From assembly GCA_000091165.1 (NCBI GenBank), contig FP565575.1, forward strand, positions 360,001 to 392,000: a stretch of DNA of 32,000 bases, in the 5' to 3' direction. Below the pieces are notes generated by a model. That model was not told the DNA's origin. It worked only from the letters and a program-made list of their open reading frames with translations, and made no database searches. Within the stretch, counting starts at the first letter, position 1. Each line of letters opens with the position of its first letter. Below are positions 1-32,000 of this stretch, in pieces. Origin of the DNA: Candidatus Methylomirabilis oxygeniifera. GTDB lineage: Bacteria; Methylomirabilota; Methylomirabilia; Methylomirabilales; Methylomirabilaceae. The translations under genes were made by a program, and so were the position numbers.

Positions 1-1
1 C

Positions 2-1406
2 GCGCTCGACATCCTGTTGGCGGCGTTGACCATTATCTTCCTGCTTGCGACCGCCACCGTGCCGCCGTTTTCGATCTACAGCGCTGAGGCCGCCGGGCAG
101 GGCAGCCCCGTGACGGTGACGGTCCTCGTTGCGCTGCTCGTCTGCCTGATCCCCACGACCATCGGCGGGCTGCTGTCATCCATCGGCATCGCCGGGATGG
201 ACAGGATGATCCAGAAAAACGTCATCGCCATGTCAGGGCGCGCCGTGGAGGCCGCCGGCGATGTTGACGTCCTCCTGCTCGATAAGACCGGTACCATTAC
301 CCTCGGCAATCGCCAGGCCACCGCCTTCATACCGACGCAAGGGGTCGATGAGCAGGCACTGGCGGATGCGGCCCAACTCGCCTCGCTCTCCGACGAGACG
401 CCGGAGGGCCGCTCGATCGTCGTCCTCGCCAAGGAGCGGTACGGCCTTCGCGAGCGTGACCTTCACGTCCTGGGAGCGACCTTCGTTCCTTTTACCGCCC
501 AGACCCGGATGAGCGGGGTCAGCCTGAACGGCCGCGAGATCCGTAAGGGCGCCGCGGATGCCATCGAATCATATGTGCGACGCCTCGGGGGGAAGTTTCC
601 GCCGGATGTTCGCGCCAAGGTGGACATGATCGCCAAGCACGGCGGGACGCCCTTGGTGGTCGCCGACGGCGCCAGAGTGCTCGGCGCGGTGCAGCTCAAA
701 GATATCGTCAAGGGAGGGATCAGAGAGCGGTTCCTTGAGCTGAGGGGCAGTGGGGATCAAGACGATCATGATCACCGGGGACAACCCGCTGACCGCGGCC
801 GCGATTGCGGCGGAGGCAGGCGTGGACGAGTTCCTGGCTGAGGCGACGCCGGAGGCCAAGCTCACGCTGATCCGCGAGCTGCAGGCGCAGGGTCGCCTGG
901 TGGCGATGACCGGCGATGGGACCAACGACGCCCCGGCGCTGGCCCAGGCGGACGTCGCGGTGGCCATGAATACCGGGACGCAGGCGGCGAAAGAGGCCGG
1001 CAACATGGTAGACCTCGATTCGAACCCGACGAAGCTCCTGGAAGTGGTCGAGACGGGTAAGCAGATGCTCATGACGCGGGGCGCGCTGACAACCTTCAGC
1101 ATCGCCAACGACGTGGCCAAGTATTTCGCGATCATCCCGGCGGCCTTTGCGACCACCTACCCTGCCCTGGGCGCGCTGAACATCATGCAGCTCGCTACGC
1201 CGGCCAGCGCTATCCTTTCGGCCGTCATCTTCAATGCGCTGATCATCATCGCGCTGATCCCGCTGTCGCTTCGCGGGGTCCGCTATCGGGCGGTCGGCGC
1301 GGCCGTGCTGTTGCGGCGCCACCTGTGGATCTACGGGGCCGGGGGGCTTGTAGCGCCGTTCATCGGAATCAAGCTCATCGATCTCTTGCTCCTGGCCTTT
1401 CCATAA
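2..1406 (+). pseudogene. kdpB: Potassium-transporting P-type ATPase subunit KdpB, 5'-truncated by the window edge and interrupted by a 1-nt frameshift near 744-752
   Basis: ORF 17..841 carries the P-type ATPase phosphorylation motif [13 protein letters not shown] and continues open to position 2. ORF 750..1406 carries [12 protein letters not shown]...[19 protein letters not shown]...[28 protein letters not shown], which is colinear with my recollection of E. coli KdpB. The two halves join at ELRG|VGIK only if one nucleotide is skipped. Confidence 0.9.
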
Positions 1407-1436
1407 GTCGGGTCAACGGCGTCACCAGACAGGGGA

Positions 1437-2018
1437 GTGGATGATATGCGTGCGCATCTCCGACCGGCGATCGTCTCGCTGGCGCTCTTCACGATCCTTA
1501 CGGGACTCATCTATCCGCTCATCGTTACGGGCGTAGCCCAACGGCTCTTCCCGAGGCAGGCCAATGGCAGCCCGATCGTCCGGGACGGCCAGGCGGTCGG
1601 CTCTGCGCTCATCGGGCAGCCGTTTGACGACGCGAAGTATTTCTGGGGAAGGGCATCCGGTACCGCTCCCTTCCCGTACAATGCCGGGGCTTCCTCAGGA
1701 TCTAACCTCGGCCCAACGAACGAGACGCTGCGCAAGGCCATCCGGTCGCGCATCGAGGCCCTGCGTGCGGCCGACCCCAACAACCAGGCCCCTATCCCCG
1801 TAGATCTGGTCACGGCGTCAGCCAGCGGACTGGACCCGCACGTGAGTCCGGCCGGCGCCCTCTACCAGGTCAGGCGGGTCGCCCAAGCGCGCGGGCTGGA
1901 CGACGCCACGGTGCGCCACGTCGTCGAGCAGCACATCGAAGGGCGCCAGCTCGGCATCCTGGGCGAGCCGCGAGTCAACGTGCTACAATTAAATGAGGCG
2001 CTGGACGCGATGAGATAG
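1437..2018 (+). CDS. kdpC: Potassium-transporting ATPase subunit KdpC
   Basis: N-terminal TM helix (AIVSLALFTILTGLIYPLIVTGVAQ) followed by GQPF...ASGLDPHVSPAGALYQ, typical of KdpC. It sits directly after kdpB. The start could be the ATG at 1446 (MRAHL). Confidence 0.9.
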   Translation: MDDMRAHLRPAIVSLALFTILTGLIYPLIVTGVAQRLFPRQANGSPIVRDGQAVGSALIGQPFDDAKYFWGRASGTAPFPYNAGASSGSNLGPTNETLRKAIRSRIEALRAADPNNQAPIPVDLVTASASGLDPHVSPAGALYQVRRVAQARGLDDATVRHVVEQHIEGRQLGILGEPRVNVLQLNEALDAMR

Positions 2019-2056
2019 CACGGCCCGAACGAGGTTCGCAGGATGCTTTCTGAGTC

Positions 2057-4759
2057 ATGACCGTCATGTCCGAACATCGCCCCGATCCTGAGGCCCTTCT
2101 GGCTCGCGTGAAGGAGGAAGCGGCGCGTGAGAAGCGCGGCAAGCTGAAGGTCTTCCTGGGCGCGGCCGCGGGTGTCGGCAAGACCTACGCCATGCTCGAA
2201 GCCGCTCGCGAACAGCGCGCTGAGGGCGTGGATGTCGTGGCCGGCTTGGTAGAAACCCATGGGCGACCGGAGACCGAGGCCCTGCTCCAGGGGCTCGAGA
2301 TCCTCGCCTCTCACCGCCTCGAGTATCGCGGCACAACCCTTAAGGAGTTCGACCTCGATACCGCGCTCACCCGGCATCCCACCGTGATCCTGGTCGATGA
2401 GCTGGCGCATACCAACGCGCCGGGCAGCCGACACACGAAGCGCTGGCAGGACGTCATGGAACTGCTCGGCGCCGGGATCCACGTCTACACCACGCTGAAC
2501 GTCCAACACCTCGAGAGCCTCAACGACATCGTCACCAGGATCACCGGGACAGTCGTGCGCGAAACGATTCCCGACTCGGTCCTCGAACAGGCCGATGAGA
2601 TCGAGCTGATCGACCTGCCCCCTGACGACCTGCTCCAGCGTCTCAAGGAAGGCAAGATCTACGTCCCGGAGCTGGCGAAGGAGGCGATCGGCAACTTCTT
2701 CCGGAAAGGCAATCTGACCGCGTTGCGGGAACTGGCGCTCCGGCGCACGGCCGACCGCGTGGACGCGCAGATGCGCGCCTATATGAGTGACCAGGCCATC
2801 CCCACGACCTGGCCCGTCACGGAGCGCCTCATCGTCTTGGTCGGCCCAAGTCCACATTCTGCCCAGACCGTACGAGGCGCCAAACGGATGGCGGCAGCGC
2901 TTCGGGCGGAATGGATCGCGGTCTATGTCGAGACGGAAGCGTACGCCCGGCTGTCCGAGACGGACCGAAGGCGCGTCGCCGAGAATCTCCGGCTGGCCGA
3001 GCAGCTCGGGGCGGAGGTGGTCACCCTCAGCGGGTCGCAGACCAATGAGAGTGCGGCAGTCCTGCGGTATGCCAACGAACGTAACGTCACCAAGATCATC
3101 CTGGGCAAACCGACCCGCTCCTTGTGGAGGCGGATCGTGGCCGGTTCCATTGTTGACGCCCTTGTGCGCGGCAGTGGTGACATCGATATCTACGTTATCA
3201 GCGGAACGGGGATCCCGCACGCGCCGGTTGCCAGGGTGGAGCGAGCCCCCGAGCCGGACTGGTCAGCCTATGGCCGTGCCGCGACCGTTGTCGCGCTCTG
3301 CACGGCGGTGGCATGGCTGATGTACCCGTATTTCGAGCTTTCCAATCTCATCATGGTATATCTGCTCGGGGTGACCGGCGTTGCCGCCCGCTCCGGACCT
3401 GGCCCCTCCGTCCTGGCCTCCATCCTTAGTGTGGCGGTCTTCGATTTCTTTTTTGTTGTCCCGCACTTTACGTTTCGGGTGGCTGATGCACAATACCTCG
3501 TGACCTTTGCAGTCATGCTCGTTGTGGCCCTCGTGATCAGCGGCTTCACGGTGCGGATTCGCATCCAGGCGGAGTCCGCACGCCAGCGCGAGCGGCGAAC
3601 GGCCGCGCTGTACGCACTGAGTCGCGAACTGGCGAGCGCGCGAGGCGTAGAACACGTGCTGCGGGCCGCCGGGCGACACATCGCTGACGTCTTCGGCGGC
3701 CAGGTCGCGGTGCTGCTCCCGGACCCGAGCGGCCACCTCGGCCTTCAGGTAGGCCCGTCCGCCCAGTTTGAGGTGACTCCCTCGGAGCGTGGGGTGGCCC
3801 AGTGGGTGTATGAGCATGGACAGACGGCCGGTTGTGGGACGTCAACGTTACCGGGAGCTAAGGTCTTGTATCTGCCTTTGGTCGCGTCGCAGGGTATCCT
3901 GGGCGTGTTGGGGCTGCTGCCGGCGGACCCACACTCGCTCGAAGCGCCTGAGCAACTCCATCAGCTCGAGACATTTGCCAATCAGACCGCGCTGGCGCTC
4001 GAGCGCACGCAGCTTGCAGCGGCGGCGCAGGAGGCGCAGGTACGCGCGGAAGCCGAAAAACTACGCAGTTCGCTCCTGAGTTCGGTGTCTCACGATCTCA
4101 GGACACCTCTCGCCACTATCACCGGCGCCGCGAGCAGCCTGTTGGAAGGAGATAAAATCCTCGATGATCAGACCCAGCAAGATCTGCTGGAATCGCTCCT
4201 CGAGGAGGCCGAGCGCCTCAACCGCCTGGTGAACAACCTGCTTGAGATGACGCGGATGGAGTCCGGGACCCTCCAGGTTCGCAAAGAGTGGCATGTCTTG
4301 GAGGAGGTTGTCGGCGCCGCGCTGGGCCGCCTGACGAAGCTCTTGTGCGACCGCCCAGTGACCACGTCATTGCCGGCCGATCTGCCCCTCGTTCCGATCG
4401 ACGACGTGCTGATTGAGCAGGTCCTGATCAATCTGCTGGACAATGCCATCAAGCATACGCCTGACGGCGGCCCTCTGGAGATTACGGTGCGGGCGCACAA
4501 CAGTATGGTCACCGTGGAGGTCGCCGACCGGGGACCAGGCCTGCCGCCAGGCGACGAGGAGAGGGTGTTTGAGAAATTTTATCGGGGATATGGTCTCACA
4601 TCGCGCGGCACTGGTCTTGGGCTGGCCATCTGCCGGGGCATCGTGGAGGCGCATGGCGGCCGCATCCGGGCCGAGAACCGACCGGGGGGCGGCGTGGCGT
4701 TCCGTTTTACCATCCCTCTGACCGGCACACCCCCGGAGCTGGAGGGGATCGATGTCTGA
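2057..4759 (+). CDS. kdpD: Sensor histidine kinase KdpD (KdpD N-terminal P-loop domain, USP, 4 TM, GAF, HisKA, HATPase)
   Basis: GAAAGVGKTYAML Walker A in a KdpD-type N-terminus. Membrane block at about aa 410-500. H-box SSVSHDLRTPLATI. G-boxes DRGPGLP and GTGLGLAICRGIVEAHGG. Confidence 0.95.
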   Translation: MTVMSEHRPDPEALLARVKEEAAREKRGKLKVFLGAAAGVGKTYAMLEAAREQRAEGVDVVAGLVETHGRPETEALLQGLEILASHRLEYRGTTLKEFDLDTALTRHPTVILVDELAHTNAPGSRHTKRWQDVMELLGAGIHVYTTLNVQHLESLNDIVTRITGTVVRETIPDSVLEQADEIELIDLPPDDLLQRLKEGKIYVPELAKEAIGNFFRKGNLTALRELALRRTADRVDAQMRAYMSDQAIPTTWPVTERLIVLVGPSPHSAQTVRGAKRMAAALRAEWIAVYVETEAYARLSETDRRRVAENLRLAEQLGAEVVTLSGSQTNESAAVLRYANERNVTKIILGKPTRSLWRRIVAGSIVDALVRGSGDIDIYVISGTGIPHAPVARVERAPEPDWSAYGRAATVVALCTAVAWLMYPYFELSNLIMVYLLGVTGVAARSGPGPSVLASILSVAVFDFFFVVPHFTFRVADAQYLVTFAVMLVVALVISGFTVRIRIQAESARQRERRTAALYALSRELASARGVEHVLRAAGRHIADVFGGQVAVLLPDPSGHLGLQVGPSAQFEVTPSERGVAQWVYEHGQTAGCGTSTLPGAKVLYLPLVASQGILGVLGLLPADPHSLEAPEQLHQLETFANQTALALERTQLAAAAQEAQVRAEAEKLRSSLLSSVSHDLRTPLATITGAASSLLEGDKILDDQTQQDLLESLLEEAERLNRLVNNLLEMTRMESGTLQVRKEWHVLEEVVGAALGRLTKLLCDRPVTTSLPADLPLVPIDDVLIEQVLINLLDNAIKHTPDGGPLEITVRAHNSMVTVEVADRGPGLPPGDEERVFEKFYRGYGLTSRGTGLGLAICRGIVEAHGGRIRAENRPGGGVAFRFTIPLTGTPPELEGIDV

Positions 4760-5513
4760 TGTTTCGGACAGTCTGACGGCACTGACGGCAGCGGCCCAGG
4801 AGGGGGGACCAGATACTCCCACGCGTGGCCCGGCCGTGGTCCTCATCGAGGATGAACGACCGATTCGGCGCTTTCTCCGCGCCACCCTGGTCAGTCAGGG
4901 GTACCGGCTCTTTGAGGCGGCTACGGGTGAGGAGGGCTTGGCGGAGGCGGCCGCCCGCCCGCCCGACGTCGTCATCCTCGATCTCGGTTTGCCAGACATC
5001 GACGGTCTCGAGGTCATCCGGCGACTCCGCGAGTGGACTGCCGTACCGATCATCGTGCTCTCGGCGCGCGGACAGGAACGCGATAAGATCGCTGCGCTGG
5101 ATGCGGGCGCGGACGACTACGTGAGCAAGCCCTTCGGAGTCGGCGAGCTGCTGGCGCGCATGCGGGTAGTCCTGCGACACGCAGCGCGTAACCTCACGGA
5201 GAATACCGATCCCACGTTCGCGGTGGGCGATCTCCATGTGGACTTGGCGGTGAGAAGGGTTGTGGTCGGCGGAAGAGAGGTTCACCTGACCCCGATCGAG
5301 TACAGGTTGCTGACGACCCTCATTCACTATGCGGGAAAGGTGGTAACCCAGCAGCAGTTGCTGAAGGAGGTCTGGGGGCCCCAGTGTACCGAGCAGGCGC
5401 ATTACCTCCGGGTCTACGTCGCCCAGCTCAGACGGAAGCTCGAAACCGACCCGGCGCGTCCGTGCTACCTGCTGACCGAACCCGGTGTGGGCTATCGCCT
5501 GGCATCGGAATAG
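4752..5513 (+). CDS. kdpE: OmpR-family response regulator KdpE
   Basis: Receiver domain (VVLIEDERPIRRFL...DVVILDLGLPDIDG...SKPF) followed by a winged-helix domain (LTPIEYRLLTTL...VGYRL). The ATG overlaps the kdpD stop (ATGTCTGA). Confidence 0.92.
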   Translation: MSDVSDSLTALTAAAQEGGPDTPTRGPAVVLIEDERPIRRFLRATLVSQGYRLFEAATGEEGLAEAAARPPDVVILDLGLPDIDGLEVIRRLREWTAVPIIVLSARGQERDKIAALDAGADDYVSKPFGVGELLARMRVVLRHAARNLTENTDPTFAVGDLHVDLAVRRVVVGGREVHLTPIEYRLLTTLIHYAGKVVTQQQLLKEVWGPQCTEQAHYLRVYVAQLRRKLETDPARPCYLLTEPGVGYRLASE

Positions 5514-5678
5514 CCGCAGAAGGCCCCGCGCAAGTGAAGAACGGGTGAATAGTGTTCCGTGGAAATCCAGGCTAGTGCTGGTGGATGCCTCCGCGGCAAC
5601 TGCATCCTCAGAATCGTGACACGTTCTGGATGGGAGCCCAATTCATTGATCGAACGGGCTGTGCGTTTGAACCTCCGG

Positions 5679-8507
5679 TCAGCGCCCACCAAGCATTGGC
5701 CCATCGATGGCGGCGCGGACCGCGATTGCCAGGTCGGCTTGGCTGAACGGTTTTCGGATATAGCCGCCGACTCCCAGGTGGTCCAGGGTCCGGCGGATCT
5801 CGTCTGGCGCGTACCCGGTGCCGACCAACACCTTGATATCAAGGTTGATCTCGCGGAGGGCCGGGATCAGGCCTGCCGCCCCCATCCGAGGCATGATCGC
5901 GTCGGTGAGCACCATCGCAATGTTCGGGTGCGTCCGGAAAACGGCCAGCGCTTCGATGCCATCGGCAGCGGTCAGGACGGTGTATCCAAGGTTGCTCAGG
6001 AGGATCTCTCCCATCTCCAGGGAGACCGGATTATCCTCCACAAACAGGAGCGTCTCGTGCCCGTGCGGTATCGCCTCGTTGGCCGAAGGCGTGACGTCTG
6101 CCGGAATGGGCACGGCAGGGAGAAAGACGTAGAAGGCGCTCCCCTGCCCTTCAGCCGTCTCGACTTCGAGCCAACCCTCGTGCTGGTGAACGATCCCGTA
6201 GACCGAGGCCAGGCCCAAGCCGGTTCCATGCCCTGGCCCCTTGGTTGTGAAGAAGGGTTCGAAGATTCGGTCCCGAATGGCGGCCGGGATGCCGGTTCCG
6301 GTATCGGCCACGGTCAGGCAGGCGAACGCACCCGGCCGACGATGCAGGCGATCGCCTAGGCTCGCCTCCGTGAGGATTACCGGAGCCAGCCGGAGAGTGA
6401 GGGTGCCCCCGTGGGGCATGGCGTCTCGAGCGTTGGTGGCAAGGTTGAGGATAATCTGCTGTACGTTGCCCAGATCTGCATTCGCAATAAGGGGCTCGAA
6501 AGCGGGTTCGACCTGGATCGTAATCGTCTCAGGGAATGTTCGCTGCAACAGCTTCCCACTCTCCTTGAGCAGCGGGTTGAGGTCAAGCGGCTTTCGCTCC
6601 AGGGGGGCCTTGCGCGCGAAGGTCAGCAGTTGGCCGATCAGACCGGCGGCCTGGCGGCCCAGTCTCGGGACCCGGCTGAGGTACAAGGCCCCTTTTGAGC
6701 CTTCCGACAACTCCCTTAAGGCGAGCTCCGCAAAGCCGATGATGCCGTTCAGGAGATTGTTGAAGTCGTGGGCGATCCCCCCGGCCAGGAGGCCGATCGC
6801 CTCCAGCTTCTGCGCCTGGTGAAGCTGGTCTTCGAGGTGTCTGTGCTCGGTGATATCCTGTTTGACGGCGATGAAATGGATCACGGCGCCCTGTTCGTCC
6901 AGTACAGGCGCAATGGTTTGATCTTCGGTGTAGAGGCTGCCGTCCTTGCGACGATTGACTGTTTCGCCTTGCCACACTCGACCGGACAGAACGGTCTCCC
7001 ACAGGTTGCGGTAGAACGCCTGATCGTGTCGGCCCGACCTGAGTAAGCGTGGGGTCTGGCCGACGGCCTCCTCGACGGGGTAACCGGTCAACCTTGTAAA
7101 GGCCGGGTTGACCCACCTGATCGTCCCGTTGCGGTCAGTAATGACAATGCCGTTCGCAGCGGCTTCCAGCGCGGCTGCTTGAAGGCGGATCTGCCCCTCG
7201 GTCCGCTTACGCTCGGTAATATCCACCATGATCCCGACGACGCCGGTAATGCCGCCCTTCTCATCCCGAAGCGGTGCCGTCGAGAGGCTGACGTCGATCA
7301 GTGAACCGTCCTTCTTTTGGCGAACAACTTCGAGGCCGACAATCAATTCGCCCGCCATCGCTCGCTCGCAAAGCGCCAGGTACTCTTCGCGTCCGTCGAA
7401 CGGAACAGTGGGCAGCGGACGTGCGAGGACCTCTTCCTGCCGCCAGCCGAACATGCGTTCCGCCGCCGGGCTCCACAGCCTGACGTTGCCCTCTCGATCT
7501 AAAATGGTGATGCCCGCTGCTGAGGCGTCGACGACCGCTTTCAGGAGATCGTACGTCTCGCGCAAGGCCAGCTCCGATCGCTTCCGATCAGTGACATCGC
7601 GCAAGACCCCACGGAAGCCCACAATACGGTCATCCTTCAGGATAGGCACCGACTTCACCTCAACGAATGCGGTCTCTCCATCCGAGCGGACAATCTGTGT
7701 CTCTACCACCTCAACCGACGTCCCGGTCTCTACGTCTCGGGCGAATCGCTCTTTCACGGCACTCAGTTCGGCGGGAGCGACAAATTCCAGGAGGTTTCGG
7801 CCTACGAGCTGCTCCGGACTGTCAACACCATGGATCTTGGCTAGCGCCTGGTTTCCAAAGGTGATAACGCCCTGAACGTCCACGACAAACAGCCCATCGT
7901 TTATCTGGGTCACAAGCGCCCAATATTTCGCTTCGCTTTCCCGCAGAGCTTGCTCCGCCAGCTCGTGTTCGGCGATTTTAGCCTGTAATGCTTCAGCAGT
8001 ACTTGTCAGTTCCCTGGTTCGTTCGCGAACGCGCCCCTCCATCTCGTCGTACGCCGCGTGCAACGCCTCTTGCACTCGGTGGCGTTCGCGGACCTCTTCC
8101 TGGAGCGCGAGATTGGCGGCTTCCAGTTGGGCTGGACTGGGTAGCGCCAGCGCCTTTGGGATCAACGGCCACAGTGCCACCGCAGTCACGACTGATGCAG
8201 TGGCCGTCACAGCCTTCACGACTGCATCGAGCCAATACAGGGGACTCCATATGGTCCATAACGCCATGAGGTGGGTGGTCCCGCACGCAATGATGAACAC
8301 CGCAAAGAACAGAAACACCCGTTTGAAGGCGAGGTCACGCCTCTTGCGGACGAAGTAGATGAGCGCGATTGGGATAGAATAATACGAGAGCGTGATCAGC
8401 GAGTCCGAGACGATATAGAGCCACAACAACGGGCGTGTCCACAGAAAGCAGTAGCCGTGCGGCTCGAAGCCTTGTGGAGTTAAGATGGTCCATAGGAGCG
8501 ACATCAT
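5679..8507 (-). CDS. Hybrid sensor histidine kinase: ETR1-like 3-TM N-terminal domain, coiled coil, three PAS domains, HisKA, HATPase_c and a C-terminal receiver
   Basis: N-terminus [24 protein letters not shown]...[18 protein letters not shown]-box-like segments ([47 protein letters not shown]). H-box [27 protein letters not shown]. Receiver [12 protein letters not shown]...[12 protein letters not shown]...KPF. RBS GGAGGAAGGTG lies upstream of the ATGATG start. Confidence 0.9.
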
Positions 8508-8953
8508 TGTTCACCTTCCTCCCTCATCCCTGATCTTGTCGCCCAAATACGCGAATGCCCTCTCAGGCCAGTTACGCCCGAGAGGGCGATGAACGTGCAT
8601 CATGCGCTAACCTCATTGTAGGTATCTTATACGGTCTAATAGTAGCTATAAATATCATATACGATGCACATATAGTCTCTATATATATCACTAATTCAGA
8701 GGTTGTCAAACCGTTTCTCACCGTTCTTTGTCCTGTGATAGCCGTGCAGATTGCACTCGCAGACCTTCGTTTGTTCGAATCGATTGCTGGCATTCAACTC
8801 CATTGAGATAGGTATCGCTCTGCGTTTCTAAGGCGTATTTACAGATTCGGAGTAAGGAGAACTGTGGAGGAGAGGGAGCCCGTCGAGTAACATTCCCATG
8901 AGCACAAGAAGTGCGAAGGGAAAGCGTAACGATCAGGTGGTGTATTTGGTCGA

Positions 8954-9262
8954 GTGGTATTTGTGAAATCGGAACTTTTGGCAGGTTTGTGGTCAGAAGC
9001 GGTGGCAGGTTTGACCGGAATATGCACCTATGAGGATCAGATGGACCTTGCCGATTTCACCGCCCTCCTCATTGAGAAATGCGCCGTTCGGAATGTCGCG
9101 TTCATGGGTCCGGAGGACTTTTTCCGGGACACCATACTCGTTTCTATCGAGAAGCGTTGGAGTCAGTGGCTTGGCCCGCTTGTGTCGGCGCTTCCTCTTT
9201 TCGAGACCGTCATCAGTGAACTCCGGCCGCAGATCACGGCTTTCATCTCCACTGTGAAGTGA
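8954..9262 (+). CDS. Hypothetical protein (weak call; alternative ATG at 9041)
   Basis: This is the only sizeable ORF in an otherwise non-coding 0.8-kb gap. I recognise no family, and it has a GTG start. Confidence 0.25.
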   Translation: MVFVKSELLAGLWSEAVAGLTGICTYEDQMDLADFTALLIEKCAVRNVAFMGPEDFFRDTILVSIEKRWSQWLGPLVSALPLFETVISELRPQITAFISTVK

Positions 9263-9290
9263 ATAGTGATCTTGTGCTGATTGTAAGCGG

Positions 9291-10235
9291 CTAGGCGGGT
9301 TTGTCGTCCAGACCGCCCATGGCCAATACCGCGAAGGCCTCGGCGAGTCCCGCCGTCACCCGGGTAAACTCCGGATATGCCAGCTTCTCGGGCGTATCTT
9401 TGCGGGTATGGTAATAGGGGTAGCGGTAGAACGCGGTGTCGGTGACCATGATGGCGCGGTAGCCATGCCGCCAAAACGACCAGTGATCGCTCCAGGCGAC
9501 CCCCGGGACAAAACGGGACGTCGCCACGTGTTCGAGCGGAAAGTCGGAAGCATGGCGGAAGGCCTGCACTGCGCGGCGCATCAGGGCGCGGGAGCGGAAG
9601 TCGGAGACGAAGGTGATGAAGTTGCCTTGACGCGGATAGAAGAACTGGAACAGGGGCGGGTAGTGCTGACTGCCGCGTTCGTCCCGGTAATAACCGATGG
9701 TCTCCAGCGAGACCATCGCGCGAATCGCATCGCCGCGCGTCTGCGCCGCTTTGGCGTAGGCTTCGCTCCCGTGCTTGCGCCTGAAGAAGAAGGGCGGCTC
9801 TTCATTGACGAACGCGACGAAACGCACTGTGACCGCCGGGATCAGTTCGGCAAATAGCCGGGACAGCTCGAGCAGGGCGGAGACACCGCTCGCATTGTCA
9901 TTGGCGCCCGGGCTCCCGCGCACCGAGTCGTAGTGGGCGCCGATCAGCAGGATCTTGTGGGGCCGCGCGCTTCCGAGTCGCGTGACCTCCAGGTTGGCCC
10001 ACCGGCCGCCGGATACCTCGTACCAGTGTGGGGTCACCTGATAGCCCTGGCTGCGCCACTCCTCCTGGATGTAGTGTTCGGCGGCGCGCAGCGCCTCAGG
10101 CCGAAAGACGTTGCGCTCACCGATCTCGCCGGCGAGGTGCTCGACGTGAGCCCGCAGGCGTGAGGCTGAGACCTGCTGAGCGATATGTGCGGTCCCTAAG
10201 GCTGGCTTTGATACGTGTGACATGGTATCATCCAT
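9291..10235 (-). CDS. M28-family Zn-dependent peptidase (aminopeptidase-like)
   Basis: LLIGAHYDSVRGSPGANDNASGVSALLELSR plus the downstream FVAFVNEEPPFF... and SDHWSFW motifs are characteristic of M28 metallopeptidases. Confidence 0.8.
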   Translation of the reverse strand: MDDTMSHVSKPALGTAHIAQQVSASRLRAHVEHLAGEIGERNVFRPEALRAAEHYIQEEWRSQGYQVTPHWYEVSGGRWANLEVTRLGSARPHKILLIGAHYDSVRGSPGANDNASGVSALLELSRLFAELIPAVTVRFVAFVNEEPPFFFRRKHGSEAYAKAAQTRGDAIRAMVSLETIGYYRDERGSQHYPPLFQFFYPRQGNFITFVSDFRSRALMRRAVQAFRHASDFPLEHVATSRFVPGVAWSDHWSFWRHGYRAIMVTDTAFYRYPYYHTRKDTPEKLAYPEFTRVTAGLAEAFAVLAMGGLDDKPA

Positions 10236-10365
10236 CGACGTCAGATCGCGCGAGCCTCAATCCTGATCGATATGGGCTTATCGTGACCGTTTTCCACTCC
10301 TCAATTATTGTACACCAGAGAAGATGCTGCTGTGATAGAAAATCATCAACAGGAGGATGGACGAG

Positions 10366-10701
10366 ATGAGACAGATCGTGGCATTGGGTATCGCAATGCT
10401 TCTGATCGGACAGAGTACTCAAAGCTGGGCAGGATCAGAAGCAAGTAGGCAGCACAGCACGCTCAGACAGGTCGGCACCGGGGTCGGCAGTGCCGTGGGG
10501 ACAATCGTGTATTTCCCGTTCAAGGCAACCTTCTGTATTCTAGGCGGGCTGGCCAGCGGCGTGACCCTGATGGTTGCGGGATCCGAGCAGGCCGGAAGGG
10601 TAGCCGATACCGCCTGTCGAGGGACCTGGACGATTACCCCGGCCGTTGTAGCAGGCGAGGAGCCGGTCTACTTTGTGGGCAATCCCTCCGGACGACAGTG
10701 A
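10366..10701 (+). CDS. Small secreted or membrane-associated hypothetical protein
   Basis: Signal-peptide-like N-terminus MRQIVALGIAMLLIGQSTQSWAGSE. AGGAGG lies 10 nt upstream of the ATG at 10366 (the ORF track starts at 10357). A Gly/Ala-rich hydrophobic core follows. Confidence 0.5.
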   Translation: MRQIVALGIAMLLIGQSTQSWAGSEASRQHSTLRQVGTGVGSAVGTIVYFPFKATFCILGGLASGVTLMVAGSEQAGRVADTACRGTWTITPAVVAGEEPVYFVGNPSGRQ

Positions 10702-10730
10702 GGAGATCGCCAACCTCTTGAAGTTCCCCT

Positions 10731-10758
10731 TTGAAAAACGCGGCAAGTATGTTATAGT
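10731..10758 (+). promoter_or_regulatory. Sigma-70-like promoter candidate for the helicase gene (TTGAAA-N16-TATAGT)
   Basis: TTGAAA at 10731-10736, a 16-nt spacer, then TATAGT at 10753-10758. This lies about 200 nt upstream of the ATG at 10957. Confidence 0.35.
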
Positions 10759-10956
10759 GACTCGAAATTGCAGTAGTAAGATCGATCGAGGCCGTGACGC
10801 GGCCCGATCCATTGTCGAGTTGGGACGTTCAATCCCGCACGGTGACTTCTCCGGTGATCCCACCGTTAGCCCCCACTCAATCCGACCGGATAAACAGCAT
10901 GGGCGCATTTTATCCATCACGGAACAGATGCGCCTAACAGCAGCATTAGGAGGATT

Positions 10957-12396
10957 ATGTCGTTTTCGTCATTCAAACTCAACGCGAACCTGTTGAAAGC
11001 CGTCCACAACATGGGGTTTAAGAGCCCGACGCCGATTCAGCGCGTGGCTGTTCCGCCCCTTCTGGAGGGCCGGGACGTTATGGCCAGCGCCGTAACGGGC
11101 AGCGGCAAGACGGCGGCGTTTCTGCTGCCCATCCTCCATTGCCTGATGGAGAAGCCAAGGGGAACAACGAGGGCGCTCGTTCTGGCGCCCACCCGGGAGC
11201 TGGCGGCGCAGATCTCGGATCACCTCCGCGAGCTCGCAGCGCACACTCCCTTGAAGGGCGCCGCGGTCTACGGGGGCGTCTCCATGGGACCTCAGGAACA
11301 GGCGTTTCGCAGAGGCGTTGACGTCCTGATCGCGACCCCCGGTCGACTCCTCGACCATTTCCAGTACCCGTACGCGCGCCTCGCCGGCATTGAGCACCTC
11401 GTGCTCGACGAGGCGGACCGTATGCTCGACATGGGTTTTCTGCCGGATATCCGCCGCATCCTGCAGCACGTTCCCAAGAAGCGGCAGACCCTGCTCTTTT
11501 CGGCGACCTTGCCGGCGCCTATCATGGAACTTGCCCGGGACATGCTCCAGAACCCGGTCTCCCTGAACATCGAGCGCAAGGCCGCGCCGGCGGCGGGGAT
11601 TACTCATGTGGCCTACCCTGTCCCGCATGAGCTGAAGTCCACCCTCTTCCTGGAACTGGTGAAGAATAGCGCGTCCAAGCACGTGCTGGCCTTCACCCGA
11701 ACCAAGCACCGGGCCAACCGGCTCGCCGACTTCCTTGAGAAGCACGGCGTCACTTGCGAACGGATCCACGGTAACCGCAGTCAGGCGCAGCGGACCGAAG
11801 CCCTGGCCAGCTTCAAGAGGGGACGGTGTCGCGTCCTGGTCGCGACCGACATCGCGGCCCGCGGCATTGACGTGGAAGCGTTGGGCCTCGTCGTGAATTT
11901 CGACGTCCCGCAACTCCCCGAGGATTACATCCACCGGGTCGGGCGTACGGGACGGGTAGACGCCACGGGCGATGCCTACACCCTCGTCTCACCGAACGAA
12001 GAGGGCACTCTCCGCGCCATTGAGAGCAACATCGGCACACGCCTGCCGCGCCAGAAGGTTCAGGGGTTCAATTACGCCACGACGCCCACTGAGCGCTTTG
12101 AGGTTCCCCTCGCCGAACGCATTGCCGCCATCCGCACCCGAAAAGCGGAGGAGCGGGTTCGGGCGAAGGCGAATGCTGCGCGCCGCACCGCGCCGGGGAT
12201 GACGGTCGTGTCCGCCGGACACGGGACAGCGGGGCAGAACCCCAGGAGCAATCGCTCAGCCGGCCCAAGTCGCTTGGGCGCAAAGTCGGCTACAGGGAAG
12301 TCCTTCAGCAGACCAGTCAGTGGACGCGCGAACGGGCAGACCGGCTGGCGAAGCAATGGCTCCGCCACAGAGCCACGGAGCGCCCGGAGGGCGTAG
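10957..12396 (+). CDS. rhlE: DEAD-box ATP-dependent RNA helicase (RhlE-like) with a basic C-terminal tail
   Basis: Q-motif region GFKSPTPIQ. Motif I AVTGSGKTAAF. PTRELA. DEAD (VLDEADRMLDMGF). SAT. HRVGRTGR. RBS AGGAGGA lies before the ATG. Confidence 0.93.
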   Translation: MSFSSFKLNANLLKAVHNMGFKSPTPIQRVAVPPLLEGRDVMASAVTGSGKTAAFLLPILHCLMEKPRGTTRALVLAPTRELAAQISDHLRELAAHTPLKGAAVYGGVSMGPQEQAFRRGVDVLIATPGRLLDHFQYPYARLAGIEHLVLDEADRMLDMGFLPDIRRILQHVPKKRQTLLFSATLPAPIMELARDMLQNPVSLNIERKAAPAAGITHVAYPVPHELKSTLFLELVKNSASKHVLAFTRTKHRANRLADFLEKHGVTCERIHGNRSQAQRTEALASFKRGRCRVLVATDIAARGIDVEALGLVVNFDVPQLPEDYIHRVGRTGRVDATGDAYTLVSPNEEGTLRAIESNIGTRLPRQKVQGFNYATTPTERFEVPLAERIAAIRTRKAEERVRAKANAARRTAPGMTVVSAGHGTAGQNPRSNRSAGPSRLGAKSATGKSFSRPVSGRANGQTGWRSNGSATEPRSARRA

Positions 12397-12419
12397 CACA
12401 CATCTCTGCGGGTCAGAAT

Positions 12420-12449
12420 CGGCTTCGTGGTCGCGTGACCACGAAGCCG
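12420..12449 (+). terminator. Strong hairpin downstream of the helicase stop codon (13-bp perfect stem, 4-nt loop)
   Basis: CGGCTTCGTGGTC-gcgt-GACCACGAAGCCG begins 24 nt after the TAG at 12394-12396. No U-tract follows, so intrinsic-terminator function is uncertain. Confidence 0.4.
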
Positions 12450-12596
12450 TACTCCCCTCTCCGGGTCGGACCGCCTGCCTGCCGTACCGGACGCGGCACA
12501 GACCGGCCGTCTCGCTAGGCCGCTTGGCCTTATCTTCTATTTGCCGGTAGTGATCCTGTACCCCCACACCCACCCACCCCGGCTATCTCGGTCGGC

Positions 12597-12673
12597 CCCC
12601 TCCAGATCCCTTTGGGCTCCGGGAAAGCCCAGCCCTTTCGGGTTTCTCGCTTGCGCCCTTGGTGAGCCCGCCG
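12597..12673. repeat. Direct repeat family A, copy 1 (about 75 bp)
   Basis: gatccctttgggctccgggaaagcccagccctttcgggtttctcgcttgcgcccttggtgagccc matches copy 2 at 13994-14070, with only a few mismatches by eye. Confidence 0.85.
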
Positions 12674-12754
12674 TCGCCTTCAGAATCCATTGCGGTGTGG
12701 ACACGTTCCGATTGACCGAAGAGCAACTGCGAGAGGAATCCGGCATTGCCTGAG

Positions 12755-12850
12755 GTCATCTCCAGCACCTCACCTCTGCAATACTTAGCTCAGATCGGTC
12801 TGTTGCACCTTTTGCCGGTCATGGCCGGACGCATCCTGACAGGCGAATAG
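12755..12850 (+). pseudogene. N-terminal fragment of a PIN-like (DUF3368-type) nucleic-acid-binding protein
   Basis: Translates to VISSTSPLQYLAQIGLLHLLPVMAGRILTGE*. This resembles the conserved (D/S)xSPLIxLAKIGxLDLL N-terminus of PIN-like proteins. Only about 30 codons are present and there is no start codon. Confidence 0.4.
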
Positions 12851-12855
12851 ATTGA

Positions 12856-12993
12856 ATGGCACAGAAGCCAGAGCTTGAACTTACCTGGATCGGGAAGGAG
12901 AACCGACTGAAGCTGGGTCTGCGCATCCTGCTGGAGGACCCGGAGAAGTTCCATCACGTCCCGCTCTACATCTCGCCTTCGGTACCCGCATAG
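12856..12993 (+). pseudogene. N-terminal fragment of an N6-adenine DNA methyltransferase (LELTWIGK-type N-terminus)
   Basis: ATG at 12856 gives MAQKPELELTWIGKENRLKLGLRILLEDPEKFHH. This is the stereotyped N-terminus of type III-Mod-like or N4/N6 methylases. It then diverges (VPLYISPSVPA*) into repeat family B. Confidence 0.55.
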
Positions 12994-13020
12994 CTGCCGT
13001 CTTCCACAGAGAGACCCCCT
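12966..13020. repeat. Direct repeat family B, copy 1 (about 40-55 bp)
   Basis: ct.ca.ct.gccttcgg..cc.gcatagctgccgtc is shared with 14759-14815. In both copies the TAG inside the repeat terminates the upstream ORF. Confidence 0.6.
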
Positions 13021-13221
13021 TTCCCATAGCGCAACACACAGCTCACTAAGTTCCCACTGTTCTTGTCACCGTTGCCTAAAGCGAGTATACTTTCGTTTCG
13101 ATAACCGGATCCCCGTCAATATTGCTCGGCATGACTCCTCGCCCTCCGCGAAACCCTCCAAGTCGCTGGGCGGGCCGATTTCTCGGGGCGCTTTAACCCT
13201 CGATAGAGCCAGAGACCAAGC

Positions 13222-13839
13222 ATGACAGCAAAGTCGGTAAAATACGACGCGCGTAAAATTGAATTGCTGATACTCACGATTCGCGGGCAGAAGGTAATTT
13301 TGGACCGCGACTTGGCTGCTCTCTATGGTGTGCCCACCTTTCGATTTAATGAAGCCGTAAAGCGCAATCGCCGGCGCTTTCCCGATGACTTCGCGTTTCA
13401 GCTTACGCGTCAAGAGCTTACAGACTTGATATCGCATATTGCGATATCAAGTTCGGGTCATGGGGGCATTCGTAAACTTCCTTGGGCCTTTACGGAGCAT
13501 GGCGCGGTCATGGCCGCGAACATTCTTCGCAGCGAGCGGGCCATCCAGATGAGTGTCTTCGTTGTACGCGCCTTCGTGAAGATGCGCTCCTTGCTTGCGG
13601 CCCAAAAAGACCTGACTGGAAAGCTCGCGGAATTGGAGAAAACGCTGACTGAACGGGTTGACCTGCACGAACGGGTCATCTCCGACATTATCCAGCAAAT
13701 CATGTCTCTCCTAAGTCCTCCGTCGCTGCCTGAGCCGCCGGAAAAGCGAATTGGCTTTCATGTACGGGAAGGTCTCGCCACCTACAAGCGCCGCCGGAAC
13801 CTTGGCCTGAAGCGAATCGAAGGGAAGGTCAAGCCATGA
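13222..13839 (+). CDS. ORF6N-domain (KilA-N-like) DNA-binding protein
   Basis: IRGQKVILDRDLAALYGVPTFRFNEAVKRNRRRFPDDFAFQLT...GGIRKLPWAFTEHGAVMAANILRSERAIQMSVFVVRAFVKMR matches the ORF6N consensus as I recall it. Confidence 0.8.
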   Translation: MTAKSVKYDARKIELLILTIRGQKVILDRDLAALYGVPTFRFNEAVKRNRRRFPDDFAFQLTRQELTDLISHIAISSSGHGGIRKLPWAFTEHGAVMAANILRSERAIQMSVFVVRAFVKMRSLLAAQKDLTGKLAELEKTLTERVDLHERVISDIIQQIMSLLSPPSLPEPPEKRIGFHVREGLATYKRRRNLGLKRIEGKVKP

Positions 13840-13993
13840 TGCCGGAACAGAGAGAGGAGCTAATCCGGCCTGACGGCCCCCTGGTTGTTGCCCTCTGCTC
13901 CCCGCGTGTCCGCTCTTGGCGGACAGCGGACCGCCCTGCTGGCGTGACCGCCGCTCCACTCACGCACTTCCCCTGCATCTCGCCTCAGCCCCG

Positions 13994-14070
13994 TCCCTCC
14001 CGATCCCTTCGGGCTCCGGGAAAACCCCGCCCTTTCGGGTTTCTCGCTTGCGCCCTTGGTGAGCCCTCCG
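13994..14070. repeat. Direct repeat family A, copy 2
   Basis: gatcccttcgggctccgggaaaaccccgccctttcgggtttctcgcttgcgcccttggtgagccc is the partner of 12597-12673. Confidence 0.85.
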
Positions 14071-14184
14071 CCGGGACCAACTCATCGCCGAGATCGAAGG
14101 CAAGCTGCAGCAGCGCGTCTCGCAGAAGATGCTGTGTTCCATCCGGTGGTCGTTGACATGATTCGTAGGCTACGCTTGACAGGC

Positions 14185-14202
14185 GTTCGCAATAATGCGA
14201 AC
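14185..14202. promoter_or_regulatory. Inverted repeat GTTCGC-aataat-GCGAAC next to a TTGACA hexamer; candidate operator/promoter of the XRE gene
   Basis: The perfect 6-bp arms are separated by an AT-rich 6-mer. TTGACA lies at 14176-14181. The element sits immediately upstream of the 14205/14244 starts. Confidence 0.3.
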
Positions 14203-14204
14203 AT

Positions 14205-14576
14205 GTGGCGTATCTGACAAGAGAACGATCAGAAGACTTGACGATGTCTAAGAGTAGGAAATCGGCCACCACGGATGCCGTGGAAATTCTCCACCGCCGC
14301 TATTACGAAGGTAGATCTGAACGGCTCGCGGCGCTTGAGGAAGCGCGCGTCAATGAGAGCGTGGCCCGCAAAATTGCCGCTCTGCGCGTCCAGGCCGGTC
14401 TGTCGCAGCGTCAACTGGCCAAACTTGTCGGCACTACGGCGTCGGTGATCTGCCGGTTGGAAGATGCTGACTACGAAGGCCATTCGCTGGCCATGTTGAA
14501 CCGGATCGCTGCCGCGCTGAACCAGCGAGTGGAAATTCGCTTCGTGCAAACTCGCAAACGGCTTCAACACGCCTGA
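14205..14576 (+). CDS. XRE-family helix-turn-helix protein, HigA-like antitoxin architecture (probable start at ATG 14244)
   Basis: KIAALRVQAGLSQRQLAKLVGTTASVICRLEDADYEGHSLAMLNRIAAALNQRVEIRF is a typical Cro/C1 HTH with an antitoxin-type C-terminus. Confidence 0.75.
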   Translation: MAYLTRERSEDLTMSKSRKSATTDAVEILHRRYYEGRSERLAALEEARVNESVARKIAALRVQAGLSQRQLAKLVGTTASVICRLEDADYEGHSLAMLNRIAAALNQRVEIRFVQTRKRLQHA

Positions 14577-14594
14577 GCGCTTCTGGAAAGGCCC

Positions 14595-14786
14595 ATGACA
14601 GATCCGACGATCACCCGCCTTCACTACAAGGCTGACATCAAACTAACCGGATCACTTGAGCCGCCGTTCATCGAGGCCATCCGCGGGGCAGTCCTCAAAC
14701 TGGCAGGCGAGCAGATTTACGGGCACAGAAGCCAAAATTCAAGCTCGCGCTCCCCGTTCTGCACCTTGCCTTCGGCGCCAGCATAG
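14595..14786 (+). CDS. Hypothetical 63-aa ORF, possibly the truncated 5' end of a lost gene
   Basis: The ORF runs into repeat family B copy 2 and ends ...CTLPSAPA*. This parallels the ...YISPSVPA* end of the methyltransferase fragment. Confidence 0.25.
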   Translation: MTDPTITRLHYKADIKLTGSLEPPFIEAIRGAVLKLAGEQIYGHRSQNSSSRSPFCTLPSAPA

Positions 14787-14815
14787 CTGCCGTCCCCCAA
14801 GTTTGGAGAGTTCCC
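14759..14815. repeat. Direct repeat family B, copy 2
   Basis: ctgcaccttgccttcggcgccagcatagctgccgtccccc... is the partner of 12966-13020. Confidence 0.6.
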
Positions 14816-14977
14816 CTTCCTCTGTGGAAAATTATCCACCTTTATTCCAGCCCCTCTTTTGTTATTGAGAGATAGAACTGTTTGGAATATTCTACCCTTG
14901 ATTGAAGGGATCAAGGCGTCGATCGCTTATCGGCTTCGTGTGGCCAGCGGTTCCATGCCGTCGAACCAATCGGGTAA

Positions 14978-15154
14978 AGTCGAAATAAGGAAAGATTGGA
15001 GGACAGGGTTGAGCGTATCCCGTCGGCAAAGGAGGATGATTCCGAAGCCGATGTCTTGGGGCTCGAATACGAAATAGACCGGCGCGTATACCGCCTGTAC
15101 GGCCTGACCAAGGAGAAAACCGCCATTGTTGAGGGTTCACAAAAACGAAGATGA
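14978..15154 (+). pseudogene. C-terminal fragment of a DNA methyltransferase or type IIG R-M protein
   Basis: The frame opens after the TAA at 14975 and has no ATG. It translates to ...KERLEDRVERIPSAKEDDSEADVLGLEYEIDRRVYRLYGLTKEKTAIVEGSQKRR*. The EIDxxVYxLYGLTxEExxIVE tail is characteristic of Eco57I/PglX-type methylase C-termini. Confidence 0.55.
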
Positions 15155-15585
15155 CGTATTTTTCCATATGTCGAGGACCGTTACACGCGTCTGTTAATCA
15201 GTGCTCAACGAGTTTTTGCAGATGCGCGAAGCCTGAACCCCAGGACCAATTCCTCGGACGGCTTACGAATATCGAACACGGCAGCAGCGTTAGTATCCGC
15301 CCGATCGAGCTCACTTAAGAGTCGCTAATAGAAACAGCACACTGATCTCATTTTTCTTAGTGGTGGATATCAGTTGCGAGTTGATCGGACGCGTCAGCTC
15401 AAGCAGGCTTGGTTTGGACCTCTGCCAAGTGTAGAATAAAGGTTGGCCAACGCCCCGTGCATGGCGCCAGCCGAAAATCATAGAATGAGATATACTGTCT
15501 CGCCCGTTAAGCGAGTAAAATGATTGCTTAGTCTTATGGCGCTGCCCGCGATCAACGGGGCGCCATGAAAGGAGGATCTGGCGAA

Positions 15586-16239
15586 ATGGGTGCCTGCAAG
15601 CTTTGTTCTGAACTCGAATCACGCACATCTGCATGGAACCAGCCGCTATTCGAGTCACCGAATTTTGTGGCACTTCCGTCGCTGGGCGCGCTCATTGAGG
15701 GATGGATTCTTCTGGTGCCCAAGCGCCATTTCATCTCATTCGGCGCGGTGCCGGGTTCTATGCTTGCTGAGATGAACGAGTTTAAGGGGTTCCTCTGCTC
15801 GGTGCTGGGTCAGCGTTATGGAACGGCTACTGCGTTTGAACATGGCCCGATCGCGGCAGGTCGAACCGTAGGGTGCGGGGTCGATCATGCACATCTCCAC
15901 CTCGTCCCGCTTCTATTTGATCTCTTGGCTGAAGTATCGCCATTATTGCCAAGCGGTGTCAGGTGGGCGAACGCTGGGATTGAGGAATGCCAGGACGCGT
16001 ACGGTCGAGGGCAAGACTATTTGTATCTTGAGCAACCAATCTGCTCAGGCTGGATCGCCACCCACGACCAATTTGGAAGCCAGCTCTTCCGCCGAGCCAT
16101 AGCGACACGAATTGGTGTGCGAGATCAATACAACTGGCGCGAGTACGAGCAGTTGCCAACCGTGATGGCCACCATGCAGATGGTTCGGGCCTTGGTCTCA
16201 ACCGGAGCCGCTGATGGCCTATCTGGTTCAGCAGCGTAA
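15586..16239 (+). CDS. HIT-superfamily (histidine triad) nucleotide hydrolase/transferase with a C-terminal extension of about 100 aa
   Basis: N-terminal CKLC. ...GWILLVPKRH.... Histidine triad VDHAHLHLVP (codons 15886-15900). AAAGGAGGA RBS lies about 10 nt before the ATG at 15586 (the ORF track starts at 15565). Confidence 0.8.
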   Translation: MGACKLCSELESRTSAWNQPLFESPNFVALPSLGALIEGWILLVPKRHFISFGAVPGSMLAEMNEFKGFLCSVLGQRYGTATAFEHGPIAAGRTVGCGVDHAHLHLVPLLFDLLAEVSPLLPSGVRWANAGIEECQDAYGRGQDYLYLEQPICSGWIATHDQFGSQLFRRAIATRIGVRDQYNWREYEQLPTVMATMQMVRALVSTGAADGLSGSAA

Positions 16240-16806
16240 ATGAATCCGCCCAAAATGGACGACGAGGCTGACGGTCGCGAACGTGGGGAATGGCAGTCCA
16301 AGTATACCGATCCCGTAGCTCGCCGGTGGATTCGGATCGAGTCCGCCTACTTGGCGATCCTCCTTATCATTGCGCCGAGCGCAATGTTGGCATTGTGGCT
16401 GGGATACCCTCAGTATTGGTTGCAGCTATCCGACCAAAAATATCGAACGCTGTTTTTGTGGGGGCTCGCCTGGATAGCTGGGACATTCGGAGGGACGCTT
16501 TTCGACATCAAGTGGCTGTATCGTTCTGTTGCGAGACAGTTCTGGCACATGGATCGTCGCCCGTGGCGATTTTTCACGCCCCATATCTCTGGCGGGCTGG
16601 CTTTTATCGTAATCGCATTAATCTCCTCCGGTCTAGTGCAAGTATTTGACCGCCACGCCATCGAGTCTCCGTCGCTCGTACTCGGTGTAGCGTTTCTTGC
16701 CGGGTATTTTGCCGATAGTACGCTTGCAAAGCTTGCGGAAATTGCCCATACGCTTTTTGGCCAGTCTACTGGAAAGAAAGACATATCCGAGAAGAAAGAC
16801 GCATAG
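16240..16806 (+). CDS. Four-TM membrane protein of unknown family
   Basis: The ATG directly abuts the upstream TAA (gcgTAAATGaat). Hydrophobic helices are IESAYLAILLIIAPSAMLALWLGY, TLFLWGLAWIAGTFGGTLF, ISGGLAFIVIALISSGLV and LVLGVAFLAGYFADSTLA. The N- and C-termini are charged. Confidence 0.7.
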   Translation: MNPPKMDDEADGRERGEWQSKYTDPVARRWIRIESAYLAILLIIAPSAMLALWLGYPQYWLQLSDQKYRTLFLWGLAWIAGTFGGTLFDIKWLYRSVARQFWHMDRRPWRFFTPHISGGLAFIVIALISSGLVQVFDRHAIESPSLVLGVAFLAGYFADSTLAKLAEIAHTLFGQSTGKKDISEKKDA

Positions 16807-16820
16807 CCAGGCGTACCCAA

Positions 16821-17651
16821 ATGAGAGATGCCTCTCCTTTGCGATATCCGGGTGGAAAATGGCGGATCGCGCCGTTCTTCGAGCGAGTCCTTCTGCTCAA
16901 CCGATTGGCTGGTAGCGATTATTTTGAGCCGTATGCGGGCGGTGCGAGCCTCGCATTGAGCCTTCTGCTCGCGAATCGTGTTACCGAGATCTACCTCAAT
17001 GACTTAGATCCTGCTGTCCATGCGTTTTGGTATGTCGTTCTCATGCGAAATAAGGATTTGAGGGAGCTTATCGAGTCGACCGCGGTCACGCCTGAAGAGT
17101 GGATTCGCCAAAAGGAAATCTACAAGAAAGGCCGTTCGGCCGGCATGCTGGCTTTCGGATTCGCAACTTTTTTCCTAAATCGCACAAATCATTCCGGTAT
17201 TATGAACGGAGGGATGATAGGCGGAAAGGCGCAGGAAGGAACATGGAAGTTGGATGCCCGTTTCAACAAGCCGGAATTGCTGAGACGGATTAAACGGATT
17301 GGTTCATATAAGAAGCGTGTCCACCTGTCGCAACTCGATGCTATCGACTTTCTGAACCATACCAAGCCATCGCGAGATAGCCTCGTCTACTTAGACCCGC
17401 CGTATTACAACGCAGGGGCAAAATTATATCTCAATGCGTATGGCCCGGGTGATCATGCGGCTGTACGTAACGCGGTGAGACAACTGGATGCCCCATGGAT
17501 CATTTCCTACGACGATGTTCCTGAAATTAGAACACTGTACAGGCCAGTGCGGTCGCGACGCTTAAGGCTCCTACACACGGCTCGATCTTTGAGGCTCGGT
17601 AGAGAAGTTCTATTTTTCTCATCCCGGTTAAGAATTCCGGTCTACCGTTGA
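16821..17651 (+). CDS. Dam-family (D12 class) N6-adenine DNA methyltransferase
   Basis: YPGGKWRIAPFF. SAM-binding FEPYAGGASLA. YLNDLDPAVHAFW. FFLNRTNHSG. Catalytic DPPY (17394-17405). C-terminal SYDDVPEIRTLY. Confidence 0.88.
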   Translation: MRDASPLRYPGGKWRIAPFFERVLLLNRLAGSDYFEPYAGGASLALSLLLANRVTEIYLNDLDPAVHAFWYVVLMRNKDLRELIESTAVTPEEWIRQKEIYKKGRSAGMLAFGFATFFLNRTNHSGIMNGGMIGGKAQEGTWKLDARFNKPELLRRIKRIGSYKKRVHLSQLDAIDFLNHTKPSRDSLVYLDPPYYNAGAKLYLNAYGPGDHAAVRNAVRQLDAPWIISYDDVPEIRTLYRPVRSRRLRLLHTARSLRLGREVLFFSSRLRIPVYR

Positions 17652-17664
17652 GGATCAATAGAGG

Positions 17665-20310
17665 ATGGCCAAACAACGTCAGGGAGCACAAGCGAGCGTA
17701 GGTGCACCCAGGCGTCAACGAACTGCGCATTTCCAATTCCTGCCACGCAGAGATGTGCTTCTCATTGCAGACGCAGGCCCGATGGAAATTCCGGCCGGCC
17801 AAGTTTCTTCCAACCAGGTTGGCCGGAAAGCTCTGGGACTGAGTGTGCTGCCAATTGAATGGACGCCGCCATTCTTCGTAGTTTCGGCCCAATGCTTCAA
17901 CCGGCAGATTCCTCTTGATACAGTGAACGATTGGATCTGGGTTTCTCACGCTCGGCTCGCGTTCATGCTCAGCGCACCTCTCATGATTCGTTCGAGTGGA
18001 ACCACTGAAACAATGCGCGATCGAGGCAGTCTTATCTCCGAATTATGCACATCAAGAGACGTTGCGGCATTAGTTGGGCAGTTGCGAGCGAAGACCCCGG
18101 ATTCATCTCGCGCGCAAGTGCACTGGATTGTTCAGCAGTATGTAAAGCCGCAACGAAAAGGTCACCTATCAAACGAGAGGCACGTCAGTAGGGAGCCGCG
18201 CGACTGGGCTATAGAGTTTGAGCCAACAGACGATTGTCAAGGACATGCTGTTTCCATCGGAATCCGAACGTGGCGAGAGGGGCTGGAGCCTTCGTTGGAT
18301 TTGAGCTGCGCCTCTGAGACCGAGATTACCCTTCGGCTCAGAGAAGTCGCGAAGTGGGCACTCCAGTTTTCGTCGCGGATCCACTTCGAGTGGGTTTGGG
18401 ATGGAAAAAGACTGTGGATTGTCCAAGCCGATGCTGCCGAGCTGGCCCTCGGGATAGACCCAACTGCTGTATTGCCTGCCAAAATCCAAATGGCCCAGAT
18501 TGGGCGGCTGCAAGTGTTTCGTCTTGCGAGTGCCAATGACTACAAGCGTTACGGCAAGCTTCGTAACGGAGCTCTCTACAAGAAATTCGGGTATGGCATG
18601 CCTCCGTTCTTTCTTGCCGATGATCGTTCCGCGATTACCGATCTCCTCTCCGGCAAAATCTCTCCAGAGATAGAGCAGGACCTCAAAGAGCTAACAAAGC
18701 GCCCACTAATAATCCGTACCGATGGCGCGAATATCCCGCAAGAAAAACGCGAGATGTTGCCTCGCAGTGATCCGCTTGCAACATTTGACGAAGCCAAGCA
18801 GTGGGTCTTAAATGACTTTAAAATCGAGATTAACAAACTTGAATTGGTGGACCACGGCCTGTGCCTGGTTGCCCATCATTTCATTCCATCAGTGGCCTCA
18901 GCATGGGCGCGGGCCGAGCCGGGGAAACAAATTGTCCGAATCGAGTCGCTCTGGGGAATCCCCGAAGGGCTGTATTGGTATTCTCACGATACTGTTGAAG
19001 TGGACACGCTGGCGGTGAAGCTCAAGCGTTTGAGAACCTTCACCGGATGTTCTTTTGAAGTGTCAGAGCGCTTACGTTACAAAGGGGCGTTTGTTGCTGC
19101 TGACGAAAAGGGCAAATGGGCACCAGCCTCAGTTCGGCCTCCACACGACTGGCGCCTTAGTATCAAGAAGCAAGAATGGCTGTTTGAAATCGCACATACT
19201 ACCAGGCGCATCGCCGAGGCTGAGAAAGATCCTGTGGCCGTGATGTGGTTCGTGGACAACCACCCTGAGGCCACTCGGCATAGAGTGCTGCCGTGGTATC
19301 ACTGCAAGTCAAAACTGATCGGTATTCCCAGAGCCGCACCTCGTCGAAAGATCACCACCGCGAAGGATTTCTACGTCAAGAACGAAGCCGATTGGCACAG
19401 GTTGCAACAGGAGCTACATTCGGGCGCGCGAATTGAGCGGGTCGTAGTGGAACCAGCCGACGCTGCGCTCATTCGAAATCCGACCTTTGCCAGGGAACTC
19501 GCCCAACTTGCCGCAACGCGCAAGTTCGTCATCGTGTTGTCCGGTGGAATACTCTCGCACGCATATTACATGCTCACCAAGAGTGGTGCCCAGGTCGAGT
19601 GCATCGACTTGTTCGGAGTCGATGAGGATCGTGCCGACTACAACAAGATTGTCCGAGACAAGATTCCAGAAATCATAGCGAAGCGCGGGGAGCGAGCCAA
19701 AATCATTCACCTGCGGGGCGACGCGCTGGTTACGGCGTTAAGGCAGAAGTTAGTAGAGGAAGCATTCGAGGCCGTAGACGCTAGGTCAGGAGACGACTTA
19801 GTCGGAGAGCTTGCCGATGTGAGCGAGGTCATTGATGCCTTGTGCCGTGCCCTGAAAGTTTCCGACCCTCATTTGAAAGCGGTCCAACTGGAGAAGCGCC
19901 AAAAGAGAGGAGGATTCGAAAAAGGGATCATGTTAGAGAGAACGACGACGCCCCACTCAATACAGCAATCTGTTTCGGATCTTCCAGAAGACAGGTTGCA
20001 ATTTGCGTTGGAGACGATTCCACCCCAGGTAATCGAGCATCCGGCTGACATTCCCACGGTGCCATTGTACAGGCGTCCAGATCTGCGTCAAGTTGAACAG
20101 CAAATAGAGAAGTTATTCGCTTTCGCGACTGAAATTAATAAACTTGGAAACCTGCTGAAGGCGACTCTTGATTTCACTCTACCGATCAGTCCGGGAATTG
20201 AACGAGAGTTCACTCTAACAGTCGAATTGCGGCGATCAGGCAGCGCGCTACGGGGAAACATTCGAGTACGCTGTATACCATCCCAGCTCCACATCGATTT
20301 TCCTGATTGA
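17665..20310 (+). CDS. 881-aa multidomain protein: PEP-synthase/PPDK-type ATP-grasp, a second related module, a PEP-utilizer swivel phospho-His-like segment, a MazG/PRA-PH-like NTP pyrophosphohydrolase and an unknown C-terminal domain
   Basis: VGRKALGLSVLPIEWTPPFFVV resembles GGKAxNLxxLxxxGxPVPxGFxI. LMIRSSGTTE resembles AVRSSAxxED. HFEWVWDGKRLWIVQAD resembles DIEWAxxxGxLYILQxRP. IESLWGIPEGL resembles the GLGExxV motif. VIVLSGGILSHAYYMLTKSGAQV (His632, 19558-19560) resembles GGxTSHAAIxARxxGxP. YNKIVRDKIPEII...LVEEAFEAVDA...LVGELADVSEVIDAL...KRQKRGGFEKGIML matches the all-alpha NTP-PPase EExxE/ExxD pattern. Confidence 0.75.
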   Translation: MAKQRQGAQASVGAPRRQRTAHFQFLPRRDVLLIADAGPMEIPAGQVSSNQVGRKALGLSVLPIEWTPPFFVVSAQCFNRQIPLDTVNDWIWVSHARLAFMLSAPLMIRSSGTTETMRDRGSLISELCTSRDVAALVGQLRAKTPDSSRAQVHWIVQQYVKPQRKGHLSNERHVSREPRDWAIEFEPTDDCQGHAVSIGIRTWREGLEPSLDLSCASETEITLRLREVAKWALQFSSRIHFEWVWDGKRLWIVQADAAELALGIDPTAVLPAKIQMAQIGRLQVFRLASANDYKRYGKLRNGALYKKFGYGMPPFFLADDRSAITDLLSGKISPEIEQDLKELTKRPLIIRTDGANIPQEKREMLPRSDPLATFDEAKQWVLNDFKIEINKLELVDHGLCLVAHHFIPSVASAWARAEPGKQIVRIESLWGIPEGLYWYSHDTVEVDTLAVKLKRLRTFTGCSFEVSERLRYKGAFVAADEKGKWAPASVRPPHDWRLSIKKQEWLFEIAHTTRRIAEAEKDPVAVMWFVDNHPEATRHRVLPWYHCKSKLIGIPRAAPRRKITTAKDFYVKNEADWHRLQQELHSGARIERVVVEPADAALIRNPTFARELAQLAATRKFVIVLSGGILSHAYYMLTKSGAQVECIDLFGVDEDRADYNKIVRDKIPEIIAKRGERAKIIHLRGDALVTALRQKLVEEAFEAVDARSGDDLVGELADVSEVIDALCRALKVSDPHLKAVQLEKRQKRGGFEKGIMLERTTTPHSIQQSVSDLPEDRLQFALETIPPQVIEHPADIPTVPLYRRPDLRQVEQQIEKLFAFATEINKLGNLLKATLDFTLPISPGIEREFTLTVELRRSGSALRGNIRVRCIPSQLHIDFPD

Positions 20311-20329
20311 TCAGGTTGAATCACCCGCT

Positions 20330-20506
20330 ATGCCTTCAAACTTCGTGGCCCATGCGGAACTCCAGAGTAAAACCGAGCAGTTCTGCTGCGAGGTACTTGC
20401 ATGGCGGAAGCCGCTCTATACATTGGCCGACAACGCGAACGGCCACCTGTTCAGGATGGGCGCTCAACCGTTACGCCCAGACGATGTGTCTCTGTTGCTC
20501 AGATAA
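20330..20506 (+). CDS. 58-aa hypothetical ORF just downstream of the large gene (below the ORF-track cutoff)
   Basis: ATG at 20330, TAA at 20504-20506. Translates to MPSNFVAHAELQSKTEQFCCEVLAWRKPLYTLADNANGHLFRMGAQPLRPDDVSLLLR. I recognise no family, so it may be a gene remnant. Confidence 0.2.
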   Translation: MPSNFVAHAELQSKTEQFCCEVLAWRKPLYTLADNANGHLFRMGAQPLRPDDVSLLLR

Positions 20507-20579
20507 AATGCACGGGAGTCACCCCTTGGGAGCTTAGGGCGAGGCAGCCGGATGGTATTTGTGATAAGGTACATGCTAT

Positions 20580-21104
20580 ATGGATATCCTGTCACACGGG
20601 CTGTGGGGTGGGATTGCGTTCGGACGGACGAACCGGCGGAGTTTCGGTTTAGCGTTTTCGTTCGGTGTTCTCCCGGATCTTGTGCCGTTCGGCCCCTTTC
20701 ATCTCAGCGTTCTGCTCGGGCTTGCTCAGCGTCCGCATTTTGGTCCCGAACCCCCTGATCCGTCCCTCTTCCCGGATTACGTCCATCGCGCGTACAGTGT
20801 CACGCATAGCCTGGTCGTCTTCCTCTTAGCATTCGCGCTCCTGTGGATGGTATTCCGAAAGCCGATCTGGGAGTCCACCGCCTGGGGGCTCCATATCCTC
20901 TTTGACATCTTCACGCATTCTTTCCGATTTTTTCCAACCCCGTTTCTCTGGCCGATTTCGGATTCTAAGGTCAACGGCCTGCACTGGGGAACACCGGAGA
21001 TCTTCTTCTCGAACGTTGCGTGTCTTGTACTGGTCTATACATGGTTCCTGTATCGCCGGTGGAGAACGCGGAAGGATCCAATACGGGCGTTTCTTCGAAA
21101 ATAG
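20580..21104 (+). CDS. Membrane-bound metal-dependent hydrolase, YdjM/DUF457-like
   Basis: MDILSHGLWG start, THSL, and HILFDIFTH...FLWP motifs are spread across hydrophobic helices, as in YdjM-type proteins. Confidence 0.55.
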   Translation: MDILSHGLWGGIAFGRTNRRSFGLAFSFGVLPDLVPFGPFHLSVLLGLAQRPHFGPEPPDPSLFPDYVHRAYSVTHSLVVFLLAFALLWMVFRKPIWESTAWGLHILFDIFTHSFRFFPTPFLWPISDSKVNGLHWGTPEIFFSNVACLVLVYTWFLYRRWRTRKDPIRAFLRK

Positions 21105-21152
21105 TATTCAGCAATCAGCGCTTAGCCGTCTGCTTCAGACAAACCCCCCGGA

Positions 21153-21173
21153 CCCCCCTTTCATAAAGGGGGG
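21153..21173. terminator. GC-rich hairpin (CCCCCCTTT-cat-AAAGGGGGG) 3' of the YdjM-like gene; a related imperfect copy lies at about 21196-21216
   Basis: A perfect 9-bp stem with a 3-nt loop sits 49 nt after the stop. No U-tract follows. It looks like a REP-type palindromic element. Confidence 0.3.
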
Positions 21174-21305
21174 GATACTCATACGTTCCCTTACTTCCCC
21201 ATTTTGTAAAGGGGGATTGACGGGGTTGTATGCGTCGTGGTGCGGCTGTGACCGCATGGAAGGTTGCTTTGGAGGTAGGCTGGAATCTTGGTTGATGGCG
21301 GGTTA

Positions 21306-21614
21306 TCAGAGATCTTCTGGACGAATCGGTGATGCCGCATCCGCGCCGACCACCGTCGTCCACTCTCGAACATGCCATTTCGTCACGACCCCGTGTGCGA
21401 CGTACGGGTCGGCGGCGGCAAATGCCTCGGCCACCGCAGGTGAAGAACCACGGAAGAGCAGCACGACGCCATCCGAGGGATTGGCGAGCGCACCGCCGAG
21501 GATCAGTTCTCCACGCGCAACAGCTCGGTGCGCAAGCTCCAGATGCGCCTTACGAAAGGGCTGTCGCCGCTCAAGGTAATCGGGGGCGACGTCGTAGAAC
21601 AGTAGATAATGCAT
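21306..21614 (-). CDS. YciI-family protein
   Basis: MHYLLFYDVAPDYLERRQPFRKAHLE...GELILGGAL...AFAAADPYVAHGVV fits the YciI-like fold signature. The likely start is the internal ATG (MHYLL) rather than 21665. Confidence 0.75.
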   Translation of the reverse strand: MHYLLFYDVAPDYLERRQPFRKAHLELAHRAVARGELILGGALANPSDGVVLLFRGSSPAVAEAFAAADPYVAHGVVTKWHVREWTTVVGADAASPIRPEDL

Positions 21615-21723
21615 GAGGCATCCTTCCTGTGATGTACCCCTATGAAGATGCACAACCCGCCTCATCCGGGTGGGGTGCTCCGCAAGCTCCGCCTTTTTGA
21701 CTGCGGAAGGTCACATCGAGCTG

Positions 21724-22056
21724 CTATAGAAATTCGATCTGACCATACATTTCCTCCGCATCCAATACCTGATGGATCAACATCAACCCACGAATGATGT
21801 CTGAGACTGGCGTTTGCTGCGGCGCGTACACGATCCCCCTGTGATCCACGCCCGCAGCATGTAAACGCAGGAAGTCGTCGTCCTGTGTGAAGATCACCCG
21901 ACCTTCGTTCCGGGCTCGTCGTACATGCTCCTCATCAGGAGCGCCAAGCATTCCCGCTTCCAGCACCGTGAGTACGTCCACTCCACGTTGGCGCAGCCCC
22001 CGCACCACAGCCTTTGCAACATGCTCATCGGCGCAGAACCTAATCTTCTGCCTCAT
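21724..22056 (-). CDS. DUF5615-family PIN-like putative toxin
   Basis: IRFCADEHV...VVRGLRQRGVDVLTV...VIFTQDDDF pattern. It overlaps the upstream DUF433 gene by 17 nt, giving a typical DUF433/DUF5615 pair. Confidence 0.7.
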   Translation of the reverse strand: MRQKIRFCADEHVAKAVVRGLRQRGVDVLTVLEAGMLGAPDEEHVRRARNEGRVIFTQDDDFLRLHAAGVDHRGIVYAPQQTPVSDIIRGLMLIHQVLDAEEMYGQIEFL

Positions 22057-22351
22057 GCAGCTTCTGCTTCAGCTTCGAGGGGGCGCTCTCCCTCAGAGCC
22101 TCAATGAATGCCTTGCTCTCTTCAATGTCGTGGTCGATCTCTGATCGATGGTCGTAGTAGTAGGCCAGTGCCGCATAGACATCGGCAAGGGTCAAGTCGT
22201 ACTCAGAAACAATCTCATCAACGCTCTTGCCGATCCGCTCATGCCAAATCACAATGTTTTGTACCGTAATGCGATGCCCTGCAATACGAGGCTTCCCGCC
22301 CGCTATTCCAGGGGTCACCTCGATATGTTGGTCTAGCGTTTTCGTAGCCAT
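22040..22351 (-). CDS. DUF433-domain putative antitoxin
   Basis: IEVTPGIAGGKPRIAGHRITVQNIVIWHERIGKSVDEIVSEYDLTLADVYAALAYY is the canonical DUF433 core. Confidence 0.8.
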   Translation of the reverse strand: MATKTLDQHIEVTPGIAGGKPRIAGHRITVQNIVIWHERIGKSVDEIVSEYDLTLADVYAALAYYYDHRSEIDHDIEESKAFIEALRESAPSKLKQKLHEAED

Positions 22352-22548
22352 ACTATTTCTCCCTTACTCATTTTTATGTGTCGCCTAACATGAACTTTTG
22401 CGGATTTCTTCTACCAATGTAAGCAGTCTATTTGATACAAGCGGAGTGTCAAGGTATTTTTGGATGGAAACGCGGCGGCCAGGAAAAGGCTTTCCAGAGC
22501 GACGGCGCAAACTAAGAGAGACCAGCAAGTACCATGACCAATGGAAGT

Positions 22549-22624
22549 TGGTGGAGGGTAGGGGATTCGAACCCCTGGCCTCGGCGTTGCGAACGCCGCG
22601 CTCTCCCAACTGAGCTAACCCCCC
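22549..22624 (-). tRNA. tRNA-Ala (anticodon CGC), CCA encoded
   Basis: The reverse complement folds as a cloverleaf: GGGGGGT-TA-GCTC-AGTTGGGA-GAGC-G-CGGCG-TTCGCAA-CGCCG-AGGCC-AGGGG-TTCGAAT-CCCCT-ACCCTCC-A-CCA. It has the G3:U70 alanine identity pair, anticodon loop TTCGCAA and a TPsiC loop GTTCGAATC. Confidence 0.95.
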
Positions 22625-22722
22625 ATGAAGAGCAGCGTTCAGCGCTCAGCTTTCAGCGTGTGCGGAGTCGGCGGCTGAGCGCGTAGCTTACAGTAGCGGA
22701 AAGCTGTGCGATTGTCCAGCGA

Positions 22723-23463
22723 TTAGAAGATCCCAGCGATCGATTTTGCCAGACCTTCCGTCAAGGAGGGCAACGCCTCTTCCAGCTTCAAATTCACCTG
22801 ATTAGCCGTCGAAGCGATGCGGGTCTGATAGCGCTTCCTTTCCGTCGTGGTTCGGCTGGTCTGTCTGATGGCGGAGCCGCTCCCCTGCTGAAGATGGGAC
22901 TGTACGGTCTGCTCGACCGCCTCTTTGGATTTTTCTGAGATCATCAGGTCGGTGACGATGGTATAGGTGACGTCTTTCACTAAGGAGCCAGCGATCATCT
23001 CCGCCCCGACGCCCACCAAGCCGCCGATGCCCGCGCCATACAGCGCGCCCGAGCCGCCACCTGCGGCGCCTCCGATCAGTGCCCCGCCCAGGGCGCCCGC
23101 GAATGTGCCGCCGTATCCTGCAGCAACGGCTGATCGTAATGCCGACGGATCGGCCTGTCCCACATAGAGGATGTTACCCTGCAAAATATAGAACGCCTCT
23201 TTTGGGTTCGTAGTGACCTTGTAGCCGTTTGTCTGCAGCCTGCTGATGATAAGAGGCCTGATATCAAGCTCTTTATCTGAGGTGTTCTTGATATCGACAA
23301 AGATCGTCCGCTCCGCCTGATTCTCGATATCCAGGAAGATGGTGTCGGACATCTTATTTTCGACCTTGAGGTCTTTCTTTTCCAGGGACACCTGCATCGC
23401 CGCGCAACTGGCCAAGAGGACGCCAATCAGCACCACGCCACTACACTTCAGTATCTTCATCAT
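22723..23463 (-). CDS. traT: TraT-family outer-membrane lipoprotein (surface exclusion / complement resistance protein homologue)
   Basis: Lipobox LLASC after MMKILK. It is colinear with my recollection of F-plasmid TraT (KKDLKVENKMSDTIFL...IKNTSDKEL...NGYKVTTNPKEAFYILQ...VKDVTYTIVTDLMISE...YQTRIASTANQVNLKLEEALPSL...LAKSIAGIF). GGAGGTG RBS lies before the ATG at 23463. Confidence 0.85.
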   Translation of the reverse strand: MMKILKCSGVVLIGVLLASCAAMQVSLEKKDLKVENKMSDTIFLDIENQAERTIFVDIKNTSDKELDIRPLIISRLQTNGYKVTTNPKEAFYILQGNILYVGQADPSALRSAVAAGYGGTFAGALGGALIGGAAGGGSGALYGAGIGGLVGVGAEMIAGSLVKDVTYTIVTDLMISEKSKEAVEQTVQSHLQQGSGSAIRQTSRTTTERKRYQTRIASTANQVNLKLEEALPSLTEGLAKSIAGIF

Positions 23464-23536
23464 CGGGCCGTCACCTCCTGTAAAGAACCTATACGCATGG
23501 GAACGACGACGAACGCTCGCAATGACCCCGCGAAGC

Positions 23537-24163
23537 TTACCTGGACTGGTGAGCAACGCGCAAGAGATCCTCGGTGGTGTAGATCGACTCCAACTCATAC
23601 CCGTTTTTCAGCAGTTCTTCGCGGCCGCCCTCCTGCCGGTCCACAAGCGCCAGCGCCTTGACGATCTGGAAGCCGGCGTGCAGCGCGCCGTCGATCGCCT
23701 TGAGGGTAGAGGCCCCTGTCGTGACGACATCCTCAATAATCACAACTCTCGCGCCCGGCCGCTCGAATCCCTCCACCCATTTCTGGGTGCCATGTCCTTT
23801 CGGCTCCTTTCGGACGCTGAAGGCTTGGATCGGCGTTCCTTGAAGCGCGCTGTGATAGGCGACGGCGTAGGCGATCGGGTCCGCGCCGAGCGTGAGTCCT
23901 CCGACGGCGGTGATCCGTATGTCATCCTTTTGTTCAGTGGCCTTGATCCGCTCGAAGAAGAGCCGGCCGAGGAGCGGCATCGCCTCCGACATGAACGTTG
24001 TCTGCTTACAGTTGATGTAGTAACGGCTCTTTCGGCCGGAGGCCAGGGTAAAGACCGGCTCGGTGCTGTGCTGGAAGGAGTGCTGAACCAGCAGTCTCAG
24101 GAGCTTGTCCTCGCACGCCTTAAGCGGGGATTGGTCTCTTGGGGTATCCACGGGGGTGAGCAT
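23537..24163 (-). CDS. pyrE: Orotate phosphoribosyltransferase
   Basis: FTLASGRKSRYYINCK... and the PRPP-binding loop VVIIEDVVTTGAST. The start was chosen at ATG 24163 (MLTPV). The longer track ORF begins at a TTG overlapping the msrA stop. Confidence 0.88.
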   Translation of the reverse strand: MLTPVDTPRDQSPLKACEDKLLRLLVQHSFQHSTEPVFTLASGRKSRYYINCKQTTFMSEAMPLLGRLFFERIKATEQKDDIRITAVGGLTLGADPIAYAVAYHSALQGTPIQAFSVRKEPKGHGTQKWVEGFERPGARVVIIEDVVTTGASTLKAIDGALHAGFQIVKALALVDRQEGGREELLKNGYELESIYTTEDLLRVAHQSR

Positions 24164-24216
24164 ACACGAGGACAGGTGGGGTTGTCTAGATCGTACAGCG
24201 AGGCTGAGCCTGCTTT

Positions 24217-24657
24217 TCAAAGGTATTGCTGGTGGTATTCCTCTGCCCGGTAAAAGGTCGAGGCCGCTGTGATCTCGGTCACGATCGGCTGCTGATGCTT
24301 TCCGCTGAGCTCCAGCTTTCGTTTAGACGCGACCGCGGCAGTCTGCTGCTCGGCATCGTGAAAGAAGATCGCCGAGCGGTACTGCGCGCCGCGGTCCGGT
24401 CCCTGACGATTCAGGGTAGTTGGGTCGTGAATCGACCAGAAAAGAGCGAGGAGATCGTCGTAGGTGACCTGCGAAGGGTCGTACTCTACCTCGACAACCT
24501 CCGCATGGCCGGTCGTGCCGGAGCACACGTCCCGGTACGTCGGGTTTTCGAAGGTGCCGCCCATGTATCCGACTGCCGTTGAGACGACACCAGGCACCCG
24601 GCGAAATTCGGCTTCGACACCCCAGAAGCAGCCCGCCCCAAACGTGGCCTTTTTCAT
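24217..24657 (-). CDS. msrA: Peptide-methionine (S)-S-oxide reductase MsrA
   Basis: [18 protein letters not shown] catalytic GCFWG motif. ...[12 protein letters not shown]...YHQQYL. Confidence 0.95.
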
Positions 24658-24670
24658 CGGTTCGCTCTGC

Positions 24671-25486
24671 TTATTGGGTACCCTTCATCCGGTCGGACAA
24701 GAAGATCTTCAAGATGTCGATCGGGAGCGGAAAAACGATGGTGGAGTTTTTCTCTGTGGCGATCTCGGTGAGCGTCTGTAAGTAGCGAAGCTGGATGGTG
24801 ACAGGCTCGGTCGCCATGATCCTGCCCGCCTGCGCCAGCTTTTCGGAGGCGATCAGCTCACCCTCGGCATGGATGATTTTGGCCCGCTTCTCCCGCTCGG
24901 CCTCAGCCTGCTTGGCCATGGCCCGCTGCATCTCGTGCGGGAGGTCCACGAGCTTGATCTCCACGACGGTGACCTTGATCCCCCACGGATCGGTGTGCTG
25001 GTCGATAATCTGTTGAAGCCGTTGGTTGAGCCGCTCTCTCTCGGCAAGCAGTTCGTCCAGCTCCGATTGCCCCAGGACGCTCCTGAGGGTCGTCTGCGCG
25101 ATCTGCGAGGTGGCGAAAAGAAAATTTTCGACCTGGACGATGGCGCGCTGCGGGTCGATCACGCGGAAGTAGATTACGGCGTTCACTTTGACCGACACGT
25201 TGTCCTTGGTAATGACGTCCTGGGAGGGAACGTCCATGGCCACCGTCCGCAGGCTGACCTTCGTCATCCGATCGATCATGGGGATCAGGAGAATCAGTCC
25301 CGGGCCGTTGCCGGTACCGCCCACATTCACGATCGCCTTTGCGAGGCGGCCCAGACGGAAGATCACGGCCCGTTCGTATTCAGGGAGTATGCGGACCGAG
25401 CTGGCAAGGACAAAAAGCGCCAGGATGAGGAGAAAGAGTATCGGGACCAAGCCGAACACAGTTGAGAGAATCTCCAAGGGATTCAT
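24671..25486 (-). CDS. SPFH/band-7 (stomatin-like, slipin) membrane protein
   Basis: N-terminal TM helix followed by [17 protein letters not shown]...[25 protein letters not shown]..., and a coiled-coil [17 protein letters not shown]. It is paired with an NfeD gene. Confidence 0.92.
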
Positions 25487-26157
25487 GTACGCCCTCCCTG
25501 TCGCTGTTGCGTTGATAGTGCATCGGCTTCAACGGCCACCGCCTCGTGATCTTTGCAGACGAATAACATGAGCCCCTTCACCGCGAGGACCCTGACCTGA
25601 TCGCCGAGCTCAGCCCCCTCCTCGCAGTGAGCCGACCAGAGCTCGCCCCCGACCAGGACGCTTCCCTCCGGTGTGAGCGGCGTCCTGACTGTGCCGATCT
25701 GCCCGATGAGGCCCTCTGCGCCGGTGGTGGTCTTTTGGTGCTGAGCTCTGAGAGCCATGGTGACAATGAAACCGAAGAATACCGCCGTTGCCGCGGTGGT
25801 GAACAGGATGGCGCTGAGCGAGATCCGCATGAACGGCTCTGGACTCCTGATCAACATGAAGGAACCGAGGATCATGGCGATAATGCCGCCCACAGTCAGC
25901 ATTCCGTACGAGGTCACTTTCACTTCGGCGATGAAGAGAATAATCGCCAGCAGGATGAGGAGCAGTCCCGCGTAGTTGATAGGCAGAGTCTGGAAGGCGT
26001 AAAAGGCCAGAATCAGGCAGATCCCCCCGAGGACACCGGGTAGGATGGCGCCGGGGGTGGAGAGCTCGAAGTAGAGCCCGGCCAGACCCAGCATGAGCAG
26101 CATGTACGCAATGTTCGGATCAGAGATCACCTTCAGAACCTTATCCCGGAGACTCAT
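25483..26157 (-). CDS. NfeD-family protein, C-terminal part (TM region plus OB-fold NfeD domain)
   Basis: [31 protein letters not shown]..., several TM helices, and a C-terminal [17 protein letters not shown]...[13 protein letters not shown]-fold signature. The ATG overlaps the upstream stop (ATGA). Confidence 0.85.
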
Positions 26158-26846
26158 CTCGATCCGTGTGACCTGACCCCCTTGGTGTGGAGCGTGACCT
26201 TGCCGTGGGCCGTCGTGACCTCCCGGCCATCTACGGCCACAAGCAGGTCATCCAGCTTATCCGCTACGAGGTCGATGATCTTGAGGTTGAGTGCCTCCTT
26301 CTCGGTTGCCGAGACGCTCTTGCGCACGGCATCCTCGGCCCACTGGACGTTCCGGCCGCGCTGCTCGGCGATCGTCCGGATATAGGCGGCCGCGTCGTTG
26401 GTGACCTTTTTGCTCATCTCTTTGTCCATCTGACCACCCATATTGACCGGGTGGGCGGCGCCGATATTGGTGCCGGGCGCCATGGCAGCGACGTGAGCGG
26501 CCAGAGTGATGAAGGCGCCGGCGGATGCGGCGCGGGCGCCGCTGGGCGAAACATAGACGATGATCGGGCGCTCGGCGGCCAGCATCTCCTTGATAATCGA
26601 GCGCATCGAGAGATCAAGGCCGCCCGGCGTATCCAGCTCAATGACCAGCGCCTGGGCTGCCTCGCGGTCGGCCTGCTTGATGGCGCGGATGATATAGTCG
26701 GCCGTACTGGGTGCGATGACTCCTTCCAGTTTGATCGCCAGCACGGGCCGGACAGCGGGCTCCGAGCGGGAGTAGGTGATGGCAGGCCATGCCAGCGCGA
26801 TGCCTATCAGCGTACACCAGACGACGAGCCGTTTCATCATTCGCAT
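26154..26846 (-). CDS. NfeD-family protein, N-terminal ClpP-class serine protease domain
   Basis: A signal/TM segment MRMMKRLVVWCTLIGIALAWPA is followed by IKLEGVIAPSTADYIIRAIKQA...LDTPGGLDLSMRSII...YVSPSGARAASAGAFI.... The ATG at 26846 overlaps the mazG stop (TGATG). Confidence 0.85.
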   Translation of the reverse strand: MRMMKRLVVWCTLIGIALAWPAITYSRSEPAVRPVLAIKLEGVIAPSTADYIIRAIKQADREAAQALVIELDTPGGLDLSMRSIIKEMLAAERPIIVYVSPSGARAASAGAFITLAAHVAAMAPGTNIGAAHPVNMGGQMDKEMSKKVTNDAAAYIRTIAEQRGRNVQWAEDAVRKSVSATEKEALNLKIIDLVADKLDDLLVAVDGREVTTAHGKVTLHTKGVRSHGSR

Positions 26847-27646
26847 CAGGAGCGACCATGGCTCTTGGCTTGCTGCCAAAGCTGCTCCATCTCCTCCAGA
26901 TCGATCTCCTCGAGGCCACGACCATCGCGCTGCAGCGCGGCTTCCATGTATTGGAACCTGGTCGTGAATCGTGTGGTGCTTTTGCGAAGTGCCTCCTCTG
27001 CGCTCAGGTTCAGGAACCTGGCGAGATTGACCATGCTGAACAGGACGTCTCCTAATTCTTCCTCAACTGCCTCCGGCGCAGCGGATCTCATGGCCTCTCT
27101 GAGTTCGCCAAGCTCTTCTTCGATCTTTGCCGTCACCCCCGAGATGTCGGGCCAGTCAAATCCGACACTTGCGGCCTTGTCCTGCAGCCGTTGGGCGCGG
27201 AGAAGGCCGGGTAGCTCTCTCGGGACGCCATCCAGGGCCGATATGGGGGCTGCGGTCGCGGTGTTGCGTTCCTTGCGCTTCAGTTCCTCCCACTGTTCCA
27301 GCACCTCACGGGCCGTGGAAGCTGTACCGTCGCCAAAGACGTGCGGGTGACGGCGCACCATCTTCTCGGCTGTCGCCGCCAGAACCTGCCCTATGGTAAA
27401 CTCGCGCCGCTCGGCTGCAAGCTGGGCGTGAAACACCACTTGAAAGAGCAGGTCGCCAAGCTCCTCCATGATCTGCTTAGGGTCCCCCTCGTCGATCGCC
27501 TCTACTACTTCATAGGCCTCCTCGATCAGGAACGGCTTCAAAGTCTCCCGTGTCTGTTCCCGATCCCATGGGCACCCATTGTCCGCCCGGAGCCGCTCCA
27601 TGATTCGCACCAGCGCCTCAAACTGCTCCCCGCTTGCCTCTGCCAT
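26846..27646 (-). CDS. mazG: Nucleoside triphosphate pyrophosphohydrolase MazG (tandem-domain housekeeping type)
   Basis: RLRADNGCPWDREQT...LIEEAYEVVEAID...EELGDLLFQVVFHAQLA...RHPHVF, with a second repeat EELGELREA...EELGDVLFSMVNLARF. Confidence 0.93.
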   Translation of the reverse strand: MAEASGEQFEALVRIMERLRADNGCPWDREQTRETLKPFLIEEAYEVVEAIDEGDPKQIMEELGDLLFQVVFHAQLAAERREFTIGQVLAATAEKMVRRHPHVFGDGTASTAREVLEQWEELKRKERNTATAAPISALDGVPRELPGLLRAQRLQDKAASVGFDWPDISGVTAKIEEELGELREAMRSAAPEAVEEELGDVLFSMVNLARFLNLSAEEALRKSTTRFTTRFQYMEAALQRDGRGLEEIDLEEMEQLWQQAKSHGRS

Positions 27647-27816
27647 TTGGCCTCCTTAAAGCTGTAAACTCGCTATTTTTTCTACAATAAGTATAATCTC
27701 CGGTAGCCATCCTGGCAAAGCGAATCTCCGGCTGGTCGGAATAAGGATGAATTACTTTGACAAGCAATAGACGAAACGCTAACGTACCGACTTTACGCTA
27801 TCTTCATGAGGCGACT

Positions 27817-28554
27817 ATGGAATCGTTCTACATCAGCCTGGCCTTTGGCTGCGCCGCCGCCGCGGCGAATGTGGCAGGTGGGCTCCTGCTTACGATCAAA
27901 CGACGTTGGGATGAAGTGCTGCTGAAGCACTTCGTGGCGGTCGGGACCGGTTTCATGTTGGGGGCGGCCTTTCTTGGCATGGTCCCTGAGAGCATGCGTT
28001 TGACCGACAATGCTCCCCTGCTGATTCTCGGCGGCTACCTGCTGATCCACTTCGCCGAGCACACGCTGTCGCCCCATTTTCATTTCGGCGAGGAGACCCA
28101 TGTGGAGGCGGTCCTGGCGCCGTCTGTCAGCCTCTTTGCCCTCACCGGCCTGCTGGTTCACACCTTCTTTGATGGGGTGTCGATCGCATCGGGATTTCAT
28201 GTGAGCACCGAGTTAGGGGTGCTGATTTTCGTTGCGGTCGCGCTGCATAAGATCCCAGAGGGGTTTACGGTCGGGTCGATCATGTTGGCATCCGGCAGGA
28301 CCCGGACCATAGCTGTTGCGTCCTCGGTGGCGCTCGGGTGCTCGACGATCCTGGGTCTCGTATTCGCGTCGTACCTTGAGGGACTGCTTGGATACCGACT
28401 GGCCATATCAGCGGGCGTCATGATCTATGTGGCGGCCTCGGACCTCATGCCGGAGGTCAACCGCGAGAAGGGGATCCTGATGGCGCTCATGGTGTTTGTT
28501 GGAGTCCTGCTCTTTTACCTGACCGAACAGCTCCTCTCCAATTTTGGTCACTAA
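27817..28554 (+). CDS. ZIP-family divalent metal transporter (ZupT-like)
   Basis: A multi-TM protein with HTFFDGVSIASGF and the signature HKIPEGFTVGSIM. ATG 27817 is preferred over TTG 27757. Confidence 0.85.
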   Translation: MESFYISLAFGCAAAAANVAGGLLLTIKRRWDEVLLKHFVAVGTGFMLGAAFLGMVPESMRLTDNAPLLILGGYLLIHFAEHTLSPHFHFGEETHVEAVLAPSVSLFALTGLLVHTFFDGVSIASGFHVSTELGVLIFVAVALHKIPEGFTVGSIMLASGRTRTIAVASSVALGCSTILGLVFASYLEGLLGYRLAISAGVMIYVAASDLMPEVNREKGILMALMVFVGVLLFYLTEQLLSNFGH

Positions 28555-28707
28555 GCCAGAATAAGCCACTGCGGAAGAGTTTGACACGTTTAAGCATCCT
28601 CCCGTATACTCCTATCTAATCCTGTCGTGGGCTGATGAGGATTGCGTGCCGGCGCTGGGAGCCGGAGCGTAGACATCGTTCCAGCCCGCACCTACAACGC
28701 GAGAGAG

Positions 28708-30648
28708 ATGTTGCGGAACACGACAGACGGGATCAATGGGAGAAAAAGAGACGGCGTCGCCGTCGCCCGGCGCACCGCCGTCGCCGTGGCGGGAGCGCTC
28801 CTCATACTGCTTGGAACCCTCAGTGCGACCCGGGTGTACGCCGCGCCGGGCAGTCTTGACCCCGCCTTCGGGACGGCCGGGAAGGTGACGACCGACTTCG
28901 GGCGCGCTGGAGATGCCTCTGCCGTGATCCTGCAACCGGACGGCAAGCTGGTGGCGTTAGGAACGTCATATGTCGCCGGCAACTCTGACTTTGCTCTGGC
29001 CCGCTACAACCCGGACGGCAGCCTCGATCCCACCTTCGGGACCGGCGGGACGGTGACGACTGACTTCGGTAGTCCCCTCGATTTCGCCCAGGCCCTCGTC
29101 CTGCAGCCGGACGGCAAGCTGGTCGCGGCGGGAAGCGCGAACGCCGCTGCCGGCAACTCTGACTTTGCTCTGGCCCGCTACAACCCCAACGGTACTCTCG
29201 ATCCCACCTTCGGGACCGGCGGCAAGGTGACGACCGACTTCGGTGACGGCGATGAGGCCCACGCCCTCGTCCTGCAGCCGGACGGCAAGCTGGTCGCGGC
29301 GGGCTATACGGATACGAGTGGTTCCTCGGTTTTTGCACTGGCCCGCTACAACTCCGACGGCAGCCTCGATCCCACCTTCGGGACCGGCGGTACAGTCGTG
29401 ACACCCATTGGTGACGATAATAATTCCGCCCACGCCCTCATCCGGCAATCGGACGGTAAGCTGGTCGTAGCGGGATCTACAAGGATTGCCGGTGACTACG
29501 ACTTTGCTCTGGCCCGCTACAACCCCAACGGTACTCTCGATCCCACCTTCGGGACCGGCGGCAAGGTGACGACCGACCTCGGCAGCCCGTACGATTCCGC
29601 CCGCGCCCTCGTCCTGCAACCGGACGGCAAGCTGGTCGTAGCGGGGTATATGGATGGCGCCAGCCAGTCGGCATTCGCCCTGGCCCGCTACAACCCCAAC
29701 GGCACTCTCGATCCCACCTTCGGGACCGGCGGGGTGGTGGTCGATACCGAGAGCGGAGATGGGGCGTTCGCCCTGGTTCTACAACCGAACAACAAGCTGG
29801 TTGCGGCAGGTTTCTCGTATGCGCAGGGCACGCAAGATTTCGCTCTGGCCCGCTACAACCCCAACGGTACTCTCGATCCCACCTTCGGGACCGGCGGAGC
29901 GGTCACCACTGATTTCGGTACTGAAGATGGCACTCGCGCCCTCGTCCTGCAGCCGGACGGCAAGCTCGTCGCGGCGGGGTGGACGGAAATTGCCGGGAAC
30001 TCTAACTTCGCCTTGACCCGCTATGAGGGCGATGCCGCCGTCCTCATGGTGCTGACCGCCGGGACCGGCTCCGGCATGGTGACCAGCGATGTGCCGGGGA
30101 TCGACTGCGAGCCGGACTGCAAGGCGAGTTACGCGCAACAGATGACCGTCACCCTCACGGCGGTCGCCGATCCGGGGTCGGTCTTTGCCGGCTACTCGGG
30201 CGATCCCGGTTGCGAGGACGGCATCGTCACCATGAATAGCGACACCACCTGTATCGCCACCTTCAACCTCCTGACAGCCGGTCCCGACCTCACCGGAACC
30301 TGGCGGAGCCTGATCCAGAGCTGCAAGGGCGAGGGGGTCGAGCAGAAGTGTAAACTCAAAGGAAAGGTACAGATCCACAACGTGGGGACCGCGAAGGCTC
30401 CCAGTGGATCCTTCCTGCGGTTCTACCTCTCGGCTGATCCGGTATGGGATGGCAGCGACACCCTCCTGCAGCAGGTGTCCGTCAGCAGTCTGAAACCGGG
30501 AAAGACTAAGAGCAAGAAGATCAAGTATCGACAGCCGACCAGTCAGACCGCCAAGGGGCTGTACCTCCTCGCCGTCCTCGATGTCACCGGGCTCATGGCG
30601 GAGCTGGACGAGACGAACAATCTGGTGGTCTTCGGGCCGATTCCGTAG
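28708..30648 (+). CDS. Secreted repeat protein: signal peptide, seven delta-60-type repeats (predicted beta-propeller), an InlB-B-repeat-like Cys module and a CARDB-like C-terminal domain
   Basis: Signal peptide AVAVAGALLILLGTLSATRVYA. The unit LDPTFGTGGKVTTDFG...ALVLQPDGKLVAAG...DFALARYNP(N/D)G occurs seven times. GSGMVTSDVPGIDCEPDCKASY...TLTAVADPGSVFAGYSG follows. Then PDLTGTW...VQIHNVGTAKAP...FYLSADPVWDGSD...ETNN. ATG 28708 is preferred over the track start. Confidence 0.85.
   Translation: MLRNTTDGINGRKRDGVAVARRTAVAVAGALLILLGTLSATRVYAAPGSLDPAFGTAGKVTTDFGRAGDASAVILQPDGKLVALGTSYVAGNSDFALARYNPDGSLDPTFGTGGTVTTDFGSPLDFAQALVLQPDGKLVAAGSANAAAGNSDFALARYNPNGTLDPTFGTGGKVTTDFGDGDEAHALVLQPDGKLVAAGYTDTSGSSVFALARYNSDGSLDPTFGTGGTVVTPIGDDNNSAHALIRQSDGKLVVAGSTRIAGDYDFALARYNPNGTLDPTFGTGGKVTTDLGSPYDSARALVLQPDGKLVVAGYMDGASQSAFALARYNPNGTLDPTFGTGGVVVDTESGDGAFALVLQPNNKLVAAGFSYAQGTQDFALARYNPNGTLDPTFGTGGAVTTDFGTEDGTRALVLQPDGKLVAAGWTEIAGNSNFALTRYEGDAAVLMVLTAGTGSGMVTSDVPGIDCEPDCKASYAQQMTVTLTAVADPGSVFAGYSGDPGCEDGIVTMNSDTTCIATFNLLTAGPDLTGTWRSLIQSCKGEGVEQKCKLKGKVQIHNVGTAKAPSGSFLRFYLSADPVWDGSDTLLQQVSVSSLKPGKTKSKKIKYRQPTSQTAKGLYLLAVLDVTGLMAELDETNNLVVFGPIP
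28855..30030 (+). repeat. In-frame tandem DNA repeats (unit about 170 nt) encoding the delta-60 blades
   Basis: A 78-nt stretch is identical at 29161-29238 and 29500-29577. Near-identical copies lie near 28983 and 29840. Confidence 0.9.
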
Positions 30649-30755
30649 GTCGAGACCCTTATTTGCAGATCAACCTTCCGATTGGGCTTGCCCCCGGCGT
30701 GTGAATTTGATATACATGGACACGGTTTAATAACGAATAATCAATAGAGGGCGGT

Positions 30756-31475
30756 GTGGGGAAGAGCCGATATATCGCGATGGTGCTGGCGAGCCTCGTC
30801 TTGCTGTCGGTAAGGCCGGCATCGGGGGAGATCTATTTCCGAACCGACGAGGATGGGTTTGTGCACTTTACTAACGTACCGACGACACCGCAACACAGGC
30901 GGCTTCAACCGGGAGTGTTGCCTCCTACCACCAAACTGACCAGTGCGAACATGTCGGAGCTGATCAACGCCCTCGGCGCTGAGTATGGGCTTGATCCTGC
31001 TCTGATTCGGGCCGTCATTCAGGTGGAGTCGAACTTTAACCGCAAGGCTGTCTCGCCTAAAGGCGCGCAGGGGCTGATGCAACTGATGCCGGCCACTATC
31101 TGGCGCTTCTCAGTGGGAGACGCCTATGATCCTCATGAGAACATCGGGGCGGGCGCCCGATACCTCCGCCAGCTTCTGGACCTATTTCGCGGGGATCTGA
31201 CGCTGGCGCTGGCCGCCTATAACGCCGGAGAAAACGCCGTACTCCGGTATAAGGGAATACCGCCCTATGCGGAGACCCGGGACTATGTGGCGAAAGTCCT
31301 CAGTCTGTACCGGCGCGGGCAACGAGAGCGCCACGCCGGCGGGCCGATCGAGACGGTTGCCCAGGTGATTGCGGCACAGCCGCCGCCCCCTCCGCCGCCA
31401 CCGTCCATCTATAAGGCGGAGGCGTCCGATACCATCCTGTACACGAATATCCCACCGATCGTCCAGTCTCCTTAG
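30756..31475 (+). CDS. Lytic transglycosylase (SLT domain) with signal peptide and Pro-rich C-terminus
   Basis: LIRAVIQVESNFNRKAVSPKGAQGLMQLMPAT...AYNAGENAV is the catalytic-Glu ES motif context. GTG start at 30756 with AGAGG 5 nt upstream. N-terminal MGKSRYIAMVLASLVLLSVRPASG. Confidence 0.88.
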   Translation: MGKSRYIAMVLASLVLLSVRPASGEIYFRTDEDGFVHFTNVPTTPQHRRLQPGVLPPTTKLTSANMSELINALGAEYGLDPALIRAVIQVESNFNRKAVSPKGAQGLMQLMPATIWRFSVGDAYDPHENIGAGARYLRQLLDLFRGDLTLALAAYNAGENAVLRYKGIPPYAETRDYVAKVLSLYRRGQRERHAGGPIETVAQVIAAQPPPPPPPPSIYKAEASDTILYTNIPPIVQSP

Positions 31476-31648
31476 GTATCTGACGGGTAGTCATTAGCCG
31501 CCGTTGTGATCCTGGATGTACACCTCTGTATCGTTTGATCGTTAACCCCGTCCGCACGTCAGTTTTCAGTGCGGCTCCTTTGACGGGAGCCCAGGCAACG
31601 GTTGAATCTGCTGGAGGTCCATTCCCCTCGGATTGCCACGAGTTCGTC

Positions 31649-31668
31649 ATACCGGCGGAAGCCGGTAT
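31649..31668. terminator. Perfect hairpin ATACCGGC-ggaa-GCCGGTAT between convergent genes
   Basis: An 8-bp perfect stem with a GGAA tetraloop lies between the transglycosylase (+) and the ArsC-like gene (-). It resembles REP-type elements that give 'VIPAEAGI' pseudo-ORFs. Confidence 0.35.
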
Positions 31669-31684
31669 CCGGTTCCAACGGCCG

Positions 31685-32000
31685 TTAACGAAGCAATTGT
31701 TCGTACGTTGCAGCGTCAAAGCCGACAACGAGCGTGCGGCCCTTCCGGAAGGTCGGAGCTCGCAGGCCCCCAGTCGGTCCCATCAGGAGTGCCAGAAGTT
31801 CGGTCCTGCCGGGCTTATCTTTCCGTAGATCTATATAGACACGCTTCTGCCCTTTCGTCGCGTAGATCTCGTCCACCTCTTGGACCAGCGCGAGCGCGTC
31901 TTTCTCCTTCAGGGTCTGTTTTTTCGCATCTATCTGCAACACGATTTCGATGCGATGTTGCGCAAGAAACTCTTGCGCCTTGACGCAGCCCTTTCATCCG
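31685..32000 (-). CDS. ArsC/Spx/YffB-family thioredoxin-fold protein, 5'-truncated by the window edge, with an in-frame TGA at the first redox-Cys position (candidate selenoprotein)
   Basis: The frame reads G-TGA-KGCVKAQEFLAQHRIEIVLQIDAKK...GPTGGLRAPTFRKGRTLVVGFDAATYEQLLR*. It aligns to the CxxCxKA...RP...GF...Y...F pattern of ArsC-family proteins. TGA lies at 31996-31994 and the stop TAA at 31687-31685. Confidence 0.6.

What the first reader, a model, noticed from the sequence alone, without database searches (positions are those of the whole stretch)
15400..20510. Compact lower-GC four-gene operon (HIT enzyme, 4-TM protein, Dam-like methyltransferase, 881-aa ATP-grasp/phospho-His/MazG fusion): candidate undescribed nucleotide-centred defence or DNA-modification system
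Four co-directional genes are packed with 0-14 nt gaps, including a TAAATG junction at 16237-16242. They sit in an accessory stretch flanked by methyltransferase fragments, toxin-antitoxin genes and a tRNA. Hand counts of single 60-nt lines give 29/60 G+C at 18541-18600 versus 41/60 at 2401-2460, which suggests foreign origin. The parts are an intact histidine triad (HAHLH), an intact Dam catalytic set (FxGxG-like, DPPY), an RPH/PEP-synthase-like phosphotransfer machine, a MazG-like NTP pyrophosphohydrolase and a small multi-TM protein. This resembles the logic of known anti-phage modules: self-marking methylase, nucleotide-manipulating enzymes and a membrane effector. I do not recognise it as any named system (R-M, BREX, DISARM, Dnd/Ssp, Dpd, CBASS, Thoeris, Pycsar or similar). 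No restriction nuclease, helicase or cyclase is present. -10-like hexamers (TAGAAT at 15481, TATACT at 15491) lie in the upstream gap.
Basis: partly seen in the sequence, partly recalled or inferred. Interest (0 to 1): 0.88.

Follow-up and report, generated by a model that had tools for sequence, protein, structure and literature searches.

The report
Methylase-linked HIT–membrane–dikinase/MazG gene cassette
A compact, horizontally mobile four-gene cassette (DNA adenine methylase, HIT hydrolase, small membrane protein, and a large ATP-driven phosphotransfer/MazG enzyme) is conserved across more than ten bacterial phyla, looks like an undescribed restriction-modification-like immune system with no recognisable nuclease, and has not been tested experimentally.

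Summary
Four co-directional genes (15586–20310) have 0/14/13-nt gaps and lower G+C than the flanks. The domain calls hold: a Hint-type HIT hydrolase with an intact triad, a 4-TM protein, and a Dam-class MTase. The 881-aa enzyme contains ATP-grasp module(s) of the rifampin-phosphotransferase/PPDK type, a swivel motif with invariant His632, an intact MazG-like NTP-pyrophosphatase domain and a fast-evolving C-terminal domain.

HIT–TM–881aa is syntenic in about 66 of 68 informative loci from over ten phyla. A DNA MTase accompanies it in most loci, in three layouts, and co-diverges with the 881-aa protein (rho 0.89). It is sometimes replaced by unrelated MTases. One genome fuses MTase and HIT. The cassette has lower G+C than its flanks in 58 of 59 genomes, and in Pseudomonas it sits beside an integrase and a Type I R-M system.

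The window has no PD-λ-5_A. The triad matches no PADLOC model, and ten literature searches found no description.

Best reading: an R-M-like defence cassette with a novel nucleotide/phosphotransfer effector. Function and mechanism remain untested.

The parts
15481..15496 (+). Two -10-like hexamers (TAGAAT, TATACT) in the upstream gap. This is only a possible promoter.
   Evidence: The sequence is confirmed. The consensus scan finds no full -35/-10 site here.
15568..15575 (+). Shine-Dalgarno-like AAAGGAGG ahead of the preferred HIT start codon (ATG 15586).
   Evidence: Sequence. A 217-aa gene call in an independent assembly. Homologues align from about residue 8.
15586..16239 (+). HIT-family protein (217 aa; 224 aa if it starts at 15565). 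Residues 1-115 form a Hint-branch HIT domain with an N-terminal CxxC and an intact HxHxH triad. A family-specific C-terminal half of about 100 aa follows.
   Evidence: Pfam HIT 21.7 bits against a 21.5 cut-off. 26 of 35 family members hit HIT. The family profile hits solved Hint-like proteins at E 3e-6. C4, C7, H101, H103 and H105 are invariant. It lies upstream of the 881-aa homologue in 66 of 68 loci.
16240..16806 (+). Small membrane protein (188 aa) with four hydrophobic segments and a conserved basic loop (K..Y..VAR..WH.DRR.WR). Its start codon abuts the HIT stop codon (TAAATG).
   Evidence: Hydropathy and conservation. No Pfam, NCBIfam above cut-off, PADLOC or PDB match. It is syntenic in 67 of 68 loci.
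16821..17651 (+). Dam-class (D12) N6-adenine DNA methyltransferase (276 aa) with motif I EPYAGGAS and motif IV DPPY. It belongs to the PD-Lambda-5_B / type II MTase subfamily.
   Evidence: Pfam PF02086 E 3e-14. PADLOC PDLC04018 PD-Lambda-5_B E 8e-107 and MTase_II E 8e-94. TIGR00571 is below its cut-off. A D12 MTase is found in 68 of 78 loci in three layouts, and its divergence tracks that of the 881-aa protein (rho 0.89).
17665..20310 (+). 881-aa multidomain enzyme ('BIG'), annotated in databases only as 'NTP pyrophosphohydrolase'.
   Evidence: Over 541 full-length homologues. 680 representative clusters at E<=1e-30. AlphaFold models with pLDDT 72.7 and 70.8.
17746..18459 (+). BIG domain D1 (residues 28-265): PPDK_N-type ATP-grasp carrying the catalytic-looking residues K55, R109-S110, E115, Q157, E242-W243 and Q254.
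   Evidence: These residues are at least 97% conserved in 68 homologues. Weak Pfam PPDK_N hits in 4 of 32 members. The full-length model's best PDB hits are rifampin phosphotransferase and other ATP-grasp enzymes. hhalign to a Pfam-validated PPDK_N protein gives E 0.024 over the equivalent motifs. Assigning the fold hit to D1 specifically is an inference.
18532..19344 (+). BIG domain D2 (residues 290-560): a second, divergent ATP-grasp-like fold that lacks the acidic residue of the 'EW' motif (MW527-528). It is the candidate substrate-binding module.
   Evidence: The model of residues 266-881 alone still hits the RPH ATP-binding domain 5hv6_A (E 5e-6, 294 columns) and many ATP-grasp ligases. 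D1 against D2 by hhalign gives only E 0.01.
19357..19629 (+). BIG swivel-type phosphohistidine domain candidate (residues 565-655) with the motif SGGILSH632AYY.
   Evidence: G627, S631 and H632 are at least 97% conserved. Strand-GGxxSH-helix-strand secondary structure. It follows the ATP-grasp module(s), as the His domain does in RPH; Foldseek aligns 586 columns to RPH 5hv2 (E 1e-8). No sequence-profile hit to PEP-utilizers, so the assignment rests on motif, position and fold match.
19630..19959 (+). BIG MazG-like all-alpha NTP pyrophosphohydrolase domain (residues 656-765) with E698-E699-x-x-E702 and E715-x-x-D718.
   Evidence: tblastn gives 42-47% identity to stand-alone genes of about 100 aa annotated as 'NTP pyrophosphohydrolase' (E 1e-8 to 1e-11). 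Pfam PRA-PH in 14 of 32 members, and above its cut-off in the Caulobacter homologue. The metal-binding residues are at least 97% conserved. Sub-threshold PDB hits fall on MazG/PRA-PH entries.
19960..20310 (+). BIG C-terminal beta-rich domain (residues 766-881), the fastest-evolving part of the protein and a candidate sensor or specificity module.
   Evidence: Median 17% identity against 34-47% for the four catalytic domains. Distant homologues stop aligning near residue 766 although the proteins are full length. Low-confidence beta-sheet in both models. No family match.

Best explanation
The four genes form one horizontally mobile, restriction-modification-like immunity (conflict) cassette.

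(1) The Dam-class MTase methylates adenines in a short motif on the host's own DNA and serves as the self-mark or antidote. This is inferred from family membership. The PD-λ-5 system, whose MTase belongs to this family, had to be cloned in an mrr-deleted host.

(2) HIT, the 4-TM protein and the 881-aa enzyme form a membrane-associated effector module. This is inferred from strict synteny, start/stop abutment and co-divergence. The MTase-HIT fusion links the effector module to the MTase, and the PPDK_N-HIT fusion links HIT to an ATP-grasp enzyme.

(3) The 881-aa enzyme works like rifampin phosphotransferase, PEP synthase or glucan-water dikinase. The D1 ATP-grasp splits ATP and loads a phosphoryl group onto His632 of a swivelling domain. 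That domain carries the phosphoryl group to an acceptor held by the divergent second ATP-grasp-like module and/or the adjacent MazG-like nucleotide-binding domain. The acceptor is most likely a nucleotide. The conserved active-site residues are shown here; the reaction and the acceptor are inferred.

(4) Together with NTP pyrophosphohydrolysis by the MazG domain and nucleotide-phosphoramidate or dinucleotide hydrolysis by HIT, the module alters or drains the nucleotide supply, or marks nucleic acid. Invading unmethylated DNA therefore cannot replicate.

(5) The trigger is either unmethylated DNA recognised through the MTase, or a phage factor sensed by the fast-evolving C-terminal domain.

(6) The TM protein anchors the complex at the membrane or acts as an abortive-infection pore.

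Steps 4 to 6 are speculative. The confidence of 0.5 refers to the statement 'MTase-linked anti-mobile-element cassette with a nucleotide/phosphotransfer effector'. The specific reaction scheme deserves about 0.2.
For: Co-occurrence: HIT precedes the 881-aa homologue in 66 of 68 informative loci and TM in 67 of 68, across more than ten phyla (Nitrospirota, Acidobacteriota, Pseudomonadota, Bacillota, Bacteroidota, Campylobacterota, Verrucomicrobiota, Patescibacteria, Omnitrophota and others). No fifth gene is conserved. Reverse tests that start from TM or HIT homologues recover the same set.

The MTase behaves like an R-M partner:
- It is present in 68 of 78 loci, in three layouts: between TM and BIG (21 loci), upstream of HIT (26) and downstream of BIG (20, of which 15 are on the opposite strand).
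- It co-diverges with BIG (rho 0.89).
- In some loci its place is taken by an unrelated MTase: a β-class N6_N4 MTase in L018, a 618-aa class I SAM MTase on a Caulobacter plasmid, and a Type I R-M system in L077.

Fusions: MTase-HIT in Agathobaculum and PPDK_N-HIT in Desulfovibrio.

Link to a validated defence system: the MTase matches PD-Lambda-5_B at E 8e-107. A PD-λ-5_A gene adjoins the MTase in seven loci.

Mobility and islands: the cassette has lower G+C than its flanks in 58 of 59 loci (mean -7.9 points, p 3e-11). Integrases, transposases, resolvases and a NotI restriction enzyme occur among the neighbours. In L089/L090, which encode the HIT protein named for Pseudomonas chengduensis, the order is integrase, MTase, HIT, TM, BIG, HNH, then Type I R-M. 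In the window, the cassette lies between ORF6N/HTH genes and a PIN/DUF433 toxin-antitoxin pair plus tRNA-Ala.

Enzyme centres under purifying selection: K55, R109, E242, Q254, H632, E698, E699, E702, E715 and D718 are at least 97% conserved in 68 homologues. The HIT triad and CxxC are invariant.

Fold: rifampin phosphotransferase is the best PDB match for both models.
Against: - There is no experimental evidence of any kind.
- No nuclease, helicase or recognised DNA-binding domain is present in the three effector proteins, so how unmethylated DNA would be sensed or harmed is unknown.
- One locus has the triad with no MTase within 7 kb, among housekeeping genes (L086). One has a truncated MTase beside an intact triad (L006). 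This argues against an obligate toxin/antidote relation, unless a distant MTase covers for it.
- Many neighbours are ordinary housekeeping genes, so the cassette is often a solitary islet rather than part of a classic defence island.
- It is absent from the phage and viral-contig collections, and no full-length copy aligned in the plasmid collection; one divergent cassette sits on a Caulobacter plasmid.
- The swivel-His domain and the assignment of D1 rest on motifs and medium-confidence models (pLDDT about 71-73). They have no significant sequence-profile support.
Confidence: 0.5

Rival explanations
1. DNA hypermodification system. All four proteins cooperate to install a complex adenine (or other base or backbone) modification. 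For example, the MTase-like enzyme and the dikinase/HIT pair could add a phosphorylated or nucleotidylated group to DNA, with methylation being only one step.
For: The MTase-HIT fusion places HIT next to the DNA-modifying enzyme. The cassette holds phosphotransfer and nucleotide-handling enzymes with no nuclease. MTase and BIG co-diverge tightly.
Against: The MTase position is fluid, and unrelated MTase families substitute for it. This fits a generic 'methyl mark' better than a dedicated pathway step. The MTase is a full-length, ordinary member of a type II/PD-λ-5_B family with canonical motifs. The triad can occur without a nearby MTase.
Confidence: 0.15
2. Selfish addiction module. The triad is toxic unless DNA is methylated, so the cassette persists by post-segregational killing. 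Any phage protection is incidental or absent.
For: It has the same synteny, mobility and low-G+C signature as R-M systems. The window cassette lies beside toxin-antitoxin genes.
Against: This is not exclusive of a defence role, since classical R-M systems do both. L086 and L006 keep the triad without an intact adjacent MTase. Strong purifying selection acts on three enzyme centres, and a fast-evolving C-terminal domain suggests an arms race with a variable target.
Confidence: 0.12
3. Nucleotide-pool housekeeping that accompanies the methylase. MazG, HIT and the dikinase would sanitise or recycle methylated or otherwise non-canonical nucleotides (for example N6-methyl-dATP or N6-methyl-AMP released by DNA turnover), with no role in conflict.
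For: Database names read 'house-cleaning NTP pyrophosphatase' and 'Ap4A HIT hydrolase'. Many neighbours are housekeeping genes. L086 is embedded among core genes.
Against: The distribution is rare and patchy: 96 hits among 185,579 species representatives, a lower bound. The cassette is compositionally foreign in 58 of 59 genomes. It associates with integrases, Type I R-M and PD-λ-5_A. This idea does not explain the dedicated membrane protein or the hypervariable C-terminal domain. The genome already has a canonical MazG.
Confidence: 0.1
4. It is simply a PD-λ-5 system (an already named system), possibly with accessory genes.
For: The MTase matches PD-Lambda-5_B at E 8e-107. Seven related loci carry PD-λ-5_A beside the MTase and the triad.
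Against: PD-λ-5 is defined by two genes, ParB/HEPN plus MTase. None of the other three window proteins hits any of the 25 PD-Lambda-5_A models. No PD-λ-5_A-like segment exists in any frame of the window. About 90% of cassette loci lack it.
Confidence: 0.03

Closest known systems
PD-λ-5 (Vassallo et al. 2022, PMC9519451), a two-gene 'compact RM+Abi' system made of a ParB/HEPN protein and a Dam-class MTase
   Same: The MTase subfamily is the same (PADLOC PD-Lambda-5_B, E 8e-107, full length). The logic of a methylase paired with a non-classical effector is the same. The two are physically adjacent in seven loci.
   Different: The ParB/HEPN partner is absent from the window and from about 90% of the loci. 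In its place stand three unrelated proteins (HIT, 4-TM, 881-aa dikinase/MazG) that match no PADLOC model.
Classical type II R-M, and methylation-based systems without a classical restriction endonuclease (BREX/Pgl, DISARM)
   Same: A DNA MTase is tightly linked to an effector set. The MTase varies in orientation and can be swapped. The cassette shows a low-G+C, integrase-associated, patchy distribution. Like BREX/Pgl (from background knowledge), it contains phosphate-chemistry enzymes instead of an evident nuclease.
   Different: No restriction endonuclease, helicase, PglZ, BrxC/L or DrmA-E homologue is present (PADLOC gives no hits). The effector enzymes belong to families not reported in those systems.
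Rifampin phosphotransferase (RPH) and the PEP synthase / PPDK / glucan-water dikinase enzyme class
   Same: The best structural matches are 5hv1, 5hv2, 5hv3 and 5hv6. PPDK_N-type motifs are present, including the ATP-binding Lys and the Mg-binding E/Q. A GGxxSH swivel-type motif with an invariant His sits downstream of the ATP-grasp.
   Different: There is no rifampin-binding or PEP/pyruvate TIM-barrel domain. Instead there is a second divergent ATP-grasp-like module, a MazG-like domain and a variable beta domain. No significant sequence-profile match to the class was found. The acceptor substrate is unknown.
Stand-alone MazG-like / PRA-PH all-alpha NTP pyrophosphohydrolases (COG 'house-cleaning' enzymes)
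   Same: 42-47% identity over about 100 residues, with the EExxE...ExxD metal-binding motif conserved.
   Different: Here it is a domain fused to a dikinase-like machine, and it is always encoded with HIT and TM partners. One subfamily carries a large insertion inside the domain.
ThsC, the HIT-domain accessory gene of some Thoeris systems (PADLOC 2021, PMC8565338)
   Same: A HIT-family nucleotide hydrolase or transferase embedded in a defence operon, proposed to act on nucleotides.
   Different: The window HIT protein matches no PADLOC model. It has a CxxC N-terminus and a family-specific C-terminal half of about 100 aa. No TIR or SIR2 partners are present.

Membership tests
PD-λ-5 defence system | PD-Lambda-5_B Dam-class methyltransferase | tested here: met
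   PDLC04018 E 8.4e-107, residues 3-273 against profile positions 4-276 of 291.
PD-λ-5 defence system | PD-Lambda-5_A (ParB/HEPN) partner gene adjacent to the MTase | tested here: not met
   None of the other three proteins hits any PD-Lambda-5_A model at E<=1. An HMM built from PD-λ-5_A homologues in related loci finds nothing in any of the six frames of the window at E<=10.
Type II restriction-modification system | DNA methyltransferase with intact catalytic motifs | tested here: met
   Pfam PF02086 E 3e-14. PADLOC MTase_II PDLC03358 E 8e-94. DPPY and EPYAGGAS are present.
Type II restriction-modification system | Cognate restriction endonuclease | tested here: not met
   No nuclease family is detected in HIT, TM or the 881-aa protein by Pfam, NCBIfam or PADLOC; a PDB sequence search and Foldseek on the 881-aa protein, and PDB profile searches on HIT and TM, show none either. 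An unrecognised nuclease fold in the variable C-terminal domain cannot be excluded.
BREX / DISARM / Dnd-Ssp / Dpd / CBASS / Thoeris / Pycsar (PADLOC v2 models) | At least one signature protein of the system | tested here: not met
   PADLOC-DB 2.0.0 gives no hits for HIT, TM or the 881-aa protein, and only MTase models for the MTase. Libraries newer than 2023 could not be run.
PEP-utilising dikinase class (RPH / PEPS / PPDK) | N-terminal PPDK_N-type ATP-grasp nucleotide-binding domain | tested here: met
   Foldseek's best hits are the RPH entries and the RPH ATP-binding domain (E 2e-6 to 1e-8). The sequence support is weak: Pfam PPDK_N in 4 of 32 members and hhalign E 0.024.
PEP-utilising dikinase class (RPH / PEPS / PPDK) | Swivelling phosphohistidine domain with a catalytic His | tested here: inconclusive
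   The GGILSH632 motif is at least 97% conserved, and its position and secondary structure fit. However, there is no Pfam PEP-utilizers hit and no PDB profile hit. Phosphorylation was not tested.
PEP-utilising dikinase class (RPH / PEPS / PPDK) | Family-specific acceptor domain (PEP/pyruvate TIM barrel, or rifampin-binding domain) | tested here: not met
   No such domain is found. The region after the ATP-grasp is a second ATP-grasp-like fold, and the region after the His motif is MazG-like plus a variable beta domain.
MazG / all-alpha NTP pyrophosphohydrolase superfamily | Four-helix domain with the EExxE...ExxD metal-binding motif | tested here: met
   E698, E699, E702, E715 and D718 are at least 97% conserved. 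tblastn gives 42-47% identity to annotated stand-alone NTP-PPases. PRA-PH in 14 of 32 members and 21.6 bits against a 21.3 cut-off in the Caulobacter homologue. The window protein itself is below the Pfam cut-off.
HIT (histidine triad) superfamily, Hint branch | HxHxHxx nucleotide-binding/catalytic motif on a HIT fold | tested here: met
   DHAHLHLVP, with all three His residues invariant. Pfam HIT 21.7 bits against a 21.5 cut-off. 26 of 35 members hit HIT. The profile against the PDB gives Hint-like proteins at E 3e-6.

The most novel reading that the evidence does not exclude
A restriction-like immune system whose effector is not a nuclease but a swivelling-phosphohistidine 'dikinase'. The 881-aa enzyme would use ATP to phosphorylate a nucleotide, or the invading unmethylated DNA itself, in the way glucan-water dikinase phosphorylates a polymer. 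Its MazG domain, the HIT hydrolase and a membrane partner would assist. This would be the first PEPS/PPDK/RPH-class enzyme in prokaryotic immunity, and a new biochemical way of reading or enforcing a DNA methylation mark.
Probability: 0.25. Interest if true: 0.9.

Novelty: new variant of a known kind. Interest (0 to 1): 0.72.

Why it matters
If the cassette is a defence system, it adds an effector class to methylation-based immunity that has no precedent among described systems: a dikinase/MazG enzyme with a HIT hydrolase and a small membrane protein. That would raise a tractable question: how can a methyl mark on DNA be enforced without a nuclease?

The 881-aa family is large (680 clusters at 50% identity at E<=1e-30) and currently carries only a misleading 'NTP pyrophosphohydrolase' label.

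The recurrent pairing with the PD-λ-5 MTase, and in seven loci with the whole PD-λ-5 pair, suggests that MTases act as hubs onto which alternative effector modules are plugged. That idea can be tested directly.

The cassette also occurs in culturable Pseudomonas, Pectobacterium, Paraburkholderia and Luteimonas strains, so experiments are feasible.

Tried and rejected
- **Sequence profiles for the 881-aa protein.** Pfam, NCBIfam and PADLOC on the whole protein and on five excised segments gave nothing significant. A family profile against PDB sequences gave only a spurious ribosomal eS7 hit.
- **Internal duplication.** D1 against D2 by hhalign gave E 0.01, which is suggestive only. D1 and the swivel segment against a Pfam-validated PPDK_N protein were weak.
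- **His+MazG sub-alignment against the PDB.** Only sub-threshold MazG/PRA-PH hits, and nothing for the swivel domain.
- **Carriage on mobile elements.** No match in the phage collection or on viral contigs. No full-length alignment in the plasmid collection; one divergent cassette on a Caulobacter plasmid. No match in complete E. coli genomes at the DNA level.
- **A fifth conserved gene.** None was found. The flanking ORF6N, HTH, YdjM, YCII, PIN and DUF433 genes are not co-conserved.
- **'MTase fragment' upstream (14996-15154).** No Pfam hit and no tblastn hit. A resemblance to type IIG MTase C-termini remains a recollection only.
- **att-like repeat of tRNA-Ala as an island boundary.** Not found. 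Only short internal repeats turned up.
- **Literature.** Ten full-text searches and four papers read (PD-λ-5, DefensePredictor, PADLOC 2021, BREX-related systems 2026). None describes the cassette.
- **The reading 'it is PD-λ-5'.** Rejected because PD-λ-5_A is absent.

Full report
**1. The observation**

The window contains four co-directional ORFs on the + strand: 15565-16239, 16240-16806, 16821-17651 and 17665-20310.
- The gaps between them are 0, 14 and 13 nt, with a TAAATG stop/start junction at 16237-16242.
- The quoted hexamers (TAGAAT at 15481, TATACT at 15491) and both hand G+C counts (29/60 and 41/60) are exact.
- The cassette is 53.2% G+C, against 62.3% for 1-12400 and 60.6% for 23600-32000. 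The lower-GC stretch is wider than the cassette, about 12.4-23 kb.
- The first gene probably starts at the second ATG (15586, 217 aa). That ATG is preceded by AAAGGAGG, it matches one independent gene call, and homologue alignments begin there.
- The sequence is from Candidatus Methylomirabilis; an identical 881-aa protein is on record from a 2.75-Mb contig.
- Left of the island lie housekeeping-type genes: KdpD/E, a hybrid histidine kinase, an M28 peptidase and a DEAD-box helicase.
- The island itself holds an ORF6N gene, an HTH gene, the cassette, YdjM, YCII and a PIN_10/DUF5615-DUF433 toxin-antitoxin pair. tRNA-Ala and a TraT-like gene follow at about 22.5-23.6 kb.

**2. The four proteins**

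HIT protein.
- It scores just above the Pfam HIT cut-off, and 26 of 35 family members hit HIT.
- A family profile finds bacterial Hint-like structures at E about 3e-6, but only over residues 1-115.
- The CxxC and all three triad histidines are invariant.
- The C-terminal ~100 residues are specific to this family.

TM protein.
- It has four hydrophobic segments and an invariant basic loop.
- It has no relatives outside its own family of 125-253-aa, largely unannotated proteins.

MTase.
- It is a canonical Dam-class (D12) enzyme.
- It aligns full length to PADLOC's PD-Lambda-5_B model (E 8e-107) and to a type II MTase model (E 8e-94).

The 881-aa protein ('BIG').
- It has no significant sequence-family hit.
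- *Fold.* AlphaFold models of the whole protein and of residues 266-881 (pLDDT 72.7 and 70.8) both find rifampin phosphotransferase as the best solved match, followed by many ATP-grasp enzymes. Because the truncated model still hits the RPH ATP-binding domain, residues ~290-560 form an ATP-grasp-like fold.
- *D1.* Residues 28-265 carry the PPDK_N sequence hallmarks: GxK, VRSS..E, and FEW...Q. Sequence support is weak.
- *Swivel motif.* The motif GGILSH632AYY follows. It sits where RPH, PEPS and PPDK have their swivelling phosphohistidine domain, but it has no profile support.
- *MazG-like domain.* Residues 656-765 are 42-47% identical to stand-alone annotated NTP pyrophosphohydrolases. They hit PRA-PH in 14 of 32 family members.
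- *Conservation.* Across 68 diverse homologues, the putative catalytic residues of all three centres are at least 97% conserved. These are K55, R109, E242 and Q254; H632; and E698, E699, E702, E715 and D718.
- *C-terminal domain.* Residues 766-881 are the least conserved part, with a median of 17% identity against 34-47% for the four catalytic domains.

**3. Comparative genomics**

The 881-aa family.
- It has more than 541 full-length relatives in the word-indexed search.
- It has 680 clusters at 50% identity at E<=1e-30 in the exhaustive search.
- Among GTDB species representatives, 96 genomes from more than ten phyla carry it, and 80 loci were kept.

Synteny of the triad.
- In 68 loci with enough upstream DNA, a HIT homologue precedes BIG in 66 and a TM homologue in 67.
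- The two HIT exceptions are a locus where HIT is fused to an extra PPDK_N protein (L077) and a degraded locus (L080).
- No fifth gene is conserved, and the window's flanking genes are not co-conserved.

The methyltransferase.
- A Dam-class MTase is present in 68 of 78 loci, in three layouts:

| Layout | Loci |
|---|---|
| Between TM and BIG (as in the window) | 21 |
| Upstream of HIT | 26 |
| Downstream of BIG | 20 (15 on the opposite strand) |

- Its divergence tracks that of BIG (Spearman rho 0.89).
- Most loci without a Dam-class MTase are short contigs or hold only a partial BIG match. Three are informative: L018 has a β-class N6_N4 MTase directly upstream of HIT, L077 lies next to a Type I R-M system, and L006 retains a truncated MTase.
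- A divergent cassette on a Caulobacter plasmid is paired with a 618-aa class I SAM MTase.
- One Agathobaculum genome encodes MTase and HIT as a single 510-aa protein.

Reverse tests and composition.
- Searches that start from TM and HIT homologues recover the same gene set.
- One of them (L086) has the triad with no MTase within 7 kb.
- The cassette is poorer in G+C than its flanks in 58 of 59 loci (mean -7.9 points, Wilcoxon p 3e-11).

Neighbours.
- They include integrases, transposases, resolvases and a NotI endonuclease, but also many housekeeping genes.
- In L089/L090, which encode the HIT protein named for Pseudomonas chengduensis, the order is integrase, MTase, HIT, TM, BIG, HNH, then Type I R-M.
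- In Pectobacterium, an AAA_15/AAA_21 ATPase lies between the MTase and the triad.
- The cassette was not found in the phage or viral-contig collections or in complete E. coli genomes. In the plasmid collection no full-length copy aligned, apart from the divergent Caulobacter cassette.

**4. Relation to PD-λ-5**

- Vassallo et al. describe PD-λ-5 as a two-gene 'ParB/HEPN, methyltransferase' system. They call it a compacted RM+Abi system, and it had to be cloned in an mrr-deleted host.
- The window MTase belongs to that MTase family.
- Among neighbours of the cassette in other genomes, three proteins hit PD-Lambda-5_A at E values down to 4e-166.
- An HMM built from them identifies seven loci in which a PD-λ-5_A gene adjoins the MTase and the triad, in several different arrangements.
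- The window has no PD-λ-5_A in any frame, and none of the triad proteins resembles it.
- The cassette is therefore not PD-λ-5. It shares PD-λ-5's methylase 'hub', and the triad behaves as an alternative or additional effector module.

**5. Most likely mechanism**

What is shown:
- A conserved, mobile gene set.
- An intact Dam-class MTase.
- Three conserved catalytic centres in BIG, and an intact HIT triad.
- An RPH-like fold.
- MTase swapping and MTase-HIT fusion.

What is inferred:
- The MTase marks self DNA.
- BIG loads phosphate from ATP onto His632 and delivers it to a nucleotide-type acceptor at D2 or at the MazG-like domain.
- MazG and HIT process nucleotides.
- The variable C-terminal domain or the MTase provides target sensing.
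- The TM protein anchors the complex or acts as a pore.

My estimates are about 0.5 for 'methylation-linked anti-mobile-element cassette' and about 0.2 for the specific chemistry.

Rival explanations:

| Rival | Confidence |
|---|---|
| DNA hypermodification pathway | 0.15 |
| Pure addiction module | 0.12 |
| Nucleotide-pool housekeeping for the methylase | 0.10 |
| Membership of PD-λ-5 | 0.03 (tested, defining partner absent) |

**6. Novelty**

- PADLOC-DB 2.0.0 has no model for HIT, TM or BIG.
- Pfam has no family for TM or for the bulk of BIG.
- Ten full-text searches found no description of the combination. The nearest precedent for a HIT protein in defence is ThsC in some Thoeris systems.
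- Libraries and papers outside the held collections could not be checked.
- I classify the cassette as a new variant of a known kind: methylation-based self/non-self systems, here with an undescribed effector module.
- If the phosphotransfer chemistry is confirmed, it could prove categorically new.

Noticed in passing
window 12598-12676 and 13995-14073 (also 12237-13006 versus 14687-15262): A 79-nt direct repeat (92% identity) brackets the ORF6N gene (13222-13839). Further patchy repeats at 75-82% identity lie around it. These may be scars of a small inserted element or of recombination within the island.
   Followed up: partly
window 14996-15154 (+): A 52-aa ORF ends in ...EYEIDRRVYRLYGLTKEKTAIVEG. 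From memory, this resembles the C-terminal tail of type IIG / PglX-like DNA methyltransferases. It gets no Pfam hit and no plasmid tblastn hit.
   Followed up: partly
window 8000-9500: A second local G+C dip (to about 0.52) covers the 5' part of the hybrid histidine-kinase gene (5679-8507, -) and the gap before the M28 peptidase gene. It is unexplained.
   Followed up: no
L063:3375-4907 (Agathobaculum sp.): A single 510-aa ORF fuses the Dam-class MTase (residues 1-279) to the HIT protein (residues 298-505), followed by the TM and 881-aa homologues.
   Followed up: yes
L077:4891-7182 (Desulfovibrio sp. MAG): A 763-aa protein combines a Pfam-significant PPDK_N domain with a C-terminal HIT domain. 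It replaces the stand-alone HIT gene. The locus lacks a Dam-class MTase but adjoins Type I R-M genes (HsdR, HsdS) and a DUF6602 gene.
   Followed up: partly
L086:6365-10084 (JGI metagenome contig, 486 kb): HIT, TM and an 818-aa homologue are embedded among QueF, MFS and gyrA genes, with no MTase within 7 kb. This is a counter-example to obligate MTase linkage.
   Followed up: partly
L091:5935-12869 (Pectobacterium odoriferum): A 563-aa AAA_15/AAA_21 ATPase lies between the Dam-class MTase and the HIT-TM-860aa triad. It may be another effector sharing the same MTase.
   Followed up: no
P0144, P0147; L085:4317-8722: A subfamily of the large protein (about 950-1024 aa) carries a roughly 100-150-aa insertion inside the MazG-like domain. 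In the one locus examined (P0144, L085), HIT- and TM-sized genes lie upstream.
   Followed up: partly
window ~26846-27646 (-) (L001:14276-15076): The same genome encodes a canonical tandem-domain housekeeping MazG (266 aa, PF03819 twice) about 6.5 kb downstream. The MazG-like domain of the 881-aa protein is therefore not the cell's only MazG.
   Followed up: no
L088:13003-13347: An ORF6N-domain gene (66% identical over 53 aa to the window's ORF6N) also lies near the cassette in an unrelated metagenomic contig. This may be coincidence or a shared mobile context.
   Followed up: no

What the first reader, a model, noticed from the sequence alone, without database searches (positions are those of the whole stretch)
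17665..20310. Unusual fusion: rifampin-phosphotransferase/PEP-synthase-like ATP-grasp plus swivel His domain joined to a MazG/PRA-PH-like NTP pyrophosphohydrolase
Motifs typical of PPDK_N ATP-grasp domains appear twice, at about aa 50-270 and about aa 290-460. A GGxxSH segment typical of the mobile phospho-histidine domain follows (His632). Then comes a KIVRDKIPEII...EExxE...ELADxxEV module typical of all-alpha NTP pyrophosphohydrolases (aa 659 to about 760), and about 120 aa of unknown sequence. Enzymes with the first architecture move the beta-phosphate of ATP onto a substrate via phospho-His. Coupling that chemistry to an NTP-cleaving domain in one polypeptide suggests synthesis or destruction of a phosphorylated nucleotide-like molecule, or phosphorylation of a phage component coupled to dNTP depletion. 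I am not aware of a characterised protein with this domain order.
Basis: partly seen in the sequence, partly recalled or inferred. Interest (0 to 1): 0.8.

Follow-up and report, generated by a model that had tools for sequence, protein, structure and literature searches.

The report
Dikinase-MazG fusion enzyme, four-gene cassette
A real 881-residue protein joins an ATP-driven, rifampin-phosphotransferase-like phosphate-shuttling enzyme to a nucleotide-cleaving MazG domain; it always travels with a HIT hydrolase and a small membrane protein, and usually with a DNA adenine methylase, so it is probably a new nucleotide-based conflict or defence system.

Summary

- **Domains.** An AlphaFold model matches rifampin phosphotransferase and other PPDK_N-type ATP-grasp proteins (Foldseek E 1e-7). 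A second, degenerate ATP-grasp-like module follows. Next comes a GGxLSH segment with invariant His632, then a MazG/PRA-PH four-helix domain with an invariant ExxE...ExxD motif. The MazG domain is related at E 1e-28 to 1e-31 to standalone PF01503/PF03819 proteins. The last part is an unassigned five-strand beta domain.
- **Weakest part.** The swivel-domain call rests on motif register only.
- **Databases.** They name the protein only "NTP pyrophosphohydrolase". I found no solved structure and no paper describing this architecture.
The gene ends a tightly packed operon: HIT-like hydrolase, small membrane protein, Dam-type DNA methylase, then this protein. The HIT, membrane and large-protein trio is kept in about 70 of 80 genomes across many phyla and in a distant alphaproteobacterial clade. 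The methylase is usually present, but is sometimes moved, swapped or absent.
- **Setting.** Loci sit near integrases, transposases and toxin-antitoxin or restriction genes, and never in phages.
- **Reading.** It is most likely a mobile, nucleotide-targeting conflict system. The acceptor substrate and phenotype are unknown.

The parts
15565..16239 (+). HIT-like hydrolase/transferase, 224 aa. It has an N-terminal CxxC, FEHG and an invariant HxHxH (H108/H110/H112), plus a family-specific C-terminal extension of about 100 aa (SQFFRR motif).
   Evidence: Pfam HIT 21.7 bits against a cut-off of 21.5. A family profile hits PDB HIT/Hint proteins at E 8e-7. Conservation. Co-occurs with the large protein in about 70 of 80 genome loci.
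16240..16806 (+). Small membrane protein, 188 aa, with 3-4 predicted transmembrane helices and invariant polar residues D11, K91, D105, R106, R110 and D159. No family assignment. Its start codon directly abuts the HIT stop codon.
   Evidence: Hydropathy and conservation. No Pfam or PDB relative. Always lies between the HIT gene and the large gene or the methylase.
16821..17651 (+). D12-class (Dam-like) N6-adenine DNA methyltransferase, 276 aa, with RYPGGK, EPYAGG and DPPY motifs.
   Evidence: Pfam MethyltransfD12 2.9e-14. PADLOC PD-Lambda-5_B 8e-107 and MTase_II 8e-94. TIGR00571 dam 1.3e-14. Conservation.
17665..20310 (+). The finding itself: an 881-aa multidomain protein, made of a dikinase-like part, a MazG domain and a beta domain.
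17737..18489 (+). Module 1 (aa about 25-275): PPDK_N/RPH-type ATP-grasp with the complete catalytic set K55, R109, E242 and Q254.
   Evidence: Foldseek to RPH ATP-binding domain 5hv6 and HpeI 9goj, E about 1e-7 to 1e-6. Invariant residues. Two co-linear hhalign matches to authentic E. coli PpsA at the VRSS and DIEW..IVQARP motifs, P 0.022 and 0.0047.
18502..19350 (+). Module 2 (aa about 280-562): degenerate ATP-grasp-like copy. It keeps K298 and R351 but carries M527 where module 1 has E242. It also has its own invariant set: D353, R367, H404, H441, D442, D447, K473. It is the candidate acceptor-binding domain.
   Evidence: hhalign of module 1 against module 2, E 1.7e-4, probability 50%. Weak PPDK_N hits in long variants map here, aa 414-523 to profile positions 196-308. 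Conservation.
19357..19614 (+). Putative swivel phospho-histidine domain (aa about 565-650). The GGILSH motif ends at invariant His632 (codon 19558-19560).
   Evidence: H632, G627, L630 and S631 are >=97% conserved. The motif aligns in register with the catalytic His of PpsA/PtsI/PtsP, P 0.011-0.046. The strand, GG loop, helix, strand pattern appears in the model. No profile or PDB sequence hit.
19630..19950 (+). MazG/PRA-PH-type all-alpha NTP pyrophosphohydrolase domain (aa about 656-762) with E698, E699, E702 ... E715, D718, E721.
   Evidence: 6217 relatives. Standalone proteins of 106-115 aa carrying PF01503/PF03819 match at E 1e-28 to 1e-31. PRA-PH hits in 22 of 43 members. Model pLDDT above 90 with four helices. 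Foldseek to 5ie9, 1y6x, 1yxb, 3crc and 2gta at probability 0.5-0.9 but E 0.3-0.9.
20065..20283 (+). C-terminal five-strand antiparallel beta-sheet domain (aa about 801-873) with invariant D806 and near-invariant R808, R857 and Q874. Unassigned.
   Evidence: Model m2afb9352343a. No convincing PDB or viral structural match. Present but divergent across the family.

Best explanation
The ORF encodes a bifunctional enzyme and is the last gene of a conserved mobile operon: HIT-like hydrolase, small membrane protein, Dam-type DNA methylase, then this protein.

**Shown**
- An N-terminal PPDK_N/rifampin-phosphotransferase-type ATP-grasp carries the full ATP/Mg2+ residue set.
- A second, degenerate ATP-grasp-like module follows.
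- Next comes a segment with an invariant GGxLSH histidine in the position of the phosphate-carrying swivel domain.
- A MazG-type NTP pyrophosphohydrolase domain has an intact metal-binding motif.
- The protein ends in a beta domain of unknown fold family.
- The HIT, membrane and large-protein trio is kept across many phyla. A DNA adenine methylase is usually attached.

**Inferred**
- As in rifampin phosphotransferase, module 1 cleaves ATP to AMP and loads His632 with pyrophosphate or phosphate.
- The swivel then delivers the phosphate to an acceptor. The acceptor binds either in module 2, which keeps the phosphate-binding Lys and Arg but has lost the Mg2+ ligand, or at the adjoining MazG site.
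- The acceptor is most likely a nucleotide.
- With the MazG domain (NTP to NMP + PPi) and the HIT enzyme (which acts on NMP-X or P-N bonds), the set would interconvert or drain nucleotides.
- The membrane protein would be the likely killing or arrest effector, and methylated host DNA would serve as the self mark or the source of a trigger.
- Overall the cassette would work as an anti-phage or anti-mobile-element, abortive-infection-type system.
For: **Domain architecture**
- Foldseek gives E 1e-7 to RPH and HpeI.
- K55, R109, E242, Q254, H632 and the ExxE..ExxD motif are invariant over 73 homologues of 32-100% identity.
- The MazG domain is related to PF01503/PF03819 proteins at E about 1e-30, with PRA-PH hits in 22 of 43 members and a confident four-helix model.
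- RPH has the order ATP-grasp, substrate domain, swivel His, and forms a pyrophosphoryl-His intermediate (PMC4844700).

**Operon**
- Gene gaps in the window are 0-14 nt.
- HIT, membrane protein, methylase and large protein co-occur in about 70 of 80 genome loci from Nitrospirota, Acidobacteriota, Desulfobacterota, Burkholderiales, Xanthomonadales, Acinetobacter, Clostridia, Bacteroidota and Campylobacterota. Gene order is shuffled between them.
- Searching from the HIT side, 37 of 39 metagenome loci with enough sequence carry the large protein.
- A distant clade of about 810 aa keeps the trio. It has a different methylase (L085) or none (L088, L089).
- One lineage fuses methylase and HIT in a single ORF.

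**Conflict-system setting**
- Distribution is patchy. Integrases (5), transposases (about 8), resolvases (3) and a few restriction, toxin-antitoxin or Mokosh genes occur among 140 neighbours.
- HipA, AbiV-like, T4SS, MmeI-like and AbiEii neighbours are seen.
- In the window the cassette lies in a lower-GC stretch next to tRNA-Ala. That stretch also holds an ORF6N gene, an Xre regulator, a DUF433/DUF5615 pair and a methylase remnant.
- The cassette is absent from 50,697 phage records and from IMG/VR.

**Precedent**
- MazG-like domains have been predicted as NTP-depleting effectors in systems often linked to N6-adenine methylases. Dam-derived m6-dAMP acts as a defence trigger in one such system (bioRxiv 10.64898/2026.01.15.699771).
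Against: - There is no experimental or phenotypic evidence.
- The large protein, the HIT protein and the membrane protein match none of the 5027 PADLOC models.
- Most flanking genes are ordinary housekeeping genes, so enrichment in defence islands is modest.
- The swivel domain is not recovered by profile searches.
- The duplication signal for module 2 is weak.
- The acceptor substrate is unknown, and no nuclease or DNA-binding domain was found.
- The trio exists without a methylase in some genomes, so methylation is not obligatory.
- A functional link between the dikinase part and the MazG part is assumed only from their fusion.
Confidence: 0.5

Rival explanations
1. It is a BREX-like or restriction-modification-like DNA-level system. 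The methylase marks self DNA. The large protein, possibly with the HIT enzyme, acts on unmethylated incoming DNA by phosphorylating or nucleotidylating DNA ends or bases, and blocks replication without a classical nuclease.
For: The DNA adenine methylase is tightly linked in the main clade. The methylase can be swapped for a different type (L085). A methylase-HIT fusion exists in L066. A subclade adds a ParB/Srx-like DGNRR protein next to the methylase. The methylase belongs to the PD-Lambda-5_B / type II subfamily. From general knowledge, some HIT enzymes such as aprataxin act on DNA ends, and BREX/Pgl combine a methylase with phospho-enzymes and no nuclease.
Against: No DNA-binding, reader or nuclease domain was detected in any of the four proteins. 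The trio occurs without any nearby methylase, which a self/non-self restriction logic would not tolerate unless a host methylase substitutes. The MazG and Hint-type HIT domains are nucleotide enzymes, not DNA enzymes.
Confidence: 0.2
2. It is a resistance or immunity cassette against a toxic small molecule, such as a nucleotide or peptide-nucleotide antibiotic. The RPH-like dikinase inactivates the compound by phosphorylation. The HIT enzyme cleaves phosphoramidate toxins, MazG clears toxic NTP analogues, and the membrane protein exports the products.
For: The closest solved structures are an antibiotic-inactivating dikinase (RPH) and a catabolic phenol dikinase (HpeI) (PMC4844700, PMC12167813). 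The HIT protein falls in the Hint/phosphoramidase branch. The cassette is mobile and patchily distributed. From general knowledge, HIT enzymes give immunity to microcin C-like compounds.
Against: This does not explain the conserved DNA adenine methylase or the methylase-HIT fusion. The RIF-binding domain of RPH is absent and replaced by a nucleotide-binding-type fold. The membrane protein has no transporter signature.
Confidence: 0.1
3. It has a housekeeping nucleotide-sanitation or salvage function that accompanies a mobile Dam-type methylase. For example, it could remove or recycle N6-methyl-(d)adenine nucleotides so that they are not misincorporated.
For: Databases name the protein a 'house-cleaning' NTP pyrophosphatase. 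It is linked to an N6-adenine methylase. All three enzymes are nucleotide-centred.
Against: An 881-aa ATP-consuming dikinase plus a dedicated membrane protein is excessive for sanitation. The trio persists without the methylase. The patchy, mobile distribution argues against housekeeping.
Confidence: 0.1
4. The fusion is only apparent. The dikinase-like part is a catalytically dead scaffold, and the protein is simply a large MazG enzyme.
For: No Pfam or PDB sequence hit exists for the N-terminal 650 aa. Databases annotate only the MazG part.
Against: K55, R109, E242, Q254 and H632 are invariant over 73 sequences down to 32% identity. Mean conservation of the N-terminal modules equals or exceeds that of the MazG domain. 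The fold match to active dikinases is strong.
Confidence: 0.05

Closest known systems
Rifampin phosphotransferase (RPH; PDB 5FBS, 5HV1, 5HV2, 5HV6)
   Same: It is the best structural match (Foldseek E 1e-7). Both share the N-terminal PPDK_N-type ATP-grasp with Lys, Arg and Glu phosphate/Mg2+ residues. Both have the order ATP-grasp, middle domain, His-bearing segment (PMC4844700). The predicted chemistry is ATP to AMP + Pi + phospho-acceptor via His.
   Different: Sequence identity is only 10-14%. The RIF-binding domain is replaced by a degenerate ATP-grasp-like module. MazG and beta domains are added after the His segment. The genomic setting is different: an operon with HIT, membrane protein and DNA methylase.
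PEP synthase / pyruvate phosphate dikinase (PF01326 + PF00391 + PF02896)
   Same: Hallmark motifs align co-linearly with authentic E. coli PpsA: VRSS, DIEW..IVQARP and GGxxxH. The likely mechanism is a pyrophosphoryl/phospho-His swivel.
   Different: There is no PEP/pyruvate TIM-barrel domain. Pfam scores stay below threshold (best 17 bits against 27). The His segment lies after a second ATP-grasp-like module.
HpeHI two-component hydroxyphenylethanone dikinase (HpeI, PDB 9GOJ)
   Same: It is the second-best structural match, with TM 0.53 over 345 columns. It shows that this superfamily phosphorylates diverse non-pyruvate acceptors (PMC12167813).
   Different: It is a catabolic, two-subunit enzyme with no nucleotide-hydrolase fusion and no methylase, HIT or membrane partners.
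Standalone all-alpha NTP pyrophosphohydrolases (MazG/PRA-PH superfamily, the 'COG4997-type' proteins of 106-115 aa)
   Same: They are 41-54% identical to aa 657-760 (most 44-50%), share the ExxE...ExxD motif and carry Pfam PF01503/PF03819.
   Different: They are single-domain proteins. Here the domain is fused behind a dikinase and followed by a beta domain.
PUA-Calcineurin-CE-HAD systems and their MazG-effector variants (bioRxiv 10.64898/2026.01.15.699771)
   Same: Both have a nucleotide-depleting effector logic and a recurrent link to N6-adenine methylases. MazG-like domains are proposed as the NTP-targeting effector. Methylome-derived m6-dAMP acts as the trigger.
   Different: The window cassette has no PUA, calcineurin-like or HAD domain. 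The dikinase, the HIT enzyme and the membrane protein have no counterpart there.
PD-lambda-5 (Vassallo et al. 2022, PMC9519451)
   Same: The cassette's methylase matches PD-Lambda-5_B at 8e-107. PD-lambda-5 is described as a compact 'RM+Abi' system.
   Different: No protein of the cassette matches PD-Lambda-5_A. Only the methylase subfamily is shared.

Membership tests
PEPS/PPDK/RPH dikinase superfamily | PPDK_N-type ATP-grasp fold | tested here: met
   Foldseek against RPH 5hv2/5hv1/5hv6 and HpeI 9goj gives E 1e-7 to 2e-6 at probability 1.00. TM normalised to target is 0.53 for the isolated ATP-binding domain. The model has pLDDT 80-93 over aa 20-430.
PEPS/PPDK/RPH dikinase superfamily | Conserved ATP/Mg2+ residues (Lys of the GGK motif, Arg of the VRSS motif, Glu and Gln of DIEW..lQaRP) | tested here: met
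   K55, R109, E242 and Q254 are >=97% conserved in 73 homologues. They align with the PpsA motifs. The residue roles are taken from PMC4844700.
PEPS/PPDK/RPH dikinase superfamily | Pfam PPDK_N (PF01326) at the gathering score | tested here: not met
   The window protein has no hit. Of 43 members, 7 hit with best E 0.029. The best score anywhere is 17.2 bits against a cut-off of 27.
PEPS/PPDK/RPH dikinase superfamily | Mobile phospho-histidine (PEP-utilizers) domain with a catalytic His in GGxxxH | tested here: inconclusive
   GGxLSH with invariant H632 aligns in exact register with the catalytic His of PpsA/PtsI/PtsP, but only at P 0.011-0.046. There is no PF00391 hit in 43 members and no PDB hit with a profile of this domain.
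PEPS/PPDK/RPH dikinase superfamily | A known acceptor-binding domain (PEP/pyruvate TIM barrel or RIF-binding domain) | tested here: not met
   No such domain was detected. Its place is taken by a degenerate ATP-grasp-like module and, after the His segment, a MazG domain.
PEPS/PPDK/RPH dikinase superfamily | ATP + acceptor + H2O gives AMP + Pi + phospho-acceptor via phospho-His | not testable with these tools
   This needs biochemistry.
MazG / all-alpha NTP pyrophosphohydrolase superfamily | Sequence relationship to PF01503/PF03819 proteins | tested here: met
   A profile of aa 648-881 finds standalone proteins annotated PF01503 or PF03819 at E 1e-28 to 1e-31. PRA-PH hits 22 of 43 members, MazG-like 5 and MazG 4. 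A distant homologue reaches 21.6 bits against a cut-off of 21.3.
MazG / all-alpha NTP pyrophosphohydrolase superfamily | ExxE(12-28)ExxD metal-binding motif on a four-helix bundle | tested here: met
   E698, E699, E702, E715, D718 and E721 are invariant. The model has four helices at pLDDT above 90. Foldseek to 1y6x, 1yxb, 5ie9, 3crc and 2gta gives probability 0.5-0.9, but E is only 0.3-0.9.
MazG / all-alpha NTP pyrophosphohydrolase superfamily | (d)NTP to (d)NMP + PPi activity | not testable with these tools
   This needs biochemistry.
HIT superfamily (neighbouring gene 15565-16239) | HxHxHxx histidine triad on a HIT fold | tested here: met
   H108, H110 and H112 are invariant. Pfam HIT scores 21.7 bits against 21.5. 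The family profile hits PDB HIT/Hint proteins at E 8e-7 to 5e-6.
D12-class (Dam) DNA methyltransferases (neighbouring gene 16821-17651) | PF02086 domain with DPPY and the SAM-binding motif | tested here: met
   53.8 bits against a cut-off of 22. DPPY and EPYAGG are conserved. PADLOC methylase models match at 8e-107 and 8e-94.
Classical restriction-modification system | A restriction endonuclease or other DNA-cleaving partner of the methylase | tested here: not met
   No nuclease domain appears in any cassette protein by Pfam, NCBIfam, PADLOC or fold search.
PD-lambda-5 and other catalogued defence systems (PADLOC-DB 2.0) | All components match the system's models | tested here: not met
   Only the methylase matches (PD-Lambda-5_B). 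The large protein, the HIT protein and the membrane protein have 0 hits.

The most novel reading that the evidence does not exclude
The cassette is a previously unrecognised class of anti-phage immunity built on a His-swivel dikinase.

- The enzyme uses ATP to phosphorylate or pyrophosphorylate a nucleotide. That nucleotide may be m6-dAMP released when phage nucleases degrade the chromosome methylated by the cassette's own Dam-type enzyme, or by host CcrM or Dam where the cassette has none.
- The fused MazG domain and the HIT partner turn the product over.
- The outcome is either an ATP/dNTP-draining futile cycle or a nucleotide signal that gates the small membrane protein, giving abortive infection.
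- It would also be the first PEPS/PPDK-family dikinase with a nucleotide acceptor.
Probability: 0.15. Interest if true: 0.9.

Novelty: new variant of a known kind. Interest (0 to 1): 0.7.

Why it matters
- **New acceptor class.** Known dikinases of the PEPS/PPDK/RPH type phosphorylate pyruvate, glucans, phenols or rifampin. A version fused to an NTP pyrophosphohydrolase, with a second nucleotide-binding-type module where the substrate domain should be, points to nucleotide substrates.
- **Large and unstudied.** The family has about 680 clusters at 50% identity. It spans many phyla, including cultured Burkholderia, Paraburkholderia, Achromobacter, Acinetobacter, Dyella and Luteimonas. It is annotated only by its smallest domain.
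- **Fixed partners.** Its constant association with a HIT enzyme and a small membrane protein, and usually with a DNA adenine methylase, on mobile DNA makes it a concrete candidate for a new defence system.
- **Timely and testable.** Methylome-derived nucleotides and MazG-type effectors have just entered the defence field. The invariant residues K55, H632, E698/E699 and HIT H110 give ready-made mutants.

Tried and rejected
- **Single-sequence database scans.** Pfam, NCBIfam and PADLOC gave nothing for the large protein. phmmer and a family HMM against PDB sequences gave only chance hits to ribosomal S7e and Cif.
- **Swivel domain.** A domain-only profile against PDB gave no PEP-utilizer hit. 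hhalign against authentic E. coli PpsA/PtsI/PtsP His domains aligned the right motif, but at only P about 0.05.
- **Module duplication.** Global hhalign of module 1 against module 2 failed. Only the local alignment gave E 1.7e-4.
- **Membrane protein.** No Pfam or PDB relative was found. The single Bestrophin-like hit (E 0.005) was not reproduced in other members.
- **Natural split genes.** I checked whether the parts occur as separate genes. The short 'MazG + C-terminus' proteins on long contigs are frameshifted or decayed copies.
- **Phage origin.** Rejected, because there is no match in INPHARED phage records or IMG/VR.
- **Island borders.** I looked for tRNA-Ala-derived direct repeats and found none.
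- **Literature.** Searches for the architecture found nothing relevant. The PD-lambda-5 similarity is limited to the methylase.

Full report
**Observation.** The window carries an ATG-initiated ORF of 881 aa at 17665-20310 (+). It is 100% identical to a protein of Candidatus Methylomirabilis oxygeniifera that NCBI calls "nucleoside triphosphate pyrophosphohydrolase". JGI calls its relatives [quoted passage not shown]. A first search returned 541 relatives, and the 120 best are mostly full length at 47-100% identity. A profile search of 1.84 billion cluster representatives found 684 with E <= 1e-30. The ORF and its motif content are therefore real and conserved.

**ATP-grasp assignment.**
- The single sequence hits nothing in Pfam, NCBIfam, PADLOC or the PDB sequence set. 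A family profile also finds no PDB relative.
- An AlphaFold2 model built on 43 homologues is confident over aa 20-640.
- With Foldseek, the model's best PDB matches are rifampin phosphotransferase (5hv2, 5hv1, 5hv3, 5hv6, 5fbs) and the dikinase subunit HpeI (9goj), at E 1e-7 to 2e-6 and probability 1.00. Generic ATP-grasp enzymes follow.
- Across 73 full-length homologues of 32-100% identity taken from 80 genome loci, K55 (GxK), R109 (RSS), E242 (FEW) and Q254 (VQAD) are at least 97% conserved. These correspond to the Lys, Arg and Glu that bind ATP phosphates and Mg2+ in RPH and PPDK (PMC4844700).
- They align co-linearly with the VRSS and DIEW..IVQARP motifs of authentic E. coli PpsA, at P 0.022 and 0.0047.

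**Second module.**
- A second series of similar motifs occupies aa about 280-562.
- hhalign of module 1 against module 2 gives E 1.7e-4 at probability 50%.
- In longer variants, weak PPDK_N hits map to this module.
- Module 2 keeps K298 and R351 but has M527 where module 1 has E242. I therefore read it as a degenerate copy that binds something phosphorylated rather than cleaving ATP. This last step is inference.

**Swivel segment.**
- GGILSH ends at His632, and G627, L630, S631 and H632 are >=97% conserved.
- The model shows a strand, GG loop, helix, strand arrangement. The motif aligns in exact register with the catalytic His of PpsA, PtsI and PtsP.
- That alignment reaches only P 0.011-0.046. 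Neither Pfam PEP-utilizers nor a domain-only profile against PDB recovers it.
- This is the weakest part of the architecture.

**MazG and C-terminal domains.**
- A profile of aa 648-881 retrieves 6217 proteins. They include many standalone proteins of 106-115 aa annotated PF01503 or PF03819, at E 1e-28 to 1e-31 and mostly 44-50% identity.
- PRA-PH hits 22 of 43 family members.
- E698, E699, E702, E715, D718 and E721 are invariant.
- A second model of aa 648-881 (pLDDT 84.8) shows a four-helix domain. Its relevant Foldseek matches are MazG, PRA-PH and YpjD structures, though with weak E-values.
- The last 80 or so residues form a five-strand antiparallel sheet with invariant D806. No convincing structural relative turned up in PDB or among viral proteins.

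- In the window the gene is the last of four tightly packed genes:
  - a HIT-like protein at 15565-16239, with Pfam HIT just above threshold, an invariant HxHxH, and a family profile that hits PDB Hint-type proteins at 8e-7;
  - a 188-aa membrane protein at 16240-16806, with 3-4 transmembrane helices and no known family;
  - a D12/Dam-type DNA adenine methylase at 16821-17651.
- tblastn of these proteins against 80 genome loci that encode a homologue of the large protein finds all four in about 70 loci.
- Those loci come from Nitrospirota, Acidobacteriota, Desulfobacterota, Burkholderiales, Xanthomonadales, Acinetobacter, Clostridia, Bacteroidota, Campylobacterota and others.
- HIT, membrane protein and large protein are always adjacent. 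The methylase lies before, inside or after them, on either strand.
- Starting instead from the HIT protein, 39 metagenome loci have enough downstream sequence. Of these, 38 have the membrane protein, 37 the large protein and 34 the methylase.
- A distant clade of about 810 aa and 28% identity, from Caulobacter, Mesorhizobium and Neorhizobium, keeps the trio. It has a different 618-aa class I methylase (L085) or no methylase nearby (L088, L089).
- One Clostridia locus fuses methylase and HIT into one 510-aa ORF.
- A subclade adds a ParB/Srx-like (DGNRR) protein next to the methylase.
- The core is therefore HIT, membrane protein and dikinase-MazG, with DNA adenine methylation as a frequent but exchangeable partner.

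**Setting.**
- Among 140 flanking proteins there are 5 integrases, about 8 transposases, 3 resolvases, 2 extra methylases, a type I restriction subunit, HipA and Mokosh MkoA. Many are ordinary genes.
- Individual loci sit beside HipA/HTH pairs, a T4SS coupling protein, an AbiV-like HEPN protein, MmeI-like and AbiEii genes.
- In the window the cassette lies in a stretch of 52-57% GC, against 60-67% in the flanks. It is next to tRNA-Ala.
- That stretch also holds an ORF6N gene, an Xre regulator, a DUF433/DUF5615 pair, a YdjM-like and a YCII gene, and a decayed methylase C-terminus.
- The protein is absent from 50,697 phage records and from IMG/VR.
- The picture fits a horizontally moving host-side conflict module. 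The defence-island signal is moderate, not overwhelming.

**Mechanism.**
- The shown part is the anatomy: a complete ATP-grasp catalytic set, an invariant His in swivel position, an intact MazG metal site and an intact HIT triad.
- By analogy with RPH, module 1 should cleave ATP to AMP and load His632 with pyrophosphate, which is then trimmed to phosphate. The His segment should carry it to an acceptor site (PMC4844700).
- In RPH the acceptor domain lies between the ATP-grasp and the His domain, which is where module 2 lies here. In PEPS/PPDK the acceptor domain follows the His domain, which is where MazG lies here. Both candidate sites are nucleotide-binding folds, so a nucleotide acceptor is the most economical inference.
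- Coupled to MazG (NTP to NMP + PPi) and to a Hint-type HIT enzyme, this gives either a nucleotide-draining cycle or the synthesis and turnover of a phosphorylated nucleotide. The small membrane protein is the plausible effector.
- A 2026 preprint offers a precedent. It shows Dam-derived m6-dAMP triggering a dNTP-depleting system. It also notes MazG-like effector variants and a frequent link to N6-adenine methylases.
- None of this was tested here.

**Rival readings.** Each explains part of the evidence.
- A BREX-like DNA-level system is favoured by the methylase linkage and the methylase-HIT fusion. It is weakened by the lack of any DNA-binding or nuclease domain and by trios without a methylase.
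- A small-molecule resistance cassette is favoured by the RPH and HpeI structural neighbours and the phosphoramidase-type HIT. It does not explain the DNA methylase.
- Nucleotide sanitation is the third alternative.

**Novelty.**
- All domains belong to known superfamilies. The combination, the degenerate second ATP-grasp in the substrate-domain position, and the conserved operon appear undescribed in the databases and literature I could search.
- I rate the finding a new variant of a known kind of enzyme. There is a modest chance (about 0.15) that the whole cassette is a categorically new, methylome-linked, dikinase-based immune system.

Noticed in passing
window 14978-15154 (+): A 58-codon open stretch ends in ...EYEIDRRVYRLYGLTKEKTAIVEG*. 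It looks like the decayed C-terminal tail of a DNA methyltransferase or restriction-modification enzyme. The only plasmid-database match is an annotated DNA methyltransferase in Planktothrix (E 3e-4). It suggests this spot has held other restriction-modification genes before.
   Followed up: partly
window 12598-13006 and 13995-14799: A dispersed repeat. Three blocks (79 nt at 92%, 48 nt at 75%, 47 nt at 81% identity) recur in the same order, upstream of the ORF6N gene (13222-13839) and around the Xre HTH gene (14205-14576). Its nature is unknown; it could be a cassette boundary, a MITE or a duplicated promoter.
   Followed up: no
window 13000-22624: A lower-GC stretch (52-57% against 60-67% in the flanks) ends at tRNA-Ala(CGC) at 22549-22624 (-). 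It holds ORF6N, an Xre HTH gene, the cassette, a YdjM-like gene (20580-21104), a YCII gene (21306-21665, -) and a DUF433/DUF5615(PIN-like) pair (21724-22351, -). A TraT-like lipoprotein gene lies just beyond at 22723-23598 (-). No tRNA-derived direct repeat marks a border.
   Followed up: partly
L066:3375-4907 (Agathobaculum sp.): The Dam-type methylase and the HIT-like protein are fused in one 510-aa ORF. This Rosetta-stone-type hint suggests that the two work together. Related Clostridia loci such as L069 keep them as separate genes.
   Followed up: partly
L032:3381-4493(-), L035:9573-10967(-), L041:8637-10052, L044:8715-10115, L079:8708-9982; possibly L033:7754-9004: Some main-clade cassettes carry an extra 370-470 aa protein next to the methylase. 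It has an N-terminal ParB/Srx-like DGNRR motif and no Pfam hit. The copies are mutually related at E 1e-11 to 1e-42. L033 has a similar motif but no BLAST relationship to the others.
   Followed up: partly
P0295, P0296, P0298, P0305, P0353 and others (950-1024 aa): A subfamily of the large protein matches the profile only up to the MazG domain. It then has a different C-terminal region, about 100 aa longer overall, with no Pfam assignment.
   Followed up: partly
L085-L089 (Caulobacter plasmid, Neorhizobium, metagenome): The named hosts of the distant clade that lacks a Dam-type cassette methylase are all Alphaproteobacteria. From general knowledge, these carry the housekeeping adenine methylase CcrM. 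That would fit a dependence on m6A supplied by the host, but it was not tested.
   Followed up: no
L050, L086, L087 and L084: Several long-read metagenome-assembled genomes carry frameshifted or truncated copies of the large gene beside intact partner genes. This could be sequencing error or real decay of a costly gene.
   Followed up: no
BFVD entry H6X4U7 (Klebsiella phage RaK2, 93 aa): An uncharacterised phage protein superposes well on part of the C-terminal model, presumably the MazG-like helices (TM 0.82 normalised to target, rmsd 2.9, probability 1.00). It is probably a phage MazG-like protein.
   Followed up: no
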